DNA from: Candidatus Delongbacteria bacterium
GTDB taxonomy: Bacteria; CAIWAD01
Direction: 5' to 3'
Assembly: GCA_963663545.1 (NCBI GenBank)
Contig: OY760505.1
Location: 320,001-384,000, forward strand
Length of the DNA stretch: 64,000 nt
Under the pieces are notes generated by a model that was not told the origin of the DNA, searched no databases, and worked only from the letters and a program-made list of their open reading frames with translations. The translations under genes were made by a program, and so were the position numbers. The stretch's first letter is position 1; each line of letters starts with the position of its first letter. Below are positions 1-64,000 of the stretch, piece by piece.

Positions 1-2
1 AG

Positions 3-89
3 CGGCTGGAGAGCTCCCTGGGCGGCATCCGCTCGCGCTACGGCGGCAGCAGCATCCGACGCGGTATCTGTGGCGGGGCGGAATCGTGA
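3..89 (+). CDS. C-terminal end of a DinB/Pol IV (ImuB-like) Y-family polymerase, truncated by the window edge
   Basis: Frame 3 reads RLESSLGGIRSRYGGSSIRRG...*, like the 'RLxxAxDxIRxRYGxxxIxR' tail of DinB proteins; lies upstream of dnaE2. Confidence 0.6.
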   Translation, partial: RLESSLGGIRSRYGGSSIRRGICGGAES

Positions 90-525
90 GCGCGTGCAGC
101 AAACGACCTCCTGAAGCGGAAAGGACGAAAGCTCCGGACCCGTGCTGTGAAGGCTCACCGCGAGTTGCAGAAGCGGCTTCTCCATGGGGCAGAGCGTGCC
201 CGAGCTCTCACGAAGAGACGCTGCATCCGGCTGCTCACGAAGGCGCGTTGCGTTTGCCGGTGCTCAGGCTTCCCTTTCTGAGGCTTCTGCGTGATACAGA
301 CAGGAGCGGGAAGGCGGATCGGCAATGAGAACCGCTGCACCAAGGCGTGTGTGCTCTGCGTGGAAGCCACGGCGAGTAGATCTGCCAAGGAGAGATCTGC
401 GGCGTGACACGCCTAAGCGAGTGGATACTTCGCGGAGGAAGCGCCTGCAGATGTAGCATCGCAGACATAGCCTCCATGAACTTGTGTCCGCACGCCGTAT
501 AAACCGGAAGGGAAGGTGATGGCCC

Positions 526-3500
526 GTGCTGCTGGAAGCCCACAGTCACTTCAGCTTCGGCGAAGGTTGCCTGTCGCCGTTGGAGCTGGCACAGGCGGCG
601 GCCAAGGCCGGTCATCGCAGTCTGGGCCTCTGCGACAACGACGGGCTCTATGGCATGGTGGAGTTCTACCGTGCCGCCCTCGCCGAAGGGCTGAAGCCCG
701 TGCTGGGGCTGCGGCTGAGTGCGCTGGCGGGTGCGCTGCTGCTGGCGCGTGGTGAGACGGGTCGCCGTGAGCTCTGTCGTCTGGCCACGCTGGCGCAACT
801 GGGTGACGAATCACCCTGGCTGCGTCAGTCTGAGGATTCGCTGCCCAAGCGGGGTCCGGGTTCGCCGCTGGATCACGCCAGTCCCTGGCAACGCACTCGC
901 GCCGAGGCCACCGGCACGGCTCAGCAGCTGCGTGAGGCCATCGCCGAGCTACAGGATTGCGAGCTGATCCTGCCTTCGCTCGAGGCACTGGCAGCACTGC
1001 GCGAGTTGCCGGGGGGCTTGAATCCAGCCTGGGTCTCCGTCGGCGTGCATCCCGTGCTGGGGCGTCAGCGGGCCAACGAAGTCTGGAGTGCCGCCCGCGC
1101 TGCGGGCCTGCCCTGTGTTCCGCACCTGCCGGTGTATCACGAAACGCCGGTCGATCAGGAGCTGCATCGGCTCTTACGCGCCATCGCCACCGGTGATACA
1201 CTGGCGCGCGCGCGTCCCGTCTGCGCATCGGGTCATCTGGTGACACCAGAGGAGCTACGCCGCCCCTTCTCCACGTTACCAGAAACGCTGCGTCGTCTGG
1301 ACGAGATGGAAGAACGCTGCCGGCTCGAGCTGGAACTGGGCCGTCTGCACATGCCCGATCCCGAACTGCCTGCGGGCGTGAACGCCACCGACGTACTCTG
1401 GGAGCGCTGTCTGCGCGGCCTGCGACAGCACTATCCCGCTCCCGGCCCCGATGGGCTGCCGGTATCACAGGAAGAAGCCGCCCTGCGCCTGCAGCGCGAA
1501 GTGCGTGTGATCGACGCCATGCACTTCTCCGGCTACTTCCTGGTGGTGGACGAGATTCTGGATTTCGCGCGCGAGAACGGCTTGCCCTGGGTGGGGCGCG
1601 GCAGTGCGGCCAACAGTCTGGTGGCCTACTGTCTGGGCTTCACGGAGGTGGACCCCATCCGGCACAAACTCTACTTCGAGCGCTTCCTCAACCCGCAGCG
1701 CAGCAGTCCGCCGGACATCGACCTGGACTTCAGCTGGACCGACCGCGACCGCGTGCTGGCCAACGTCTACCACCGCTTCGGTCACGAGCGCGTAGCGATG
1801 ATCTGCACCACCATCACCTTCGGTCCCCGGGCCGCGGTGCGGGAGACAGCCAAAGCCATGGGCATCGGCGGTGACGGGCTCAAACGGCTTACCGACAATC
1901 TGCCCCACTCGGCGCGCGACCTACAGGAGATGCTGGCTGAGGAAGGACAACCGCGCCTGCGCGCGCGCGGCCTGCGGCCGGATCTGGAGCCCTTGGCGAG
2001 CGTGCTGCCTTTTGCCTTACGACTGATGGGACGCCCACGCCACCTAGGTATTCACGCGGGCGGCATCGTGGTCAGTCCGGATGCGGTCTACGAGCGCATG
2101 CCGCTGCAGCGGGCCAGCAAGGGACTGTGTGTCACGCAGCTCGACATGCACCCGGTCGAGGAGCTGGGCCTGGTCAAGATCGACCTGCTGGCCCAGCGCG
2201 GTCTGGGCGTCTACAGCGATCTGGTCCGCGATCTGGAGCAGCGCGGGCTGCCGCCGGTGCCCTTCAGCGTCGAGGAGCTGGAAGCCGACCCCGCGGTGCA
2301 GTCGATGATGGCCGAGGGGCGCAGCATGGGCTGCTTCTATATAGAAAGCCCCGGCATGCGCGCGCTCCTGCGCAAACTGCGCTGCGCCGACTTCGGCACC
2401 CTGGTGGCCGCCAGCTCCATCATCCGTCCCGGCGTGTCCGAATCGGGCATGATGCAGGCCTATATCGAACGGCACCTGGATCCCGCCAAGGCCCACTACC
2501 TGCACCCGCGCCTGCAGGAGGTGCTCGCCGACACCTACGGCGTGATGGTCTACCAGGAGGACGTGATCAAGGTGACCCACGCGCTGGCGGGCATGGACCT
2601 GGCCGAGGGCGATCTGCTGCGGCGTGCGATGTGCGGCAAGAGCACCGAACCCGGCGCACTGGCCCGTACCCGCAAACGCTTTCTGGACGGCTGCCGAGGC
2701 AACGGAATTGAAGACGCCATCGCACTGGAAGTCTGGCGGCAGATCCGCAGCTTCGCGGGCTACGCCTTCTGCAAAGCCCACAGTGCCAGCTTCGCCGTGC
2801 TCTCCATGCGCGTGGCCTGGATCAAGGTGCATCATCCCGCCGAGTTCATGGCCGCCGTGCTCAGCAACCAGGGCGGCTACTACGGCTGCGCCGCCTACGT
2901 GCAGGAAGCGCGCCGCATGGGACTGCGACTGTTGCCTCCCGATGTATCACACGGCGACGGTGTCTGGAAAGGAAGTGGCAACACCTTGCGCGTCGGACTG
3001 GCCCAGGTGGGCAGCCTCAGCTCCGCCGCCCTGCGACGACTGCTGCGGGAGCGTGCGCGAGCGCCCTGGCGCGGAATTCGAGATCTGCGCCGCCGCACAG
3101 GGTTGGCCCAGGACGAGTTGGAAGCGCTGATCCTTTGCGGTGCCTGCGACAGTCTGGGGGAACCGGGCGAGGACAGCCGCCACTTGCGTCCACGCCTGCT
3201 CTGGGCCGCCCGACTGGAACAGCAGACGCCCGCAGACGAAGGCTTGCTGCCTCTGGACGATCTTCCCGCTGTGCCCTCCTCCCTGATGCTCAGCGGGCTG
3301 GAGCTCTGGCAGCACGAGCGCCGCCTGCTGGGCTTCGGTGTGCATCACCATCCGCTGGCGCTCTACGACTTCGGCGAGCTGCCCGCGCACTGCGTCGACT
3401 CCCGCGAACTGCGCAACAGGCCCGCCGGGACGCGCGTCTGCATGCTGGGCTGGAACTACTCGCGCAAGGTGATCCTCACGCGCAGCAAGGAGCAGGCGCA

Positions 3501-3843
3501 ACCGCTGCCCATCGACGCGAACGACGATGCCCGTGCTCCAGCGCGTCTACCTACCGTCGCTGCGGCCCCAGTCTTAGCCGAATCCGCCCGGCGTCGCGAA
3601 GCCATGTCCTTCCTTTCTATGGAAGACCTGCAGGGCACCTGGGAGGCGGTGCTTTTTCCGCGCGTCTACGAACGCCATCAGCTCCTCTGCCGCGAACACG
3701 GTCCCTTTCTGTTGGAAGGCAAGGTCGAGTACGAGGCGGGCGAGGCCATGCTCATCGTCAGTGACATGCGCCGCATCGGGCGATTACGTCAACTCAACAG
3801 AACGCTGGCACATGGACAGGTTGAGGAATCTTTGACAACTTAG
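526..3843 (+). CDS. dnaE2: DNA polymerase III alpha subunit, error-prone DnaE2 type
   Basis: PHP motif HSHFS, GRGSAANS, catalytic PDIDLD, FAGYAFCKAHS, C-terminal OB fold; 1105 aa; follows a DinB-like gene. Confidence 0.85.
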   Translation: MLLEAHSHFSFGEGCLSPLELAQAAAKAGHRSLGLCDNDGLYGMVEFYRAALAEGLKPVLGLRLSALAGALLLARGETGRRELCRLATLAQLGDESPWLRQSEDSLPKRGPGSPLDHASPWQRTRAEATGTAQQLREAIAELQDCELILPSLEALAALRELPGGLNPAWVSVGVHPVLGRQRANEVWSAARAAGLPCVPHLPVYHETPVDQELHRLLRAIATGDTLARARPVCASGHLVTPEELRRPFSTLPETLRRLDEMEERCRLELELGRLHMPDPELPAGVNATDVLWERCLRGLRQHYPAPGPDGLPVSQEEAALRLQREVRVIDAMHFSGYFLVVDEILDFARENGLPWVGRGSAANSLVAYCLGFTEVDPIRHKLYFERFLNPQRSSPPDIDLDFSWTDRDRVLANVYHRFGHERVAMICTTITFGPRAAVRETAKAMGIGGDGLKRLTDNLPHSARDLQEMLAEEGQPRLRARGLRPDLEPLASVLPFALRLMGRPRHLGIHAGGIVVSPDAVYERMPLQRASKGLCVTQLDMHPVEELGLVKIDLLAQRGLGVYSDLVRDLEQRGLPPVPFSVEELEADPAVQSMMAEGRSMGCFYIESPGMRALLRKLRCADFGTLVAASSIIRPGVSESGMMQAYIERHLDPAKAHYLHPRLQEVLADTYGVMVYQEDVIKVTHALAGMDLAEGDLLRRAMCGKSTEPGALARTRKRFLDGCRGNGIEDAIALEVWRQIRSFAGYAFCKAHSASFAVLSMRVAWIKVHHPAEFMAAVLSNQGGYYGCAAYVQEARRMGLRLLPPDVSHGDGVWKGSGNTLRVGLAQVGSLSSAALRRLLRERARAPWRGIRDLRRRTGLAQDELEALILCGACDSLGEPGEDSRHLRPRLLWAARLEQQTPADEGLLPLDDLPAVPSSLMLSGLELWQHERRLLGFGVHHHPLALYDFGELPAHCVDSRELRNRPAGTRVCMLGWNYSRKVILTRSKEQAQPLPIDANDDARAPARLPTVAAAPVLAESARRREAMSFLSMEDLQGTWEAVLFPRVYERHQLLCREHGPFLLEGKVEYEAGEAMLIVSDMRRIGRLRQLNRTLAHGQVEESLTT

Positions 3844-3873
3844 GCGCGACCCGAAACCAAATCCGGAGCCCTC

Positions 3874-5709
3874 GTGAAGCATCTCGCCCATTCCCTCCTA
3901 CAAGTCTGCCGCAAGCATCCGCGTCGCACCGCCATGCGCTGGCAGCAGGATGGCCGCTGGCATCGTCTGCACTACGTCGAGGTCAGTCAGCGTGTACGCC
4001 GCATCGCCCGTGGTCTGCGCGAAGTGGGCGTAGCTTCCGGCGATCGCGTCGCCCTGCTCTCGGCCAACATTCCGGAATGGAGCCTCTGCGATTACGCGCT
4101 GATGAGCTTGCACGCCGTCAGCGTCCCCCTGTTCACCAGCACATCCTCCGCGCAGATCACCAGTCTGCTGGAGGACTGCGACGCGCGCATTCTGCTGGTG
4201 GCCGGTGAGGAGCCCGCGCGCCGCGCGCTGGAAGTGCTGGATCAGGGCAAGCTGGACTACCTGGTTTTCCTGGACGGCGAACCTGCTGGCCTGACCCCCG
4301 AACAGCATGTACGCGTGCGCACGCTGGAAGAGCTCGAAGAGAAGGGTGAGCTGGACGAGGAGGAACTGCTTCGTGATCTGGCGCAGTCCGATCCCGAGGA
4401 GCTGGCCACGCTGATCTACACTTCGGGCACCACCGGCAATCCCAAAGGCGTGATGCTGAAGCACAGCAATTTCTTTCCCGAGATACACGCCATTCGCGAA
4501 CTCTTCAGCATTGATCATCGCGAGCGCAGCCTCTGCTTCCTGCCGCTGAGTCACGTCTTTGAGCGCGCCTGGACGCTACTGATGCACAACCACGGTTCCT
4601 GTGTCACCTACCTGGCCAATCCGCGCGACATCGCCGAGGCGCTACCCCGGGTCAAGCCCAACGTGTTCTGCAGTGTGCCGCGTCTTTTCGAGAAGGTGCA
4701 CGATGTGATACACGAGCGTATGGACGCTGCGCCTGCGCGCAAGCGCCGCATCTTCCAGTGGGCCACCGCCCAAGGCCGCATGTATCACGGACTGGAAGGC
4801 GCTCCCGCCGACCGCAGCCTGCGCAGGCGTATCACCTATCGCATTGCCGATCTGCTAGTCCTGCGTCGCATTCGCGCTGCACTGGGCGGACAGAAAAAGG
4901 TGTTGGCCGCAGGCGGAGCCGCGCTGGCACCCCATGTATCACGCTTCTTCCACAGCGCCGGTCTGCTGATTCACCAGGGCTACGGGCTCACCGAAACCGC
5001 GCCGCTGGTCACCTGCAACACGGCGGCCGATCACCGTCACGGCAGCGTTGGCCGACCGGTTCCCGGCGTCGAGGTGCGCATCAGCACCGAGGGCGAGATT
5101 CTGGTGAAGGGACCGAACGTCTCCACCGGCTACTGGAACCGCCCAGAGGAAAACGCAGCCACCTTCCGCGACGGCTGGTTCCACACCGGCGACATCGGCC
5201 ACTTTGACAGCGAAGGCTACCTGAGCATCACTGGCCGCTGCAAGGAGTTGATCGTCACCTCCGGCGGCAAGAACGTCGCCCCGCAGCTCATTGAAGAAGC
5301 CCTGACCCGCGATCGCTACATCGAGCAAGCCAGCGCCGTCGGCGACGGCCGCCAGTTCATCGCCGCGCTGGTGGTACCTACCTTCTCCGCCCTCGAGGAG
5401 TTGGCGCGCGAGCAGCAGTGGCAGTTCGCCAACCACGAAAGTCTGTTGCGCATGCCCGAGGTGCTGGATTTCTACCAACAGCGCATTGCCACCGCCTGTC
5501 GCGACTTGGCCGATCACGAGGCCGTGCGACGCTTCACACTGCTGCCCCAGCAGTTCAGCGAGGTCGCCGGCGAACTGACGCCAACGCTGAAGCTGCGCCG
5601 TCACGTCATTACCAGACGCTACGAAGAGCTGATCGAGTCCATGTATAAGCAGTCGCGCCAGATGCTGGGCGAGAAGCAGCGTGGTCTGGATTCGCAGGCA
5701 AGTCGCTAA
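3874..5709 (+). CDS. Long-chain fatty-acid--CoA ligase (AMP-dependent synthetase)
   Basis: YTSGTTGNPKG, GYGLTET, GWFHTGDIG and ELTPTLKLRR motifs. Confidence 0.9.
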   Translation: MKHLAHSLLQVCRKHPRRTAMRWQQDGRWHRLHYVEVSQRVRRIARGLREVGVASGDRVALLSANIPEWSLCDYALMSLHAVSVPLFTSTSSAQITSLLEDCDARILLVAGEEPARRALEVLDQGKLDYLVFLDGEPAGLTPEQHVRVRTLEELEEKGELDEEELLRDLAQSDPEELATLIYTSGTTGNPKGVMLKHSNFFPEIHAIRELFSIDHRERSLCFLPLSHVFERAWTLLMHNHGSCVTYLANPRDIAEALPRVKPNVFCSVPRLFEKVHDVIHERMDAAPARKRRIFQWATAQGRMYHGLEGAPADRSLRRRITYRIADLLVLRRIRAALGGQKKVLAAGGAALAPHVSRFFHSAGLLIHQGYGLTETAPLVTCNTAADHRHGSVGRPVPGVEVRISTEGEILVKGPNVSTGYWNRPEENAATFRDGWFHTGDIGHFDSEGYLSITGRCKELIVTSGGKNVAPQLIEEALTRDRYIEQASAVGDGRQFIAALVVPTFSALEELAREQQWQFANHESLLRMPEVLDFYQQRIATACRDLADHEAVRRFTLLPQQFSEVAGELTPTLKLRRHVITRRYEELIESMYKQSRQMLGEKQRGLDSQASR

Positions 5710-5846
5710 TCCGCCCGAGGCGCATTTTCTGGCAGAGTTTACACTGTGCAATTTCCTGCAGTGGAAGTCGCGCAGCTCTGGGCGCCGACCTACATTCTAT
5801 TGTTGTTATTTCATCACTTATCTCACATTGTTTTCCCACTGGACAG

Positions 5847-5860
5847 GGCACGAATTTTGC
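5847..5860 (+). promoter_or_regulatory. Sigma-54 (-24/-12) promoter of C25 protease 1
   Basis: GGCACG-AATT-TTGC matches (T)GGCACG-N4-TTGC, ~65 nt before the ATG. Confidence 0.7.
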
Positions 5861-5876
5861 GCCCTACTTAGCCTAC

Positions 5877-5898
5877 TCTGAATCGTGGGACGTTCAGA
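5877..5898. promoter_or_regulatory. Inverted repeat TCTGAA-N10-TTCAGA in the leader (operator or leader hairpin)
   Basis: Conserved before both C25 paralogs although the flanking DNA differs. Confidence 0.45.
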
Positions 5899-5924
5899 AT
5901 AAAATCTAGCCACAGGGAGACGCC

Positions 5925-8900
5925 ATGAGAGGTCGTTCTCTACTGCTCTGTGCAAGCTTGTTCTGCCTAAGCGCTCCGGCTTGGGCTGATCATCTGCAGT
6001 TCAGTTATCAACTTCCCGATCCGCAGGTTGCAAACAGCGATACAGGCATGATGCTGAATCTGCCGGGCGCCCATCGTCACGATGTGGCCGGCGCTCCGGA
6101 CCTGCCCGTTTGGCCGATGCGTCTGCTTCTGCCAGCGGGACACGAAGCCCTTTCGCTCAGCGTGCGCTACGAGGACGTGGAGCTTCAGTCCATCGACCCG
6201 CTGCGCCCGCACCAGCAGGACTTCCCCATTTCGCAGCGCCAGCTGGCCACTCGCACCGCACCCGATGCGGACCTCTACGGCAGCGACGCCTTCTGGCCCG
6301 CCGTCGACAGTGCGAACCTGAGCACTTCGGCCGAGGACGGCCACTGCATCGCGCTTGCCGACCTTTACCCGCTGCGCTACAATCCGGTGAGCGGCGAACT
6401 TTCCATCGCGCATCGCATTGTGGTCGAGGTGGAAACCGCAGCCAACGAGCGCTTCCTGCCCCCGCGCGCGGATCATTTGCGCGAGGTGCGCGCCCACGTG
6501 GACAATCCCCAGGCGCTGGCCACATATCAGTACGCGGACGAGGCTTCGCGCACGGACGATGTGGAAATGCTGATCATCACCGACGACTATTTCCTGCCCG
6601 CCTTTCAGCTCTTGGCCGACTACAAGAACAGCCTGGGCCTGAGCTGCGAAATCCAGTACATCATGGACATTCTGGATGCACAGGATGGACGCGACAACGC
6701 CGAGCGCCTGCGCAACCATCTCATCGCCCAGTACGCCACGCGCAATGTGCGCTACGTGCTGCTTGGTGGTGACACGGAGTACATTCCCCTCCGCAGCCTT
6801 TACGTGGACACCGGCGGCGGAACCGCCGACCACCTGCCCTCCGACTTCTACTATGCGGCGCTGGACGGCGACTGGAACGCCGACGGAGACAGCCGCTGGG
6901 GCGAGCCCGGCGAAGAGGACTGGTACGCCGAACTGGCCGTTGGCCGTGCGGGCGTCAGCACCTTGGCCGATGCACAGAATTTCGTGCATAAGCAGATTTC
7001 CTATCAGGACGATCCGGTTACCGCCGATGTGTCAAGCTACCTGCTTGTGGGTGAGCAGCTGAATGACGATCCCGTCACCTGGGGCGGCGACTGCAAGGAC
7101 GAAGTGGCCGACGGCAGCAGCAATTGGGGCATGACCACAACAGGTTTCCCAACTACGGTGGGCGTCACCACCCTTTACGATCGTGACCACTTCTGGGCCA
7201 ACACCGAGCTTTTCTCGGCCCTGTCGGCTGGCGTGAACTTCAGCAATCACCTGGGCCATTCGAACTGGAACTACGTGATGAAGTTCAGCAATGACGACGT
7301 CACCACCAGCAATTTCCCCAGCAATGGCGATTCCCACAGCTACCATTTGGGCTACAGCCAGGGTTGTATTCCCGGTGCTTTTGATGAAGATGCCTGCATT
7401 CTGGAGCGCCTGACCAACCTGAGCACCGGCTACGCGGCCTTCATCGGCAACTCGCGCTACGGCTGGTACTCGCCCGGCCAGACCAGCGGACCCAGCCAGC
7501 TCTTCGATCGCCAGTTCTTCGATGCCCTCTTTGGCGAAGGCATTCGCGAGCTGGCTGCCGCCAACAACGACAGCAAGCACGACCTGGTCAGCTGGGCCAA
7601 CAGCCAGGGCACCATGCGCTGGTGCTACTACGAACTGAATCTCTTCGGCGACCCCAGCCTGATTCCCTGGAGTTCGCCCCCCTGCATGCTGCAGGTGTTC
7701 GCCGACAATCAGGTTCTGCCCGGCACCAACAGCATCGACCTTTCGATCAGTGTGGCAAGCCAATCCCCCGAGGGAACCCGCGTAGCGCTGCTGAATGAGG
7801 ACGGCACCCTTCTGGGCGCAAGCACCGCAGACGCCGCGGGCGATGTGCAGCTGCTGCTGGACACTCCCATGACCGAGGTTGTCGACTACGAGCTGGTGGT
7901 TTCGGGCTTCAACCTGCGCACTCATCGTGAGACGATTACGCTGATCGAGCCGGAGAACGCGCACCTGGCCTCTTCCGCCATGAGCTTCACCGACAGCAAC
8001 GGGAATGGAGTGATGGAGGCCGCCGAGCCCTGTGCCCTTCAACTGACGCTGACAAACTACGGAAACACCGATGCGCACAACGTAGTGCTGACTCTGCTGA
8101 CCAGCGACAATTATGCTGTGACACAGGGCAGTCTGATCTGCGGCACCATTGCCGCCGGTGGCAGTGCAACCCCGGGTGGCACGCTGCAGCTTATCCCCGC
8201 TTTCTCACTTGCCGATGGCGCCGTCCTCAGCTTGCAGTTTGAAGCCGTGGCCGACGAGGGAAGCTGGGAGTTCGAACTGCGTCAGACGGTGCAGAGCCCG
8301 GTCTTCGGTCTGGGCACTCTGCTTGCCCAGGACGGCAGCAACGATCACCTGGACCCGCAGGAAAGCACAAGCCTGGTTCTCGAGCTGCTCAACAACGGTG
8401 AAGGCAGCTACCTGAACGGCAGCGCCACCCTGCTCTGCAGCACTCCAGGCGTGACAATTACCAGTCCGGCACAGCAGGTGGGCAATCTGGCCTACGGTGA
8501 AAGCCAGTCTTTGAGTTTTGCCATGAACATTGGTGGTGCGCTGCAAAACGGCGACAATCTGGAGTTCACCTTCCAGGTGCACGACGCCCAGAGCAACCTG
8601 CGCTACGAGCAGGTGCTTCAGCTTCAATTGGGCGATGTGGAAGTGGGCTACGAGAGCGGTGCCCTGGATGAACTCAACTGGGAAAGCGAGGGTGCTTCCT
8701 GGTCGGTGACATCCAGCGGAGCCGCGGAGGGCAGTTACTGCGCACGCAGCGGATCCATCGGACACAACAGCCGCAGCGTGCTCTACGTCGAGCGTTGGTT
8801 TGATTGTATCACGCAGGTTGCCTTCCAGTACAAAGTCAGCTCCGAACAGGGCTTCGACTTCCTGCGCTTTGAGGTGGATGAAGTTCCGGTGGCTTCCTGG

Positions 8901-10106
8901 TCCGGCGAAGTGGACTGGTCGGAGTACAGCTACAATGTATCACCGGGTTTCCATCGCATCGGCTGGCGCTACGCCAAGGACGGCGGAGCCGTTGAGGGCA
9001 ACGACTGTGCCTGGCTGGACGCACTGCAACTGGGACCTGCGCCCCAGGCACGTATTGCCTGTGACACAGAATCCATCAACCTGACCCTGGCAGCGGGTGC
9101 CAGCACGACCCTTGAACTGGCCCTCAGCAATCCGGGTAGCGACGAACTGCACTGGCAGGCCATGGCCCTGGCACAAAGCGTGCGCTCCTTCTCCGACGAT
9201 ATGGAAGACGGTGACGGCGACTGGACGCACGATGGCACCCACGACAACTGGCACCGCAGCACTCAGCGCGCCTACTCCGGCAGCACCTCCTGGTACTGCG
9301 GCGTTGAGGGCGACGAATACCAGAATGACACCCACTCCTGGCTGATTAGTCCTGCCTTCCTTGTCGAGCCCGAAGCCACTTTCGGCTTCCGTCACTGGAT
9401 TGATATGGAAATTGCCAGCGCCACTCACGCCTGGGACGGTGGTCTGGTGGAGATCAGCCTTGAGGGCAGCGACACCTGGACGGTGATCAATCCGCTGGGC
9501 GGTTATCCCTACCTGGTGGAGCCCAACGAAGACTCGCCCTTTGACGCCAACACGCCGGTCTTCTCCGGTAGCGTAAACTGGGAACTGGCCGAATTCGATC
9601 TGGCGGATTACGCCGGGCAGATCGTGCGCGTACGTTTCCGCTTTGGCAGTGACGCAGCCGTCACTGAAGAAGGCTGGTACATCGACGATGTGAGCCTCAG
9701 CGGCATTGGCGTAGATTGGCTGAGCATCGATCCCACCAGCGGCACGGTGCTACCCGATGGATCACAGACGCTAACCCTTAGCGTGGATGCTACGGATCAA
9801 GAACCTGGTGCACTGGAAGCCGTGCTGCTTTTTGTTAGCGACGCGGTCAATGCACCAAGTCTTGCGGTGCCCGTGAGTCTGGTGGTGGGCATGACCGATC
9901 CCATCAGCGATCTGCGTATCACGCTGGCTACACCAATGCTGCAGCTTCAGTGGTCGGCACAGAGCGGGGCGCTGAGTTACCTCATTCAGCGGTGCAGCGA
10001 GCCCTACGGCACCTACAGCACTGTGGGCACCACGACTGACACTTTCTGGCAGGAGCAGATCCCGCGCTCTTCTGCCGCCTATTACCGGGTAATTGTCGAG
10101 CGCTGA
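5925..10106 (+). CDS. Gingipain-like peptidase family C25 with propeptide, Ig-like and jelly-roll (immune inhibitor A/cleaved-adhesin-like) domains
   Basis: Signal peptide, YVLLGGD, SDFYYA, AVGR, NHLGHS (catalytic His), SQGC (catalytic Cys), LNLFGDP. Confidence 0.88.
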   Translation: MRGRSLLLCASLFCLSAPAWADHLQFSYQLPDPQVANSDTGMMLNLPGAHRHDVAGAPDLPVWPMRLLLPAGHEALSLSVRYEDVELQSIDPLRPHQQDFPISQRQLATRTAPDADLYGSDAFWPAVDSANLSTSAEDGHCIALADLYPLRYNPVSGELSIAHRIVVEVETAANERFLPPRADHLREVRAHVDNPQALATYQYADEASRTDDVEMLIITDDYFLPAFQLLADYKNSLGLSCEIQYIMDILDAQDGRDNAERLRNHLIAQYATRNVRYVLLGGDTEYIPLRSLYVDTGGGTADHLPSDFYYAALDGDWNADGDSRWGEPGEEDWYAELAVGRAGVSTLADAQNFVHKQISYQDDPVTADVSSYLLVGEQLNDDPVTWGGDCKDEVADGSSNWGMTTTGFPTTVGVTTLYDRDHFWANTELFSALSAGVNFSNHLGHSNWNYVMKFSNDDVTTSNFPSNGDSHSYHLGYSQGCIPGAFDEDACILERLTNLSTGYAAFIGNSRYGWYSPGQTSGPSQLFDRQFFDALFGEGIRELAAANNDSKHDLVSWANSQGTMRWCYYELNLFGDPSLIPWSSPPCMLQVFADNQVLPGTNSIDLSISVASQSPEGTRVALLNEDGTLLGASTADAAGDVQLLLDTPMTEVVDYELVVSGFNLRTHRETITLIEPENAHLASSAMSFTDSNGNGVMEAAEPCALQLTLTNYGNTDAHNVVLTLLTSDNYAVTQGSLICGTIAAGGSATPGGTLQLIPAFSLADGAVLSLQFEAVADEGSWEFELRQTVQSPVFGLGTLLAQDGSNDHLDPQESTSLVLELLNNGEGSYLNGSATLLCSTPGVTITSPAQQVGNLAYGESQSLSFAMNIGGALQNGDNLEFTFQVHDAQSNLRYEQVLQLQLGDVEVGYESGALDELNWESEGASWSVTSSGAAEGSYCARSGSIGHNSRSVLYVERWFDCITQVAFQYKVSSEQGFDFLRFEVDEVPVASWSGEVDWSEYSYNVSPGFHRIGWRYAKDGGAVEGNDCAWLDALQLGPAPQARIACDTESINLTLAAGASTTLELALSNPGSDELHWQAMALAQSVRSFSDDMEDGDGDWTHDGTHDNWHRSTQRAYSGSTSWYCGVEGDEYQNDTHSWLISPAFLVEPEATFGFRHWIDMEIASATHAWDGGLVEISLEGSDTWTVINPLGGYPYLVEPNEDSPFDANTPVFSGSVNWELAEFDLADYAGQIVRVRFRFGSDAAVTEEGWYIDDVSLSGIGVDWLSIDPTSGTVLPDGSQTLTLSVDATDQEPGALEAVLLFVSDAVNAPSLAVPVSLVVGMTDPISDLRITLATPMLQLQWSAQSGALSYLIQRCSEPYGTYSTVGTTTDTFWQEQIPRSSAAYYRVIVER

Positions 10107-10134
10107 AGCGCGTATCACACAAGTCGAGTTCCCC

Positions 10135-10167
10135 GGGGTCGCGAGGATTTCCTTCGCGGCCCCTTTT
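10135..10167 (+). terminator. Intrinsic terminator
   Basis: ggggtcgcgagg/ccttcgcggcccc stem followed by tttt. Confidence 0.65.
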
Positions 10168-10173
10168 GCTTCA

Positions 10174-10222
10174 TCGATACCGATCCGACGCCGATGGTGT
10201 CGGCACCGATAGCGATAGCGAT
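10174..10222. repeat. Hexamer (ccgata/gcgata) repeat patch with a ccgac..gtcgg hairpin
   Basis: tcgataccgatccgacgccgatggtgtcggcaccgatagcgatagcga; same family at 43.5 kb and 55.6 kb. Confidence 0.55.
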
Positions 10223-10343
10223 TTAAGACAGGCTTAACACTCCCGTCATTTCTCCGTGCAGAGCAGCAAGAGTCCAACCTTCGCAGAACTCGTTCAATAC
10301 TGTAGTTTCAGCACTTAGCAGCGACCCGCGCCTCCAAGCTGAG

Positions 10344-10357
10344 GGCATGAAATTTGC
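10344..10357 (+). promoter_or_regulatory. Sigma-54 promoter of C25 protease 2
   Basis: GGCATG-AAAT-TTGC at the same relative position as before paralog 1. Confidence 0.7.
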
Positions 10358-10374
10358 ATCATTAATGGATCTAC

Positions 10375-10396
10375 TCTGAATCGTGGGACATTCAGA
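10375..10396. promoter_or_regulatory. Second copy of the TCTGAA-N10-TTCAGA inverted repeat
   Basis: ctactctgaatcgtgggacattcaga versus ctactctgaatcgtgggacgttcaga. Confidence 0.45.
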
Positions 10397-10423
10397 TGAC
10401 ATTCATAGACACGGGGAGACCTC

Positions 10424-13400
10424 ATGCCGGGTCGTTCGTCTCTTGTACTCTGTGTGACACTCGTAGGCTTTGCGCTACAGGCACACGCAGACCATCTGCA
10501 ATTCAGCTATACCCTTCCAGCAGCGCACTTCACGCGCAGTGCGGAAGGCGGCACCTTGAACCTTCCGGGTTCTCATCGTCATGGTATTGCGGGTGCTCCC
10601 GACCTTCCCGTCTGGCCGCTGCAGCTACTGTTGCCAGCTGGTCACGAAGCGATTTCGCTCAACGTGCGCTATGAGGACGTGGAGCTTCAATCCGTCGATC
10701 CACTGCGACCCAGCCAACAGGCTGTGCCCATCTCCCAAAGTCAACTTGCCCGTCGCACACGGCCCGACGAGCAGATCTACAACCGAGATGCTTTCTGGCC
10801 GGAGTCCGACTATGCGCACTTGAGCACTTCTGCGCTGGGCGGCCACTGCATCGCCCTGGCGGATCTTTATCCCCTGCGCTACAATGCTGTCAGCGGCGAA
10901 TTTAGCTTCGCGCATCGCATCGTCGTGGATGTGGAAACAGCACCCGGCGAGCGCTTCCTGCCGCCGCGTGCGGAGTTCCAGCGCGAGCTCAGCGGTCGCA
11001 TCGACAACGCGCAGGCGATGGCCGACTACAGGTATTGCATGGACGCCAGCCGCACTGATCCTGTGGAGATGCTGATCATTACCGACAGCTCTCTGGAATC
11101 CGCCTTTCAGCCGCTGGCTGACTACAAAAACAGCCTGGGTCTGAGTTGTGAGATTCAGTCGATCGATGAGATTCTGGCCGCCCAGAACGGGCGCGACAAC
11201 GCCGAGAAGCTGCGCAATCACCTGATCGCCCAGTATGAGGAGCGCAATATCCGCTACGTGCTGCTGGGCGGTGATACAGAGGTCATTCCCTACCGCAGTC
11301 TCTACGTGGATACGGGCTATGATACTGCCGATCACCTCCCCTCCGATTTCTATTTCGCCGCCTTGGATGGCGATTGGAACAGCGATGGCGACAACCGCTG
11401 GGGTGAGCCGGGCGAAGAAGACTGGTACGCCGAATTGGCTGTGGGAAGGGCCAGCGTCAGCACCACGACCGAAGCGCAGAACTTTGTACACAAGCAGATT
11501 TCCTATCAAAGCAATCCGGTCCTTGCCGATGTATCACAGTACCGCATGGTGGGCGAAGAACTGAACGATGATCCCCAGACCTGGGGCGGCGACAGCAAGG
11601 ATGAAGTGGCCGCAGGCAGCAGTACCTATGGAATCACGACTGCGGGGTTCCCGCCCTCGGTCACCACGAGCACTCTCTACGATCGCGACCACACCTGGGT
11701 CAAAACCGAACTCTTCTCTGCGTTGGCCAATGGCGTGAACTTCAGCAATCACTTGGGTCACTCCAACTGGAACTACGTGATGAAGTTCGGCAACTCCGAT
11801 GTGACCACGGCCAACTTCCCCAGTGATGGCGTGAATCACAGCTATCATCTGGGCTATAGCCAGGGCTGCATTCCCGGCGCCTTTGAATACAACGATTGCA
11901 TTCTGGAGCACCTGACCAATCTGAGTACGGGCTACGCGGCCTTCATTGGCAACTCGCGCTACGGCTGGTACTCGCCCGGCCAGACCAGCGGCCCCAGCCA
12001 GTTCTTTGATCGCGAGTTTTTCGACGCCCTCTTCGACGAGGGTATTCGCGAATTGGCTGCCGCCAACAATGACAGCAAACACGATCTGGTGAGCTGGGCC
12101 AACAGCGATGGCATCATGCGCTGGTGCTACTATGAATTGAATCTCTTCGGCGACCCCGGACTGATCCCCTGGAGCTCAGCCCCCTGCGTGCTGCAAGTCG
12201 ATGTGGAAAACGAAGTGCTGCCCGGCACAAACAGCCTTTCGCTACTGCTGAACCTAACCGGCCAATCACCCGCTGGCACGCGTGTGTCCCTGCTGGACGC
12301 AGGCGGCAACATTCTGGGCACGACTACGGCTAACGCTTTCGGGGAAGCGACCCTGCAACTGGATGCGCCAATGACCGAAATCGCCGACTACGAGTTGGTG
12401 GTATCCGGTTACAACCTGCTGGTGCATCGGGAAACCATCCGTCTGAGCGAACCTGCGGAGGCGCATCTTGTTGCCAATGCCATGCTCATTGAGGACACGA
12501 ACGGCAACGGTGCACTGGAAGCCGGCGAAGAAGCCAGCCTCTTTCTCAACCTGCACAACTACGGCGGGGCTGATGCCACGAATGCTGGGCTACAGCTGCT
12601 TGAAAGCGAGGACTACGAAGTTGTCCAGGGCTCGCTGGCCTTCGAGAATTCCATTGCGTCGGGTGGAGACGCTACGCCTGCCACTCCTCTGGTGATACGC
12701 CCCCGCTTTGATCTTGAGGACGGCACGGACCTGACCCTTTTCTTTGCGGCAAGCGCGGACAATGGATACTGGGAGTTTGAACTCTCCCGAACGGTGCTGA
12801 GTCCGCTCTATGCACTGGGAAGCCTGACGGCTGAGGATACCGCCAACGGCCATCTGGACCCGCAGGAAAGCTCACAGCTCATTCTGGAATTGCAGAACGA
12901 GGGCCAGGGCAGCTATCTGGACGGCGAGGCTGAACTCCTGTGCAGCATCGGCGGTGTCGACATTAGCACGAGCATTCTGCCGGTGGGCGATCTGAGTCAC
13001 GGCGCTAGCCTGCAATTGCCCTTTGCCCTGAACATTGGTGGAACTCTCCAGGCGGGTGATCTACTGGACTTCAGCTTCCGCGTCCGCGACGAGCAAAACA
13101 ACCTGCGCTTCGAGCAGGACTTTGTGTTACAACTGGGCGAAGTCGCCGTCGGCTTCGAGAGTGGTGCGCTGGATGAACTGAGCTGGGAATCCGAAGACAC
13201 AGTCTGGTCGGTGATCTCCAGTGGTGCGGCGGAAGGCGGCTACTGTGCGCGTAGCGCTTCCATCGGTCACAACAGCAGCAGTGGGCTTTTCTTCGATTTG
13301 GGTTTCGATTGTATCACACGCGTGGCTTTTCAGTACCGTGTCAGCTCTGAAGAGGGCGACGACCTTCTGCGTTTCGAAGTGGATGGGCAAACGGTGGCCT

Positions 13401-14611
13401 CCTGGTCGGGCGAGGAAGGCTGGGACTCATACAGTGTCAATGTATCACCCGGTCTGCATCGCATCGGCTGGCGCTATGTCAAGGACAACGCCTACAGCAG
13501 CGGCCAGGATTGCGCCTGGTTGGACGATATTCAAATCGGTCCCGCGCCCCAGGCTCGCATCTACTGTGACACAGAATCCATCCATACTACTGTTGCCGCT
13601 GGCAGCAGTGGCAGCATCGACTTGGTGCTAAGCAACACCGGTAGCGACGATCTGCACTGGCAGGCGGCGCTCCTGGAGCAAATTACGCGCTCCTTCAGCG
13701 ACGACATGGAAGAAGGCGAAGGCGGCTGGAGTCACGACGGCAGCAACGACGATTGGCACCTTAGCACTCAGCGCGCCTACTCCGGCAGCACTTCCTGGCA
13801 CTGCGGCATTGATGGAGGTGACTACCAAAACAACACCCACGCCTGGCTGGTTAGCCCGACCTTCTTCGTGGAACCGCAGGCCACCTTCGGCTTCCGTCAC
13901 TGGCTGGAGATGGAGCTAGGCAGCCCCACTCACGCCTGGGATGGCGCCCTGGTGGAGATCAGTCTTGCGGAAAGTGATACGTGGACGTCGATCAATCCGC
14001 TGGGCGGTTATCCTTATCTCGCACAGCCCAATGTGGATTCACCTTTTGATCCCTACACGCCGATCTACTCCGGTTCGGTTGACTGGGAGCAGGAGGAGTT
14101 TGATCTGGCGGATTACGCTGGCCAGCTTGTACGTGTACGCTTCCGCTTCGGTAGCGATGCTGGAAACAGCGCGGAAGGCTGGTATATCGACGATGTGCGC
14201 ATCAATGGTCTCACGGTGGAATGGCTGAGTCTCGATCCCGCTGCGGGCACAATTCTGCCGGAAGAATCCCAGACCTTGACCCTTGCCGTGGACACGAACG
14301 ACCTGGATCTCGGTGTGCATGAGGCAAGACTGTTCTTTGCCAGCGATGCGATCAATGATCCCAGTCTGGCCCTGCCCGTGACCTTGATTGTCGGCGTGGC
14401 CGAACCGGTCGACGACCTGCAAATCAGCTGGACGGCGCCCTACGTTTGTCTGCACTGGACCGCCCTGAGTGGCACTCCGGTTTATCGGATACAGCGCAGC
14501 GGCGAGCCCTATGGCGACTACATAACCGTGGGCACAACCACCAACGCCTTCTGGCAGGAGCGCATGCCGCGCTTCCCCGTCGGCTACTACCGGGTGATCG
14601 TCGAGCGTTAG
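10424..14611 (+). CDS. Gingipain-like peptidase family C25, tandem paralog of 5925..10106
   Basis: Colinear over the full length, same catalytic motifs (NHLGHS, SQGC). Confidence 0.88.
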   Translation: MPGRSSLVLCVTLVGFALQAHADHLQFSYTLPAAHFTRSAEGGTLNLPGSHRHGIAGAPDLPVWPLQLLLPAGHEAISLNVRYEDVELQSVDPLRPSQQAVPISQSQLARRTRPDEQIYNRDAFWPESDYAHLSTSALGGHCIALADLYPLRYNAVSGEFSFAHRIVVDVETAPGERFLPPRAEFQRELSGRIDNAQAMADYRYCMDASRTDPVEMLIITDSSLESAFQPLADYKNSLGLSCEIQSIDEILAAQNGRDNAEKLRNHLIAQYEERNIRYVLLGGDTEVIPYRSLYVDTGYDTADHLPSDFYFAALDGDWNSDGDNRWGEPGEEDWYAELAVGRASVSTTTEAQNFVHKQISYQSNPVLADVSQYRMVGEELNDDPQTWGGDSKDEVAAGSSTYGITTAGFPPSVTTSTLYDRDHTWVKTELFSALANGVNFSNHLGHSNWNYVMKFGNSDVTTANFPSDGVNHSYHLGYSQGCIPGAFEYNDCILEHLTNLSTGYAAFIGNSRYGWYSPGQTSGPSQFFDREFFDALFDEGIRELAAANNDSKHDLVSWANSDGIMRWCYYELNLFGDPGLIPWSSAPCVLQVDVENEVLPGTNSLSLLLNLTGQSPAGTRVSLLDAGGNILGTTTANAFGEATLQLDAPMTEIADYELVVSGYNLLVHRETIRLSEPAEAHLVANAMLIEDTNGNGALEAGEEASLFLNLHNYGGADATNAGLQLLESEDYEVVQGSLAFENSIASGGDATPATPLVIRPRFDLEDGTDLTLFFAASADNGYWEFELSRTVLSPLYALGSLTAEDTANGHLDPQESSQLILELQNEGQGSYLDGEAELLCSIGGVDISTSILPVGDLSHGASLQLPFALNIGGTLQAGDLLDFSFRVRDEQNNLRFEQDFVLQLGEVAVGFESGALDELSWESEDTVWSVISSGAAEGGYCARSASIGHNSSSGLFFDLGFDCITRVAFQYRVSSEEGDDLLRFEVDGQTVASWSGEEGWDSYSVNVSPGLHRIGWRYVKDNAYSSGQDCAWLDDIQIGPAPQARIYCDTESIHTTVAAGSSGSIDLVLSNTGSDDLHWQAALLEQITRSFSDDMEEGEGGWSHDGSNDDWHLSTQRAYSGSTSWHCGIDGGDYQNNTHAWLVSPTFFVEPQATFGFRHWLEMELGSPTHAWDGALVEISLAESDTWTSINPLGGYPYLAQPNVDSPFDPYTPIYSGSVDWEQEEFDLADYAGQLVRVRFRFGSDAGNSAEGWYIDDVRINGLTVEWLSLDPAAGTILPEESQTLTLAVDTNDLDLGVHEARLFFASDAINDPSLALPVTLIVGVAEPVDDLQISWTAPYVCLHWTALSGTPVYRIQRSGEPYGDYITVGTTTNAFWQERMPRFPVGYYRVIVER

Positions 14612-14635
14612 GTCTTGTATCACACGAACAAACAG

Positions 14636-14670
14636 AAGGGGTCGTGAGCAGTTCACGACCCCTTTTCTTC
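14636..14670. terminator. Intrinsic terminator between convergent genes
   Basis: aaggggtcgtga-gcagt-tcacgacccctt followed by ttctt. Confidence 0.7.
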
Positions 14671-14694
14671 TCCAATCGATGGGAACGGGTGCGA

Positions 14695-14935
14695 TCACTT
14701 CAGCAGCAGCACCTTCTGCGTTTGTGTTACGTCAGCGGCTTGAAGCCGAACGAGGTAAACGCCGCTCGCCAGACCGCTGCCATCAAAGGCCAGACGATGT
14801 TCTCCCGCCGGGCGCACTTCGTCACACAAACACGCCACTTCCTGCCCCAACAGGTTGTAGACACTCAGGCTCACGCGGGACTCGCTCCCCTGTTGCCAAC
14901 GGATCTGTGTCACGGGATTGAAGGGGTTTCCGGAT
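14695..14935 (-). pseudogene. Isolated T9SS-type C-terminal domain remnant
   Basis: PFNPVTQI...VYNLLGQEV...LASGVYLVRL...QKVLLLK with a disrupted YPNP motif and no upstream body or signal peptide. Confidence 0.65.
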
Positions 14936-15107
14936 CGCTTATGGTCAGTTCTTGTGATAGGATTCGAGTGATTGCGGTGCTGCCCAAGTAGCTACAGAAT
15001 CAGCAACTCATTAGGCGCAGATACTACTATTGCCAACCTTGTGATACGAGAGGAATTGCACCTGCAACTAGCCTATAAAAGTCAGGTACTGGTTTTGAAC
15101 TGAGCGG

Positions 15108-15641
15108 CTACATGGAAAGAGGAGGCAAATACACCCAGCGCTCGCGAAGAAGCACTCCATCCTCGTCCTGCAGTTCGTCACGCAGGCCGATCTCATTCCA
15201 GTCGGTCGGTGATACAAATCCTAGTTCACGGCTCAGTCTGCGCTCCGTGATACGCATGGTGCGTCCAAGATCGGTGCTGGATTCGGTCACAAGTGGTTGC
15301 AGGTATTCTTCACCACGCAGCAACAGCAGCTCGCAATCAAAGAGTGTAGGCCAGGTGATACAGCACACGGGGATCAGCGCGGAAGCCTCGCCTTTGAGTT
15401 TGCGCTGCAATAGAGCGGATGCCCTGAGCACTTCCTGTAGCACCGTACGCTGTATCACGAAACGCGCTCGCGGGCCTTCCACCATTGCCGAGTTCACCGG
15501 CAGACGCCAGTAGTAGCCGGCGTCGTCCACACCATCGGGCGCTGGCGGGTGCTGTGCAAACCTATCGGCCCAGGCAGCCAGCGCACGCAGTCGGCGTTTG
15601 AGGCCGCGTACACGTTTGTTGCTGATGGCAAGCTCTCGCAT
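15108..15641 (-). CDS. Hypothetical protein, DUF3916-like
   Basis: N-terminus MRELAISNKRVRGLKRRLRALAAW resembles DUF3916 proteins (from recall); GAGGTG RBS. Confidence 0.55.
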   Translation of the reverse strand: MRELAISNKRVRGLKRRLRALAAWADRFAQHPPAPDGVDDAGYYWRLPVNSAMVEGPRARFVIQRTVLQEVLRASALLQRKLKGEASALIPVCCITWPTLFDCELLLLRGEEYLQPLVTESSTDLGRTMRITERRLSRELGFVSPTDWNEIGLRDELQDEDGVLLRERWVYLPPLSM

Positions 15642-15685
15642 GATGTCACCTCACTATGCCCAAACTTCGTCCCATCGCATCGCCT

Positions 15686-15752
15686 CCAGCACGCCCTTGC
15701 GGTACTCCTGCCAGCGGCCCTGCTGAAGGGCCAGACGGGCGTCGCGCAACGC
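15686..15752 (-). repeat. Displaced copy of the tgt 3' end (copy 3)
   Basis: Encodes ALRDARLALQQGRWQEYRKGVL versus Tgt [22 protein letters not shown]. Confidence 0.8.
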
Positions 15753-18329
15753 CTATTTTAGCAACAAAACCTTCCGTGTCTGCGCCACATCTTCTGTGCG
15801 CAAGGTGATGAAGTAAACGCCGCTGGCCAGCGCTTGGCCATCAAAGCGAACCTGATGCTCGCCGGGCATGAAATCCCCTTCGGCCAAATCGGCCACAAGC
15901 TGCCCGCACAGGTTGTAGGCGGAAAGACGCAGATGCGTGGGTGCCTGTATGATAAAGGGAATCGTCGTTACCGGATTGAAGGGATTGGGATACGCGTCAC
16001 CCAGTGTCGGCGAGGCGGGAAGCGTGGCCGCCTTGAGCGGCGGCACCGCCAGCCAGGGATCACCCGGAGCCAGCGGACCGCCGGTGTAACCGATATCACA
16101 GCGCAGGCCGCCCAGCCCGGGCCACAGGGCAATGGCGGGAATCTCGCTATCGGGAAGATCCTGCCAGCTAGGATCTGGATCGCCCGCATCCACACAGGGC
16201 GAGTTGCTCGCTAGATACGGCACACCACGCTGCTCATCGAAGCGCGCGTCGGCCACCACGAAATTACCTTCGCCGGGCTGCGCCTCCTGCAAACAACTAT
16301 AGGTGAATGGCGGCGTGTACTTATCGCCGGCGTACCATTCATGCAGCTCGTGCCCCAAGCTGATATAGCTGCAATTGTTCACCAGGATGTTGCGCCATAC
16401 CGAATACCTTGGGCGAATTCGAATATTGTACGTGTTGCTCTCGTGCGTGAGGAACTTGGTGTTGCAGTCCACCAGAGTGACGTTTTCCACATGAACGCTA
16501 TCGCTACAGACACAAAAGGGGTCCTGCTCACCGACATCGTAGGCTACGCCAGGAAAGATTCTTAGCGTATCTGTGTTCTGAATCAGAACGTTTTGCACCC
16601 GCGCAAAACAGACAGAATCGTAGGGTGCGGGAATTCCTGAAGCACGCAGAGCATAGCGGTTGTTGTCGATGTATTGACAATTGCGCACCGTCAAACGCCT
16701 GGCTGAAAACTCGCTGGCGCCGTCGTCATTGTCCACAAACAGGCAGTCCTCCACCAGCATGTCGCCCTTTGACAAGCCCAGCATCTGACGAGCACCAGCG
16801 GACACCGTGCTGCCAACGTGTATTAGGCGCAAATTCGGGTCAAAGGGCCAGGTATATTCCATGTTCTCGTACCGGTTGTGTAGCACACGCAGATTGCGCA
16901 ACTCGAGACGACAGGGATGGCAGTACGCATATACGGATATTGTAAGCACTCGAAATGGGCAACGGGTGCCACGGCTGAAGTAGTTGTAGGGGTCATCTAG
17001 GTCAATCACTTCATTGCCCTCACAAAGCAAGTCCTCAAAAACAAAGGTGCCTTCAGTATCTGAAAACTCTGCCTCTAACAGTGCTTTGCTAACAGCGTGC
17101 ACTTCATGAAGCACGCCATCACCGTAATCGACCAAATACTTCGGCGCAACGGAGGTGTTCCGGCAAAGCTCGCCATGACGCAGATTCATCCGCCTAGTGG
17201 CCATAGCTCTGCCTGGACCGGCAGAGTACAAAGTGTCCTCATCTCCTGGATCAGTAACATTGTCGTTAAAACGAAAATTGCTCAACTCGCCAAGCCGCCC
17301 ACCGACGATTCCGAGCAGGCGCCAGGATCTACTTGAACAACGTTCGAAGACCAGCCCGTCCACGGTGGTCATACTTTCGCAATGGATCATTGCGTAGAAG
17401 CTCGCGTCGTAGTTAAGCGGATCGTCCGAAACCGTGTTATCACTAATCTCAACATCTCGCACGCGCACATCCCGATCCGATGCGATGTTAAGAAGGGGGC
17501 TGTAGTTGTGAATGTGCGTCATGCGCACGCCCTGCACATCAAGATCAAACTCGCTTCCCACATTAAACACAGAACAGCCGGAGTTACCGAAAAGGTGAAG
17601 ATTGTGGAAGTCGACGCCTTCTACGCGAGTGTAGGTATCGCTACCGAAGCTGAACTCTGCTTCGGCTACTGAATCCCCCTCCATGCTGACCTGCAGATCT
17701 CGGACTTCAAGGGTATCCTCAACACCGATTCGCACACTGTATGACGAATACTCAAAGGATCTCGTGTCATCCATTACAAAGTGGCTGTTATACAAGCGAG
17801 TAGAACGTGGCGTTTCCGTGATCTGCACATGGGTGGAATCCACCAAGTACACATGGGGTTTTGCCATCAGATCTCGAGCAGCAACCCCAATCTCTGTACG
17901 GTTCCAGCGAAAACGCAGATGCTCCAGACGGGCATCGGCCAGTTCCCGCTGATGAATACCGCCTGGGAAATCGTAAGGAGGTTCATCTAAACGCCTCATC
18001 CCCATGCCGTGCTGTATGGTAAAGCCCACAACGCGGCAGAAATGCGGATCTGTATTGCGAATAGTCAGCACGGTGCCCGTCAGTTCTCCATCGAGCTGAG
18101 TTTCCAGAATGTCGGTGGTGTCGCCGCTGAACAGATAATTGGAGCACAGAGTCAGATCCCGGTCCGGCGTCACCAGATGAACCGGCCAGCAGCCACGGGC
18201 CACCAGCACCGTATCGCCAGGCTCGGTCTGGTCCAGGGCCTGCTGGAGATTGTCGATCTGGGAAGGGAACTCAAGAACAGCCGCACGGGCACAGAAGCAG
18301 CAAACAAGCAACAGCAGGTGGCGTATCAT
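15753..18329 (-). CDS. Secreted beta-helix-like protein with T9SS-type CTD (protein B, copy 2)
   Basis: GGAGGAGAG RBS before MIRHLLLLVCC signal peptide; LQQALD..PGDTVLV start, SPCVDAGDP, DIGYTGG, AYPNPFNP...RKVLLLK. Confidence 0.75.
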   Translation of the reverse strand: MIRHLLLLVCCFCARAAVLEFPSQIDNLQQALDQTEPGDTVLVARGCWPVHLVTPDRDLTLCSNYLFSGDTTDILETQLDGELTGTVLTIRNTDPHFCRVVGFTIQHGMGMRRLDEPPYDFPGGIHQRELADARLEHLRFRWNRTEIGVAARDLMAKPHVYLVDSTHVQITETPRSTRLYNSHFVMDDTRSFEYSSYSVRIGVEDTLEVRDLQVSMEGDSVAEAEFSFGSDTYTRVEGVDFHNLHLFGNSGCSVFNVGSEFDLDVQGVRMTHIHNYSPLLNIASDRDVRVRDVEISDNTVSDDPLNYDASFYAMIHCESMTTVDGLVFERCSSRSWRLLGIVGGRLGELSNFRFNDNVTDPGDEDTLYSAGPGRAMATRRMNLRHGELCRNTSVAPKYLVDYGDGVLHEVHAVSKALLEAEFSDTEGTFVFEDLLCEGNEVIDLDDPYNYFSRGTRCPFRVLTISVYAYCHPCRLELRNLRVLHNRYENMEYTWPFDPNLRLIHVGSTVSAGARQMLGLSKGDMLVEDCLFVDNDDGASEFSARRLTVRNCQYIDNNRYALRASGIPAPYDSVCFARVQNVLIQNTDTLRIFPGVAYDVGEQDPFCVCSDSVHVENVTLVDCNTKFLTHESNTYNIRIRPRYSVWRNILVNNCSYISLGHELHEWYAGDKYTPPFTYSCLQEAQPGEGNFVVADARFDEQRGVPYLASNSPCVDAGDPDPSWQDLPDSEIPAIALWPGLGGLRCDIGYTGGPLAPGDPWLAVPPLKAATLPASPTLGDAYPNPFNPVTTIPFIIQAPTHLRLSAYNLCGQLVADLAEGDFMPGEHQVRFDGQALASGVYFITLRTEDVAQTRKVLLLK

Positions 18330-18414
18330 GATCTCTCCTCCTTGCACTCTTTCGCAACTAAAGGGAAAGCGCGGCCGCCGCACGAAGCGGCGACCGCATC
18401 AAGTATCACCTCAG

Positions 18415-21276
18415 TTACTTGACCATCAGCATTTTCTGCATGGCCAACTGACCGCCACCGGCGGCGCGCACCAAATAGCAACCAGAGGCCAGGGCAGAGC
18501 CATCAAACTGGAACTGATGGCTGCCGGCGTCCAGGTGTCCCTGGTGCAGTGTGCTCACAAGCTGTCCCTGCAGGTTGTACACCTCGACCGTCAGGGTCTG
18601 GGCAGTATTCACCTGTAGAGTGATGCTTGTTGTCGGATTGAAGGGATTGGGATAAACCTCACCCAACTGGAATGCCGCAGGCTGCGCAGTGCGGCTTCCC
18701 GGCTCGGCTCCCGCGCTGGACAAGGGGCGGTAGTCAAGCATATTCTGCACGGCTTCCTGCTGCCGCTGCGCTTCGTGTCCGCCAAGGCTGCTGGTAGCAC
18801 CCACGGAGGGATAAGTGGCAATCTCAAGCAGGGCCAGAGTTGCTGTTTCCACCGCGGCCTCGTTTGCCCCCTCAAGAAGGACGGCCTGCAAATTGGCGCG
18901 GGCTCCTTCGACATCGCCGGCACGGGCCAGCACGCACTGGGCAGCGCTGTACTGCATGGCGGCCTGCCAGCTCAGATCGGCCTCGGCGGAACCCACGGCA
19001 GCAGCTTCAAGAGTGCTGGCAATGGCAAGCTTCTCATCGGACTGATACTTACCCAGCTCCTTCAGTCGACTGGCGGCTTCAGCCGCGTACTTCGACTGAG
19101 GATAGAGCAGCACCAGCTCGGAATAGTACCATACGGCATCCGAGCTAAGACCCAGCTCTTCTGCCCCATTGCCGTCGTCCCACAGCTTCACATCGTCGAT
19201 ATTGCCGTTGGGATCGGGACAGAAGGGGGTGTAATTCAGGGTGGGACCCCAGAAGCCGATGCACAGGCTGCCATCGGCATAAGCGGGGATTTCTCCATTT
19301 GGATTGTGATCTAGAATGCTGCAGTCGGGAATCGAAGTATTCTGGTCTTCACCCCAGAAATTGTTGCGCCAGTAAAGAGAGACAGGATCCGGGGATTCGG
19401 AGTAGAAAAAGCGTGAATCACTGTCTAGCCAATCGCGGTTGGCAAAGCCGTTGTAGCCACAGTCCATCAGGGTGTGCCCATGGATCTCGTGTACTAGACA
19501 ATCGACATCGTGTACTTCTACAGAAAAGCCATTGCAGCCTTCATCGCTCATATCCGTGGCATTGCAGAGCAGTCCCAGTTGAAGCTCCTCGCCTCCCGTA
19601 AAGGTGTTGCGCAGCATGCGCGTGGCACCATTGCTGAGTTGCGCAATGGGGCGATCTGCATAGCTTTCACTGCAATTGAAGTCGCAGTCAATGAGGCTTG
19701 TGTTCGTTCCGCATAGCGCATACAGTGGGTAGTAGTTACCGGCGGGGGTCTGGTTTTCAACAAAGCTGCAATTTTTCACTCGTAGCTTGCCGCCCAGCAC
19801 AAGGGCCACTGAACGAACGCCTATCTTGTCGTACATGTAAGGCGTATCCAAGAACTGGTTATGCCCATTATCATCAAAATAGAAGTCCCTGAGAGTGCCC
19901 GTAACGTCAACGAAGTGCAGGTTGGCGTGCCCCAGGTTGGCCAGCTGCAGGTTCTCATCTTCGGCGTCCTTGCTGCCCACCAAGCTCAGGTTCTTCATGT
20001 ACCCAAAGGAGAACGCAGTGCTGGGGGCCACATTCAGCAGAAGGCCGTGAATCGTCGCATTGCTGCGAGTAGAGGTATTGCCGCGCAAACTGAAGTAGCT
20101 ACCTGCAATGAGGTTGTAATTGACGGGATCGAAGTCGCCGCCAACAAAGGCCACACGGGGCTTGCCGCTTTCGCCAATGACAATATCGCCACTCGTATTC
20201 AAATAGGTATTGGCACCTGCGGAGGTCACGCGGAGCACCACATCCGACTTGATCTGCATTCCCGTCGGAAAATCATGAGTCGTCTGTGTGTCGACGGTGT
20301 ACCAACCGGGCTTCACCTGCTCGCCCTGGAAGGACTCGCTGATCGGGCGCACAGGATACTTCTGCTTCCAGCCAATGTCGGCGTAGCTCAGGTCGAAATC
20401 GCGAGGGAAGCTGGGATCGCCTGCGTCTTCCAGCACGCTCTTGAAGCGAGGACGGTAATCGTGGTTGGCCAGGTTGGTGAAGCCAAGGTCTGCCACTTGC
20501 AGCCATCCGCGAACACCAGGCACAGGACTGTAGCTTCTATCCGAGGCCAAGAAAGCAGCATCCAAAGTCCCGGTGAATTGAAGACAGGGAGTTTGCCCAG
20601 TGCCTTTATAACGGCTGAACACACAGTTGCGAACGTGGGCATGGCCCCCGCGAAAGCTCACGTCGGCATGATCGCCCACAGAGTTGTTATCAAAGGTGCA
20701 TCCTGCCACAATCGCACCGTAATTCGCTTCGAGAATACACTCATCAGCCTCGTTCTCGTAGAACAGACAGTTCTCAAACCTAGGCGGCGTGCCATGGGCC
20801 GGACGATGAACGGCTCTCAACATACTCCTGGCCGCTTCACAAGAGTTGCCGTAGAATCGGCAATCGCGCACTACGCAATCGGCGCCTGAAAGTCTGAGCA
20901 CCGCACCTCGACTCCATCCACTGAACGTAATTCCCTGTAGTGTCAGCGATCCATTGTCCCAGCAATCCACCAGGAAAACGCCCCCTGCACTTCCGTCCAT
21001 GACTACGGAACCATCGTAGCATTCCTGATGGCTCTGCGGAGTCCCGGCGACGGCGCGAATTCGCACCTTGGCGCGATTCGAGACCAAGAAAACAGGACCG
21101 CGGGGTTGGTATTTACCGGGGAAAACCAGCAATTCACAGTCAGAGCTCTGGCTGTCAATCCAATTCGATGCCGCATCAAGGTCGGCAAAATCGAAGATCG
21201 GCGGACCACCTGGCCCCAGGGTCTTTGACACATCCGCGGCCAGGACCGTCGTGTGAATCCAACACAACACGATCAA
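18415..21276 (-). CDS. Secreted beta-helix plus short TPR-like helical protein with T9SS-type CTD (protein A, copy 2); start uncertain
   Basis: xxCxFxxN repeats, DAGDP..DxDxSxADIG, YPQSKYA helical segment, YPNPFNP CTD. Confidence 0.72.
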   Translation of the reverse strand: MIVLCWIHTTVLAADVSKTLGPGGPPIFDFADLDAASNWIDSQSSDCELLVFPGKYQPRGPVFLVSNRAKVRIRAVAGTPQSHQECYDGSVVMDGSAGGVFLVDCWDNGSLTLQGITFSGWSRGAVLRLSGADCVVRDCRFYGNSCEAARSMLRAVHRPAHGTPPRFENCLFYENEADECILEANYGAIVAGCTFDNNSVGDHADVSFRGGHAHVRNCVFSRYKGTGQTPCLQFTGTLDAAFLASDRSYSPVPGVRGWLQVADLGFTNLANHDYRPRFKSVLEDAGDPSFPRDFDLSYADIGWKQKYPVRPISESFQGEQVKPGWYTVDTQTTHDFPTGMQIKSDVVLRVTSAGANTYLNTSGDIVIGESGKPRVAFVGGDFDPVNYNLIAGSYFSLRGNTSTRSNATIHGLLLNVAPSTAFSFGYMKNLSLVGSKDAEDENLQLANLGHANLHFVDVTGTLRDFYFDDNGHNQFLDTPYMYDKIGVRSVALVLGGKLRVKNCSFVENQTPAGNYYPLYALCGTNTSLIDCDFNCSESYADRPIAQLSNGATRMLRNTFTGGEELQLGLLCNATDMSDEGCNGFSVEVHDVDCLVHEIHGHTLMDCGYNGFANRDWLDSDSRFFYSESPDPVSLYWRNNFWGEDQNTSIPDCSILDHNPNGEIPAYADGSLCIGFWGPTLNYTPFCPDPNGNIDDVKLWDDGNGAEELGLSSDAVWYYSELVLLYPQSKYAAEAASRLKELGKYQSDEKLAIASTLEAAAVGSAEADLSWQAAMQYSAAQCVLARAGDVEGARANLQAVLLEGANEAAVETATLALLEIATYPSVGATSSLGGHEAQRQQEAVQNMLDYRPLSSAGAEPGSRTAQPAAFQLGEVYPNPFNPTTSITLQVNTAQTLTVEVYNLQGQLVSTLHQGHLDAGSHQFQFDGSALASGCYLVRAAGGGQLAMQKMLMVK

Positions 21277-21479
21277 AGCGAATGAATGAATCAGTCGGCT
21301 CTCCGTGCATTAGAACTACGCTGTGGTGGCTGTGTGACCACCTCTCGACCCTAGAGTAATACAGTGTTTTGCCATGCACAAGGCTTATTTGTCTTGCGTA
21401 TCACCTTGCGCCCTCTTCTATCGTGTGACACAAAAGGAGGCGAAATTCTATCAAGTACTGCTGCGATATAGGACGGAGC

Positions 21480-21569
21480 TCAGCGCTCGCCCTCGTAGGC
21501 AGCCAGCACGCCCTTGCGGTACTCCTGCCAGCGGCCCTGCTGAAGGGCCAGACGGGCGTCGCGCAACGC
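21480..21569 (-). repeat. Displaced copy of the tgt 3' end (copy 2, hybrid)
   Basis: Encodes [29 protein letters not shown]; last ~30 nt identical to the present tgt end. Confidence 0.85.
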
Positions 21570-24140
21570 CTATTTTAGCAACAAAACCTTCCTTGTCTGC
21601 GCCACATCCTCTGTGCGCAAGGTGATGAAGTAAACGCCGCTGGCCAGCGCTTGGCCATCAAAGCGAACCTGATGCTCGCCGGGCATGAAATCCCCTTCGG
21701 CCAAATCGGCCACAAGCTGCCCGCACAGGTTGTAGGCGGAAAGACGCAGATGCGTGGGTGCCTGTATGACAAAGGGAATCGTCGTTACCGGATTGAAGGG
21801 ATTGGGATACGCGTCACCCAGTGTCGGCGAGGCGGGAAGCGTGGCCGCCTTGAGCGGCGGCACCGCCAGCCAGGGATCACCCGGAGCCAGCGGACCGCCG
21901 GTGTAACCGATATCACAGCGCAGGCCGCCCAGCCCGGGCCACAGGGCAATAGCGGGAATCTCGCTATCGGGAAGATCCTGCCAGCTAGGATCTGGATCGC
22001 CCGCATCCACACAGGGCGAGTTGCTCGCTAGATACGGCACACCACGCTGCTCATCGAAGCGCGCGTCGGCCACCACGAAATTACCTTCGCCGGGCTGCGC
22101 CTCCTGCAAACAACTATAGGTGAATGGCGGCGTGTATTCATCGCCGTAGTACCATTCATGCAGCTCGTGCCCCAAGCTGATATAGCTGCAATTGTTCACC
22201 AGGATGTTGCGCCATACCGAATACCTTGGGCGAATTCGAATATTGTACGTGTTGCTCTCCTGCGTGAGGAACTTGGTGTTGCAGTCCACCAAAGTGACGT
22301 TTTCCACATGAACGCTATCGCTACTGACAACAAGTGGATCCTGCTCGCCGATATCGTAGGCTACGCCAGGAAAGATTCTTAGCGTATCTGTGTTCTGAAT
22401 CAGAACGTTTTGCACCCGGGCAAAACAGACAGAATCGTAGGGTGCGGGAATTCCTGAAGCACGCAGAGCATAGCGGTTGTTGTCGATGTATTGACAATTG
22501 CGCACCGTCAAACGCCTGGCTGAAAACTCGCTGGCGCCGTCGTCATTGTCCACAAACAGGCAGTCCTCCACCAGCATGTCGCCCTTTGACAAGCCCAGCA
22601 TCTGACGAGCACCAGCGGACACCGTGCTGCCAACGTGCACTAGGCGCAAATTCGGGTCAAAGGGCCAGGTATATTCCATGTTCTCGTACCGGTTGTGTAG
22701 CACACGCAGATTGCGCAACTCGAGACGACAGGGATGGCAGTACGCATATACGGATATTGTAAGCACTCGAAATGGGCAACGGGTGCCACGGCTGAAGTAG
22801 TTGTAGGGGTCATCTAGGTCAATCACTTCATTGCCCTCACAAAGCAAGTCCTCAAAAACAAAGGTGCCTTCAGTATCTGAAAACTCTGCCTCTAACAGTG
22901 CTTTGCTAACAGCGTGCACTTCATGAAGCACGCCATCACCGTAATCGACCAAGTACTTCGGCGCAACGGAGGTGTTCCGGCAAAGCTCGCCATGACGCAG
23001 ATTCATCCGCCTAGTGGCCATAGCTCTGCCTGGACCGGCAGAGTACAAAGTGTCCTCATCTCCTGGATCAGTAACATTGTCGTTAAAACGAAAATTGCTC
23101 AATTCGCCAAGCCGCCCACCGACGATTCCGAGCAGGCGCCAGGATCTACTTGAACAACGTTCGAAGACCAGCCCGTCCACGGTGGTCATACTTTCGCTAT
23201 GGATCATTGCGCAGAAGCTCGCATCGTAGTTAAGCGGATCGTCCGAAACCGTGTTATCACTAATCTCAACATCTCGCACGCGCACATCCCGATCCGATGC
23301 AATGTTAAGAAGAGTTCTGTAGTTATGAATGTGCGTCATGCGCACGCCCTGCACATCAAGATCAAACTCGCTTCCCACACTAAACACATTATAGCCGGAG
23401 TTGCCGAAGAGGTGAAGATTGTGGAAGTCGACGTCTTCTACGCGAGTGTAGGTATCGCTGCTAAAGCTGAACGCTGTTCCCGCTACTGAATCACCAACCA
23501 TGCTGACATGGAAGTCACGGACTTCAAGGCTGTCCACAACGTAAATCCTCACATTCTGCCTGAAAGAAGGTGTTGTTTCCATATCATCGAGGACAACATG
23601 ACAGGCTTTGACGCGAGCAGCCCTGGGATACAAGCCTATATACTCACCATCAATCATGAAATAACCACCGATTGAATTGATATCAATGGCCGCAGATGAA
23701 CTCTGGGTACGATTCCAACGAAATCGCAGGTGCTCCAACTCCCCCTCTGACAACTCCCGAATGTGTATTCCACCGGCGAAATCGTGGGGTGGATCATCAG
23801 GACGCCTCATCCCCATGCCGTGCTGTATGGTAAAGCCCACAACGCGGCAGAAATGCGGATCTGTATTGCGAATAGTCAGCACGGTGCCCGTCAGTTCGCC
23901 ATCAAGCTGAGTTTCCAGAATGTCGGTGGTGTCGCCGCTGAACAGATAATTGGAGCACAGAGTCAGATCCCGGTCCGGCGTCACCAGATGAACCGGCCAG
24001 CAGCCACGGGCCACCAGCACCGTATCGCCAGGCTCGGTCTGGTCCAGGGCCTGCTGGAGATTGTCGATCTGGGAAGGGAACTCAAGAACAGCCGCACGGG
24101 CACAGAAGCAGCAAACAAGCAACAGCAGGTGGCGTATCAT
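21570..24140 (-). CDS. Secreted beta-helix-like protein with T9SS-type CTD (protein B, copy 1)
   Basis: Near-identical to 15753..18329 except one internal segment and a few small patches. Confidence 0.75.
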   Translation of the reverse strand: MIRHLLLLVCCFCARAAVLEFPSQIDNLQQALDQTEPGDTVLVARGCWPVHLVTPDRDLTLCSNYLFSGDTTDILETQLDGELTGTVLTIRNTDPHFCRVVGFTIQHGMGMRRPDDPPHDFAGGIHIRELSEGELEHLRFRWNRTQSSSAAIDINSIGGYFMIDGEYIGLYPRAARVKACHVVLDDMETTPSFRQNVRIYVVDSLEVRDFHVSMVGDSVAGTAFSFSSDTYTRVEDVDFHNLHLFGNSGYNVFSVGSEFDLDVQGVRMTHIHNYRTLLNIASDRDVRVRDVEISDNTVSDDPLNYDASFCAMIHSESMTTVDGLVFERCSSRSWRLLGIVGGRLGELSNFRFNDNVTDPGDEDTLYSAGPGRAMATRRMNLRHGELCRNTSVAPKYLVDYGDGVLHEVHAVSKALLEAEFSDTEGTFVFEDLLCEGNEVIDLDDPYNYFSRGTRCPFRVLTISVYAYCHPCRLELRNLRVLHNRYENMEYTWPFDPNLRLVHVGSTVSAGARQMLGLSKGDMLVEDCLFVDNDDGASEFSARRLTVRNCQYIDNNRYALRASGIPAPYDSVCFARVQNVLIQNTDTLRIFPGVAYDIGEQDPLVVSSDSVHVENVTLVDCNTKFLTQESNTYNIRIRPRYSVWRNILVNNCSYISLGHELHEWYYGDEYTPPFTYSCLQEAQPGEGNFVVADARFDEQRGVPYLASNSPCVDAGDPDPSWQDLPDSEIPAIALWPGLGGLRCDIGYTGGPLAPGDPWLAVPPLKAATLPASPTLGDAYPNPFNPVTTIPFVIQAPTHLRLSAYNLCGQLVADLAEGDFMPGEHQVRFDGQALASGVYFITLRTEDVAQTRKVLLLK

Positions 24141-24225
24141 GATCTCTCCTCCTTGCACTCTCTCGCAACTAAAGGGAAAGCGCGGCCGCCGCACGAAGCG
24201 GCGACCGCATCAAGTATCACCTCAG

Positions 24226-27066
24226 TTACTTGACCATCAGCATTTTCTGCATGGCCAACTGACCGCCACCGGCGGCGCGCACCAAATAGCAACCAGAGGC
24301 CAGGGCAGAGCCATCAAACTGGAACTGATGGCTGCCGGCTTCCAGGTGTCCCTGGTGCAGGGTGCTCACAAGCTGTCCCTGCAGGTTGTACACCTCGACC
24401 GTCAGGGTCTGGGCAGTATTCACCTGTAGAGTGATGCTTGTTGTCGGGTTGAAGGGATTGGGATAGACCTCGGCCAACTGGAATGCCGTAGGCTGTGCAG
24501 CACGGTTTCCCGTCTCGTGTTCCGAAGTGGACAGAGGCTGGTACCCAAGCAAGTTCTGCACGGCTTCCTGCTGCCGCTGCGCTTCGTGTCCACCAAGGCT
24601 GCTGGTGCCACCCACGGCGGGGTAGGTGGCAATCTCAAGCAGGGCCAGAGTTGCTGTTTCCACCGCGGCCTCGTTTGCCCCCTCAAGAAGGACGGCCTGC
24701 AAATTGGCGCGGGCTCCTTCGATATCGCCGGCACGGGCCAGCACGCACTGGGCAGCGCTGTACTGCATGGCGGCCTGCCAGCTCAGATCGGCCTCAGCGG
24801 AGCCCACTGCGGCAGCTTCAAGAGTGCTGGCAATGGCAAGCTTCTCATCGGACTGATACTTACCCAGCTCCTTCAGTCGACTGGCGGCTTCAGCCGCGTA
24901 CTTCGACTGAGGATAGAGCAGCACCAGCTCGGAATAGTACCATACGGCATCCGAGCTAAGACCCAGCTCTTCTGCTCCATTGCCGTCGTCCCACAGCTTC
25001 ACATCGTCGATATTGCCGTTGGCATCGGGACAGAAGGGGACATAATTCAGGGTGGGACCCCAGAAGCCGATGCACAGGCTGCCATCGGCATAAGCGGGGA
25101 TTTCTCCATTTGGATTGTGATCTAGAATGCTGCAGTCGGGAATCGAAGCATTCTGGTCTGCACCCCAGAAATTGTTGCGCCAGTAAAGAGAGACAGGATC
25201 CGGGGATTCGGAGTAGAAAAAGCGTGAACCGGCATAGGACCAATCGCGGTTGGCAAAGCCGTTGTAGCCACAGTCCATCAGGGTGTGACCCAGGATCTCG
25301 TGCACCAGACAATCGACATCGTGTACTTCTACAGAAAAGCCATTGCAGCCTTCATCGCTCATATCCGTGGCATTGCAGAGCAGTCCCAGTTGAAGCTCCT
25401 CGCCTCCCGTAAAGGTGTTGCGCAGCATGCGCGTGGCACCATTGCTGAGTTGCGCAATGGGGCGATCTGCATAGCTTTCACTGCAATTGAAGTCGCAGTC
25501 AATGAGGCTAGTGTTCGTTCCGCATAGTGCATACAGTGGGTAGTAGTTACCGGCGGGGGTCTGGTTTTCAACAAAGCTGCAATTTTTCACTCGTAGCTTG
25601 CCGCCCAGCACAAGGGCCACTGAACGAACGCCTATCTTGTTGTACATGTAAGGCGTATCCAAGAACTGGTTATGCCCATTATCATCAAAATAGAAGTCCC
25701 TGAGAGTGCCCGCAACGTCAACGAAGTGCAGGTTGGCGTGGCCCAGATTGGCCAGCTGCAGGTTCTCATCTTCGGCGTCCTTGCTGCCCACCAAGCTCAG
25801 GTTCTTCATGTACCCAAAGGAGAACGCAGTGCTGGGGGCCACATTCAGCAGAAGGCCGTGAATCGTCGCATTGCTGCGAGTAGAGGTATTGCCGCGCACA
25901 CTGAAGTAGTTGCCTGCAACCAAGTTGTTACCGTTGAAGTTGCCACCAACAAAGGCCACACGGGGCTTGCCGCTTTCGCCAATGACAATATCGCCGCTCG
26001 TATTCAAATAGGTATTGGCACCTGCGGAGGTCACGCGGAGCACCACATCCGACTTGATCTGCATTCCCGTCGGAAATACATGAGTCGTCTGAGTGTCTAC
26101 GGTGTACCAACCGGGCTTCACCTGCTCGCCCTGGAAGGACTCGCTGATCGGGCGCACAGGATACTTCTGCTTCCAACCAATGTCGGCGTAGCTCAGATCA
26201 AAATCGCGAGGGAAGCTGGGATCACCGGCGTCTTCCAGCACGCTCTTGAAGCGGGGACGGTAGTCGTGGTTGGCCAGGCTGGTGAAGCCGAGGTCTGCAG
26301 TTGAGAAAGAATGCACTGCGCCCATTCTAGAGAAACCACCATCAGTAGCGATGTAGTCCGCATTCAGGATACCACCACAATCAATGTAAATTGACGATCC
26401 CGTTCCATAACGACGACTAAATACGCTGTTTCGAATGGTGGCATTTCCCGCCGATGAGACTACGGGCTCATAGCCATTTCCGTTGTAATCAAACGTGCAG
26501 CCGTTCATCGTAAGAGTTGACGTCTCGACAATGTACTTGTCAGGGGTTGGAGCACTATTCTGGTAAAACAGGCAGTTGTTCAGACAGAGCATACCTCCAT
26601 AAACGGCTCCATGACAAATGATCTGGTCACTCGACGTATTGTCATGAAACACACAGTCGCTTAACTCGAGGTAGTCACCTTCACTGTCGATAACCCTATT
26701 TTGAAAACCAGCAAAGGTTACGCCCTGCAACTTGAACGATGAGTTAAAGGCAATGGTGATATGACACGGGCTGTTAATGACGACGGCTCCATTATAGCTA
26801 TCCTCATAGTCGGCGGGCGTACCTGATACAGCACGGAACGTAACTTCGTAGCCACTGGCGACGAAGCCTGCCCCGGCATATGTTCCTGGGAAAACAAGGA
26901 TCTCACAATCGTCGGTCTGATCAAGAACCCAATTGTTTGCATCATCCAACGTTAGAAAGTCGTAGGTTTGGTCTCCACTTGGCCCCACGGTCCTGGTTGT
27001 GAGAGCCATTGATTGGACGGCCATACAGGACAAGCCGAGTACGGCCAGTACGAGTGTGTTTTTCAT
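24226..27066 (-). CDS. Secreted beta-helix plus TPR-like protein with T9SS-type CTD (protein A, copy 1)
   Basis: MKNTLVLAVLGL signal peptide after GGAG; C-terminal ~690 aa near-identical to copy 2. Confidence 0.75.
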   Translation of the reverse strand: MKNTLVLAVLGLSCMAVQSMALTTRTVGPSGDQTYDFLTLDDANNWVLDQTDDCEILVFPGTYAGAGFVASGYEVTFRAVSGTPADYEDSYNGAVVINSPCHITIAFNSSFKLQGVTFAGFQNRVIDSEGDYLELSDCVFHDNTSSDQIICHGAVYGGMLCLNNCLFYQNSAPTPDKYIVETSTLTMNGCTFDYNGNGYEPVVSSAGNATIRNSVFSRRYGTGSSIYIDCGGILNADYIATDGGFSRMGAVHSFSTADLGFTSLANHDYRPRFKSVLEDAGDPSFPRDFDLSYADIGWKQKYPVRPISESFQGEQVKPGWYTVDTQTTHVFPTGMQIKSDVVLRVTSAGANTYLNTSGDIVIGESGKPRVAFVGGNFNGNNLVAGNYFSVRGNTSTRSNATIHGLLLNVAPSTAFSFGYMKNLSLVGSKDAEDENLQLANLGHANLHFVDVAGTLRDFYFDDNGHNQFLDTPYMYNKIGVRSVALVLGGKLRVKNCSFVENQTPAGNYYPLYALCGTNTSLIDCDFNCSESYADRPIAQLSNGATRMLRNTFTGGEELQLGLLCNATDMSDEGCNGFSVEVHDVDCLVHEILGHTLMDCGYNGFANRDWSYAGSRFFYSESPDPVSLYWRNNFWGADQNASIPDCSILDHNPNGEIPAYADGSLCIGFWGPTLNYVPFCPDANGNIDDVKLWDDGNGAEELGLSSDAVWYYSELVLLYPQSKYAAEAASRLKELGKYQSDEKLAIASTLEAAAVGSAEADLSWQAAMQYSAAQCVLARAGDIEGARANLQAVLLEGANEAAVETATLALLEIATYPAVGGTSSLGGHEAQRQQEAVQNLLGYQPLSTSEHETGNRAAQPTAFQLAEVYPNPFNPTTSITLQVNTAQTLTVEVYNLQGQLVSTLHQGHLEAGSHQFQFDGSALASGCYLVRAAGGGQLAMQKMLMVK

Positions 27067-27360
27067 GCTGTTCTCCAAATCATCTCTTGTGTTGCTGTGG
27101 TGGCTGTGCTACCACCTCTCGCGGGACAGGATAGTACAGATTCCGGCGTGGCGCAACAGAAATCTGTTCTTATTCAAATTCTCACACACTCTGCCAAAGC
27201 GTACCTTTCAAAACCTGTACGTCATGAATTCTGCTATGTGATCTGTTCCATCTTGCAGACTATCCAATTGCCCCCTTCATTACCTTCAGCTCGAGTACAG
27301 CGCGTTGGTCGCGGTGACCGAACATGAATATCCATCTTTTCCGCTGCACAATGAAGCAGC

Positions 27361-28518
<1,158 letters not shown>

Positions 28519-28564
28519 TCAATTGGGCTGTCAAGGTAAGGAAGAAGGAGCGTGCGCGCAGTGG

Positions 28565-28598
28565 AAAAAGCAAAAGCCCGCCGGGCAAGACGGGCTTT
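28565..28598 (-). terminator. Intrinsic terminator
   Basis: Minus strand aaagcccgtcttgcccggcgggcttttgcttttt. Confidence 0.7.
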
Positions 28599-28696
28599 CA
28601 TCTCCTGGACACTTGGTCCCCTAGGGCAAACCGAAAGGGCACATCAGTAGTAGCGGCTACCGATGACCGCAGGTGTCGCACTTCGTCGGATTCCAT
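28598..28696 (-). CDS. Putative 32-aa small protein (or sRNA) in its own transcription unit
   Basis: GGGGAG-cccaa-ATG; MESDEVRHLRSSVAATTDVPFRFALGDQVSRR*; stop abuts the terminator; sigma-54 motif upstream. Confidence 0.35.
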   Translation of the reverse strand: MESDEVRHLRSSVAATTDVPFRFALGDQVSRR

Positions 28697-28766
28697 TTGG
28701 GCTCCCCACAAGCACCAGAAGCCGATGAAAGGGGTTATTGCGACTCCCCGGTTCGCACACACCGAC

Positions 28767-28782
28767 AGCACGAATTGTGCCA
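28767..28782 (-). promoter_or_regulatory. Sigma-54 promoter candidate
   Basis: TGGCACAATTCGTGCT with correct GG-N10-GC spacing. Confidence 0.55.
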
Positions 28783-28859
28783 GAATCTACGCAGCTTGTG
28801 TTTTAAGCCTTTAGCGACTGTACAGGCCGCATCAGGAGCTGGAAATGCGTTCCAGTTGT

Positions 28860-29204
28860 TCAAAACCCGACAGGCGCCATGTCGCCGTGGTCGGCGCCCG
28901 GCTGCCACATGGCCAAAGACATGTCCACTTGGTGCGCCGAACGCAAGGGGACGTCCTCTTCCCACAAGCGCGCGAACTGCTCCTCCTGCCCATCCACACC
29001 GGGCATCCGGCTGCGACCATCGGACGACAGCACGCGGTGCCAGGGGAGGTCCGGATCCGGCAAATGACTGCAGAACCAGGCGGCCAACCGCGCCTGTCCG
29101 GGCACACCGGCCAACTCGGCCAAACGGCCATAACTAAGGACCCTGCCGGTGGGGATGCTCTCCACCAGCAGGGTCATACGGTCAAGAATCGTCTTGCGGT
29201 CCAC
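28860..29204 (-). CDS. Alkyltransferase-like (ATL/YbaZ-type) O6-alkylguanine DNA-binding protein
   Basis: IPTGRVLSYG...LPWHRV (Trp replaces the catalytic Cys of PCHRV). Confidence 0.85.
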   Translation of the reverse strand: MDRKTILDRMTLLVESIPTGRVLSYGRLAELAGVPGQARLAAWFCSHLPDPDLPWHRVLSSDGRSRMPGVDGQEEQFARLWEEDVPLRSAHQVDMSLAMWQPGADHGDMAPVGF

Positions 29205-29217
29205 GAATACGTGCCTT

Positions 29218-32200
29218 CTATTTCAACAACAACAAGCGCTGCACTCGCATCTCACCCCCGACCTGCACACTGAGCAGATAGACACCGGAGGCAAGCATGG
29301 CACCGTCCACTTCCAGATCATGATCACCGGCGGCCAGGGTGCCTCGCAGGATCTCATGTACCAATTCACCGCGCAGGTTGTAGAGACGCGCGTGCACCTG
29401 CGACTGCTGTGGTAACGACAAGCTCAGGTGACACACGGGATTGAAGGGATTGGGATAGGGTGTTCCCAGGCGGAAAGCCTCCGGCGTGGCCAGCGGTGCA
29501 GCCACATCCAGTGCACCGTCCACCAGCGAGAGTTCGTCCACGTAGTAGCCGACGTTCAGCCCGTTGGTGTCGAAGTCGCTGAAAAGCCGGAAGCGAATGC
29601 GCAGCGTTTCCTCGCCCACAAACTCACCCAGCGAAATCTGGTTGTTGTGCCAGGTCGAACCACCCGTACGTGTGGCAACCGTGTTCCAGCTGCTGCCCTG
29701 ATCGGTGCTGACTTCAACAAACACAAAGTCGTCGTCCTGCTCGAGGAACCAGCATTCCCATAGCTCCAGACATACATCGTCGGGCGCGCCCACCAGACAG
29801 AAGTCGTAGTCCAGCTCAGCGGTGCTGTTATCGTTGGCACTGTAGAAGCCGGTGTCGCTGGTCCCCAGTGCCCACTCGCCCTCGTGCACACGCATATCCT
29901 GGGCGGTCCAGCCACCCTGTAGCGACCAAAACTCCGTCTGGTATTCGGGGAAGTTGTCGATGAACTGGTACTGCCCCAAGCTAATCTGCACCGTGTCGCT
30001 GTGACCCGCGTTCGGAATTTGTGCCTGATCATCGGCACCAAGACGGAAGAAGAGCTCGTCCTCGGTGGCTTCGTCCAGCGCAAGCTCGTAGGTCCAGACG
30101 CCAGCCTCTTCGTCACACTGCAAATCGGCGACAAACTCCCACTCGCTGCCGTTGCTGCTGCGTTCCAGCCAGACTTGGTTCACACCCAGATTGTCATAGG
30201 CTTCGGCTTGAATGTCGAAGCGGCCCGTGTGGCCGATGAGATCGTGCGGTGCTTCTACAAAAACGGTCACTGGCGGAGTGGTATCGGCGCCAACGCGGAA
30301 AGAGAACCAATCTTCACCCGCGGGCAGCGAACTGAAGAAGCCCACCGTATTGCTGACTTCCAGCCTGTAGTCGATGCTCTGGTCATTGAAGGGGCCAGGT
30401 ATGGCGGCGTGATACAAAAGTTGCGTGGAATCGGGCAACATCTCCACATCCTGAGTTTCACCGCCGTCCACGCGATAACGCAACAGGAAGGAGTCCACCG
30501 GAATGGCCGTGCTCAGCGTAGCATAAATCTCAAAGCTGGTTTGCGTCAGATCCTCGCTATCACAGAGGGGCTCGTGCTGGATGCTCGCAGGACTGGCAAA
30601 GCCCAGATACTGCAGATCGTCGATGTACCAGCCCGGCGCAGTCACCTCTCCATCCGAGAACAGATTGAAGCACAGGGCTACTTCATCTCCGGGTTCAACC
30701 AGCTCCGTCAGGTCCAGCACATCGCGCACCCAACCATCGCTGTAACCGTTGAAAGCGGGAACATAGGACCAGATATTGCTCTCCGGCGTTGTGAAATCGT
30801 AGCCATCAACAGGTGTGATATTCTGCCAAGGACCTTCATTGATGGAAATCTGGCAGTTGGCACCATCCCAACCCTCTTCGATAGCGTACCAGTGGTGGAA
30901 GTGAATGATCGCGCGCTGGTCGCTCTCAACGACCTGGGATGGGAAAATGAGCTGATGCAGCGAGAAGTCCTCGTAGTGACCGCTGAGATTGGTCGCCCAA
31001 ACCCGGTCTCCCGAGTGCGCTCCCCAAGGTCCGCTTTGCGGTTCACCCCAGGCCCAGACGCCATCACCCTCGGCGGCACCGTCCTCGTCTTCAAAATCAA
31101 GCAGCAAGCCATCCGCGTAGCCATAAGTGACCCTATAGACGCTTTCCGGCGCATCTGCAGGCAAGCGCAACACTTGGTCCAGTGAGTTCAGCACATCCAA
31201 ATAGAGACTGACCATCGTACCGAGAGCTTGACCGGGCAGTACGCCCTCCCAGCCGTCCTCCAGCTGGACACAGGGCGTGTACTGCGTGTCGGCGTCGCTG
31301 GTCCACCATACAAGCTGAATGCCCTCTGGTTGCAGGATGGTGGGCAGGCTGAGCTGCACGTGTAGCGGCAGGTCCTCCATTGGCATCTGGAAGAAGGGCA
31401 CATCATCCTCGACATAGAGCTCAGCGCCGATCCAGGCGAGATCCGTGCCAATACCATGGTTGTTGAAGGCCTCGTTCAACTGTGCGAAGTGTGGCGTCAA
31501 GTTGCCCAGGTCGCCGTCGTCATCATCCACCACCAACACTTCGAGAAAGTAATCGAAGTAGCAGCGGCCAAGGTCCACATCGTCAGCGGTTCCCCAACGG
31601 GCAAAGTGCACCAAGTTGCTGATCAGGTCAATGTCACCGGTCAGCAGGCGCGCATCCCAGATGGCGCCACCCATGAAGCGTCCATCGGCGTGGCTCTCGC
31701 CTTGCATGTCTTCGGGATAGTGCAGCGTGTTGCTCAAGTCGCGTAGCGCCCATCCGGGAGCAACATAGTCCACGTCCATCTGCAACACGGCAGTCGCGTC
31801 GGCCAAGCCCTCGTGAAGTGAAGCATTGGCCATGCCACCTACGCCCGCCTGCTGGTAGACGCGATCGTTGATCCCGTGACCATACTCGTGATACAACACT
31901 CCCGCAAGCTGCGCCGTGTTGGGGCAGCCGCCGCCTTCACGATAGAAATTGATGGAGCTGCCATCCCAATAGGCATTGCATGTAGCATTGATGTTGACGT
32001 TTACCGGCAGGCTGGAGTCGAGCAGGGTGAAGCTGGAATCCATGTCCTTGATGTACTTGTGTACGCGGTTGGTGGACGCGTAGCCGTCCAGCTCGGCAAT
32101 GTGCGCGTCGTCTTCGGTGAGGGTAAACACCTGGCCATCTGCGCTGAGCTGCGAAGTAAAATCCGCATCGGCACCGTCCGTGCGATTGGCGTCGGCATAG

Positions 32201-33132
32201 AAACCGCGAAGTTCCGTGCTGAGGCTCCAGGGGCCTTCGCCCTGCAGGTTCACTGTGAAGTAGCCGTCGGCATCGGTGCTGGTACCCACTCCGCCAACGG
32301 TGACGTAGGCGTAAGACAAGGGCTGTACCAGGGAGGGATCGGAGGGCTGCTCGAGCTCGCACTCCAGCATCATGCGGCCGGTCATCTCGACATGGCGTAC
32401 GCGGTTGTAGCTCATCAGCAGTCGGGCGTCATTGGCGGAAAGCCAGACCTCGTAGATTTCCTCCGGGGAGTCCAGACGGACCGTTGCGTGACGGACGGGC
32501 TCAAAGGTCCATCCGCTCTTCAGATAGCGTGGCAGCAGCTGCAGCTCCTCGTCCAGCTCCACCGAGCTTATGGCAAGGGCCTCGCTCGGCAGCTCGTAGC
32601 AGGCGCGCTCCAACTGTGCCGCAGAAAGGCGCGTGGCGTTCAGCGAGTAGTCGACGGGCAGATCGCTACCCATCAAGAGCAGGTGGCCCTCTTCGCTCAC
32701 GCGGAAGTTGACTTCGGCCTGTTGCAGCGCCATGCCGTCCACCACCAGCTGGTAGTCGGCGTACCACACCTGTCCGTGCAAGGTCAGCTGACGCGCCCGC
32801 AGTTTGCCCACCTGATGACTCTGGCAGAGCAGATCCGCGTGCTTGCTCATAAATGAGCGCAGGCGCGAATCCAGGTCCTCCGCCGATTTCACATGGCCGC
32901 CCTCAAGCGGCGACTGGCTCATCAGAACGCGGTGCGGGTAGGGGTGGTAACGGTCCCAGTCCATGATGCGCGTGCCAGGGTGAGTGCCAAGGTAGGCCTC
33001 CCAGGAAGCGCTGACCCCCATGTGATCCGCCTGCAGCGGGTGAAGCGGTTGTTCGGGGAAAACGACCGGCAACTGCGCCAAGGCGGAGACACTGAGAGCC
33101 AAAATCAGAACAGAGTGATGTAGGAATCGCAT
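29218..33132 (-). CDS. Secreted thermolysin/fungalysin-like (M4/M36) metalloprotease with accessory domains and T9SS-type CTD
   Basis: Signal peptide, FTP/PepSY-like propeptide, CNAYWDG, HEYGH, HEGLAD, YPNPFNP...RLLLLK. Confidence 0.8.
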   Translation of the reverse strand: MRFLHHSVLILALSVSALAQLPVVFPEQPLHPLQADHMGVSASWEAYLGTHPGTRIMDWDRYHPYPHRVLMSQSPLEGGHVKSAEDLDSRLRSFMSKHADLLCQSHQVGKLRARQLTLHGQVWYADYQLVVDGMALQQAEVNFRVSEEGHLLLMGSDLPVDYSLNATRLSAAQLERACYELPSEALAISSVELDEELQLLPRYLKSGWTFEPVRHATVRLDSPEEIYEVWLSANDARLLMSYNRVRHVEMTGRMMLECELEQPSDPSLVQPLSYAYVTVGGVGTSTDADGYFTVNLQGEGPWSLSTELRGFYADANRTDGADADFTSQLSADGQVFTLTEDDAHIAELDGYASTNRVHKYIKDMDSSFTLLDSSLPVNVNINATCNAYWDGSSINFYREGGGCPNTAQLAGVLYHEYGHGINDRVYQQAGVGGMANASLHEGLADATAVLQMDVDYVAPGWALRDLSNTLHYPEDMQGESHADGRFMGGAIWDARLLTGDIDLISNLVHFARWGTADDVDLGRCYFDYFLEVLVVDDDDGDLGNLTPHFAQLNEAFNNHGIGTDLAWIGAELYVEDDVPFFQMPMEDLPLHVQLSLPTILQPEGIQLVWWTSDADTQYTPCVQLEDGWEGVLPGQALGTMVSLYLDVLNSLDQVLRLPADAPESVYRVTYGYADGLLLDFEDEDGAAEGDGVWAWGEPQSGPWGAHSGDRVWATNLSGHYEDFSLHQLIFPSQVVESDQRAIIHFHHWYAIEEGWDGANCQISINEGPWQNITPVDGYDFTTPESNIWSYVPAFNGYSDGWVRDVLDLTELVEPGDEVALCFNLFSDGEVTAPGWYIDDLQYLGFASPASIQHEPLCDSEDLTQTSFEIYATLSTAIPVDSFLLRYRVDGGETQDVEMLPDSTQLLYHAAIPGPFNDQSIDYRLEVSNTVGFFSSLPAGEDWFSFRVGADTTPPVTVFVEAPHDLIGHTGRFDIQAEAYDNLGVNQVWLERSSNGSEWEFVADLQCDEEAGVWTYELALDEATEDELFFRLGADDQAQIPNAGHSDTVQISLGQYQFIDNFPEYQTEFWSLQGGWTAQDMRVHEGEWALGTSDTGFYSANDNSTAELDYDFCLVGAPDDVCLELWECWFLEQDDDFVFVEVSTDQGSSWNTVATRTGGSTWHNNQISLGEFVGEETLRIRFRLFSDFDTNGLNVGYYVDELSLVDGALDVAAPLATPEAFRLGTPYPNPFNPVCHLSLSLPQQSQVHARLYNLRGELVHEILRGTLAAGDHDLEVDGAMLASGVYLLSVQVGGEMRVQRLLLLK

Positions 33133-33277
33133 ACTCCCTCACAAGTCGTTGGTGGCTTGTTGGCACTTGTGTTGAGGATCTGACACCGATTCTTCAGCAA
33201 GTGTGAGGCAAGCCTATGAATATCAAGCACACCCGCGCAAATCGGCTCGATGTGCGGCGGGAGGTGCAGGTGTATTG

Positions 33278-33293
33278 AGCAAATTGTAGGCCA
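33278..33293 (-). promoter_or_regulatory. Sigma-54 promoter candidate for the M4/M36 protease
   Basis: TGGCCTACAATTTGCT, ~145 nt upstream of the ATG. Confidence 0.5.
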
Positions 33294-33332
33294 ATGCAGC
33301 TGGTGCTGCGCTCGTGCTGGGTATCGCGGGAA

Positions 33333-33980
33333 TCAGCCGCGCAGGACGTCAACAAATTCCGCAAGCAGCGACTCATTCAGGTGCCCGTCCAGGCGCAGAC
33401 CCGAACAGACATCGACTCCGAAGGGATGCACTCCGCGCAGCGCGTCCGCCAAGTTGCCGGGGTTCAAGCCGCCAGCCAGATAGACGGGCAGGGGAACACG
33501 ATTCACAATCTCGGCACTCAGCGACCAATCGTGGGTCTTGCCGGTGCCTCCAAGCGTTGGCGTGGACGCTAGTGGATTTCCGGAATCCAGCAACAGCGCG
33601 TCCACCTTCTCCTGCAGCCGTAGTGCCTCGGTCACCGCATCGGGACCGCAAACGTGGACCACCTGCACAATGCGCAGCGTAGGATGGGACTCGCGCAATG
33701 CCGCGTACACTCGGTCTTCAACGCGGTCCACCAGTTGTATCACCGAACAACGACAGCGCCTAACCTGCTCCACAACTTCGATGGGCCGGGTTTCGGAACT
33801 CAGAAGAAAGCTATCCACCCCGGGAGGCACCAGCGGCGCAAGACGGGCGATTTCGGACTCCGTCAAGCAGCCCGGTCCACTGGGCATCGGCCCGACCAAT
33901 CCTATGGCGTCAGCGCCATAGGCGACGGCCAGCTCCAACTCGGCGGGCGATGTGATACAACAGACTTTCAGCCGTGTCAC
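33333..33980 (-). CDS. trpF: Phosphoribosylanthranilate isomerase
   Basis: LKVCCITS, GADAIG, LLLDS..GGTGKTHDW, LAGGLNPGN, GVDVCSG. Confidence 0.9.
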   Translation of the reverse strand: MTRLKVCCITSPAELELAVAYGADAIGLVGPMPSGPGCLTESEIARLAPLVPPGVDSFLLSSETRPIEVVEQVRRCRCSVIQLVDRVEDRVYAALRESHPTLRIVQVVHVCGPDAVTEALRLQEKVDALLLDSGNPLASTPTLGGTGKTHDWSLSAEIVNRVPLPVYLAGGLNPGNLADALRGVHPFGVDVCSGLRLDGHLNESLLAEFVDVLRG

Positions 33981-34022
33981 ACTGAATTCCTTAACGAAAA
34001 GCTGTCGGAGCAGAAAAGGCGC

Positions 34023-34637
34023 CTACTCCTCTACGCGGCTACGCACGATCCAGGCGTCGCGATAGCCCAAACGCAGCGCCTGGCGGCGCAGAACGTCAGC
34101 GTCATCGCGACGGGCAAACATGCCCACGCGCACTTTATAATTGGGCGCATCCCAGACCACATTCACGGACTCACCGGGAAACAGGTACAGCGCCTGCTCA
34201 CGGTACTCGTCCGCCTGGCTTTTGCTGGTGGAAGCGAAGAGCTGCACCTGGAAGCCTTCGCGGAGCTGCGGCGCGGCGGGGGCGGCTTCCTGTTCGGCCA
34301 CTTCGGCGGCTACCTGCTCGGGGTTCTCCACCAGATCAGCTTCAACCTCCTGTGCAGGAGCGGGCGGGCCAGTGGCATCAGGCAGCGGCAGCGGTGGCGC
34401 CAAGGGCTGCATTTCTTCGATGACCGGCACCTCGCGAGGACGAAACACCAGCTCGGCGTCGGGCAGCAGGAAGGGATCCAGGCTCTCCTCCTGTGTCACG
34501 GTTCCGGCGGGACTCAGGACCAGGCTGTCGGCAGACTGGTCGACGGGCAACTCGGGTTTGTCGGGACGGACCGCCGGAGTCATGCAGGCGGCCAGAAGCA
34601 TCAGCGTAGGCAGCAAGGCGTAAGCAATTTTCCTCAT
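34023..34637 (-). CDS. SPOR-domain lipoprotein
   Basis: MRKIAYALL..LLAAC lipobox; C-terminal GFQVQLFA...YKVRVG...GYRDAWIV. Confidence 0.8.
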   Translation of the reverse strand: MRKIAYALLPTLMLLAACMTPAVRPDKPELPVDQSADSLVLSPAGTVTQEESLDPFLLPDAELVFRPREVPVIEEMQPLAPPLPLPDATGPPAPAQEVEADLVENPEQVAAEVAEQEAAPAAPQLREGFQVQLFASTSKSQADEYREQALYLFPGESVNVVWDAPNYKVRVGMFARRDDADVLRRQALRLGYRDAWIVRSRVEE

Positions 34638-34668
34638 CCATCCCTCCTGTTCCGTCCGAGTAGCGGCG

Positions 34669-35451
34669 TCATCGCGTTTCGATGGCTTCCAGCGCCTCCA
34701 GCGAACACCAGCCCTCGCGACCGTCGGGCAAGCGCAGCTGCTGCCAGCCAGCACTCTCGCTGCGTCGTCCCAGGGCGACGACAGTGCCTTCGTGCAAATC
34801 AAACAGATTAGTGGCCCCTTCGCTGGGCGCGGCTTGCACCACTACCTTGTCCACCAGAATCACGCCGCGATTGCGTTGTCCGGCCAGATCGGCTCGCATA
34901 AGAAGAAAGCCAAGGGCCAGCAGCACCAGCGTGAGGCCAGAAGGTAGCAGAATCCGGTGGAAGCTGTTCAGTCGACCGCCGGGGAGCCAGGGTCTGCGCA
35001 CCAGCGCCAAAGAGGCAAAGGCAAGCCCCAGGCTGAAGATCCACCAGGGCAGATCACGGGGCAGCAGCAGAAAGAGGCGATCCAGCCAGTCCCAGAGCGG
35101 CAGGCGAACCGTGGGCGGCAGTTCGTCCACCAATCCCGTGCGGGCCAGCTCCAAATTAGCGCGGACTTCGCGATCGAGCGGAGCAATGAGCAGCGCGCGT
35201 TCCCAATGCAAAATAGCCTCGCCCAGCTCGCCACGCCGGTACCAGGCGTTGCCCAGATTAAACTCCAGCTCGACGGAGCTCAGCCCCTGATCTACAAGAC
35301 CTTGCCAGAGCTCGACCGCCTGCTCAAAGTCCCCATTGTTGTAGGCGACCGTAGCCTGCTCGAATATGGCGTGCGCGGCGTCCTGATTCACTTCAGCAGA
35401 AGCGCAAAGAGCGAGCGCGCACAGCAGGCAGAGAAAAACAAAGCGTCTCAT
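34669..35451 (-). CDS. batE: BatE-like TPR + SH3 protein
   Basis: FNLGNAWYR TPR, transmembrane helices, LHEGT...LPDGREGW SH3; last gene of the bat operon. Confidence 0.8.
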   Translation of the reverse strand: MRRFVFLCLLCALALCASAEVNQDAAHAIFEQATVAYNNGDFEQAVELWQGLVDQGLSSVELEFNLGNAWYRRGELGEAILHWERALLIAPLDREVRANLELARTGLVDELPPTVRLPLWDWLDRLFLLLPRDLPWWIFSLGLAFASLALVRRPWLPGGRLNSFHRILLPSGLTLVLLALGFLLMRADLAGQRNRGVILVDKVVVQAAPSEGATNLFDLHEGTVVALGRRSESAGWQQLRLPDGREGWCSLEALEAIETR

Positions 35452-37244
35452 CGTGCACCTCCCCGCGACGTGGACTCCTGTTCGAGGGCGTGGAAGGCCT
35501 CCTCCAGCATGGGCAGCAGTGCGGTCAATTCCTGCTGCAGCACTTCGGGCTGTCCACCGCCGTAGCGGATCAGCTCCAGCCTGCGCACCAGCTCGCGCAG
35601 CGCGCGGGTAGCACTCTCGCTCAGGCCGCGTGTCACCAGCTGTTCCACTTGTTCGCCCAGCACCAGCCCCGCAGCGGACAGATTCTGCTTGTCGGCCAGA
35701 TACTGCAGGAGAATAGCCTCCACCAGACCGGCCTGCGTGTCAGCTTCCTTGCCCGTCAGTTCCTTCATACGACGACGCGCCTGTGATAGGGCCAGACGCC
35801 GACGCTCGCCGGGCAGATTACGGCGCTTCTCCTGCAGACGCTGCGCCCAAAGGTGCGAGCCAAGCGGCGCAGCCAGCAGCATGAGAATCAGCAAGCGCCA
35901 CCACCAACGGGCACTCAGCGGCGTGCCAAGCTCTTCGAAGCGCTCCGGCGCGGCCAGCAGATGGCGGATGTCCTGACCATAACTGCGCACGCGCTCGGCG
36001 GCACCCACCACGAGCGCGCCTCCTGCGCTGGATTTGCCTGCGCTGACCTGAATGCTCCAGGGCCCCTGACTGAGCACCTTGTACTGGCCCTTGTCGGTAT
36101 CGTAATACACAAAACGAACGGCCTCGATGCGCTGCTCGCCAGCGGCGCGTGGTACCAGCAGAGTTTTGAATTTGCGCTGGCCGCGCATGCCCGTTTCGCC
36201 GGGGCGCAGGCTTTCTTCGGTCTGCGTGTCGTAACGCTCGAAATCGGGAGAAAGCACCAGCTCGGGCGCCTGCAACATGCCCACATTGCCGCGACCACTC
36301 AAGGTCACCGTCATGGTCAAAGCCTCGCCCGCGGCCAGACTGTTGCGATCAGGCTCGGCCTGCATGCGATACACGCCCACAGCTCCACTGAAGCCTGCGG
36401 GTGCGCCCGGGGGCAGGTCGCTCACCTTCAGCGTCACCACATCGCTGGCCAGATTCAGCCGCTCGTTGCGATCGAAGACCGGCGAATCAAACAACGAGCC
36501 AAAGGGATCCCGGCTGCGCCGCGCCTTCTGTGCTGGCACGGAAACCGTCGCCGTGGCGGGCTCCAGCGTCAGCTCTCCGGAGCGGGTCGGATACAGCAGG
36601 CAACGACCGATGACGGCGCTGTTCCAGGTCTGTCCGTCCAGATCGCGCTGCTCGATCTCGGGCTGTCTCACGGGTTCGAGCTCCTGCACCAGAAAACCGG
36701 GCAGGCGATCGATGCGCGGTGGCTCGTAGGAATTCACATTGCTGTTGAAGTAGAGGACCCAGTTCAGCACCAGCTCCTGGCCCACGACGGCCTCGGTATC
36801 GCTCAGCTCGGCGCGCAGAAAAATCTTGCGGCTGCCCGAACCCGCACTCTGTCCGGGAGCCGCCGCACGTATTTTCAGCGGTCGCGAACTCAGCGTAGTA
36901 CCGTCGTATTGCACACGCGCTGGCGAGACACTCACATCGCCCGCTTTCAGCGGCATCAGCACGTAGGTCCAGGTGCGCTCGTTGCTGGAGCGACCGTTGA
37001 TCAGATTGACCGAGGTCGAAATGCTGGGACCGGCCAGAACGCGAAAGCCCTCGAAATCCGGGGCAATGAGGTTTGTGTTACGCGGAATGCTCTTCTCGGA
37101 GCGCAGTGTCCAGCTCAGCTCCCAGGTGCCGCCGTTCTCCTGCGCCTGTCCCGTCAGCGAGGCGGCACACGCACCTATCGCCAGCGTCAGCAACAGCGCC
37201 CAGCACCAGAGTGTCCGTTGTATCACGGTGTGGCCGATCACCAA
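35448..37244 (-). CDS. batD: BatD-like protein
   Basis: GPSISTSVNLING, FSGAVG, GRGN motifs; operon context. Confidence 0.8.
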   Translation of the reverse strand: MVIGHTVIQRTLWCWALLLTLAIGACAASLTGQAQENGGTWELSWTLRSEKSIPRNTNLIAPDFEGFRVLAGPSISTSVNLINGRSSNERTWTYVLMPLKAGDVSVSPARVQYDGTTLSSRPLKIRAAAPGQSAGSGSRKIFLRAELSDTEAVVGQELVLNWVLYFNSNVNSYEPPRIDRLPGFLVQELEPVRQPEIEQRDLDGQTWNSAVIGRCLLYPTRSGELTLEPATATVSVPAQKARRSRDPFGSLFDSPVFDRNERLNLASDVVTLKVSDLPPGAPAGFSGAVGVYRMQAEPDRNSLAAGEALTMTVTLSGRGNVGMLQAPELVLSPDFERYDTQTEESLRPGETGMRGQRKFKTLLVPRAAGEQRIEAVRFVYYDTDKGQYKVLSQGPWSIQVSAGKSSAGGALVVGAAERVRSYGQDIRHLLAAPERFEELGTPLSARWWWRLLILMLLAAPLGSHLWAQRLQEKRRNLPGERRRLALSQARRRMKELTGKEADTQAGLVEAILLQYLADKQNLSAAGLVLGEQVEQLVTRGLSESATRALRELVRRLELIRYGGGQPEVLQQELTALLPMLEEAFHALEQESTSRGGAR

Positions 37245-39043
37245 TCCTTCTCCACTTTTCGCCTGGGGCCGGGAATGGCCTTCAGTTGCTCTTCCATCGT
37301 CTCCCGCTCCATCTCCTGCACTGCCTGCAGAATTTGCTGTACTTGCTCGGGACTCATGACCTGCGTGCTGTCAACCGGCTGGGGCTGGGGCTGCTCTTCC
37401 TGCTCCTGCTGCTCGCTCTGCTGCCCTTGCTGTTGTTGCTGGTCTTGCTTCTGTTGATCCTGTTGTTGCTGGTCCTGCTGTTGCTGATCTTGCTTCTGTT
37501 GGTCCTGGTCTTGCTGATCCTGCTGTTGATCTTGCTTTTGCTGATCCTGGTCCTGATCCTGCTGATCCCGATCAGGATCCCGCTCCTGGTCTTGCTGTTG
37601 CTGCATTTGCTGCAGCGCCAGTTCCAGATTGTGCTTGGCGTCAAACATGCGTGGATTGCGTTTGAGCGCTTCGACATAGGACTTCAGCGCTTGATCCGGC
37701 TGCTGTTGCGCCAGCTGCGCGTTGCCCAGATTGTACCAGGCGTCGGCGGCCAGGGAAGCGTCCTCGCGCGAAAGGGCAGCCTCCTGATCCAGCAAGTGCT
37801 GCAGGGTTTGCGCCGCTGCGGCTGCATCTCCGCTCTTCAATTGCGCATCGGCCAGATTGAAGCGCGCCACGGGGTCATCGCCTGCATCCAGCACACTCTG
37901 ATAAGAAAGCACAGCACTGCCGTAGTCGCCCTGATCGTAGGAGCTGTTGCCAGCCTTGATTTGGTCGACCGCCTCGCTGCTACGCGCAGCCTGTGATACA
38001 GCCGGAAACAGCACAACAAGCAGCAGTGCCGCTCCAAGTCCGCTACGTGATACCCGCTTCAGTGGTGGCAGCCAAAGACCCAGCGCCAACAACACCAACG
38101 CTGGCCAGAGGAACCAGGTATAGCGATGCTGCCAGCCGGAATACACACGACTGCCCAGCAACGCACGATCCATCTCGTCCAGACGGTCGCGAATGTCCAC
38201 CAGTTCGCCTCCTCCGGGTGTGGAGCGATAATAGGCGCCGTTGCCCATGCGTGCCAGCTCGATCAGCGCCTCTTCGTTCAGACGACTGAGTACGATGCTG
38301 CCGTCGCGGTCCTGTTTGTAGGCGCCGGTCCTGTCGGGGTCGGGTACAGGGGCGCCTTCGGGGGACGCCATGCCGACGGTGAAAACTCGTACGCCCTCGG
38401 CAACCGCCTTCTCCGCATCCGAGCGCCAATCGCCGACGAAGTCTTCGCCGTCGGACATGATGACAATCACGCGCTCGTGGTCAGCGCCCTCGGCAAAGGA
38501 ATTCATGGCCAGCCGAATGGGCGCTCCCAGATCGGTGCCGGGCACGGGAATCAGTCCGGGCTTCAGTAGATCCACCAGCATGCCCACCATGTTGTAGTCG
38601 GTGGTCAGCGGATTCTGCAAATAGGCGCTGCCAGCAAAGGGCAGAAGCGCAACGCGGTCGCCGTGTAGTTCGGCCAGCAGACGGCGGATGCTGTGACGCG
38701 CGCGCGCCATGCGGTCGGGGGCGAGGTCCTGCGCCGCCATGGACTGACTGACGTCCACTGCGAGAATCACATCCACGCCCTTGCGCTCGACTTCCATCAG
38801 CTTCGTACCCACTTGCGGGCCAGCAGCGGCCACAATCAGCAGCGCTAGCGCCAACAACTGCAACAGCAGACGCAGACGCTGTCTGCTGGTGGACCAGCCG
38901 GGCAGCATGGCCTGCAGTGTATCACGGCACCCCTGGGCGTTGAGCTTGCGTTTCAGCCCGCCCGCACGCCGCCAGCCCAGCACCAGCAGTACCGGCAGCA
39001 GCCAACCCAGATGCAGCAGCCAGGGATAGGCAAAACGTATCAT
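37238..39043 (-). CDS. batB: BatB-BatC fusion (vWA + TPR + Q/D-rich linker)
   Basis: DVSQSM MIDAS, PLTTDY, SDGED, then TPRs and a VEKDW end; ATGA overlap with batA. Confidence 0.8.
   Translation of the reverse strand: MIRFAYPWLLHLGWLLPVLLVLGWRRAGGLKRKLNAQGCRDTLQAMLPGWSTSRQRLRLLLQLLALALLIVAAAGPQVGTKLMEVERKGVDVILAVDVSQSMAAQDLAPDRMARARHSIRRLLAELHGDRVALLPFAGSAYLQNPLTTDYNMVGMLVDLLKPGLIPVPGTDLGAPIRLAMNSFAEGADHERVIVIMSDGEDFVGDWRSDAEKAVAEGVRVFTVGMASPEGAPVPDPDRTGAYKQDRDGSIVLSRLNEEALIELARMGNGAYYRSTPGGGELVDIRDRLDEMDRALLGSRVYSGWQHRYTWFLWPALVLLALGLWLPPLKRVSRSGLGAALLLVVLFPAVSQAARSSEAVDQIKAGNSSYDQGDYGSAVLSYQSVLDAGDDPVARFNLADAQLKSGDAAAAAQTLQHLLDQEAALSREDASLAADAWYNLGNAQLAQQQPDQALKSYVEALKRNPRMFDAKHNLELALQQMQQQQDQERDPDRDQQDQDQDQQKQDQQQDQQDQDQQKQDQQQQDQQQQDQQKQDQQQQQGQQSEQQEQEEQPQPQPVDSTQVMSPEQVQQILQAVQEMERETMEEQLKAIPGPRRKVEKDW
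37405..37612 (-). repeat. Low-complexity Gln/Asp codon repeat within the BatC moiety
   Basis: QQDQDQDQQKQDQQQ... tract. Confidence 0.8.
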
Positions 39044-40023
39044 AGGACCTGCCTCCTCATCAGCAGGGACAGCATCATGGCACAAGCCAGAAGCAGCACG
39101 GCGGCCTGCAGCCAGGGCGCGAAGCGCTCCTCCACCAACCGGTATTCGGTGACTTCAATCTCGCTGCGTTCGAGCTTGTCGATCTGTTCGTAGACGGCCT
39201 TCAGCTCCGAAAGGTCGTGAGCACGGAAATAGCGGCCACCGGTTTTGGTGGCGATCTCGCGCAGCAGCTCCTCGTCGATGTGCGCCTCAATATTCTGCAA
39301 GCGCGTTCCAAAGGGCGTCTGCACGGGAATGGGCGCCATGCCATCGCGGCCCACGCCGATGGTGTGCACGGTAATGCCTTCGGTAATGGCCAGATCCAGC
39401 GCGGTGCGCGGATCGATGCCGCGATTGTTCTCGCCATCGGTGAGCAGAATCAGCACGCGACTCTTGGCATCGCTTTCACGCAAACGGTTGACGCCCGTTG
39501 CCAGCGCCAGACCGACGGCGGTGCCGTCCTCCATCTCGCCGATTTCTACCTGATCGAGCTGGGAGAGCAGCAGGTCGTGATCCAGCGTCAAGGGGCACTT
39601 GGTGTAGGCTTCGCCCGCGAACACCACCAGCCCCAGCCGGTCCTGCCCGCGACCGCGAATGAAATCGGCGGCCACCGCACGGGCGGCATCAAGTCGATTG
39701 GGCTTCAGATCCTGCGCCTGCATGGAACCAGAAAGATCCAGCGCCAGCACGATGTCGATGCCCTCGCTGTGAACTTCTTGCTCGCTCTGCACGGCAATCG
39801 GCCTGGCCAGCGCGACCACGGCAGCGGCCACGGCAAGGGCCAGCAGCACAGGCGAAAGCCACAGTTTCAGCAGACTCTTGTAAGACAAGCGCACGATGGA
39901 CAACTCTTCGCGCGAGGAAGTCAGCAGGGACGGTCGACGCACTCGTTCGCGCCCCAGATGCCAGACGGCGGCTAGCGGAATCAGGAGCAGCAATAGCAGC
40001 AGCCAGGGATGCATGAAGGTCAT
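39040..40023 (-). CDS. batA: BatA vWA-domain protein
   Basis: DLSGSM, DRLGLVVFAG, PLTLD, GTAVG, LLTDGENN. Confidence 0.9.
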   Translation of the reverse strand: MTFMHPWLLLLLLLIPLAAVWHLGRERVRRPSLLTSSREELSIVRLSYKSLLKLWLSPVLLALAVAAAVVALARPIAVQSEQEVHSEGIDIVLALDLSGSMQAQDLKPNRLDAARAVAADFIRGRGQDRLGLVVFAGEAYTKCPLTLDHDLLLSQLDQVEIGEMEDGTAVGLALATGVNRLRESDAKSRVLILLTDGENNRGIDPRTALDLAITEGITVHTIGVGRDGMAPIPVQTPFGTRLQNIEAHIDEELLREIATKTGGRYFRAHDLSELKAVYEQIDKLERSEIEVTEYRLVEERFAPWLQAAVLLLACAMMLSLLMRRQVL

Positions 40024-41042
40024 GGGCGCACCTCCCCGGGTTGTGATTCAGCCCTTGTCTCATCATCAGCTGTGTCACGCTCCTGCTCCGCGAGTTCGCG
40101 GGAGTGATACAGCGCCATCAGACCCGGCTTGACGCTTTCGGCCCAGCGTGCGTAGTCGTCGGCAAGGTGACGGTTACGCTCGTCCGTGGGCCACTGGCGC
40201 GCGTACTTCACCAGATCGTTCTCGCGCAGCAGCTCCAGCAGCCGGCGGCGATCCGCCTCACCAAAGGGCGCGTGATCCAGCAGCTCCTCGATTTCGTAGG
40301 TGGTCATTTCACGTGCCGGACGTCGCATGCTGTCTTCCAGCAGACCACGCACGGCCAGGCTAAGTTGCGCCCAGTACTCGACCACGTCGCCGCTGCGCCA
40401 GAGTTCCTCAAAACGGATGCGGGTCATCGCGGCGCTGAAGATCTCCCAGGGATCGCGCTGCGGTTCCGGCTCTACCCGTACGCCAGCGAGGGCTCGCGGT
40501 CGAGTCCACCAACGCCAGCCCAGCCAGCATAGTAGCAGAACAGCCAGCAGCACAATGGCACGTATCACAAACCACAGCGGGCCGTGATGCACATTGAGCG
40601 GCGGCACGATGTCGCGCGGCAATGGCGCCTGCTGCGGCTCTCCGGCGTTCTCTAGCGGAACGCCACGGGGCAGGACGCTGAGCACTTCCAGACGCAGGCT
40701 GTCACTAACCAGCTCGCCCGAGTCACCTCCGCGCGTCCATGTGACACCTTGCGGCGGAAGTGTCACTGTGCCGATTTCGTAGGCGGCCAGGGTCAGAATG
40801 CGACGCTCGCCGCCTCCCTCAATCGCGACCAGGGTATCGGCCAGCAGGCCGCACGAGCCGAGGCGCAGCTTTTCGACGGCGGGCCAGTTGAGCTCACCGC
40901 CTTCGCCTGCGCTGGCGTCCATCCACAATTGAAAGGGATCGCCGACCGTGATGCTGTCGACGCCCACCAGGTTGTACTCCAAAGTGGCTCCGCGAGCGAG
41001 CAGCAACGCCGGCCACAGCAGTAGTGTGATCCAGAGTCTCAT
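40020..41042 (-). CDS. Bat-operon-associated membrane protein
   Basis: Signal peptide MRLWITLLLW, one transmembrane helix, EMTTYE...DLVKYA motif; overlaps both neighbours. Confidence 0.7.
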   Translation of the reverse strand: MRLWITLLLWPALLLARGATLEYNLVGVDSITVGDPFQLWMDASAGEGGELNWPAVEKLRLGSCGLLADTLVAIEGGGERRILTLAAYEIGTVTLPPQGVTWTRGGDSGELVSDSLRLEVLSVLPRGVPLENAGEPQQAPLPRDIVPPLNVHHGPLWFVIRAIVLLAVLLLCWLGWRWWTRPRALAGVRVEPEPQRDPWEIFSAAMTRIRFEELWRSGDVVEYWAQLSLAVRGLLEDSMRRPAREMTTYEIEELLDHAPFGEADRRRLLELLRENDLVKYARQWPTDERNRHLADDYARWAESVKPGLMALYHSRELAEQERDTADDETRAESQPGEVRP

Positions 41043-41914
41043 CGGCGACGGCTCCTGTTGCGGAAGAAATGATTGAGTGGACGCGCGTAGTCTTCGCCTG
41101 CCACCAGCTCCACCTGGTCGATGCGCAGACGGCGCAGAGTGTGGGTGAGCTCTTCGCGGCGACGATGCGCGGCGCGTCGATAGGCGTCCCGTGTGCGAGG
41201 ACAGGCCGTGTCGACCCAACGGCGCTGGCCGCTTTCCAGATCCTGCACGCGCAGAAGACCGGCCTGGGGCAGTTCATCCTCCCAGGGGTCGCGCACGCTC
41301 ATGGCCACAAGATCGTGCTTTTGGCGCAGTGCGCGCAGAGCGGGCGTGTAGTCCGTATCACGAAAATCACTGAGCAGGAAGACAATGGCCTTCTTCTTCT
41401 GCACGCGCGCCAAGTGTTCCAGACCAGCCGTGATACGCGTCCCACGGCCCTCGGGCTGGAAATAGAGCAGGTCGCGGATCAGGCGTAACACATGACGATT
41501 GCCCTTGGCCGGTGGCACGTAGTGCTCGACGCGGTCGCTGAAGAGCAGCAGGCCCACACGATCACGATTACGAATGGCGCTGAAAGCCAGTACCGCGCCC
41601 AACTCGGCGATGAGTTCGCGCTTGCTCTGGCTCTGGCTGCCGAAGTAATCGCTGGCCGAAAGGTCCACCGCCAGGATCACCGTCAGTTCGCGCTCTTCGC
41701 GAAAAACCTTGATGAAGGGCTGGCCCATGCGGGCGCTGACATTCCAGTCGATGGAACGCACTTCGTCGCCGGGGTGATACTCGCGCACCTCGTCGAAGTC
41801 CATACCGTGGCCCTTGAACGCGCTGTGATACTCGCCGCCGAAAAGATTCTGCACGATGCTTCGCGTGCGGATCTCGATGCGCCGGATGCGCTTGAGCAAT
41901 TCTCGCGGAATCAT
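41039..41914 (-). CDS. DUF58 family (vWA-like) protein
   Basis: GMDFDEVREY.PGD..R.IDWNVSAR, EEREL, LSDF. Confidence 0.9.
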   Translation of the reverse strand: MIPRELLKRIRRIEIRTRSIVQNLFGGEYHSAFKGHGMDFDEVREYHPGDEVRSIDWNVSARMGQPFIKVFREERELTVILAVDLSASDYFGSQSQSKRELIAELGAVLAFSAIRNRDRVGLLLFSDRVEHYVPPAKGNRHVLRLIRDLLYFQPEGRGTRITAGLEHLARVQKKKAIVFLLSDFRDTDYTPALRALRQKHDLVAMSVRDPWEDELPQAGLLRVQDLESGQRRWVDTACPRTRDAYRRAAHRRREELTHTLRRLRIDQVELVAGEDYARPLNHFFRNRSRRR

Positions 41915-41924
41915 ACCGCGCCCC

Positions 41925-42914
41925 CTACGCGACTTGGATAGTGTCCAGGATACGACGCAGCACGTCGTCCGCCTTCAGTTCCTCGGCCTCGGCCTCGTAG
42001 CTGAGTCCGATGCGGTGACGCATCACGGGCAGCGCCACCTGCTTGACGTCGTCGGGTGTCACAAAACCGCGACGACGCAGGAAGGCCATCGCGCGAGCGG
42101 CGCGGGCCAGATAAATTGTAGCACGCGGACTGGCACCGTACTCCAGCAGCGGGGCTACATCCTTCAGGCCGTAGCGTTCGGGCTCGCGAGTGCAGAAGAC
42201 CAGATCGAGGATGTAGTCTTCGACCTTCTGCTCCAGCAGAATCTGCTGAGTCAGCTCGCGGGCGGCGATGATCTTCGCCGGATCACAAACCGCGCTCACG
42301 GCGGCGGCAAAGGCGCCCGTGTTACGGCGCAGAATCTCGCGTTCCTCGTCGCGTTCGGGGTAGTCGATGAGCACTTTCAGCATGAAGCGGTCCACCTGGG
42401 CCTCGGGCAGCGGGTACGTGCCTTCTTGCTCCAGGGGGTTCTGGGTGGCCATGACCAGGAAGGGCTGCGGCAGCGGCATGGTTTCACCGCCGATGCTCAC
42501 CTGGCGCTCCTGCATGGCTTCCAAAAGCGCGCTTTGCACCTTGGCCGGGCTGCGGTTGATCTCGTCGGCCAGCACCAGATTGGCGAAGACCGGTCCTTTG
42601 CGCGTGTGGAAATCGCCGGTGCGCTGATCGTAAATCTGCGTTCCCACCAGGTCGGCGGGCAGCAGGTCGGGGGTAAACTGGATTCGCGCAAAGCTCGTGT
42701 CGATGGCCTTGGAGAGCGTGGCGATGGCCGTGGTTTTGGCCAGGCCGGGAACGCCTTCCAGCAGAATGTGGCCGTCCGCCAGCAGCCCCAGCAGCAGGCC
42801 TTCGAACATGCGGCGCTGCCCCACCAGCACCTTGCGCACTTCCTGATCCAGCTCCGTCAGAAAGCCCGAGGCTTCCTCTACGCGACGTGAAAGTTCCATG
42901 GCATCCAGTTGCAT
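41925..42914 (-). CDS. moxR: MoxR family AAA+ ATPase
   Basis: GVPGLAKT, RIQFTPDLLPAD, DEINR, ATQNPLEQEGTYPLPEAQVDRF, GASPR. Confidence 0.95.
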   Translation of the reverse strand: MQLDAMELSRRVEEASGFLTELDQEVRKVLVGQRRMFEGLLLGLLADGHILLEGVPGLAKTTAIATLSKAIDTSFARIQFTPDLLPADLVGTQIYDQRTGDFHTRKGPVFANLVLADEINRSPAKVQSALLEAMQERQVSIGGETMPLPQPFLVMATQNPLEQEGTYPLPEAQVDRFMLKVLIDYPERDEEREILRRNTGAFAAAVSAVCDPAKIIAARELTQQILLEQKVEDYILDLVFCTREPERYGLKDVAPLLEYGASPRATIYLARAARAMAFLRRRGFVTPDDVKQVALPVMRHRIGLSYEAEAEELKADDVLRRILDTIQVA

Positions 42915-43025
42915 CCTAGCACCTATCTACTTCTAAACTGTTTGTGTAATACAAACAGCCCCCGGTTGGAGGCTGTGAAAGAAATTGCAGGCTTGTGTAC
43001 GCTCTCTTGCGGCGCAAGTTCCCGC

Positions 43026-43418
43026 TCACTCGCTTTCGGAGTCCTGCAGGAAATCCACCTCGCTGATATCGCTGCCAAGATGCTGCAACTCCCACTCCGC
43101 AGACGCGCGCAGGCCCTCGTCGGCGGTGGGGTATTTACTCAGGAATTCCTGATACGCCTCACGCGCCTTCAGAGTATCCTGCAGATCATTGGCATAGATG
43201 AAGCCGATCATGAAGGCACAGCGGGAGGCCTGCTCGCTCTCAGGGCAGTTCTGCACGTGCGTCTTGAAGGCTTCCAGTGCCTCCACCAGCTTGCGATCCT
43301 GATAGTATTTCTCAGCCTGGGCGAAGAGCTGGTCGCAATCGGGCTTACTGCTGCAGGCGGCAAGCAGAACCAATCCGCACAAGAGCACTGACAAGTGCAC
43401 CAAACGCTTCCGAATCAT
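43026..43418 (-). CDS. Small TPR lipoprotein (YbgF/BamD-like)
   Basis: GGGAG RBS, MIRKRL..LLAAC lipobox, TPR pairs with YQEFLSKYP. Confidence 0.75.
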   Translation of the reverse strand: MIRKRLVHLSVLLCGLVLLAACSSKPDCDQLFAQAEKYYQDRKLVEALEAFKTHVQNCPESEQASRCAFMIGFIYANDLQDTLKAREAYQEFLSKYPTADEGLRASAEWELQHLGSDISEVDFLQDSESE

Positions 43419-43524
43419 GACATCTCCCGTTCTTTCACGAAGCCATGCCGATCCCCATGCCGGGGCGGACGGAGGTCCAAGATACAAAAGATGAGCAGAG
43501 GGGAAAACAGCCGTGATACAACGC

Positions 43525-43655
43525 CCCTCCCATCGGTATCGGTATCGCTGCCGACGCCCAAGGCGTCGGATCGGTATCGGTGCCGACGCCCAAGGCGCCA
43601 GGCCGACTCTTCGAGTCGGATCGGGATCGAAATCGACTTCGGAGTCGCAATCGGA
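43525..43655. repeat. Hexamer (tcggta) repeat element with small hairpins and an internal ~26-nt direct repeat
   Basis: cccctcccatcggtatcggtatcg..., tgccgacgcccaaggcg twice, ccgactcttcgagtcgg. Confidence 0.65.
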
Positions 43656-43836
43656 AGGAAGAGAATCACTCTCGCCAAGCACGCGAAGCACGCAAAGAAG
43701 AAAGTGACGGTTCAAGAGCGCTGTATGAGAGTAGGAGCTAGCTGAAATGCGATTGCTCAAAACTCGCCAAGAAAAGGATGGTTGAGCGGTTTCGGTCAGT
43801 AACAAAGCAACCTTCACCCAGTAACCAGGGGCGTAA

Positions 43837-43870
43837 CAAAACCCCCGACGGCACACGGTGCCATCGGGGG
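43837..43870 (-). terminator. GC-rich hairpin/terminator after FGE paralog 1
   Basis: cccccgatggcac-cgt-gtgccgtcggggg followed by ttttg. Confidence 0.7.
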
Positions 43871-43913
43871 CAAGAATCGTTCTCTCAAGAACCAAGGGGA
43901 CAAAACCCAAGGG

Positions 43914-45128
43914 TCAAAACACCGTGCGGGCGGCGCGGAAACCCACGCTGCCGGACGTGTACGTCGGGTAGTTGTCGATGTGGGGCGCACACCGAACGTA
44001 CGCGGCATCGTTGTACCAGCCGCCACCCCGAAGCACACGGGTGGAGCCGCCTGTAATTCCGTATGGGTCAGATTGAGTGGAGCTGCTGTAGCTCCCATAC
44101 CAATCACCGCACCACTCCCAGACATTGCCCGCCAGGTCGTAGAAACCACGACCCGTCGCAGGATAACTGCCCACAGGGGTGGACCAGCCCACACAGTAGT
44201 TGTAGTTCAACCGCTCGCAGGTCGGCAACTCACTACCCCAGGGGTACTCTCTCTCATCGTCCCACTGGGCGGCGTACTCCCACTCCGCCTCCGTGGGTAG
44301 GCGGTAGCCCTGGGCGAGATAGGGATCATGGCTGGCGCTTTGATTCCAGTTGCCCTGGTAGAATGCTGGCAGACCTTCCATCAGACTGCGCCAGTCGCAG
44401 TAGCAGGCGGCACCGCACCAGCTGACTTCGATCGCCGGGTGATCGGCCGGGTCGTAGCCGTCCGGGTAGGCAAAGCCGGGTCCCCAGGTGCCATTGTTGT
44501 ACGTACGCGCCACCAGGTAGAACTGCTGGGTGCCCGTGTTAAAGGCGATCTCGCAGTAGTTGGTGTCATCCAGATCGAACAGCTCTACCCCGTAGGCCTG
44601 CACGCTGCTGCTGCTGGCGCTCACCAGGCCCTGGCCGAGCGCCCACTGCAGGGCGTCCATGTACTCCGCGTTGGTCACTTCGTGGGCGTCTAGGTAGAAG
44701 TCGTGGGTCAGGTGTACCGTGTGTTCGGGTGTGATTACACCAGCCTGCCCCATCATGAAGCTGCCGGCGGGAACGAGCACCATGTCCTCCGGAGCCATTG
44801 CTTCCGCATCAACACGCACCACCGCATTCTCGTGATACACACTGCCCAGCCAGGCCTGCAGGTTGATGCTGGCGAAGTGTTCTCCGACGAGCATCTCGCC
44901 GAAGTCGCCCCCAAGGTACGGGTCGGGAACGGCCGTGAAGCTCACGCCTCCGTCCAGGGAGAGCAGCAGGCTGATGTTCGCGTCCTGGTCCGCCAGCCGG
45001 TAGTGCACCTGCAGCCAGCCGGGCGTGTTGCTGTCCTGGTAAAAACTTACCTCAGACACCGTCTGCGCCGCCACGAAACCTGCCAGCAGCAGCGTCCACA
45101 GCAGGGCGATCATTGTACTCCTGTTCAT
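43914..45128 (-). CDS. FGE-sulfatase (C-type lectin fold) protein 1, N-terminal Ig/FN3-like domain type I
   Basis: Signal peptide, VPAGSFMMG, HEVTN, YRLPTEAEWEYAA, DLAGNVWEW, RVLRGG, GFR. Confidence 0.9.
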   Translation of the reverse strand: MNRSTMIALLWTLLLAGFVAAQTVSEVSFYQDSNTPGWLQVHYRLADQDANISLLLSLDGGVSFTAVPDPYLGGDFGEMLVGEHFASINLQAWLGSVYHENAVVRVDAEAMAPEDMVLVPAGSFMMGQAGVITPEHTVHLTHDFYLDAHEVTNAEYMDALQWALGQGLVSASSSSVQAYGVELFDLDDTNYCEIAFNTGTQQFYLVARTYNNGTWGPGFAYPDGYDPADHPAIEVSWCGAACYCDWRSLMEGLPAFYQGNWNQSASHDPYLAQGYRLPTEAEWEYAAQWDDEREYPWGSELPTCERLNYNYCVGWSTPVGSYPATGRGFYDLAGNVWEWCGDWYGSYSSSTQSDPYGITGGSTRVLRGGGWYNDAAYVRCAPHIDNYPTYTSGSVGFRAARTVF

Positions 45129-45137
45129 CTTCCCCCC

Positions 45138-45812
45138 CTACTTCAGCAAAGTGATTTTGTGCTGGGCGACACAATCACCCGCCTGCAGACGTACGATGTA
45201 GATGCCGCTGGCCAGCGCGCTTCCGATAAAGAGCGCCTGGTGCTCGCCGCTGTTCTGCAGGCCGTGATACAAGTCCGCCACCCTCTGTCCACGCAGGTTG
45301 TAAACGCAAAGGGAAGTCTCCTCCGTCTGCGCCAGCACATAGTGGATCACCGTGCCGGGGTTGAAGGGATTGGGGTGTGCGCCCAGCAGCGCAAAACTGG
45401 CTGGCTGCTCATCGGCGGAAGCAACGGCCTCTTCGATCACCTCGAACTCCGTCGACCAGAGCTCGCCTACATTGCCGCAGGCGTCCTGTACGTGAAAGTG
45501 AAACTGGTAGAAGCCCAGCTCCAGCTCGCAGGGCCAGTCGAAGTTGGCGCCGTAGCCCAGGGTCGTGTGCATGGGAACGCTGAGGCCAGCGCCCTCGGCA
45601 GTAATCGTGACCAGCGGCGCTTGCGCGCTCTGATCCGTCACACTGTATTCGACATAGATATCGGTGCCTTGGACGATCTGCGCGTCCAGCACGCTGTCCA
45701 GCGAAACCTGCGGCGCGACGGTGTCAATGACGCCGGGTGCGCTGTCGGCATAGCTGGCAAAAAGGGACGGGCAAGCGAGAAGGCTCGCCAGCACCAGAGT
45801 GCGGTAGTACAT
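45138..45812 (-). CDS. Small secreted Ig-domain + T9SS-type CTD protein (adaptor 1)
   Basis: Signal peptide, SYADSAPGVIDTVAP, Ig domain ending DACGN..STEFEV, AHPNPFNP...KITLLK. Confidence 0.85.
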   Translation of the reverse strand: MYYRTLVLASLLACPSLFASYADSAPGVIDTVAPQVSLDSVLDAQIVQGTDIYVEYSVTDQSAQAPLVTITAEGAGLSVPMHTTLGYGANFDWPCELELGFYQFHFHVQDACGNVGELWSTEFEVIEEAVASADEQPASFALLGAHPNPFNPGTVIHYVLAQTEETSLCVYNLRGQRVADLYHGLQNSGEHQALFIGSALASGIYIVRLQAGDCVAQHKITLLK

Positions 45813-45906
45813 ACTCTCTCCTCGAACCTGGGGTGAATCCCTGGCACACGGTGTTGTGCAGTGCTTTGTTGCTCCTGGGAATGGATGATTCTGCTATAAC
45901 TGTCCG

Positions 45907-45922
45907 AGCAAGCCGTATGCCA
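45907..45922 (-). promoter_or_regulatory. Sigma-54 promoter, module 1
   Basis: TGGCATACGGCTTGCT. Confidence 0.7.
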
Positions 45923-46161
45923 ACGGAGCATTATCGTTTACGGGCGCTAAGTGTTTGTTCCTTGCTTTAATATTTCCTGGGTGTGTGGGCGTGGAGCGCG
46001 CGCTGGTGCCGGATCTGGTACAATCTCCCCGACAGTCCAGACACAACAGCGCAGCTGTAGCCGATGCCCGGGCAACCATCGCAGCTCCCACAGAGCGCAA
46101 CGGCAAAGGCTCGGCCAGAAGTTGTTGCTTCCATCAGGCGTGCGCGACTGCCGGACAGAGG

Positions 46162-46191
46162 CAAGCGGCCCGTCGGCTGACGGGTCGCTTG
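46162..46191. terminator. Hairpin after FGE paralog 2
   Basis: caagcggcccgtc-ggct-gacgggtcgcttg. Confidence 0.6.
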
Positions 46192-46229
46192 ATTTTTCTT
46201 GCGGGCCATGCCCGGCATGTGATACAAGA

Positions 46230-47468
46230 TCAGGGATTGGCGGTACGGCAGACGCGGAAGCCCACGTGGCCGCTCGTGCGCGACGGGGAGTAGTGGCCGT
46301 CGCGATACGCACACCGGACGTACTCGGCAGCGTGGTTCCAGCTGCCACCCCGAATCACGCGGTAGGAGCTGCTCGATATTCCGTATGGATTCGACTGTGC
46401 CGAACTGCTATAGTTGCCATACCAATCACCGCACCACTCCCCGACATTGCCCGCCAGGTCATAAAACCCGCGGCCAGATGGCGGATAGCTGCCTACGGGC
46501 GAGGTCCAGCCCACGCAGTAGCTGCTGCCGTTGTAGTAGTTCAGCAACGCGCAGTCGGGTGGTTCATTACCCCAGGGATAGCTGCGTTCGTCGTTCCACT
46601 GTGCCGCGTACTCCCACTCGGCCTCCGTGGGCAGGCGATAGCCCTGCGCCGTGTATGGATCATGGCTGGCCGACTGATTCCAGTTGCCCTGGTAGAATGC
46701 CGGCAGACCCTCCATCAAACTGCGCCAGTCGCAATAGCAGGCTGCCCCGTACCAGCTCACTTCCTTCACCGGGTGATCGGCCGGGTCATAGCCGCCGGGG
46801 TAGGCAAAGCCAGGACCCGAGAAGCCGCTGGTGTACGAGCGTGCCACCAGATAGAACTGCTGGGTATTGGTGTTGAAGCCGATCTCGCAAAAGCTCGTGG
46901 CATACAGGTCAAGCAGCTCTACCCCGTAGGCCTGCACGCTGCTGCTGGTTACGCTAACCAGCCCCTGGTTGAACGCCCACTGCATCGCGGCCAGATACTC
47001 GGCGTTGGTCACTTCATGGGTATCCAGGTAAAAATCTTGCGTCAGCGTGACTGTGTGTTCGGGTGTGGCCACATCAGAATCAGACTCGCCCATCACGAAG
47101 CTTCCGGCGGGAACGAGGATCATGCTCACCAGAGCCGCCGCTTCCGCATCAACACGCACCACCGCATTCTCGTGATACACGCTGCCCAGCCAGGCCTGCA
47201 GGTTGATGCTGGCGAAGTGTTCGCCGACGAGCATCTCGCCGAAGTCGCCCCCGAGGTACTGGTCGGGAACGGCCGTGAAGCTCACGCCGCCGTCCAGGGA
47301 GAGCAGCAGGCTGATATTCGCATCCTGCTCTGCCAGCGTGTAATGCACCGTCACTAGCCCGCTGCCGTCCTGCGCCTGAGCAAAGCTCACATCTGACACC
47401 GTTTGCGCCGCAGCAAAGCCTGCCAGCAATAGCGTCCACAGCAGGGCGATCATTGTATTTCGATTCAT
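46230..47468 (-). CDS. FGE-sulfatase protein 2 (type I N-domain)
   Basis: Same motifs as paralog 1. Confidence 0.9.
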   Translation of the reverse strand: MNRNTMIALLWTLLLAGFAAAQTVSDVSFAQAQDGSGLVTVHYTLAEQDANISLLLSLDGGVSFTAVPDQYLGGDFGEMLVGEHFASINLQAWLGSVYHENAVVRVDAEAAALVSMILVPAGSFVMGESDSDVATPEHTVTLTQDFYLDTHEVTNAEYLAAMQWAFNQGLVSVTSSSVQAYGVELLDLYATSFCEIGFNTNTQQFYLVARSYTSGFSGPGFAYPGGYDPADHPVKEVSWYGAACYCDWRSLMEGLPAFYQGNWNQSASHDPYTAQGYRLPTEAEWEYAAQWNDERSYPWGNEPPDCALLNYYNGSSYCVGWTSPVGSYPPSGRGFYDLAGNVGEWCGDWYGNYSSSAQSNPYGISSSSYRVIRGGSWNHAAEYVRCAYRDGHYSPSRTSGHVGFRVCRTANP

Positions 47469-47477
47469 GCTTTCCCC

Positions 47478-48152
47478 CTACTTCAGCAAAGTGATTTTCT
47501 GCTGGGCCACGCGCTCGCCCGCCTGCAGACGTACGATGTAGATGCCGCTGGCCAGCGCGCTGCCGTCAAAGAGCGCCTGGTGCTCGCCGCTGTCCTGCAG
47601 GCCGTGGTACAATTCCGCCACACGCTGACCGCGCAGGTTGTAGACCTCGAGCGAAGCCTCGGCGGTCTGCGCCAGTGCGTAGCGAATCACCGTGCCGGGG
47701 TTGAAGGGGTTGGGATGCGCGCCCAACAGCGCAAAGCTGGCCGGCTGCTCATCGGCGGAAGCAACGGCCTCTTCGATCACCTCGAACTCCGTCGACCAGA
47801 GCTCGCCTACATTGCCGCAGGCGTCCTGTACGTGAAAGTGAAACTGGTAGATGCCCAGCTCTAGCTCACAGGGCCAGTTGAAGTTGGCGCCGTAGCCCAG
47901 GGTTGTGTGCATGGGAACGCTGAGGCCAGCGCCCTCGGCTGTAATTGTGACCAGCGGCGCTTGCGCGCTCTGGTCTGTCACGCTGTACTCAACGTAGACG
48001 TCGGTGCCGTAGACGATCTGCGCGTCCAGCACGCTGTCCAGCGAAACCTGTGGCGCAACGGTGTCAATGACGCCGGGTGCGCTGTCGGCATAGCTGGCAA
48101 AAAGGGACGGGCAGGCGAGAAGGCTCGCCAGCACCAAAGTGCGGTAGTACAT
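47478..48152 (-). CDS. Adaptor 2 (Ig + T9SS-type CTD)
   Basis: Near-identical to adaptor 1; GAGGAGAG RBS before MYYR. Confidence 0.85.
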   Translation of the reverse strand: MYYRTLVLASLLACPSLFASYADSAPGVIDTVAPQVSLDSVLDAQIVYGTDVYVEYSVTDQSAQAPLVTITAEGAGLSVPMHTTLGYGANFNWPCELELGIYQFHFHVQDACGNVGELWSTEFEVIEEAVASADEQPASFALLGAHPNPFNPGTVIRYALAQTAEASLEVYNLRGQRVAELYHGLQDSGEHQALFDGSALASGIYIVRLQAGERVAQQKITLLK

Positions 48153-48249
48153 ACTCTCTCCTCGAATCCGTGCGAATCCCTCACAGTGGCGCTGCGGCAG
48201 GATTCTGTGTTTGCTGAAAACGAAATCTGATTTTGCTGCTACGCTTGAT

Positions 48250-48265
48250 TGCAAGCTTCATACCA
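48250..48265 (-). promoter_or_regulatory. Sigma-54 promoter, module 2
   Basis: TGGTATGAAGCTTGCA. Confidence 0.7.
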
Positions 48266-48465
48266 ATTCCTGCAATGCGTGCCGGAATTGGCAACTGTTA
48301 TAATTCCAAGTAGATGCTTCGCTAATTCGGTGTTGCAGAAATGCAAGTGTGCCGGATACGCGACAGAAGTACAGAACAGCGCGAACACTATTACGCCTGC
48401 GGCGGGAATGGGACACGGCTTTGGAGGGTGGACCGATTCAGGTGCCTTGTCTGTGCACACAAAGA

Positions 48466-48493
48466 AAGCGACCCGCCGACTAACGGGTCGCTT
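48466..48493 (-). terminator. Hairpin/terminator after FGE paralog 3
   Basis: Minus strand aagcgacccg-ttagtcgg-cgggtcgctt followed by tcttt. Confidence 0.6.
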
Positions 48494-48532
48494 GATTTTC
48501 CTTGCGGGCCATGCCCGGCATGTGATACAAGA

Positions 48533-49753
48533 TCAGGGATTGGCCGTACGGCAGACGCGGAAGCCCACTTGGTAGCTCATTCCATTCGGGCTGTTGCCAT
48601 TGCGGTACGCACACCGGACGTACGTGGCAGAGCTGCTCCAGGCTCCACCTCGACGCACGCGAGCATTAATGCCATCAATTCCGTATGGATTGGATTGAGG
48701 GGAGCTGCTGTAGCTTCCAAACCAATCTCCGCACCACTCATAGAGATTGCCCGCCATGTCGCAGAAGCCAAGGTCTGTAGCCGGATAACTGCCCACCGGG
48801 GTGGTCCAGGCCACACAGTTGTTGTAGTTCAACCGCTCGCAGATCGGCAAGTCATTGCCCCAGGGGTATTCTCTATTATCGTCCCACTGGGCGGCGTACT
48901 CCCACTCTGCCTCCGTGGGTAGGCGGTAGCCCAGGGCCAGATAAGGATCATGGCTCAGGTCTTGATTCCAGTTGCCCTGGTAGAAGGCGGGTAGGCCATC
49001 CATCAGGCTGCGCCAGTCGCAATAGCAGGCGGCGCCGAACCAGCTGACTTCCTTCACCGGGTGATTAGCCGGGTCGTAGCCGTCGGGATAGGCAACGCCG
49101 GGCCCCCATAAGCCACCGCTCGTGCGCGCAACCAGATAGAACTGCTGGATGCTGGCATCGAAGGCAATCTCGCAGTAGTCGGTAGCGTTCAGGTCCAGCA
49201 GCTGCTTACCATAGGCCTGCACGCTGCTGCTGCTGGCGGTCACCAGGCCCTGGTTGTACGCCCACTGCAGCGCGGCCAGGTACTCGGCATTGGTCACCTC
49301 GCAGCGTCCCAGGTAGAAGTCGTTCGTTAGTGTGACCTGATGCTCAGGTGATGAAAAATATATGCCCTCCTGCCCCATCATGTAGCTGCCGGCGGGAACG
49401 AGGATCATGCTCACCAGAGCCGCCGCTTCCGCATCAACACGCACCACCGCATTCTCGTGATACACGCTGCCCAGCCAGGCCTGCAGGTTGATGCTGGCGA
49501 AGTGTTCTCCGACGAGCATCTCGCCGAAGTCGCCCCCAAGGTACTGGTCGGGAACGGCCGTGAAGCTCACGCCTCCGTCCAGGGAGAGCAGCAGGCTGAT
49601 GTTCGCGTCCTGGTCCGCCAGCCGGTAGTGCACCTGTAGCCAGCCGGGTGTGGTACTGTCCTGATAAAAGCCCACTTCCGACACGGTTTGCGCCATCGTG
49701 ACACACGCCATCAGCAGTCCGAGCAGCAGGGCGATGCAGGTAGTCTTCTTCAT
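48533..49753 (-). CDS. FGE-sulfatase protein 3 (type I N-domain)
   Basis: Same motifs as paralog 1. Confidence 0.9.
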   Translation of the reverse strand: MKKTTCIALLLGLLMACVTMAQTVSEVGFYQDSTTPGWLQVHYRLADQDANISLLLSLDGGVSFTAVPDQYLGGDFGEMLVGEHFASINLQAWLGSVYHENAVVRVDAEAAALVSMILVPAGSYMMGQEGIYFSSPEHQVTLTNDFYLGRCEVTNAEYLAALQWAYNQGLVTASSSSVQAYGKQLLDLNATDYCEIAFDASIQQFYLVARTSGGLWGPGVAYPDGYDPANHPVKEVSWFGAACYCDWRSLMDGLPAFYQGNWNQDLSHDPYLALGYRLPTEAEWEYAAQWDDNREYPWGNDLPICERLNYNNCVAWTTPVGSYPATDLGFCDMAGNLYEWCGDWFGSYSSSPQSNPYGIDGINARVRRGGAWSSSATYVRCAYRNGNSPNGMSYQVGFRVCRTANP

Positions 49754-49766
49754 TTCTCTTCCCCCC

Positions 49767-50441
49767 CTACTTCAGCAAAGTGATTTTGTGCTGGGCCACG
49801 CGCTCGCCCGCCTGCAGCCGTACGATGTAGATGCCGCTGGCCAGCGCGCTGCCGTCGAAAAAGACCTGGTGCTCGCCGCTGTCCTGCAGGCCGTGATACA
49901 AGTCCGCCACCCGCTGTCCACGCAGGTTGTAGACGCAGAGGGAAGTCTCCTCCGTCTGCGCCAGCGCATAGTGGATTACCGTGCCTGGGTTGAAGGGGTT
50001 GGGATGTGCTCCCAACAGCGCAAAACTGGCTGGCTGCTCATCGGCGGAAGCAACGGCCTCTTCGATCACCTCGAACTCTGTCGACCACGTGTCACAGAAG
50101 TTGCCGCAGGCGTCCTGTACGTGAAAGTGAAACTGGTAAATGCCTAGCTCCAGCTCGCAGGGCCAGTTGAAGTTGGCGCCGTAGCCCAGGGTTGTGTGCA
50201 TGGGAACGCTGAGGCCAGCGCCCTCGGCAGTAATTGTGACCAGCGGCGCTTGCGCGCTCTGATCCGTCACGCTGTACTCAACGTAGACGTCGGTGCCTTG
50301 GACGAGCTGCGCGTCCAGCACGCTGTCCAGCGAAACCTGCGGTGCGACGGTGTCAATGACGCCGGGTGCGCTGTCGGCATAGCTGGCAAAAAGGGACGGG
50401 CAGGCGAGAAGGCAAGCAAGCATCAACGTGCGAACAGTCAT
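49767..50441 (-). CDS. Adaptor 3 (Ig + T9SS-type CTD)
   Basis: Near-identical to adaptor 1; GAGGAG RBS before MTVR. Confidence 0.85.
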   Translation of the reverse strand: MTVRTLMLACLLACPSLFASYADSAPGVIDTVAPQVSLDSVLDAQLVQGTDVYVEYSVTDQSAQAPLVTITAEGAGLSVPMHTTLGYGANFNWPCELELGIYQFHFHVQDACGNFCDTWSTEFEVIEEAVASADEQPASFALLGAHPNPFNPGTVIHYALAQTEETSLCVYNLRGQRVADLYHGLQDSGEHQVFFDGSALASGIYIVRLQAGERVAQHKITLLK

Positions 50442-50534
50442 GATCACTCCTCGATTCCGCACAGTCTTACACCTAGCTGTAGGCTGCGGTGAATGCTGTT
50501 GTAGGTTATAGATCGATTTTGCTGAAGCGCAGAG

Positions 50535-50550
50535 CGCAAATGATGTGCCA
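50535..50550 (-). promoter_or_regulatory. Sigma-54 promoter, module 3
   Basis: TGGCACATCATTTGCG. Confidence 0.7.
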
Positions 50551-50799
50551 TTTTCGTCACACACCTTCGCGTTTGAACAATTGTTCAAATTTCAAGCAGA
50601 TAGCAACCAGAGAATTGAGGAAGAAAAGGCCTCGTGTGCCGGATTTTCTACAGAATTAGGCTCAGACTGAACAATATTTCGCGAACCTTTCCATTGCTTG
50701 GTGGATATCGAGCCAGAATGCCGAAGCTCCATCCATGTACGCACAACGGGCACTTCTACTCGTGCACAGAGCAAGGCGACCCGCCAGCTGACGGGTCGC

Positions 50800-51003
50800 A
50801 GAAGGTTCGAATTCCAAAACATGAAGGCAGCCAACTGTATCCGGTCACGGCTGGAAGCCCCTCCCTCAGGCTTAGCCAGTCGCAATAACAGGCGGCGCCG
50901 TGCCAGCGGACTTCCTTCACCGGGTGAGAGGTGCTTCCAGAGCGCGGGTGAGCCCCGAAGCCAACAGCAGAAGCAGAGCAAACAGTGTTGTGAGCTTCCT
51001 CAT
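50800..51003 (-). pseudogene. Internally deleted FGE-sulfatase paralog remnant
   Basis: RBS + MRKLTTLFALLLLLASGLTRALEAP joined out of frame to HPVKEVRWHGAACYCDWLSLREGLPA, then the family hairpin at 50776-50799. Confidence 0.8.
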
Positions 51004-51017
51004 GGTCTCCTCTCAAG

Positions 51018-52220
51018 TCAGGGGTTGACAGTTCGGGCGGCGCGAAAACCCACTCCGCTGCTCGCGTACAAGGGGTCGCTGTTGCGTCGATGCGCACACT
51101 GGACGTTTGTGTCATCGCCGGTCCAGCAGCCACCCCGAATCACTCGAGAGGGGCTACCAGCAATTCCGTATGGATTGGTTTGGTTTGAGCTGCTATAGCT
51201 GCCATACCCATCACCGCACCACTCCCGGATGTTCCCCGCGAGATCTGAAAAACCACGTCCCGTCAGCGGATAGTTGCCAACCGGGGAGGTCCAGCCTATG
51301 CAGTAGCTGCCGCCGTCGTGGTAATTCAGCAATGCGCAGGTGGGGGATTCATTTCCCCAGGGGTAGCTACGTTCATCGTCCCACTGCGCCGCATATTCCC
51401 ATTCAGCCTCCGTCGGCAAACGGTAGCCCTGCGCCAGATAGGGATCGTGGCTGGCGCTTTGATCCCAGTTGCCCTGATAGAACGCGGGCAAGCCCTCGCG
51501 CAGGCTACGCCAGTCGCAGTAACACGCGGCCCCGTACCAGCTGACTTCCTTCACCGGGTGATCGGCCGGGTCGTAGCCGCCGGGGTAGGCGAATCCAGGC
51601 CCCCAGCTACCACTGTTGTATGAGCGCGCCACCAGATAGAACTGCTGTGTACTCGTGTTGAATGCGATCTCGCAGTAGTTAGTGGCATCCAGATTGAGCA
51701 GCTCCACACCGTAGGCCTGTACGCTGCTGCTGTCAGCAGTCACCAGGTCCTGCCCTAGAGCCCACTGCAAGGCTTCCATGTACTGCTGGTTGGTCACCTC
51801 ATGTGCGTCCAGGTAGAAGTCGTAGGTCAGGTGTACCGTGTGCTCCGGCGTGGCCACACCAGCCTGTCCCATCGTGAAGCTACCGGCGGGTACGAACACC
51901 ATGTCGCCTAACTCGCCGATAGCTACAACATTGAAGCTGCCGAATCGAGACGGCTGAAACAGCGAGTCCCACCCCGTAGGCAGGGCGAATTGGCAGCTAG
52001 TTGTATCGGTCCAGGCCAGCAGCGAGTCGGGGCCCGTCCACTGGGTTCTCCCCCGAACCTGATAGGAGACCGCCCCTGCTACGGAAATCCAGTCCAGCCT
52101 GACGCAAGTAGTGTCGCCGTCACACGCGGCAGTGATGGAGACCTGCGGAGCGTCCAGCGCAAAAACAGCCACCAGCGGGATCAGCCACACAGCAGCCATG
52201 ACAAGCACATTCCTCATCAT
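51018..52220 (-). CDS. FGE-sulfatase protein 4, N-terminal FN3-like domain type II
   Basis: AGGAGAGA RBS, signal peptide, LDAPQVSI..LDW..V.GA.SY, FGE motifs. Confidence 0.88.
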   Translation of the reverse strand: MMRNVLVMAAVWLIPLVAVFALDAPQVSITAACDGDTTCVRLDWISVAGAVSYQVRGRTQWTGPDSLLAWTDTTSCQFALPTGWDSLFQPSRFGSFNVVAIGELGDMVFVPAGSFTMGQAGVATPEHTVHLTYDFYLDAHEVTNQQYMEALQWALGQDLVTADSSSVQAYGVELLNLDATNYCEIAFNTSTQQFYLVARSYNSGSWGPGFAYPGGYDPADHPVKEVSWYGAACYCDWRSLREGLPAFYQGNWDQSASHDPYLAQGYRLPTEAEWEYAAQWDDERSYPWGNESPTCALLNYHDGGSYCIGWTSPVGNYPLTGRGFSDLAGNIREWCGDGYGSYSSSNQTNPYGIAGSPSRVIRGGCWTGDDTNVQCAHRRNSDPLYASSGVGFRAARTVNP

Positions 52221-52899
52221 TCTCTCCTGTTTCTTTCGTCGTCGTGTTTTGATCTCTGCTCGGGTTTCTGCTCTGCGCCCTACCACTCGCCAGCGATCCA
52301 TCCGCCTACGGCCCTATGCGCAACGCGTGTGCGGCATGGCAGCAGATGTACTCAGCGGGTACGGCTGTTGGTCGGCAACTCAACGTGACTGGTAATCAAT
52401 GCCAGGTAGAACAGCATGGCCGTCCGCGAAAGTGTCCACGGGCGTGTCACCCCATGTACTCCCGCGACTCCCCGTCTTGCTGCAAAACGGGACGACTCTG
52501 TGATTTCGTTGCTATTTCTGGTCTTGCTGCAATACTGTTGCGCAATCGGCAGACCAGTTTGCCTCCGCTGCGTGCTTGAGCGTAATGACACTATTTTCAG
52601 TCAGATATCAGCTGCGGTCAGACCGGCTTTTCCTGTACATGCCGGATATTCACCAAATTGGGCGTCGGCATGAACACCTAGGAGCAGCGTTCTCCAGCAA
52701 TCACACTTTCAGTCTGGTTGCTCATGGGACAAGCAACCCGTCAGCTAGCAAGTCGAAGTGGGAACTCTATCGTACCAGGCAGCGAGGCTGTCCGCCGTGA
52801 CACACGCTCACTCGCGTCCTGTCTACCCTGGACATCTTCAATACGCGAGAGTTGGCGCAGCAAACTCCAACGGACCGGCGATTGTGTCACGCGGTAACA

Positions 52900-54039
52900 C
52901 TAATCGACGGTACGCACGCAGCGAAAACCGCAGTCGCTGTACGCGCTCGTAGGCGTTTCGTTGTCGCGGTACGCACAGCGGGCGTAGCTGGCATTGTCGT
53001 TCCAATCTCCCCCGCGCAGCGCACGAGCCGTGCCGCTCGCATTTCCGTATGGATTAGTCTGAGTCGAGCTGCTGTAGTCCCCATACCAATCGCCGCACCA
53101 CTCCCAGACATTGCCCGCCAGATCGTAAAACCCACGTCCCGTCGCCGGATAACTGCCCACCGGGGTGGTCCAACCCACACAGTTGTTGTAGTTCTGCCGT
53201 TCGCAGGAAGGGGATTCATTGCCCCAGGGGTAGCTACGCTCATCGTCCCATTGCGCGGCGTACTCCCACTCCGCTTCCGTCGGTAGACGATAGCCCTGTG
53301 CCATGTAGGGATCGTGGCTCGCGTCAATATTCCAGTTGCCCTGGTAGAAGGCGGGCAAGCCTTCCCTCAGGCTGCGCCAATCGCAGTAACACGCGGCTCC
53401 GTACCAAGTGACCTCGATCACCGGGTGTTGCTCGCTCCCCGCATCCACGCTGAACTGGGACCCGGAGTAGGAGATCTCGCAATCAATATCATCCAGGTCC
53501 AGCAGCTCCAGTCCGTAAGCCTGCACGCTGCTGCTGCTGGCAGTGACCAATCCCTGGTCGTACGCCCACTGCAGGGCCTCTACGTATTCCTGGTTGCTCA
53601 CCTCGTACTGTCCCAGGTAGAAGTCGTGGCTCAGGGTCACGGTGTGTTCCGGCTCGGCCACGCCCACCTGTCCCATGACGAACTCACCGGCAGGCACGAG
53701 CACCAGCGGCATCTCCTCCACCGTCGTCACCGCGCGCACGGAAAAGAGCCGCGCCACGTTGGGGCGTACGCGACCGACCTGCAGCATGGGCACGCGCAGA
53801 CTGTACTCGCAGTTGGTGGTCGTGGTCAGCAGCGAGTCCGTCTGCCAGGCGGCGTTGCGCGGGTCGCGGTGGTAGAGCTCGTAATACTCAGCGCCGCTGA
53901 CGCTGGGCCAGGAAAGCTGCACCTGCACGCAATCCAGATCCGGGTTGTACTGGGTGCTCAGGCTGAGCTGGGGCGTCTCCAGAGCGTGCGCGAGCCCGGC
54001 GGTCAGCAGCAGGGCAAACAAGGTGATACGTCGCAGCAT
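52900..54039 (-). CDS. FGE-sulfatase protein 5 (type II N-domain)
   Basis: LETPQLSL..LSWPSVSGA..Y, FGE motifs. Confidence 0.88.
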   Translation of the reverse strand: MLRRITLFALLLTAGLAHALETPQLSLSTQYNPDLDCVQVQLSWPSVSGAEYYELYHRDPRNAAWQTDSLLTTTTNCEYSLRVPMLQVGRVRPNVARLFSVRAVTTVEEMPLVLVPAGEFVMGQVGVAEPEHTVTLSHDFYLGQYEVSNQEYVEALQWAYDQGLVTASSSSVQAYGLELLDLDDIDCEISYSGSQFSVDAGSEQHPVIEVTWYGAACYCDWRSLREGLPAFYQGNWNIDASHDPYMAQGYRLPTEAEWEYAAQWDDERSYPWGNESPSCERQNYNNCVGWTTPVGSYPATGRGFYDLAGNVWEWCGDWYGDYSSSTQTNPYGNASGTARALRGGDWNDNASYARCAYRDNETPTSAYSDCGFRCVRTVD

Positions 54040-54056
54040 GATGGATCCTTTTGAGT

Positions 54057-55262
54057 TCAGGGGTTGGCGGTGCGACAGACGCGGAAGCCCATGCGGCTGA
54101 ACGCGACCGACGGGGCAGCGAAATGGCGACTTGCGCAGAGCAGGTACGACGCGTTGTTACCCCAGCTGCTGTCCCGGCTCACACGGAGGGAGCCGCTTGG
54201 GGGCCCCGTCGGATTGCTCACGCTATCGCTGCTGTAGCTGCCAAACCAATCGCCGCACCATTCGGAGACATTACCGCCCAGGTCGTAGAAACCAAGGCCC
54301 GTCGCTGGATAGCCGCCTACCGGAGTAGTCCACCCCACGCAGAAGCTACTGCCGAGAAAGCAGTTCACCACCTCACAACTGGGGGACTGATCGCCCCAAG
54401 GGTAAGTACGCTCGTCGTTGAACTGGGCCGCATACTCCCACTCAGCCTCTGTGGGCAGACGGTAGCCCTGAGCCAGATAGGGATCGTGGCTGGCGCTTTG
54501 ATTCCAGTTGCCCTGGTAGAAAGCTGGCAAGCCCTCCCTCATACTGCGCCAGTCGCAGTAGCAAGCGGCCCCGTACCAGCTGACGTCCTTCACCGGGTGA
54601 TGGGCAGGGTCGTAGCCCTCGGGGTAGGCAAAACCTGGGCCGAAGGTGCCAGTGTTGGTGGTGCGTGGTACTAGAGTGAACTGTTGAAGGCTTGAGTCGA
54701 AGGCAATCTCGCAGGACTCGACATCACCAATGGCGAGCAGCCCCGCGCCATCAGCCTCGACTCTCGTGTCGGTCACCGTTACCAGGCCCTGATCGTAGGC
54801 CCACTGCAGGGCCTCCATGTACTCCTGGTTGGTCACCTCGTAGCGTCCCAAGTAAAAGTCTTGCGTCAGGGTCGCCGTGTGTTCCGGCTCGGACACGCCC
54901 ACCTGCCCCATGAGGAAGCTGCCCGCAGGTACGAGCACCAGCGGGGACAGCACCGCCCGCACGGAAAAAAGCCGCGCCACGTTGGGGCGCACGCGGCCGA
55001 TCTGAATCATGGGCACGCGCAGGCTATACGCGCAGTTGGTGGTCGTGGTCAGCAGCGAGTCCGTCTGCCAGGCAGCGTTGCGCGGGTCGCGGTAGTAGAC
55101 TTCGTAAACCTCGGCGCCGCTGACGCTGGGCCAGGAAAGCTGCACCTGCACACAATCCAGTTCAGGGTTGTACTGGGTGCTCAGGCTGAGCTGGGGTGCT
55201 TCCAGCGCGTGCGCGAGCCCGGCGGCCAGCAGCAGGGCAAACATTGTGATGCGGTGCGTCAT
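54057..55262 (-). CDS. FGE-sulfatase protein 6 (type II N-domain)
   Basis: N-domain near-identical to protein 5; FGE motifs. Confidence 0.88.
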   Translation of the reverse strand: MTHRITMFALLLAAGLAHALEAPQLSLSTQYNPELDCVQVQLSWPSVSGAEVYEVYYRDPRNAAWQTDSLLTTTTNCAYSLRVPMIQIGRVRPNVARLFSVRAVLSPLVLVPAGSFLMGQVGVSEPEHTATLTQDFYLGRYEVTNQEYMEALQWAYDQGLVTVTDTRVEADGAGLLAIGDVESCEIAFDSSLQQFTLVPRTTNTGTFGPGFAYPEGYDPAHHPVKDVSWYGAACYCDWRSMREGLPAFYQGNWNQSASHDPYLAQGYRLPTEAEWEYAAQFNDERTYPWGDQSPSCEVVNCFLGSSFCVGWTTPVGGYPATGLGFYDLGGNVSEWCGDWFGSYSSDSVSNPTGPPSGSLRVSRDSSWGNNASYLLCASRHFAAPSVAFSRMGFRVCRTANP

Positions 55263-55395
55263 GGTGGATCCTTGGCCGTGGAACACCTCTGGACACGAGT
55301 GAGCGCGCCACGTAGCTACCACCGCGCGCTGGCAATCGGACGATGTCGTGCGTGCAGGTGCATTCGTGGATTCTGCTCCATTTTTCTTGTTGTGC

Positions 55396-55411
55396 TGCAA
55401 GCTTCGCACCA
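55396..55411 (-). promoter_or_regulatory. Sigma-54 promoter for FGE 6/5
   Basis: TGGTGCGAAGCTTGCA. Confidence 0.65.
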
Positions 55412-55578
55412 AAGCTGCAACGAGCGCGGCCTTGCTCGTATGTTCTATAATTTCAATTCATGTCACTTCAGCCTGGAACCTGTCTGCCCGCCGGATTCTC
55501 GACATAGATAACAGGAATAGAACAGTATGAATCCAACGCAGACATCGGCAGCCTGGGGCGCGAGACGCGGGGTCCCTT

Positions 55579-55775
55579 CCCCTCCCAATCGGTATCCGAC
55601 TCGCCCCGAGTCGGCGGGATCGCTATCGGTATCGGTATCGTTCCCCCTTCCCCCCCCAATCGGTATCATTCTTCCTTCTCCTGTTCCTTCGCGTAGATTC
55701 CAGCAACAAGCAGGTTTCCGAATCCGACTCCGAAATCGACCTGCCCCCGTGACGAGCTGGGTCGGCACCGATCGA
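55579..55775. repeat. Hexamer (tcggta) repeat element, third copy
   Basis: cccctcccaatcggtatc, ccgactcgccccgagtcgg, gctatcggtatcggtatcg, tccgaatccgactccgaaatcgac. Confidence 0.6.
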
Positions 55776-55845
55776 GATGAGGAAGTGGATGAGACCACGC
55801 ATCCCGTGATCTTGAGAGCGAGCCCTGTTCGCTTCGATCCTCCCG

Positions 55846-57090
55846 CTACGGGGCCACCGTCCGACAGATACGGAAGCCGAGGTCCTCGCTCGCGTTCCCT
55901 GGCAGGGCATTGTAGCGAAAAGCGCAACTCACCGTACCTGCATGGGAGTACGACGAATGGCATCCTCCGCGAGCCACCCGTGCACCCCCCTGACTTGGGC
56001 CTGCGGGGTTGATCGCGTAGTTCGCATTGGGATAGGCGGCAAACCAGTCATTGCACCACTCCCAGACGTTGCCTGCTAAATCATGCAAGCCCAGCGCCGC
56101 GTCGCCGGCGGGATAGCTGCCTACGGGCGCAGTCCAGCGCGCGCAGTTACCGTAGTTTGCCTGCAGGCAAGGTGTGGGTACTGTGTCACCCCATGGATAG
56201 AGTCGCCTATCGTTGTATTGCGCTGCGTATTCCCATTCGGCCTCCGTCGGCAGGCGGTACCCTTCGGCAGCGTATGGATTACCGGGGTCCGGTATTTGTG
56301 ACCATTGGCCATTGTAATAGGGAGTGAGTCCCTCCAACTGACTGCGCCAGTCGCAATAGCAGGCAGCACCGTACCAGGTCACGTGCATGACGGGGTGCGT
56401 GGCAGGATCGTACCCGTTCGGATAAGCCGCCCCCGGACCTCGGCCCTGCGCGCTGAAAGTACCCTCATGAAGGACAAACTGCGGGGAATCGTAGCGGATC
56501 TCGCAATTATCCACCCCTGTGTACCATACCAAAAGGATCTGCCCATACTGCACAACCCTCCCACCACTGGCATTTGGTATCACCAGCCCCTGCTCCAGCG
56601 CCCACTGCAAAGCCTCCAGGTATTCCTCGTTGGTCACTTCGCTACGCCCCAGATAGAAGTATTCCGTCAAGTACACGGCGTGCACGGGCTCGGCCACACC
56701 GGTACGCCCCATGACAAAATAGGCGGCCGGCGGCATCAGCACCATGCCCTCGGGAGCCGTGTGTTCTGCCAACACGCGCACCACGGCATTCGTGCAGTAC
56801 AGACTGCCCAGCCAGGCTTGTATGTTGATGGCAGCGGAGCCATTCCCCGCAGCCACCTCGCCCACATCGCCGCTGGTGTACTCTGCTGGTACGAGCGTGA
56901 AAGAGCTTCCGCCATCCAGCGAGAGCTCAAGGCTGACGTTGGCGTTCAAATCCGGCATCCAGTAGTGCACTTGTAGCCAGCCGGGTGCATTTGCATCCTG
57001 GGAGAAGCTCACGGACATCACGGTCTGCGCGGCGGCAATCCCCGCCAGCTGGAGCGTCCATAGCAGAGCGATCGCGGTAGTTCGGTTCAT
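55846..57090 (-). CDS. FGE-sulfatase protein 7 (divergent type I N-domain)
   Basis: QTVMSVSFSQD..PGWLQVHY..SLDGG, FGE motifs. Confidence 0.88.
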   Translation of the reverse strand: MNRTTAIALLWTLQLAGIAAAQTVMSVSFSQDANAPGWLQVHYWMPDLNANVSLELSLDGGSSFTLVPAEYTSGDVGEVAAGNGSAAINIQAWLGSLYCTNAVVRVLAEHTAPEGMVLMPPAAYFVMGRTGVAEPVHAVYLTEYFYLGRSEVTNEEYLEALQWALEQGLVIPNASGGRVVQYGQILLVWYTGVDNCEIRYDSPQFVLHEGTFSAQGRGPGAAYPNGYDPATHPVMHVTWYGAACYCDWRSQLEGLTPYYNGQWSQIPDPGNPYAAEGYRLPTEAEWEYAAQYNDRRLYPWGDTVPTPCLQANYGNCARWTAPVGSYPAGDAALGLHDLAGNVWEWCNDWFAAYPNANYAINPAGPSQGGARVARGGCHSSYSHAGTVSCAFRYNALPGNASEDLGFRICRTVAP

Positions 57091-57099
57091 GCTTCCCCC

Positions 57100-57774
57100 C
57101 TACTTCAGCAAGGTGATTTTGTGCTGGGCGACGCAATCACCCGCTTGCAGACGCACAATGTAGATGCCGCTGGCCAGCGCGCTTCCGTCAAAGAGCGCCT
57201 GGTGCTCGCCGCTGTCCTGCAGGCCGTGAACCAAATCCGCTACCCGCTGACCGCGCAGGTTGTAGACGCAGAGAGAAGCCTCCTCAGTCTGCGCCAGCGA
57301 ATAGTAGATCACCGTGCCGGGATTGAAAGGGTTTGGATGTGCGCCTGAAAGGGCAAAGCTGGCCGGTTGGTAGTCCGCAGAGGCAACGTCCTCTCCGATG
57401 ACTTCGAACTCCGTCGACCAGAGCTCGCCTGCATTGCCGCAGGCGTCCTGTACGTGGAAGTGAAACTGGTAGATACCCAGCTCCAGCTCACAGGGCCAGT
57501 TGAAGTTGGCGCCGTAGCCCATGGTTGTGTGCACGGGAACGCTGAGGCCAGCGCCCTCGGCAGTAATCGTGACCAGCGGCGCCTGAGCGCTCTGATCTGA
57601 CACGCTGTACTCGACGTACACCTGTGTGCCAACCACGATCTGCGCGTCCAGCACGCTGACCATCGTAATCTGTGGCGCGACGGTGTCAATGACGCCGGGC
57701 GCGCTGTCGGCGTAACTGGCAAACAGTGCCGGACAAGCAAACAGGGCCGTCAGCACGAAAGTGCGGCAGTGCAT
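57100..57774 (-). CDS. Adaptor 4 (Ig + T9SS-type CTD)
   Basis: SYADSAPGVIDTVAP; highly similar to adaptors 1-3. Confidence 0.85.
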   Translation of the reverse strand: MHCRTFVLTALFACPALFASYADSAPGVIDTVAPQITMVSVLDAQIVVGTQVYVEYSVSDQSAQAPLVTITAEGAGLSVPVHTTMGYGANFNWPCELELGIYQFHFHVQDACGNAGELWSTEFEVIGEDVASADYQPASFALSGAHPNPFNPGTVIYYSLAQTEEASLCVYNLRGQRVADLVHGLQDSGEHQALFDGSALASGIYIVRLQAGDCVAQHKITLLK

Positions 57775-57871
57775 ACTCTCTCCTCAAATGCGGATGTCCT
57801 CCTGCGAGGCCTGCTGCGGGAAGATCAATTGCTTGCTGATGATGGAATCGGATTCTGCCGCGCACAGCACA

Positions 57872-57887
57872 TGCAAGCTTCGTACCA
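57872..57887 (-). promoter_or_regulatory. Sigma-54 promoter, module 4
   Basis: TGGTACGAAGCTTGCA. Confidence 0.75.
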
Positions 57888-58030
57888 AAACAGCCCAGGA
57901 GATAAGACAACCCTTAATCTCTATCTAAACAAGCAGTTCCAATGAATAGTACCGGGTGTTCACTCCGAGCCAGCAAGCACATATGTCGGATTTATAACAA
58001 GATTCTCGGCAGACTGAACAAGGCTGCAGG

Positions 58031-59252
58031 CTACTCGGCCGCTTTAGCACACGGAAGCCCAGATAGTCCTTTGCGTAGGGTGGAGAATAGCTGACCCGAT
58101 AGGCGCATTTCACGTAGGACGCAGTGGCCTTCCCAGGTACCACCCCGGAAGAAGCGGGCAGAGCCGGTGCTTGCACCGAGGGGGTCGGACGCGGCACTCG
58201 AGGGATAAACCCCATAACAGTCGCCACACCACTCAGCGATGTTACCCGCTATATCATGCAAGCCCAAGGTGCTGCCCCCACAGGATAGCTGCCCACGGGT
58301 GCTGTCCAGCCCACACACCTGGCCATGTCTGCATGGACGCACTCCACGGGTAAGTCATTGCCCCATGGATAGGTACGTTCGTTCTCTTACCGCACCGCGT
58401 ACTCCCACTCCGCTTCTGTTGGCAGTCGGTAGCCATCGGCCAGGTAGGGGTTGTGGCTGGTTGTCTGATCCCAGACTCCATAATAGAAGGGCGACAAGCC
58501 TTCTCTTTGGCTGCGCCAATCGCAGTAGCAGGCGGAACCGTACCAAGTGACATACTTCGCAGGATGTGATGCGGGATCATAACCTTCTGGATAGGCTGCC
58601 CCTGGGCCGGAGATCCCATTGACGTAGGTTCCTGCTTGTAGGAAAAACAGCTGCGAGCTGCTATTGAATTGAATCTCGCACCGATCAGCAGCAGTTCATC
58701 GATGCCCAGCAGGTCCTGTCCGTACTGGCACACGTACTCCCCATCTTCAGAAATCGTCAACAATCCCTGAACCCAGGCCCATTGCACAGCTGCCAGGTAC
58801 TCCTGATTGCTCACCTCATACTGGCCAATCAGGAAGTCATGGGTCAGGGTCACTTAGTGTTCCGGCGGAGCCACGCCATTCTGCCCCATCATGCAGCCGC
58901 CAGCAGGGATGAGAACCATGGCTGCTTCATCGATCGCCGCTCGCACGTGGAAGGTGCGCGCCAGGTTCGAGCGCACACGGCCAGGCTGGCGCCAGCGCAG
59001 GTGCAATTCAAAGCCACAGTCCGTGATTGTAGCCAGCAGGAAATCCTCCACCCAGGTAGAACTACGCGGATTGCGGTAGTAGACTTGATACTGCGTGGCA
59101 CCAGTGACGCAGGGCCACTGAAGCTGGACAAGCGCGCTATCCGTCCCCTCGATGCACTGCGCAGCAACACTTATCTGCGGAGCTTCCAGAGCACAGGCGA
59201 CTCCTGCTGTCAGCAGCAGGAGCACCCCAACCAGTTGCTTCAAGCGTGTCAT
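58031..59252 (-). pseudogene. FGE-sulfatase paralog 8, inactivated
   Basis: In-frame TAA at 58854-58856 (PEH*VTLTH); remaining FGE motifs split over several frames. Confidence 0.85.
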
Positions 59253-59418
59253 TTCCAGCTCTTCGTTTGTTGCCCCCTCGTGTTGCCAGCAGTCCGGTCA
59301 AAGGGTTCCAAAGACCTATCGATCACTGACTTCTTGACGCCAGGTGCTGTTCTCCCAGCAGTGGCCAATCGCGGCTCACGCTATTCCCAAGGCAGAAGTT
59401 CAGGGTGCGCGCACTCGA

Positions 59419-60651
59419 TCATGGCGTGGCCAGCCGGCAGATACGAAAGCCATGGCGGGGGTGCCAACTTGACGGGCCTTGAGCTTCGCGATAGGCACAG
59501 CGCAAGTAGAAGGTGCTGCAGAGCCAGTCCCCGCCTCGCACCAAGCGATTGAGGCCAGCATCCGAACCGCAAGGATCCACTTGGGCGTCGCTGCTATAGA
59601 CAGCAAACCGGTCGTTGCACCACTCCCCCACATTGCCCGCCATGTCCAGCAAACCCAAAGCGTTCGCACCTGTCGGGTAGCTGCCCACGGGTGTCGTCCA
59701 CCCCACACAATAGCCATTTAGACGAAAGTTCGCCCCACTAAGATCCGGTGTATCCTCGCCCCAAGGGTAAGTACGTTCGTCACTGTATTGCGCCGCATAT
59801 TCCCATTCTGCTTCCGTCGGCAGGCGATAACCTAGGGCCAAGTATGGATTGTGACCGGCAGACTGATCCCAGACTCCACTGTAGAAAGGTGTTAATCCCA
59901 CCATTTGGCTGCGCCAGTCGCAGTAGCAGGCGGCGCCGTACCAGGTGACTGACTTCACAGGATGCGGTGCCGGATCGTAGCCTCCAGGATAGGCTGCCCC
60001 CGGCCCATAGATATCATCTGCGTAGGTCCCTGCATAAAGGAAAAACAACTGTGTGTCGACGTCGAATCGAATTTCGCACCAGTCAGAAATGTCATCGTTG
60101 ATGTTCAGGAGGTTCTGGCCGTACTGACATACAAAGTTCCCATACGCGGAGATCGTCAACAACCCCCGATCCCAGGCCCACTGTAAAGCTTCCAAGTACT
60201 CCTGGTTGGTCACCTCGTACTGGCCCAAGTAGAAGTTGTGGGTCAAGGTTACCTGGTGCTCGGGTGTGGATACGCCGTTCTGGCCCATGACGAACTGCCC
60301 GGCGGGAACAAGAACCATGGCTGCTTCATCGATCGCCGCTCGCACGTTGAAGGTGCGCGCCAAGCTCGGGCGCACACGGCCAAGCTGGCGCCAGCGCAGG
60401 CGCAATTCATAGTCACAGTCCGTGGTCGTAGCCAGCAGAGAATCCTCCACCCAAGTAGAACTACGCGGATTGCGGTAGTAAACTTGATACTGCGTGGCAC
60501 CGCTGACGCAGGGCCACTGAAGCTGGACAAGCACGCTGTCCGTCCCCTCGATGCACTGCGCAGTAACACTTACCTGCGGAGCTTCCAGAGCACAGGCAAC
60601 TCCTGCAGTCAGCAGCAGGATCACCCCGACCAGTTGCTTCAAGCATGTCAT
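59419..60651 (-). CDS. FGE-sulfatase protein 9 (type II N-domain)
   Basis: MTCLKQLVG signal peptide, LEAPQVSV..LQWPCVSGATQY, FGE motifs. Confidence 0.88.
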   Translation of the reverse strand: MTCLKQLVGVILLLTAGVACALEAPQVSVTAQCIEGTDSVLVQLQWPCVSGATQYQVYYRNPRSSTWVEDSLLATTTDCDYELRLRWRQLGRVRPSLARTFNVRAAIDEAAMVLVPAGQFVMGQNGVSTPEHQVTLTHNFYLGQYEVTNQEYLEALQWAWDRGLLTISAYGNFVCQYGQNLLNINDDISDWCEIRFDVDTQLFFLYAGTYADDIYGPGAAYPGGYDPAPHPVKSVTWYGAACYCDWRSQMVGLTPFYSGVWDQSAGHNPYLALGYRLPTEAEWEYAAQYSDERTYPWGEDTPDLSGANFRLNGYCVGWTTPVGSYPTGANALGLLDMAGNVGEWCNDRFAVYSSDAQVDPCGSDAGLNRLVRGGDWLCSTFYLRCAYREAQGPSSWHPRHGFRICRLATP

Positions 60652-60742
60652 ATCCAGTCCTTTGTTTGTTGACCTCTCGTGTTGCCGGGCGCTTGGAGCC
60701 ACAGAAAGTGAACACGCCCTCTCCTGCAATGAAAAATGATTC

Positions 60743-60758
60743 AGCAGTTTTTATGCCA
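60743..60758 (-). promoter_or_regulatory. Sigma-54 promoter for FGE 9/8
   Basis: TGGCATAAAAACTGCT. Confidence 0.6.
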
Positions 60759-61152
60759 GTTCTGACGCAGGGGAATTGAAGTAATCACTTTAAATAACAA
60801 CAGCTTGTTACGAAGTGAATTGATCCAAATCTGGAAAAGTGTTCAATCCGCCTGAAACAGAACAAGTATTCTGTTTGGTAGCCCCCAAAGCCAGCTGACC
60901 GCAGCGTGGCACGCGGGGCACGTGTGCTTGTAAAGCATGTGCATTGAACGCTACCCTATCTGTAGAAAGCTGCAGATGGCGCGGAATCTGTGCTGGCTGG
61001 CGTAAGTGTTGCCCCCTGACTGCATTTCCTCCAGCCTGAGGTCTTCCACGATGCCAGCGCAATGGCACAATCTGCATCAGAAGAGTTGCAGCAGGCAAAT
61101 CGAGCAATCTTCCTATCTTGATGAAGTTCGCGTTGTGATACATGGAGATGTC

Positions 61153-62118
61153 GTGCAAGCCATTCCTCCGCTTTTCCCGCTTGATGATTGGAAGGATAGC
61201 CGCTACCGTCGCGATTTCCCGCGCGTCCCCGAATTAGTCAACGAGCTGCCCGACGGCCTGCGCAACCGCATCTTCGCGGGCGACTGTGCAGAGCTGTTCG
61301 CCCGGCTTCCCGACAACAGCATCGACCTGATCCTCACCGACCCGCCTTACAAGGACTACCAGTCCAACCGGCCCGTAGCGCGCGAAAAGGTGAAGAAGAT
61401 CCACGTCAATACCTTTGACCTGGGGCTCTTCATTCGCGAATCCAACCGTGTATTAAAGCCGGGCGCGCACTTCTACTGCTGGTGCGATCATCTGACCTTC
61501 GCGGGTATTTATGAGGAGCTGCGCGCACTGACAGCTGGCCTCACCTCCAAGGAAGCGCGCAACCATCTGCACTACAAGAACATGCTGGTCTGGGTCAAGA
61601 ACAACCACGGCTCAGGCGACCTGAAGGGCAATTATGCGCCGCAGCACGAGGTCGTGATCTACGGAGCCAAGGGCGCGACGCGGCCCCTGATCGGTAGTCG
61701 CCCCACCAACGTCTTCTTCGATCGCGACGAGCAAGGCAACATCAGCTTCTATAGCAAGGTCAGCAACTACCGTTTTCAGCACGGCACCAGCAAGCCGCTG
61801 GCCATTCTGCGGCAGATGATCCTGAAGAGCACGCATTTGGGCGAAGTGGTGCTGGACCCCTACGGCGGCAGCATGTCCACCGCCGAGGCCGCCATGGAAG
61901 AGGGCCGCGCGTTTATCATGGGCGAACTGGACGGCGATCACTGTCGACGCGGGCTGGAACGTTTGCAGGAAGTACGCGAGCGTCTGTTGGCAGGTGGGCA
62001 TCCAGACCGCTTTCCGGGGCTTGAGCTGATTGAGATGGATCAGCCAGTCGAAACACATCCACTGCTGTTCGCACCGGATGAAATTGCCGCTCAACCCATT
62101 CAGATTCCTAGCGCATAG
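61153..62118 (+). CDS. Orphan N4-C/N6-A DNA methyltransferase, beta class (start uncertain; ORF open from 61006)
   Basis: IDLILTDPPY, RVLKPG, H.T.KP, VVLDPYGGS; GGAG before GTG at 61153. Confidence 0.85.
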   Translation: MQAIPPLFPLDDWKDSRYRRDFPRVPELVNELPDGLRNRIFAGDCAELFARLPDNSIDLILTDPPYKDYQSNRPVAREKVKKIHVNTFDLGLFIRESNRVLKPGAHFYCWCDHLTFAGIYEELRALTAGLTSKEARNHLHYKNMLVWVKNNHGSGDLKGNYAPQHEVVIYGAKGATRPLIGSRPTNVFFDRDEQGNISFYSKVSNYRFQHGTSKPLAILRQMILKSTHLGEVVLDPYGGSMSTAEAAMEEGRAFIMGELDGDHCRRGLERLQEVRERLLAGGHPDRFPGLELIEMDQPVETHPLLFAPDEIAAQPIQIPSA

Positions 62119-62184
62119 TGAGCTACCGGCAAAGCTAAAGGTTGGCAGGCTGGACAGATCCGGCGTTGAGGTGCCAGAGGGGGG

Positions 62185-63534
62185 TCAGACACTGCTCTGA
62201 CACGGGTCAGACACCAACTCCCCCAAAACCACTTCGCCCTCCACCCGCATCAGCCGCACATTCCACACGCACCCTGCTACTTCCGCTACGTTCTCCGGTG
62301 ATACATTCACCTTCACTCGAAGATAGTTGGAAGTGAAGCCACTCAGTGCCCCATCTCGAAAGTCGCGCTCCAGCAGCACGCGCTGGGTCGATCCCAGCCA
62401 ACGCTGCTGCCAGTCCGCCTTTTTCTTCCTGCCCAACTCCAGCAGCTGATTCGCGCGCTCCTTGCGTATCACGCGAGGTACGACTTCGCTCATCTCGACA
62501 GCGCGAGTTCCCTTGCGCTCGCTGTAGGGAAACACATGCAGATTGGAAAAGGGCACACGTTGAATCATGTCCACCGTGGCGGCGAAATCCGCATCGTTCT
62601 CGCCGGGGAAACCTGTCATGACATCGGTGCCCAGACCGATGTGCGGAATGCGTGAACCAATCTCCTCGAAGAGATCCAGCAGACCCCGCCGCGTGATACG
62701 CCGCCTCATGCGCTTCAGCACACGCGCGCTGCCCGATTGGATGGCCGTGTGCAGGTGAGCGCACAGACGCGGCTCCCCGGCCATCAACTCAATCAGCTCG
62801 TGTGATACATCCCAGGGTTCAATGGACGACAACCGTAGGCGCTTCAGATCCGGCAGCTGCAGCAGGCACTTGCAGAGCTCCGTCAGCGTGATCCCCCCAG
62901 GCAGGTCGCGGCCATAGTCGCCAATGTGTACGCCCGTCAACACGAGCTCCGGATGTCCTGCCGCCACAAGGCGACTCGCCTGCGCCAGGACCTCGCCCGG
63001 AATCAGACTGCGGCTGCGCCCTCGTGTCAGCGGCACAATGCAGTAACTGCAGAAAACATCGCAGCCGTCCTGCACTTTGAGAAAAGCACGCGTCTGCTTG
63101 TGAAAGGCGCCAACAGGCAACAGCCTGCGCTCTTCACGGCTGGCGCTGGGACCGACGATCACTTGCGCCTGCGCTTGTTTGCCGTGATACAATCCAAGAT
63201 GCTCAAGCAGTTGGCCCTTCTCCAGATTGCCCAGCACCAGATCCACACCCTCAATGGCAGCGATCTCTTCTGCAGCCACCTGGCAGTAACAGCCCGTCAC
63301 GACCATCATCGCCTCGGGATACCTGCGCAGCGCGGCGCGTATCACCTGACGCGCTTTCTGATCTGCGCGATCCGTGACGGTGCACGTGTCCACCAGCAGC
63401 AGCTCGGCCTCTGTGTGCCAAGGCACAATCTCCCAACCGGCCCGGCTGAGCTGTTCCAACATGGCTTCCGTCTCGTAGGTGTTGAGCTTGCAGCCTAGGC
63501 TATAGGCGCTCGCTCGCAGCACAGGCGCACTCAT
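62185..63534 (-). CDS. mtaB: tRNA t6A37 methylthiotransferase
   Basis: LGCKLNTYE, TCTVT, VVTGCY, KVQDGCDVFCSYC radical-SAM motif, RLSSIEP, HVFPYSERKGT. Confidence 0.92.
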   Translation of the reverse strand: MSAPVLRASAYSLGCKLNTYETEAMLEQLSRAGWEIVPWHTEAELLLVDTCTVTDRADQKARQVIRAALRRYPEAMMVVTGCYCQVAAEEIAAIEGVDLVLGNLEKGQLLEHLGLYHGKQAQAQVIVGPSASREERRLLPVGAFHKQTRAFLKVQDGCDVFCSYCIVPLTRGRSRSLIPGEVLAQASRLVAAGHPELVLTGVHIGDYGRDLPGGITLTELCKCLLQLPDLKRLRLSSIEPWDVSHELIELMAGEPRLCAHLHTAIQSGSARVLKRMRRRITRRGLLDLFEEIGSRIPHIGLGTDVMTGFPGENDADFAATVDMIQRVPFSNLHVFPYSERKGTRAVEMSEVVPRVIRKERANQLLELGRKKKADWQQRWLGSTQRVLLERDFRDGALSGFTSNYLRVKVNVSPENVAEVAGCVWNVRLMRVEGEVVLGELVSDPCQSSV

Positions 63535-63545
63535 GGCAGCTCCAG

Positions 63546-63577
63546 AAAAAAGCCGGCCCGCAGAGAGCGGACCGGCT
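63546..63577 (-). terminator. Intrinsic terminator after rpsA
   Basis: agccggtccgc-tctct-gcgggccggc followed by tttttt. Confidence 0.7.
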
Positions 63578-63602
63578 GGATCACATGATTGTGCGACGGG
63601 GA

Positions 63603-64000
63603 CTATTCCTCGTCGTCACTCATCAGACCGGCCTTGCGCAGAGCGTCGCCCATGGCACCGCCAGCACCACTGCCACTATTGCTGGCGGCGGGCGCAGACT
63701 GGTTCTTGCGGGAGTATTCGGCCACGGCCTGGGTCTCGTCGTTCAGACGCGGCGGAGTGGCCAGAATGACCTTCTTGTTGTTGCGATCGTACTCGATGAT
63801 TTTGAAGGTCGAGGTCTCGCCCTCATTGAACTGGACCTTGTTGCCCTCGTCATCGGTCTGACGCAGCTTACTGTTGGGAACGAAGCCTTCGAGGCCGTGC
63901 GGCAGGGTCACAACAAGACCCTTGTCGATAACCTTGGTGATCTCGCACTCGGCCATGCTGCCCACGTTGTACTCGCCTTCGAACTTCTCCCAGGGATTCT
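63603..64000 (-). CDS. rpsA: 30S ribosomal protein S1, C-terminal part (runs off the window)
   Basis: NPWEKF..Y.VG, GLEGFVP S1 repeat and AMGDAL tail. Confidence 0.85.
   Translation of the reverse strand, partial: NPWEKFEGEYNVGSMAECEITKVIDKGLVVTLPHGLEGFVPNSKLRQTDDEGNKVQFNEGETSTFKIIEYDRNNKKVILATPPRLNDETQAVAEYSRKNQSAPAASNSGSGAGGAMGDALRKAGLMSDDEE

Follow-up and report, generated by a model that had tools for sequence, protein, structure and literature searches.

Gene pairs in a Candidatus Delongbacteria bacterium that may form a carrier-cargo module for T9SS export of CTD-less proteins

The DNA analyzed here, referred to as the window, is a 64-kb stretch from a Candidatus Delongbacteria bacterium (GCA_963663545.1 OY760505.1:320001-384000). 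We found in it four pairs of genes, all on the minus strand, in which a gene for a small protein with a T9SS sorting domain (CTD), the adaptor, lies directly upstream of a gene for a larger protein, its partner. Adaptor A1 (45138..45812; 224 aa) consists of a signal peptide (residues 1 to 19), a putative donor peptide (20 to 34), an Ig domain (approximately 35 to 127), a linker, and a T9SS type A CTD (approximately 141 to 224), and its partner P1 (43914..45128; 404 aa) consists of a signal peptide, an FN3-like N-domain of type I (22 to 111), and an FGE-sulfatase-fold head (113 to 404), with no CTD. A2 (47478..48152; 93% identical to A1) precedes P2 (46230..47468; 412 aa), and A3 (49767..50441; 92% identical to A1) precedes P3 (48533..49753; 406 aa). 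Both of these adaptors have 224 aa when counted from the ATG, and both partners are composed of a type I N-domain and an FGE fold. The fourth pair, A4 (57100..57774; 224 aa; 87% identical to A1) and P4 (55846..57090; 414 aa), is more diverged, the type I N-domain of P4 being 65% and its FGE fold 51% identical to those of P1. The signal peptides were read directly from the sequence.

The adaptor stop codon and the partner ATG are 9, 9, 13, and 9 nt apart in the P1, P2, P3, and P4 pairs, respectively, and the intergenic sequence reads TAG-GGGGG(G)AAG..-ATG in all four. An initial annotation of this DNA had described a 224-aa CTD gene lying 9 to 13 nt upstream of an FGE-fold gene four times, and its coordinates, strand, and gaps were borne out. 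No terminator was found between adaptor and partner, and no RNA run was found to contain this DNA. A terminator-like hairpin with a T-run lies 3′ of P1 (43841..43871, minus strand) and a similar one 3′ of P3 (48466-48493); the hairpin 3′ of P2 (46162-46191) has no T-run on the coding strand, and a search 3′ of P4 found none. The window also encodes FGE paralogs with a different FN3-like N-domain, type II, three on the minus strand (51018-52301, 52900-54039, and 54057-55262) and a fourth at 59419-60729. An adaptor accompanies all four type I N-domains in the window and none of the four type II N-domains, and it is present for five of the five type I N-domains across the genome, in agreement with the earlier proposal that only type I partners have one.

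The adaptor CTD was recognized by both profiles used, PF18962 (A1, 27.4 bits; A4, 29.9 bits; cutoff, 27) and TIGR04183 (A1, 37.2 bits; A4, 36.2 bits; cutoff, 23), in a scan that covered A1 and A4 among the window adaptors. The PF18962 cutoff was also passed by three adaptors from outside the window, described below (A5, P0106, and that of genome G007). A model of the adaptor CTD (residues 138 to 223) superposed on the solved T9SS CTD 8qb1_A (Z, 9.0; rmsd, 2.2; 77 residues aligned), as well as on 8glk_D (Z, 8.7; rmsd, 2.4; 75 aligned) and 6za2_B (Z, 8.7). The genome encodes SprA (SprA_N, 121 bits, over the cutoff), two copies of PorU (587 and 550 bits, over the cutoff), a PorV-like protein whose 196 bits fall short of the cutoff of 250, and approximately 145 CTD-bearing open reading frames (ORFs), with no match to GldK at an E value of ≤1e-30. 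The CTD profile, the CTD fold, and the machinery genes indicate that the adaptor is probably a T9SS type A substrate, for which T9SS-dependent secretion is predicted. It resembles known type A cargo, such as the gingipain RgpB, mirolase, and NucA, in combining a Sec signal peptide with an Ig-like domain and a sorting domain in a genome that has SprA and PorU. However, the known cargo proteins carry a functional domain and the CTD in one polypeptide, whereas the CTD here is joined only to a peptide and a single Ig domain, and a second protein, which has no CTD, contains the presumed functional head.

On the partner side, the FGE-sulfatase domain PF03781 was found in all four proteins (159 to 180 bits; cutoff, 23.3), which terminate directly behind it. 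None of the four matched PF18962 or TIGR04183 at an E value of ≤0.01, as the initial annotation had also read them. A lipobox cysteine was absent from the signal peptide end of P1, P2, and P4, and Cys17 of P3 is not behind a lipobox. P2, P3, and P4 are 77, 76, and 57% identical overall to P1, respectively, and the sequence of the P1 head matched solved FGEs (E, ~1e-20), PorK (7e-17), and a T. denticola variable protein (5e-14). The head does not qualify as a formylglycine-generating enzyme despite the presence of PF03781: the catalytic cysteine pair (C-x4-C in the solved FGE 6muj, ..LCHDSYC..) reads as N and gap/Y in the P1 alignments and, as judged by eye, is also missing from P2 and P3 and reduced to the first cysteine in P4. 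FGE/C-type-lectin-fold heads without this cysteine pair occur in five pairs. A PorK/GldK ring lipoprotein was likewise rejected, with TIGR03525 scoring 75 to 112 bits against a cutoff of 350 and no lipoprotein signal. The partner heads are thus like the FGE-fold families (FGE, PorK/GldK, and Treponema denticola variable protein 1) in carrying PF03781, and like the treponemal family in forming a variable set of paralogs, but they differ in the cysteine positions, the GldK score, and the lack of a lipobox cysteine. One of the adaptor-free paralogs, Q1, has a head that shares 77% identity with the P1 head.

Behind the signal peptide, the adaptors carry the predicted donor peptide SYADSAPGVIDTVAP (A1 residues 20 to 34; codons 45711..45755, minus strand), which recurs at 48051-48095, 50340-50384, and 57673-57717. 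It was noted earlier as invariant and is indeed identical in four of four window adaptors. One half of it, VIDTVAP, corresponds to the V-I-D-T-x-A-P motif that is generic to the junctions of tandem Ig repeats, so that the adaptor-specific half is SYADSAPG only, which is absent from the generic junction. The adaptor Ig domain and this motif match the unit and the junction of the tandem bacterial Ig repeats (Big_13-like) in giant adhesins of 10 to 30 repeats, but the adaptor is a single repeat, with a CTD and with SYADSAPG as a conserved orphan extension at its mature N terminus. Among the diverged adaptors A1, A5, P0106, and that of G007, residues 20 to 33 are 45% identical, compared with 23% for the Ig domain. 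The description of a constant adaptor with a varying partner needed qualification. The adaptors are 87 to 93% identical to A1, but the N-domains of P1 to P3 are also 85 to 96% identical to one another, and the constancy of the adaptors (76 to 98% nucleotide identity) is in part a result of gene conversion or concerted evolution: the adaptor dS is 0.28 to 0.64, whereas the heads from these units show 0.49 to >2.

A complex of the adaptor and the partner N-domain (P1 residues 22 to 111; codons 44796..45065, minus strand, with equivalents at 47136-47405, 49421-49690, and 56758-57027) was predicted with an ipSAE of 0.79, the best of three controls giving 0.00. This was a single job in which the adaptor was folded with the partner N-domain only, using our own shallow alignments (7 and 11 rows). 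In the calibration of the tool, 116 of 157 solved complexes attained the score mark, as did 2 of 215 mismatched pairs; these counts are only roughly valid here because of the use of our own alignments. The runs agreed on 100% of the contacts, with a partner pLDDT of at least 90. The predicted interface includes residues 20 to 33, 61, and 109 to 115 of the adaptor and residues 21 to 29, 31 to 37, 39, 41, 43, 50, 57, 60 to 61, 90 to 91, and 94 to 109 of the partner, with the peptide and the last N-domain strand (98 to 106) running antiparallel and with a further peptide contact to the A strand (27 to 29). The adaptor is therefore predicted to bind the partner N-domain via its free N-terminal peptide as an added strand, and the contact proposed in the initial annotation was reproduced in silico. 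The packing of the peptide on the adaptor's own Ig domain, which would have spoken against that proposal, was not seen with confidence in the monomer model, where residues 1 to 28 had a pLDDT of <50. Among the linked N-domains, the predicted interface positions are 47% identical, compared with 33% elsewhere, a difference reached by 72 of 2,000 permutations, whereas the unlinked relatives show no such difference (44% versus 45%).

The initial annotation had proposed more than a contact, reading the N-domain as six strands that lack a G strand, which the adaptor would supply. Under such strict donor-strand complementation, the N-domain would be an incomplete Ig fold, unfolded or unstable alone, and the peptide would stand in for its missing strand, in the manner of chaperone-usher and type V pilins. 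The modeled geometry agrees with this: the peptide lies where a G strand canonically would, antiparallel to the last strand and in contact with the A strand, to which it is parallel. In tandem Ig arrays, the corresponding position is taken by the tail of the last strand from the domain before. The AF2 model of the N-domain alone had a pLDDT of 77 to 88 and seven strand segments, the last at residues 103 to 110, and its ~90 residues amount to a full FN3 length. It superposed on whole FN3 domains (Z, 6.7 to 7.7; 76 to 82 residues aligned; chains of 90 to 96 residues, plus one domain of a longer chain), including 3mpc_B (Z, 7.1; rmsd, 2.6; 79 aligned of 96) and 7jgu_A (Z, 6.7; rmsd, 2.7; 76 of 90), a comparison that is not decisive given the middling Z scores and the ability of models to fold incomplete pilin domains. 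Distant relatives of the N-domain also occur without an adaptor. We consider strict complementation distinctly improbable. Since the N-domain models as a complete FN3 domain, the peptide seems to be an eighth strand, added where strands A and G meet, rather than the missing G strand. The arrangement is like chaperone-usher and type V pili in that an N-terminal extension is predicted as a β-strand in the seam between the A and last strands of another protein's Ig-like domain, but a heterodimer is predicted instead of a polymer, the acceptor resembles a complete FN3 domain, and the donor is a putative T9SS substrate. The Pfam scan of the larger ORFs in the window named no chaperone, usher, pilin-type, or fimbrial gene, and the partners themselves have no donor extension.

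The pairing extends beyond the window. A fifth, diverged pair lies elsewhere in the same genome, with an adaptor (A5) 42% and an N-domain 31 to 43% identical to those of the window pairs, and a sixth was found in another genus (G007). All six adaptors with a known context (five in this genome and one in the other genus) are thus followed, after 9 to 13 nt, by a gene with a type I N-domain; a further adaptor protein, P0106, is encoded on a 1,867-bp contig and lies outside this count. The head of the fifth pair has no FGE domain but has a PKD domain, a weak PPC match, and an otherwise unassigned region, indicating that the linkage follows the N-domain and not the head. As the four window pairs are recent duplicates, these amount to approximately three independent instances: the window set, the fifth pair, and G007. 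The adaptor family is very rare: within the phylum, 2 genomes out of 12 have adaptors, and the 29 genomes outside it among the 41 relatives searched have none. No adaptor lies upstream of the distant N-domain relatives found in G004 and G006, which comprise four matches and a tandem neighbor noticed among the listed ORFs.

Another explanation is that the two proteins form no physical complex. The adaptor could be a small T9SS surface protein and the partner independently periplasmic or exported, the two being a duplicated and coregulated unit and the complex score a false positive. That the window pairs are recent tandem copies fits this explanation, as do the mismatched pairs that reached the score mark and the uncalibrated status of our own alignments, and related phyla have many small proteins made up of Ig and CTD, which is a lead only. 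On the other hand, the gene order and the 9- to 13-nt spacing have survived divergence to 31 to 43% identity and a change of head, and they recur in another genus. The segment predicted as the interface is specific to the adaptors and is the most conserved one outside the CTD, and all three controls scored 0.00. We regard the absence of a complex as unlikely.

Our best reading, which we hold to have about an even chance of being correct, is that the pairs constitute a bicistronic module of carrier and cargo: with the CTD provided in trans, the cargo would be exported piggyback by the T9SS and displayed on the surface. For the site of complex formation, the co-export, the surface anchoring, and the role of the head, we infer the following course. 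Each pair would be a two-gene operon for a carrier and its cargo. The carrier, i.e., the adaptor, would be an ordinary T9SS type A substrate, in which signal peptide cleavage would free the N-terminal peptide (residues 20 to 33), followed by the Ig domain and the CTD. The cargo would be exported by Sec with no sorting domain, the FN3-like domain first and the variable head last. In the periplasm, the carrier peptide would add a β-strand to the cargo FN3-like domain, antiparallel to its last strand and beside the A strand, such that the two proteins would be stacked like adjacent domains of a tandem Ig array. The carrier CTD would then bring the folded heterodimer through the SprA translocon, and a PorU-type sortase would cut off the CTD and attach the carrier to the surface, thereby displaying the head.

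The two proteins may instead bind without being co-exported, if the surface adaptor captures a partner that was released in some other way, for instance in vesicles, or if the partner acts on or with the adaptor in the periplasm, e.g., as a holdase or in quality control before T9SS transit. This explanation shares the complex prediction with the carrier-cargo reading, and the adaptor-free paralogs with near-identical heads show that the heads can do without an adaptor. However, it is not evident how a soluble Sec-exported protein with neither a lipobox nor a CTD would cross the outer membrane, and the head varies while the N-domain is kept, contrary to an enzyme-substrate relation between head and adaptor. 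In addition, the same genome encodes a direct fusion of an FGE domain with a CTD, so FGE heads appear to be T9SS cargo there, pointing to an extracellular role. Binding without co-export seems to us quite unlikely.

We found no published description of this adaptor-partner arrangement and, in the literature, no precedent for T9SS co-export of a tagless partner. A functional analogy is the Tat "hitchhiker," a signal-less subunit that is cotranslocated by a signal-bearing partner, a folded complex being exported on the signal of one subunit (PMC9251779). The membrane, the machine, and the signal differ in the present case, in which adaptor-partner co-export is a deduction. More broadly, T9SS sorting domains may act in trans, with a dedicated carrier clamping an FN3-like receptor domain and thereby exporting any head fused behind it and anchoring it at the surface, the heads being swapped by recombination; we offer this extension tentatively, as possible but doubtful. 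If it is true, the many small "Ig + CTD" proteins of FCB-group bacteria could include more carriers. Three other pairs in this genome, in which a small CTD gene is followed by a CTD-less gene, hint at further carriers.

The FGE cluster at 43914-57774 is encoded entirely on the minus strand, and a 224-aa adaptor gene followed by a 404- to 414-aa partner gene occurs four times in the window: adaptors A1 to A4 (45138-45812, 47478-48152, 49767-50441, and 57100-57774) precede partners P1 to P4 (43914-45128, 46230-47468, 48533-49753, and 55846-57090), respectively. The gaps between them are 9, 9, 13, and 9 nt and have the sequence TAG-GGGGG(G)AAG..-ATG. No hairpin was found between adaptor and partner genes in the window pairs; terminator-like hairpins lie downstream of P1 and P3, and a similar one, but without the T-run, downstream of P2. 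A search for RNA runs containing 55846-57860 listed none. The initial annotation had described such gene pairs, and this observation was borne out: there are four minus-strand pairs with 9- to 13-nt gaps, and a T9SS CTD is carried by the adaptor alone.

A2, A3, and A4 are 93, 92, and 87% identical to A1, and SYADSAPGVIDTVAP is invariant across all four adaptors, directly behind a typical signal peptide. A1 and A4, the two scanned, matched the T9SS type A sorting domain TIGR04183 (37.2 and 36.2 bits; cut-off, 23) and PF18962 (27.4 and 29.9 bits; cut-off, 27). The adaptor monomer model has a pLDDT below 50 at residues 1-28, an Ig-like domain at 35-126, and the CTD at 154-222. The modeled CTD resembles solved T9SS CTDs (8qb1_A, Z 9.0; 8glk_D, Z 8.7; 6za2_B, Z 8.7), and the Ig part resembles CBM, FN3-like, and PKD modules with a Z of about 10. 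That the adaptor is a lipoprotein was considered and rejected, a signal-peptide cysteine behind a lipobox-like context being read in just two of four diverged adaptors.

All four partners share a type I N-domain of about 90 residues and match PF03781, the FGE-sulfatase fold (159 to 180 bits), and the domain scan gave no sorting-domain match in any of the four. The window contains four more FGE paralogs, with another N-domain (type II) and no adaptor. By sequence, the closest solved relatives of the head are FGEs (E about 1e-20), PorK (7e-17), and Treponema denticola variable protein 1 (5e-14). The heads are nevertheless unlikely to be formylglycine-generating enzymes, judging from their residues: the two catalytic cysteine positions of solved FGEs are occupied in P1 by N and Y/gap, and P4, inspected by eye, keeps just the first cysteine. 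An identity as GldK/PorK was ruled out by scores of 75 to 112 bits against a cut-off of 350.

The adaptor-partner module is real and conserved but rare. The window sits on a single 3.72-Mb contig, and a fifth pair elsewhere in the source genome consists of a 220-aa adaptor, A5, which is 42% identical to A1 (33% in the N-part) and retains '..YADSAMGVLDT..P' and the CTD, its gene ending 10 nt before that of a CTD-less protein of 696 aa. This partner starts with a type I N-domain, 31 to 43% identical to that of P1 depending on the alignment; the remainder comprises an unassigned stretch, a PKD domain, and a weak PPC match, with no FGE domain. An enzyme-substrate relation, in which the FGE head would modify the adaptor peptide, is therefore counted out by this pair, where the adaptor and N-domain accompany a non-FGE head, and also by the absent FGE cysteines in P1. 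A sixth pair was found in G007, a genome of another genus in the same family; its adaptor, 322 aa long, has an additional Ig-like domain besides the peptide, Ig domain, and CTD, and is followed after 11 nt by a gene whose product combines a type I N-domain with an FGE head.

Among the 41 relatives searched, the adaptor profile matched in 2 of the 12 genomes of the phylum, at six clear places that were all linked to a partner, with two weak matches inside giant proteins, and the adaptor N-part was found in none of the 29 genomes outside the phylum. The N-domain profile matched the same six places strongly and gave four distant matches (E, 1e-7 to 1e-9) in two genomes, G004 and G006, in genes with FGE or, as read by eye, LamG-like heads and no adaptor upstream. 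When 1.84 billion representatives were searched exhaustively with HMMER, 1,284 matches resulted, the best 150 of which were nearly all giant tandem-Ig proteins; stand-alone adaptors among these best 150 were limited to the source-genome copies, a copy that is truncated and lies on a 22-kb contig, and P0106, which is a MAG protein of 224 aa from a contig of 1,867 bp. This same set and nothing more came from word-index searches, for which the queries were the N-part of the adaptor, the N-domain, and an adaptor profile of four rows. A metagenome scan with alignment A9 matched 169 stretches, none of them a relative, and a genome-contig scan with P0106 gave 36 loci, all via the CTD alone and with no match to the adaptor N-part or N-domain HMMs. 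In the ESM Atlas, the best N-domain score was 0.81, under the trust level, and the adaptor retrieved just generic small Ig+CTD clusters. We count effectively three independent instances of the module. The 22-kb contig, from a public assembly, encodes two proteins, P0003 and P0007, near-identical to A4 and P4, in which the reading frame is lost at about residue 127 and residue 212; the genes may be broken in that strain, or the assembly may contain errors.

For the complex, a single prediction job with the mature adaptor (residues 20-224, 7-row alignment) and the partner N-domain (residues 21-115, 11-row alignment) scored 0.79, compared with 0.00 for the best of three controls. Of 157 solved complexes, 116 reach the score mark, as do 2 of 215 mismatched pairs; these counts apply only roughly here, our own alignments being used. 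Across the runs, contact agreement was at least 100% and partner pLDDT at least 90. The predicted interface comprises adaptor residues 20-33, 61, and 109-115 and partner residues 21-29, 31-37, 39, 41, 43, 50, 57, 60-61, 90-91, and 94-109. The tightest pairs are predicted between adaptor 22-26 and partner 103-106 and between adaptor 27-30 and partner 98-102, with the peptide antiparallel to the last strand of the N-domain and adaptor 22-24 also contacting the A strand (27-29). These contacts place the peptide, as predicted, along the seam where the A strand meets the last strand. The 'D-x-x-G-N' loop of the adaptor Ig domain (109-115) also packs on the N-domain in the model, resembling consecutive domains of a tandem Ig array. 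Thus modeled, the complex supports binding between adaptor and N-domain, and this binding is predicted, with fair confidence, to be made through the adaptor peptide.

The initial annotation had proposed that the peptide supplies in trans a G strand missing from the partner N-domain. The added strand is favored by the complex model, but the P1 monomer model and the fold comparison do not support an incomplete N-domain fold. In that monomer model, built on a 15-row alignment, the FGE domain is modeled poorly in its C-terminal half, and the N-domain (pLDDT, 77 to 88) has seven strand segments (24-31, 38-45, 50-57, 72-74, 77-79, 82-89, and 103-110). A structure search with this model superposed residues 20-111 on complete FN3 domains: 8jmw_A (Z 7.7, rmsd 2.6, 82 aligned), 3mpc_B (Z 7.1, rmsd 2.6, 79 of 96 aligned), and 7jgu_A (Z 6.7, rmsd 2.7, 76 of 90 aligned). 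These Z values are middling and indicate a common fold, not kinship. Homology of the Ig domain of the adaptor to the N-domain of the partner was considered but not accepted, since hhalign gave a probability of 64% across 39 columns, too weak to decide the matter.

Across 647 instances of the repeat in giant proteins, the generic junction reads V-[VIL]-D-T-T-[AP]-P; of the instances aligned there, 343 of 345 have the D and 355 of 357 the P. Just 25 to 133 of the 647 are aligned at profile positions 20-27 ('SYADSAPG'), so the first half of the peptide is adaptor-specific. Among the diverged adaptors (A1, A5, P0106, and that of G007), identity is 45% in the peptide, 23% in the Ig domain, and 47% in the CTD. 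In the diverged linked N-domains, the predicted interface positions are 47% identical compared with 33% elsewhere, a difference reached by 72 of 2,000 permutations; in unlinked N-domain relatives, the values are 44% for interface positions and 45% for the others. This conservation lends modest support to the predicted binding, the positions compared not being independent.

Within the same units, dS ranges from 0.28 to 0.64 for the adaptor genes and from 0.49 to above 2 for the FGE heads. In unit 4, the N-domain (dS, 0.9 to 1.3) diverges with the head while the adaptor remains close to the other adaptors. The parts of a unit therefore have different histories, explained by gene conversion among the adaptors or by an exchange of heads; the adaptor is also under purifying selection (dN/dS, 0.14 to 0.19). 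The FGE head of the adaptor-free type II paralog at 51018-52301 is 77% identical to that of P1, compared with 74% and 72% for the heads of P2 and P3, so heads seem to move between adaptor-linked and adaptor-free genes. A further FGE paralog at 58031-59252 (minus strand) is broken into three ORF fragments in different frames, holding the type II N-domain (58854-59252), the FGE start (58254-58853), and the FGE end (58031-58342). Elsewhere in the source genome (G000), a single 1866-aa ORF (G000:C1:3474960-3480560) has six tandem FGE-sulfatase domains behind a type II-like N-domain, each 52 to 57% identical to the P1 head.

The source genome encodes SprA (121 bits) and two PorU copies (587 and 550 bits), all over the cut-off, and a PorV-like protein under it (196 bits; cut-off, 250); GldK had no match at E<=1e-30. 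About 145 ORFs have a C-terminal CTD. One of its proteins, of 429 aa (G000:C1:2934708-2935997), joins an FGE-sulfatase domain directly to a T9SS CTD, so FGE-fold heads are likely T9SS cargo in this organism. A second, CTD-less FGE gene adjoins it.

T9SS cargo is identified by a CTD on the same polypeptide, and CTD-less proteins are counted as non-secreted by T9SS. The best reading of the pairs is a bicistronic carrier-cargo module in which the partner would be exported on the CTD of the adaptor: the free N-terminal peptide of the adaptor would add a strand to the FN3-like domain of the partner, and the adaptor CTD would then carry the folded pair through T9SS and anchor it after export. We infer such co-export of adaptor and partner tentatively, with slightly less than even confidence. 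If true, a CTD supplied in trans would alter the prediction of T9SS secretomes and would account for some tagless extracellular proteins, and the peptide and FN3-like domain would make a small portable pair for cell-surface display.

No account of a carrier that takes CTD-less cargo through T9SS turned up in the full-text literature outside subscription journals. One study reports an enzyme abundant extracellularly though lacking a CTD, for which its authors suggest vesicles (PMC6247017). Type B CTD proteins associate with PorP-like partners (PMC9143113), and this is the nearest published T9SS cargo that we found to depend on the product of a neighboring gene; there, however, the cargo retains its own CTD.

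Other small CTD proteins in the source genome also precede CTD-less neighbors. At G000:C1:3040523-3043318, a 155-aa protein with little beyond a short N-terminal module and a CTD is encoded 12 nt before a secreted-looking CTD-less protein of 771 aa; their mature N-termini look alike by eye, with BLASTP similarity not significant, and they may be a second kind of trans-CTD pair. At G000:C1:2046774-2050688, the gene for a 262-aa protein (one domain and a CTD) is followed after 30 nt by that for a CTD-less protein of 1031 aa with repeats of this domain type, which is lamin-tail-like on sequence alone; their N-terminal regions are 36% identical (E, 1e-5). Here, too, the small CTD protein has a domain in common with the N-terminus of the tagless protein next to it. 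At G000:C1:1364902-1366191, the gene for a CTD protein of 248 aa ends 9 nt before that for a secreted-looking CTD-less protein of 177 aa, thioredoxin-like by its C-x-x-C motif, as the residues alone suggest.

Within the window, a two-gene unit is duplicated in tandem on the minus strand (15753-21276 and 21570-27078), each copy encoding T9SS-CTD proteins of about 950 and 875 aa, with a right-handed beta-helix match in three of the four. Side by side on the plus strand, the genes at 5925-10106 and 10424-14611 each encode a protein of about 1394 aa that combines a Peptidase_C25 (gingipain-family) domain with an InhA-like MAM domain. The FGE cluster is followed immediately, in the coding direction, by an aerotolerance-type operon (35448-42914, minus) encoding a MoxR AAA ATPase, DUF58, BatA-type VWA proteins, BatD, and a TPR protein.

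What the first reader, a model, noticed from the sequence alone, without database searches (positions are those of the whole stretch)
43914..53030. DGR-type hypervariation signature in the FGE paralog C-termini, with no RT or template repeat in the window
Seen: codons after RGGxW in paralogs 1-5 are TAC/AAC/AGC/ACC/AAC, then AAC/CAC/AGC/GGC/GAC, then GAT/GCT/TCT/GAT/AAT, then GCC/GCC/GCC/GAC/GCC. Positions 1-2 vary freely while position 3 stays fixed, including a T in a C-preferring genome. Paralogs 1 and 2 continue the pattern up to GFR (ACG/TCG, TAC/CGC, TCC/AGC, AGC/CAC) around fixed CGG TGT GCG, CCG and ACG. Known: DGR adenine mutagenesis of AAC/AAT template codons gives this pattern, and FGE-type CLec folds are classic DGR targets. 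Inference: this is an array of remote or historical DGR targets; the template would read roughly TGG AAC AAC AAT GCC ANG AAC GTC CGG TGT GCG AAY CGC (AAC)n CCG ACG AAC ACG AAC AAC AAC. Some third-position differences exist, so not every copy is a current target.
Basis: partly seen in the sequence, partly recalled or inferred. Interest (0 to 1): 0.8.

Follow-up and report, generated by a model that had tools for sequence, protein, structure and literature searches.

The report
Relic DGR targets in FGE array
A tandem family of secreted lectin-fold proteins still carries the codon-level scars of a mutagenic retroelement (DGR) that once rewrote their binding tips, but the template and enzyme that served them are absent from this complete genome, so the variants now look frozen.

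Summary
The quoted codons are in the sequence, and the pattern is more than chance. Among paralogs p1-p5, the 24 codons between RGGxW and GFR have the lowest synonymous and the highest non-synonymous divergence of the whole domain: 0 of 212 core windows are as extreme on either measure.

The complete 3.72 Mb genome has one RT. It belongs to a real DGR about 490 kb away whose template does not fit these genes (36-54 of 90 non-adenine sites mismatched). No template copy for the window genes was found by blastn or by a profile of 53 canonical templates.

Two relatives of the same family do carry such a template beside a DGR RT. Its adenines predict which window positions vary: 29 of 30 adenine columns against 13 of 40 others. 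At its AAC codons, 52 of 60 window codons end in C, against 36.8 expected.

Verdict: these are historical DGR variable regions, now orphaned. Current diversification is not supported. Orphan targets are already described in Treponema denticola and cyanobacteria, so this is a new member of a known kind.

The parts
43914..45128 (-). FGE/CLec-fold paralog p1 (404 aa, signal peptide, type-A N-terminal domain). VR-like stretch at 43944-44015.
   Evidence: ORF. Pfam FGE-sulfatase E = 2e-46. Codons. Hit by the template profile at E = 1.9e-5.
46230..47468 (-). Paralog p2 (412 aa). VR-like stretch at 46263-46337, 25 codons, one more than the others.
   Evidence: Template profile E = 4.3e-4. Against p1, only 2 of 24 third positions differ in the VR, compared with 33% in the core.
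48533..49753 (-). Paralog p3 (406 aa). VR-like stretch at 48566-48637.
   Evidence: Template profile E = 6.8e-4.
51018..52301 (-). Paralog p4 (427-aa ORF, type-B N-terminal domain). VR-like stretch at 51051-51122.
   Evidence: Pfam FGE-sulfatase E = 7e-45. Template profile E = 1.3e-3.
52900..54039 (-). Paralog p5 (379 aa). VR-like stretch at 52930-53001, the best match in the genome to the canonical template profile.
   Evidence: nhmmer 41.5 bits, E = 1.8e-10. 11 of 13 canonical-N columns end in C.
54057..55412 (-). Paralog p6 (ORF 451 aa; the likely start is further in). VR-like stretch at 54090-54161. It has the same architecture but does not share the third positions of p1-p5, and it is the closest to the relatives' template at non-adenine sites.
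   Evidence: 21 of 88 non-A mismatches to the G001 template. pS against p1-p5 is 0.51-0.72. Matched in another reading frame by the tail of the relatives' RT ORFs, which runs over their template.
55846..57090 (-). Paralog p7 (414 aa), with a more diverged C-terminus (RGGCH..., longer spacer).
   Evidence: 57 of 88 non-A mismatches to the G001 template.
58045..58928 (-). Broken FGE paralog (p8) with in-frame stops.
   Evidence: the genome search matches with 1 TAG and 2 TAA inside. Short ORF.
59419..60729 (-). Paralog p9 (436-aa ORF). Its FGE domain groups with proteins of relatives rather than with p1-p6.
   Evidence: Tree.
45138..45812 (-). 224-aa secreted protein with a T9SS C-terminal sorting domain, 9 nt upstream of p1. 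Near-identical copies lie at 47478-48152 (before p2), 49767-50441 (before p3) and 57100-57774 (before p7).
   Evidence: ORFs. Pfam Por_Secre_tail E = 4.2e-6, 27.4 bits against a cut-off of 27.

Best explanation
The window holds a tandem array of secreted FGE-sulfatase/C-type-lectin-fold paralogs. The C-terminal 24-25 codons of each, between RGGxW and GFR, are former variable regions (VRs) of a diversity-generating retroelement (DGR).

Inferred history: a canonical FGE-type DGR, made of an HRDC protein, Avd, RT and an AAC-rich template repeat, once copied its template into the 3' ends of these genes. Each copying randomised the template's adenines, which sit at codon positions 1-2 of AAC/AAT codons. 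It also reset every other base, including third positions, to the template.

The cassette that served these genes is no longer in this genome. The variants are therefore frozen and have since drifted by ordinary mutation, with some gene conversion between copies.

Shown: the codon-level imprint, the absence of a cognate template or RT in this genome, and the existence of the matching template in relatives.

Inferred: that the imprint was written in this lineage's own past, and that the proteins now serve as a fixed repertoire of 7-9 binding specificities on or outside the cell.
For: 1. Imprint on p1-p5. The VR-like stretch has the lowest pS (0.277) and the highest pN (0.424) of the domain. 0 of 212 core windows are as extreme on either measure. 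Raw third-position divergence is also the lowest of the 212 windows, and the reduction holds within codon classes.

2. Internal control. In the genome's own intact DGR the two target genes differ at 91/207 third positions in the core but at 2/24 in the VR. The p1-p2 pair shows the same kind of contrast: 2/24 against 33%.

3. A real template in relatives.
- G001 (same family) has, inside an array of homologous FGE genes, ORFs for HRDC (E = 6.7e-21), bAvd (E = 2.6e-18) and RT (E = 4.2e-16).
- These are followed by a template reading RVIRGGNWNNSATNLRCANRNNNTPSNTNNNIGVRLC.
- G006 has a near-identical template next to an intact 380-aa RT ORF.

4. The template predicts the variation. At codon positions 1-2, 29/30 template-adenine columns vary among p1-p5, against 13/40 other columns (p = 1.5e-8). 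At position 1 the counts are 18/18 against 1/17.

5. Codon choice.
- At the 12 template-AAC columns, 52/60 window codons end in C.
- Given their residues, 36.8 are expected from the paralogs' own codon usage and 31.4 from genome usage. 0 of 200,000 simulations reach 52.
- Control codons without a template adenine give 31/85 against 35.4 expected.
- K/Q/E/M/W, which NNC codons cannot encode, make up 2/60 residues, against 16.6% upstream.
- Six other FGE C-termini elsewhere in the genome show no comparable excess: 3-7 of 13 against 4.5-6.7 expected. The 540k copy also has 7/13.

6. The T in a C-preferring genome. The third codon after W ends in T in all five paralogs. In 53 canonical templates this column reads AAT 21 times and AAC 20 times. 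Only one other N column there has AAT as frequent as AAC.

7. DNA-level likeness. A DNA profile of 53 canonical templates from many phyla has its six best matches in the 3.7 Mb genome at p5, p1, the 548-kb paralog, p2, p3 and p4.

8. No live partner.
- The genome has only one RT.
- That RT's template mismatches the window genes at 36-54 of 90 non-A sites.
- No template-like copy exists outside FGE 3' ends. Real templates score 83-88 bits; the window stretches score 19-41.
- No HRDC, Avd or RT relic lies in the window.
Against: 1. Without the cognate template, adenine specificity cannot be tested directly. Against the G001 template the window genes mismatch at 23-33 of 88 non-adenine sites as well as at 14-20 of 32 adenine sites.

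2. Template adenines sit in the codons of the ligand-binding surface of this fold. The match between template adenines and variable columns would therefore also arise under plain diversifying selection. Only the third-position and codon-choice results separate the two readings.

3. The five paralogs share ancestry and are not independent, so the simulation p-values are overstated. By my own rough reckoning, not a call: C is the majority third base in all 12 columns, which gives about 0.6^12 = 0.002.

4. Gene conversion is active in the family: there are tracts of 96-100% identity in the N-terminal domain. Conversion could lower pS locally, although it should lower pN too.

5. Third positions still vary at 13 of 24 columns, and p2 has an extra codon. 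Any rewriting is old or came from more than one template version.

6. The G001 array is not syntenic with the window. The flanking MoxR and MiaB-like genes lie on other contigs or far away in G001. Loss of the cassette from this very locus is therefore not shown.

7. G001's own adjacent gene mismatches its template at 31 of 109 non-A sites, and its RT reads in two frames. That system also looks decayed, or the assembly has an error.
Confidence: 0.78

Rival explanations
1. Ordinary birth-and-death evolution of a paralog family, with no DGR in its history. The loop between RGGxW and GFR is the ligand-binding surface of the FGE/CLec fold and is under diversifying selection. Its likeness to DGR variable regions reflects the shared fold.
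For: - The family is greatly expanded without linked DGRs: 34 matches in this genome and 3-20 in each of the 11 other genomes of the class. Only 5 of 12 class genomes have any RT, and only G000, G001 and G006 were seen to hold a DGR.
- The conserved frame R-C-A-x-R...P...G-F-R is also present in true formylglycine-generating enzymes (alignment).
- Other stretches of the domain are also variable at the DNA level.
- Single pairs give only weak p-values for third positions.
Against: - Selection on residues does not explain a synonymous divergence lower than in all 212 core windows.
- It does not explain 52/60 C-ending codons against 36.8 expected from the residues present, with no excess in control codons or in the six other FGE C-termini elsewhere in the genome.
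- It does not explain the shared T at the column where canonical templates often read AAT.
Confidence: 0.14
2. The paralogs are live remote targets. They are rewritten in trans either by the resident DGR about 490 kb away or by a canonical cassette on a phage or plasmid that is not part of this chromosome assembly.
For: - The genome does encode a DGR that looks functional. Its two VRs differ from its template at 16 and 15 of 22 adenines, and at 0 and 1 of the 92 non-adenine sites.
- p1 and p2 differ at only 2 of 24 third positions in the VR, as in the intact control.
- Remote targets are known in other DGRs (passages of PMC7517822).
Against: - The resident template mismatches the window genes at 36-54 of 90 non-A sites.
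- No other template exists in a genome rated 98.86% complete on one contig.
- The VR-like stretches differ from one another at non-adenine sites and in length, which one shared live template would erase.
- No paralog behaves as a template for another: at most 45% of mismatches fall on its adenines.
- Contigs from a second sample cover the p1 and p5 VR-like stretches with 0 differences (table 8). Contigs hide rare variants, so this is weak.
Confidence: 0.05

Closest known systems
[quoted passage not shown] 2016, PMC4891356; passages seen)
   Same: FGE/CLec-type target genes persist in genomes with no RT and no template. Their VRs differ from the template of related genomes mostly at adenine positions. 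Several target paralogs occur per genome, and many carry a signal peptide.
   Different: - That comparison is between strains of one species, so non-adenine sites still match. Here the template comes from another genus, and 23-33 of 88 non-adenine sites differ.
- Here the copies form a tandem array of 7-9 genes.
- Here the genome keeps a second, unrelated DGR that looks functional.
CLec variable-protein paralogs of cyanobacteria with 'remnant TR-VR homology' (Vallota-Eastman et al. 2020, PMC7517822; passages seen)
   Same: DGR targets were duplicated within the genome. Some paralogs are no longer near an RT. The authors suggest that the diversification components are removed once a variant is selected.
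   Different: - Those genomes still hold the DGR and its template; here the cognate template is absent.
- Those proteins are mostly intracellular signalling fusions. These are secreted proteins, half of them paired with a T9SS-tailed partner.
Canonical FGE-type DGR (template RGGSWNNNANNxRCANRNNNxPxNxNNNxGFR); structural prototype TvpA, PDB 2Y3C
   Same: - The fold is the same: Pfam FGE-sulfatase, and TvpA is hit at E = 5.4e-14.
- The VR lies at the same place, the 3' end, with the same 24-codon frame and the same fixed residues.
- The template motif occurs in 54 loci across many phyla, 41 of which also hold an RT.
   Different: No template, RT, Avd or HRDC is linked to the window genes.
The genome's own DGR at G000:C1 about 853.7-857.4 kb (locus L001)
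   Same: FGE-fold targets, with an HRDC accessory gene and an RT.
   Different: - The template is of another kind (RGGSWRNEPGRLRAAYRDRNEPDRAYDNLGFR).
- Its target domains form a separate, long-branched clade in the tree.
- Its RT is only 34% identical to the G001 RT.

Membership tests
Diversity-generating retroelement (a functional DGR system including its targets) | DGR-clade reverse transcriptase in the genome or locus | tested here: not met
   None in the window. The one RT of the genome lies about 490 kb away and serves another template.
Diversity-generating retroelement (a functional DGR system including its targets) | Template repeat paired with the variable region, differing almost only at template adenines | tested here: not met
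   No cognate template in the genome. Against the resident template, 36-54 of 90 non-A sites mismatch. Against a relative's template, 23-33 of 88 non-A and 14-20 of 32 A sites mismatch. The intact control shows 0-1 non-A mismatches.
Diversity-generating retroelement (a functional DGR system including its targets) | Variable region at the 3' end of a target gene, in a C-type-lectin/FGE fold, with variation at codon positions 1-2 of AAY-derived codons | tested here: met
Diversity-generating retroelement (a functional DGR system including its targets) | Accessory gene (Avd or HRDC) next to the RT | tested here: not met
   None in the window at tblastn E <= 10, apart from chance-level hits. Present in the relatives' cassettes and in 36 of 54 canonical loci for Avd.
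Diversity-generating retroelement (a functional DGR system including its targets) | Cis elements at the VR 3' end (IMH, downstream hairpin) | tested here: inconclusive
   Hairpins downstream of the stop codons look like ordinary terminators and are not shared between copies. IMH cannot be defined without the template.
Diversity-generating retroelement (a functional DGR system including its targets) | Ongoing site-restricted variation in populations | tested here: inconclusive
   Only assembled contigs were available. The p1 and p5 stretches are unchanged in a second sample of the same study. Rare variants cannot be seen this way.
FGE-sulfatase domain family (PF03781) | Match to the Pfam model above its cut-off | tested here: met
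   p1 E = 2e-46 and p4 E = 7e-45, against a cut-off of 23.3 bits.
Formylglycine-generating enzyme proper | Catalytic cysteine pair in the segment after RGGS (the identity of these residues is recalled, not taken from a call) | tested here: not met
   In the alignment to an FGE chain, the enzyme's segment 'msHRSYcyrYRCA' faces the shorter, hypervariable 'YNDAAY...VRCA' of p1, which has no cysteine there. These are binding-type paralogs, not enzymes.

The most novel reading that the evidence does not exclude
The frozen variable regions are dormant rather than dead. Because they keep the canonical frame and 3' end, a canonical HRDC-Avd-RT-template cassette arriving by transfer could take the whole array as targets again. 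Such cassettes occur in 2 of the 8 family relatives searched and in 54 loci across many phyla. On this reading the lineage alternates between bursts of DGR diversification and long periods with a fixed, tandemly stored repertoire, and the class-wide expansion of this FGE family is the accumulated output of such bursts.
Probability: 0.07. Interest if true: 0.7.

Novelty: new member of a known kind. Interest (0 to 1): 0.4.

Why it matters
DGR surveys start from an RT and a template-variable pair, so they cannot see targets whose DGR has been lost. This array shows that a past DGR can still be recognised from the target genes alone. The marks are a dip in synonymous divergence together with a peak in non-synonymous divergence, and an excess of NNC codons at the former AAC columns.

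A template from another genus can then confirm the call. If the approach holds more widely, many expanded FGE/CLec families could be dated and sorted into those written by a DGR and those that merely diverged. It also gives a worked case of a genome that kept one DGR, lost another, and retained the lost one's products as a fixed set of 7-9 variants.

Tried and rejected
- **Structure.** A model of p1 from a 10-row alignment was unusable (mean pLDDT 32.8). No fold search was run, so the surface position of the variable residues rests on published TvpA work (recalled) and not on a model.
- **Hairpins.** Folding the 3' ends gave terminator-like hairpins with no shared DGR-type element.
- **A paralog as template.** No paralog acts as a template for another; at most 45% of mismatches fall on its adenines.
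- **Relics in the window.** The search for HRDC, Avd or RT remains gave only chance-level hits. The two exceptions are matches of the RT-ORF tail, which overlies the template, to the p6 stretch.
- **Synteny.** The G001 array that holds the cassette is not syntenic with the window.
- **Reads.** Only Logan contigs from one study were on offer. Many laid pieces came from paralogs or other organisms (72-92% ran on unlike the stretch), so the joints and most 'other letters' were not interpreted.
- **G001 and G006 targets.** The DNA search of G001 with its template found only a 30-nt match at the adjacent gene's 3' end. The target gene of the G006 cassette lies beyond the contig end.
- **Timed-out script.** timed out and was rerun in simpler form.
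Full report
**What is there**

The window is bases 320001-384000 of a complete 3.72 Mb genome on a single contig. On the minus strand between 43914 and 60729 lie eight intact FGE-sulfatase-domain genes and one broken one:
- p1, 43914-45128
- p2, 46230-47468
- p3, 48533-49753
- p4, 51018-52301
- p5, 52900-54039
- p6, 54057-55412
- p7, 55846-57090
- p8, about 58045-58928, broken by in-frame stops
- p9, 59419-60729

p1 and p4 match Pfam FGE-sulfatase at E = 2e-46 and 7e-45. By sequence, p1 hits formylglycine-generating enzymes, PorK/GldK and the Treponema denticola variable protein 2Y3C (E = 5.4e-14).

p1, p2, p3 and p7 share one kind of N-terminal domain. Each is preceded, 9-14 nt upstream, by a near-identical 224-aa gene with a T9SS sorting tail (Por_Secre_tail, 27.4 bits against a cut-off of 27). 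p4, p5, p6 and p9 have another kind of N-terminal domain and no such partner.

The copies are mosaics. Tracts of 96-100% identity in the N-terminal domain sit beside a core at 65-90% identity. The C-terminal tails (GFRAART.. or GFRVCRTANP) are distributed differently from the N-terminal types.

**The observation**

The four fixed third positions just after RGGxW prove little alone. Over the 24 codons between W and GFR, 13 of 24 third-position columns vary among p1-p5, against 157 of 235 in the core.

The region as a whole is nevertheless an outlier in two directions at once.
- Mean pairwise pS is 0.277, against 0.549 in the core. Mean pN is 0.424, against 0.152.
- None of 212 contiguous 24-codon core windows has pS as low (minimum 0.417) or pN as high (maximum 0.262). 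Random draws of 24 core columns reach the low pS in 0.0002 of 5000 trials.
- Raw third-position difference is 0.258 against 0.379, again below all 212 windows.
- The reduction holds within two-fold codons (2/25 against 182/658), four-fold codons (11/44 against 313/634) and columns whose residues differ (43/151 against 292/602).

It is therefore not an effect of codon-class make-up. p6 has the same architecture but not the shared third positions; its pS against p1-p5 is 0.51-0.72.

**Is a partner present in this genome?**

The genome has one match to RVT_1, at 855130-855663. It belongs to a real DGR with this gene order: target gene, HRDC gene (E = 1.8e-17), RT, template, second target gene.
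- The template differs from the two variable regions at 16 and 15 of its 22 adenines, and at 0 and 1 of its 92 other bases.
- This serves as an internal positive control. Between the two target genes, third positions differ at 91/207 in the core and at 2/24 in the variable region.
- The template encodes RGGSWRNEPGRLRAAYRDRNEPDRAYDNLGFR and does not fit the window genes: 36-54 of 90 non-adenine sites mismatch.

Other searches for a partner also found nothing.
- blastn of the last 200 nt of each paralog (word size 7) found only other FGE 3' ends.
- A DNA profile built from 53 canonical templates found nothing template-like. Its six best hits in the genome are the VR-like stretches of p5 (41.5 bits), p1, the 548-kb paralog, p2, p3 and p4. 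Real templates score 83-88 bits with the same profile.
- No paralog behaves as a template for another.
- The window holds no recognisable remains of RT, Avd or HRDC.

**The template exists in relatives**

RVT_1 matches occur in 5 of the 12 genomes of the class, G000 included.

In G001 (same family, another genus) one match lies inside an array of FGE genes that are 50-60% identical to p1.
- That locus reads: 899-aa FGE gene, HRDC (E = 6.7e-21), bAvd (E = 2.6e-18), an RT split over two reading frames (E = 4.2e-16), then a non-coding template.
- The template is TGG AAC AAC AGC GCG ACC AAC CTG CGC TGT GCC AAC CGC AAC AAC AAC ACC CCG TCG AAC ACG AAC AAC AAC ATC GGC.
The other 8 differ by one or two bases.

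G006 carries a near-identical template (88.3 bits) after an intact 380-aa RT ORF. Its target lies beyond the contig end.

A scan of one genome per species for the motif C-A-N-R-N-N-N-x-P-x-N-x-N-N-N found 54 loci in many phyla. tblastn found an RT in 41 of them and Avd in 36. This is the canonical FGE-type template.

**Does the relatives' template explain the window?**

At codon positions 1-2, 29 of 30 columns where the G001 template has an adenine vary among p1-p5, against 13 of 40 other columns (Fisher p = 1.5e-8). At position 1 the counts are 18/18 against 1/17. This alone does not decide the matter, because template adenines sit in the codons of the binding surface, which selection would also vary.

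Codon choice does separate the readings.
- At the 12 template-AAC columns, 52 of 60 window codons end in C.
- Given the residues present, 36.8 are expected from the paralogs' own usage and 31.4 from genome usage. 0 of 200,000 simulations reach 52.
- Codons facing template codons without an adenine show 31/85 against 35.4 expected.
- Residues that NNC cannot encode (K, Q, E, M, W) make up 2 of 60, against 16.6% upstream.

Copy by copy, the C excess is present in the following:
- p1, 11/13
- p5, 11/13
- p4, 9/13
- p3, p6 and p9, 8/13 each
- the 545-kb paralog, 11/13
- the 548-kb paralog, 9/13

Six other FGE C-termini elsewhere in the genome show no comparable excess (3-7 of 13 against 4.5-6.7 expected), and the 540k copy likewise has 7/13.

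The T shared by all five paralogs at the third codon after W falls on a column that reads AAT 21 times and AAC 20 times among the 53 templates. Only one other N column there has AAT as frequent as AAC.

These p-values are overstated because the paralogs share ancestry. The direction is the same in every test, and the controls are flat.

**Active or relic?**

The evidence points to relics.
- The VR-like stretches differ from each other at non-adenine sites, and p2 has one extra codon.
- Against the G001 template they mismatch at 23-33 of 88 non-adenine sites.
- No template is present in the genome.
- Contigs from a second sample of the same study cover the p1 and p5 stretches with no differences. 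This is weak, since contigs hide rare variants.

Third-position divergence in the stretch is about two thirds of that in the core (0.258 against 0.379). For p1-p2 it is 8% against 33%. Rewriting therefore continued after these copies had begun to diverge, and it stopped some time ago.

In a tree of the FGE domain without the variable stretch, p1-p6 group with the 540- and 548-kb copies in a clade found only in this genome (support 87/93, not strong). Gene conversion could produce this picture.

The G001 array is not syntenic with the window, so loss of the cassette from this exact locus is not shown. G001's own adjacent gene mismatches its template at 31 of 109 non-adenine sites, and only a 30-nt match to the template was found elsewhere in G001. 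That system may be decaying too.

**How it most likely works now**

Each paralog is a secreted protein with a signal peptide. Its FGE/CLec domain ends in a different binding surface. The catalytic-cysteine segment of true FGEs is replaced by the variable stretch (alignment; the identity of the catalytic residues is recalled). The proteins are therefore binders, not enzymes.

The array acts as a fixed set of 7-9 specificities. Further change comes from point mutation and from exchange of modules between copies. The role of the T9SS-tailed partner of the type-A copies was not tested. A role in surface display is a guess.

**Comparison with what is known**

Orphan DGR targets are in print.
- T. 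denticola isolates without RT or template keep target genes whose variable regions differ from other strains' template mostly at adenines (PMC4891356, passages).
- Cyanobacterial genomes hold CLec paralogs with remnant template-variable homology. The authors propose that diversification components are removed once a variant is selected (PMC7517822, passages).
- I saw only search listings and the passages returned by term searches. I did not read whole texts or supplements.

This case adds a deeper, between-genus example in another lineage, a tandem array, a genome that keeps a second unrelated DGR, and a way to recognise the imprint without the template. It is a new member of a known kind.

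Noticed in passing
outside the window: G000:C1 about 853700-857400 (locus L001 1-3534): An intact-looking DGR. Two FGE-fold target genes flank an HRDC gene, a 371-aa RT and a template. The variable regions differ from the template at 16 and 15 of 22 adenines and at 0 and 1 other bases. No Avd ORF was seen.
   Followed up: yes
window 44900-45100, 47250-47450 and 49550-49750 (N-terminal domains of p1, p2, p3): Tracts of 96-100% nucleotide identity between p1, p2 and p3 beside a core at 65-90%. The C-terminal tail types are distributed differently from the N-terminal domain types. Gene conversion or module exchange is active in the array.
   Followed up: partly
window 50756-51133: A short fragment of the FGE core (HPVKEV.W.GAACYCDW...) lies just downstream of the p4 stop, in the spacer before the next small gene. 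It looks like debris of a deletion or unequal exchange.
   Followed up: no
window 46170-46230 and 48470-48533: The first ~60 nt downstream of the p2 and p3 stop codons, together with the last ~40 nt of the genes, are 96-98% identical and then diverge. Both carry the same terminator-like hairpin.
   Followed up: no
outside the window: G000:C1:3474930-3480542: One open frame of about 1881 aa holds six FGE domains in tandem, two pairs of them nearly identical. Their C-termini show no NNC excess.
   Followed up: partly
outside the window: G000:C1:540000-549400: A second cluster of FGE genes. The 545-kb and 548-kb copies carry the same NNC imprint (11/13 and 9/13). The 545-kb copy is the best blastn match in the genome to the G001 template (76% over 122 nt).
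   Followed up: partly
L020 9972-11113 (G001:C10): The RT of the relative's cassette reads in two overlapping frames (231 aa and 177 aa). This is either a frameshift or an assembly error. The second frame runs over the template.
   Followed up: no
L021 8148-8281 and 6042-6176 (G006:C21): A further DGR in relative G006. Its template (RGGDYTNAAANLRAANRDNNEPSNRDNDLGFR) resembles the kind held by G000's resident DGR. 78% of template-variable mismatches fall on adenines in a crude blast alignment.
   Followed up: partly
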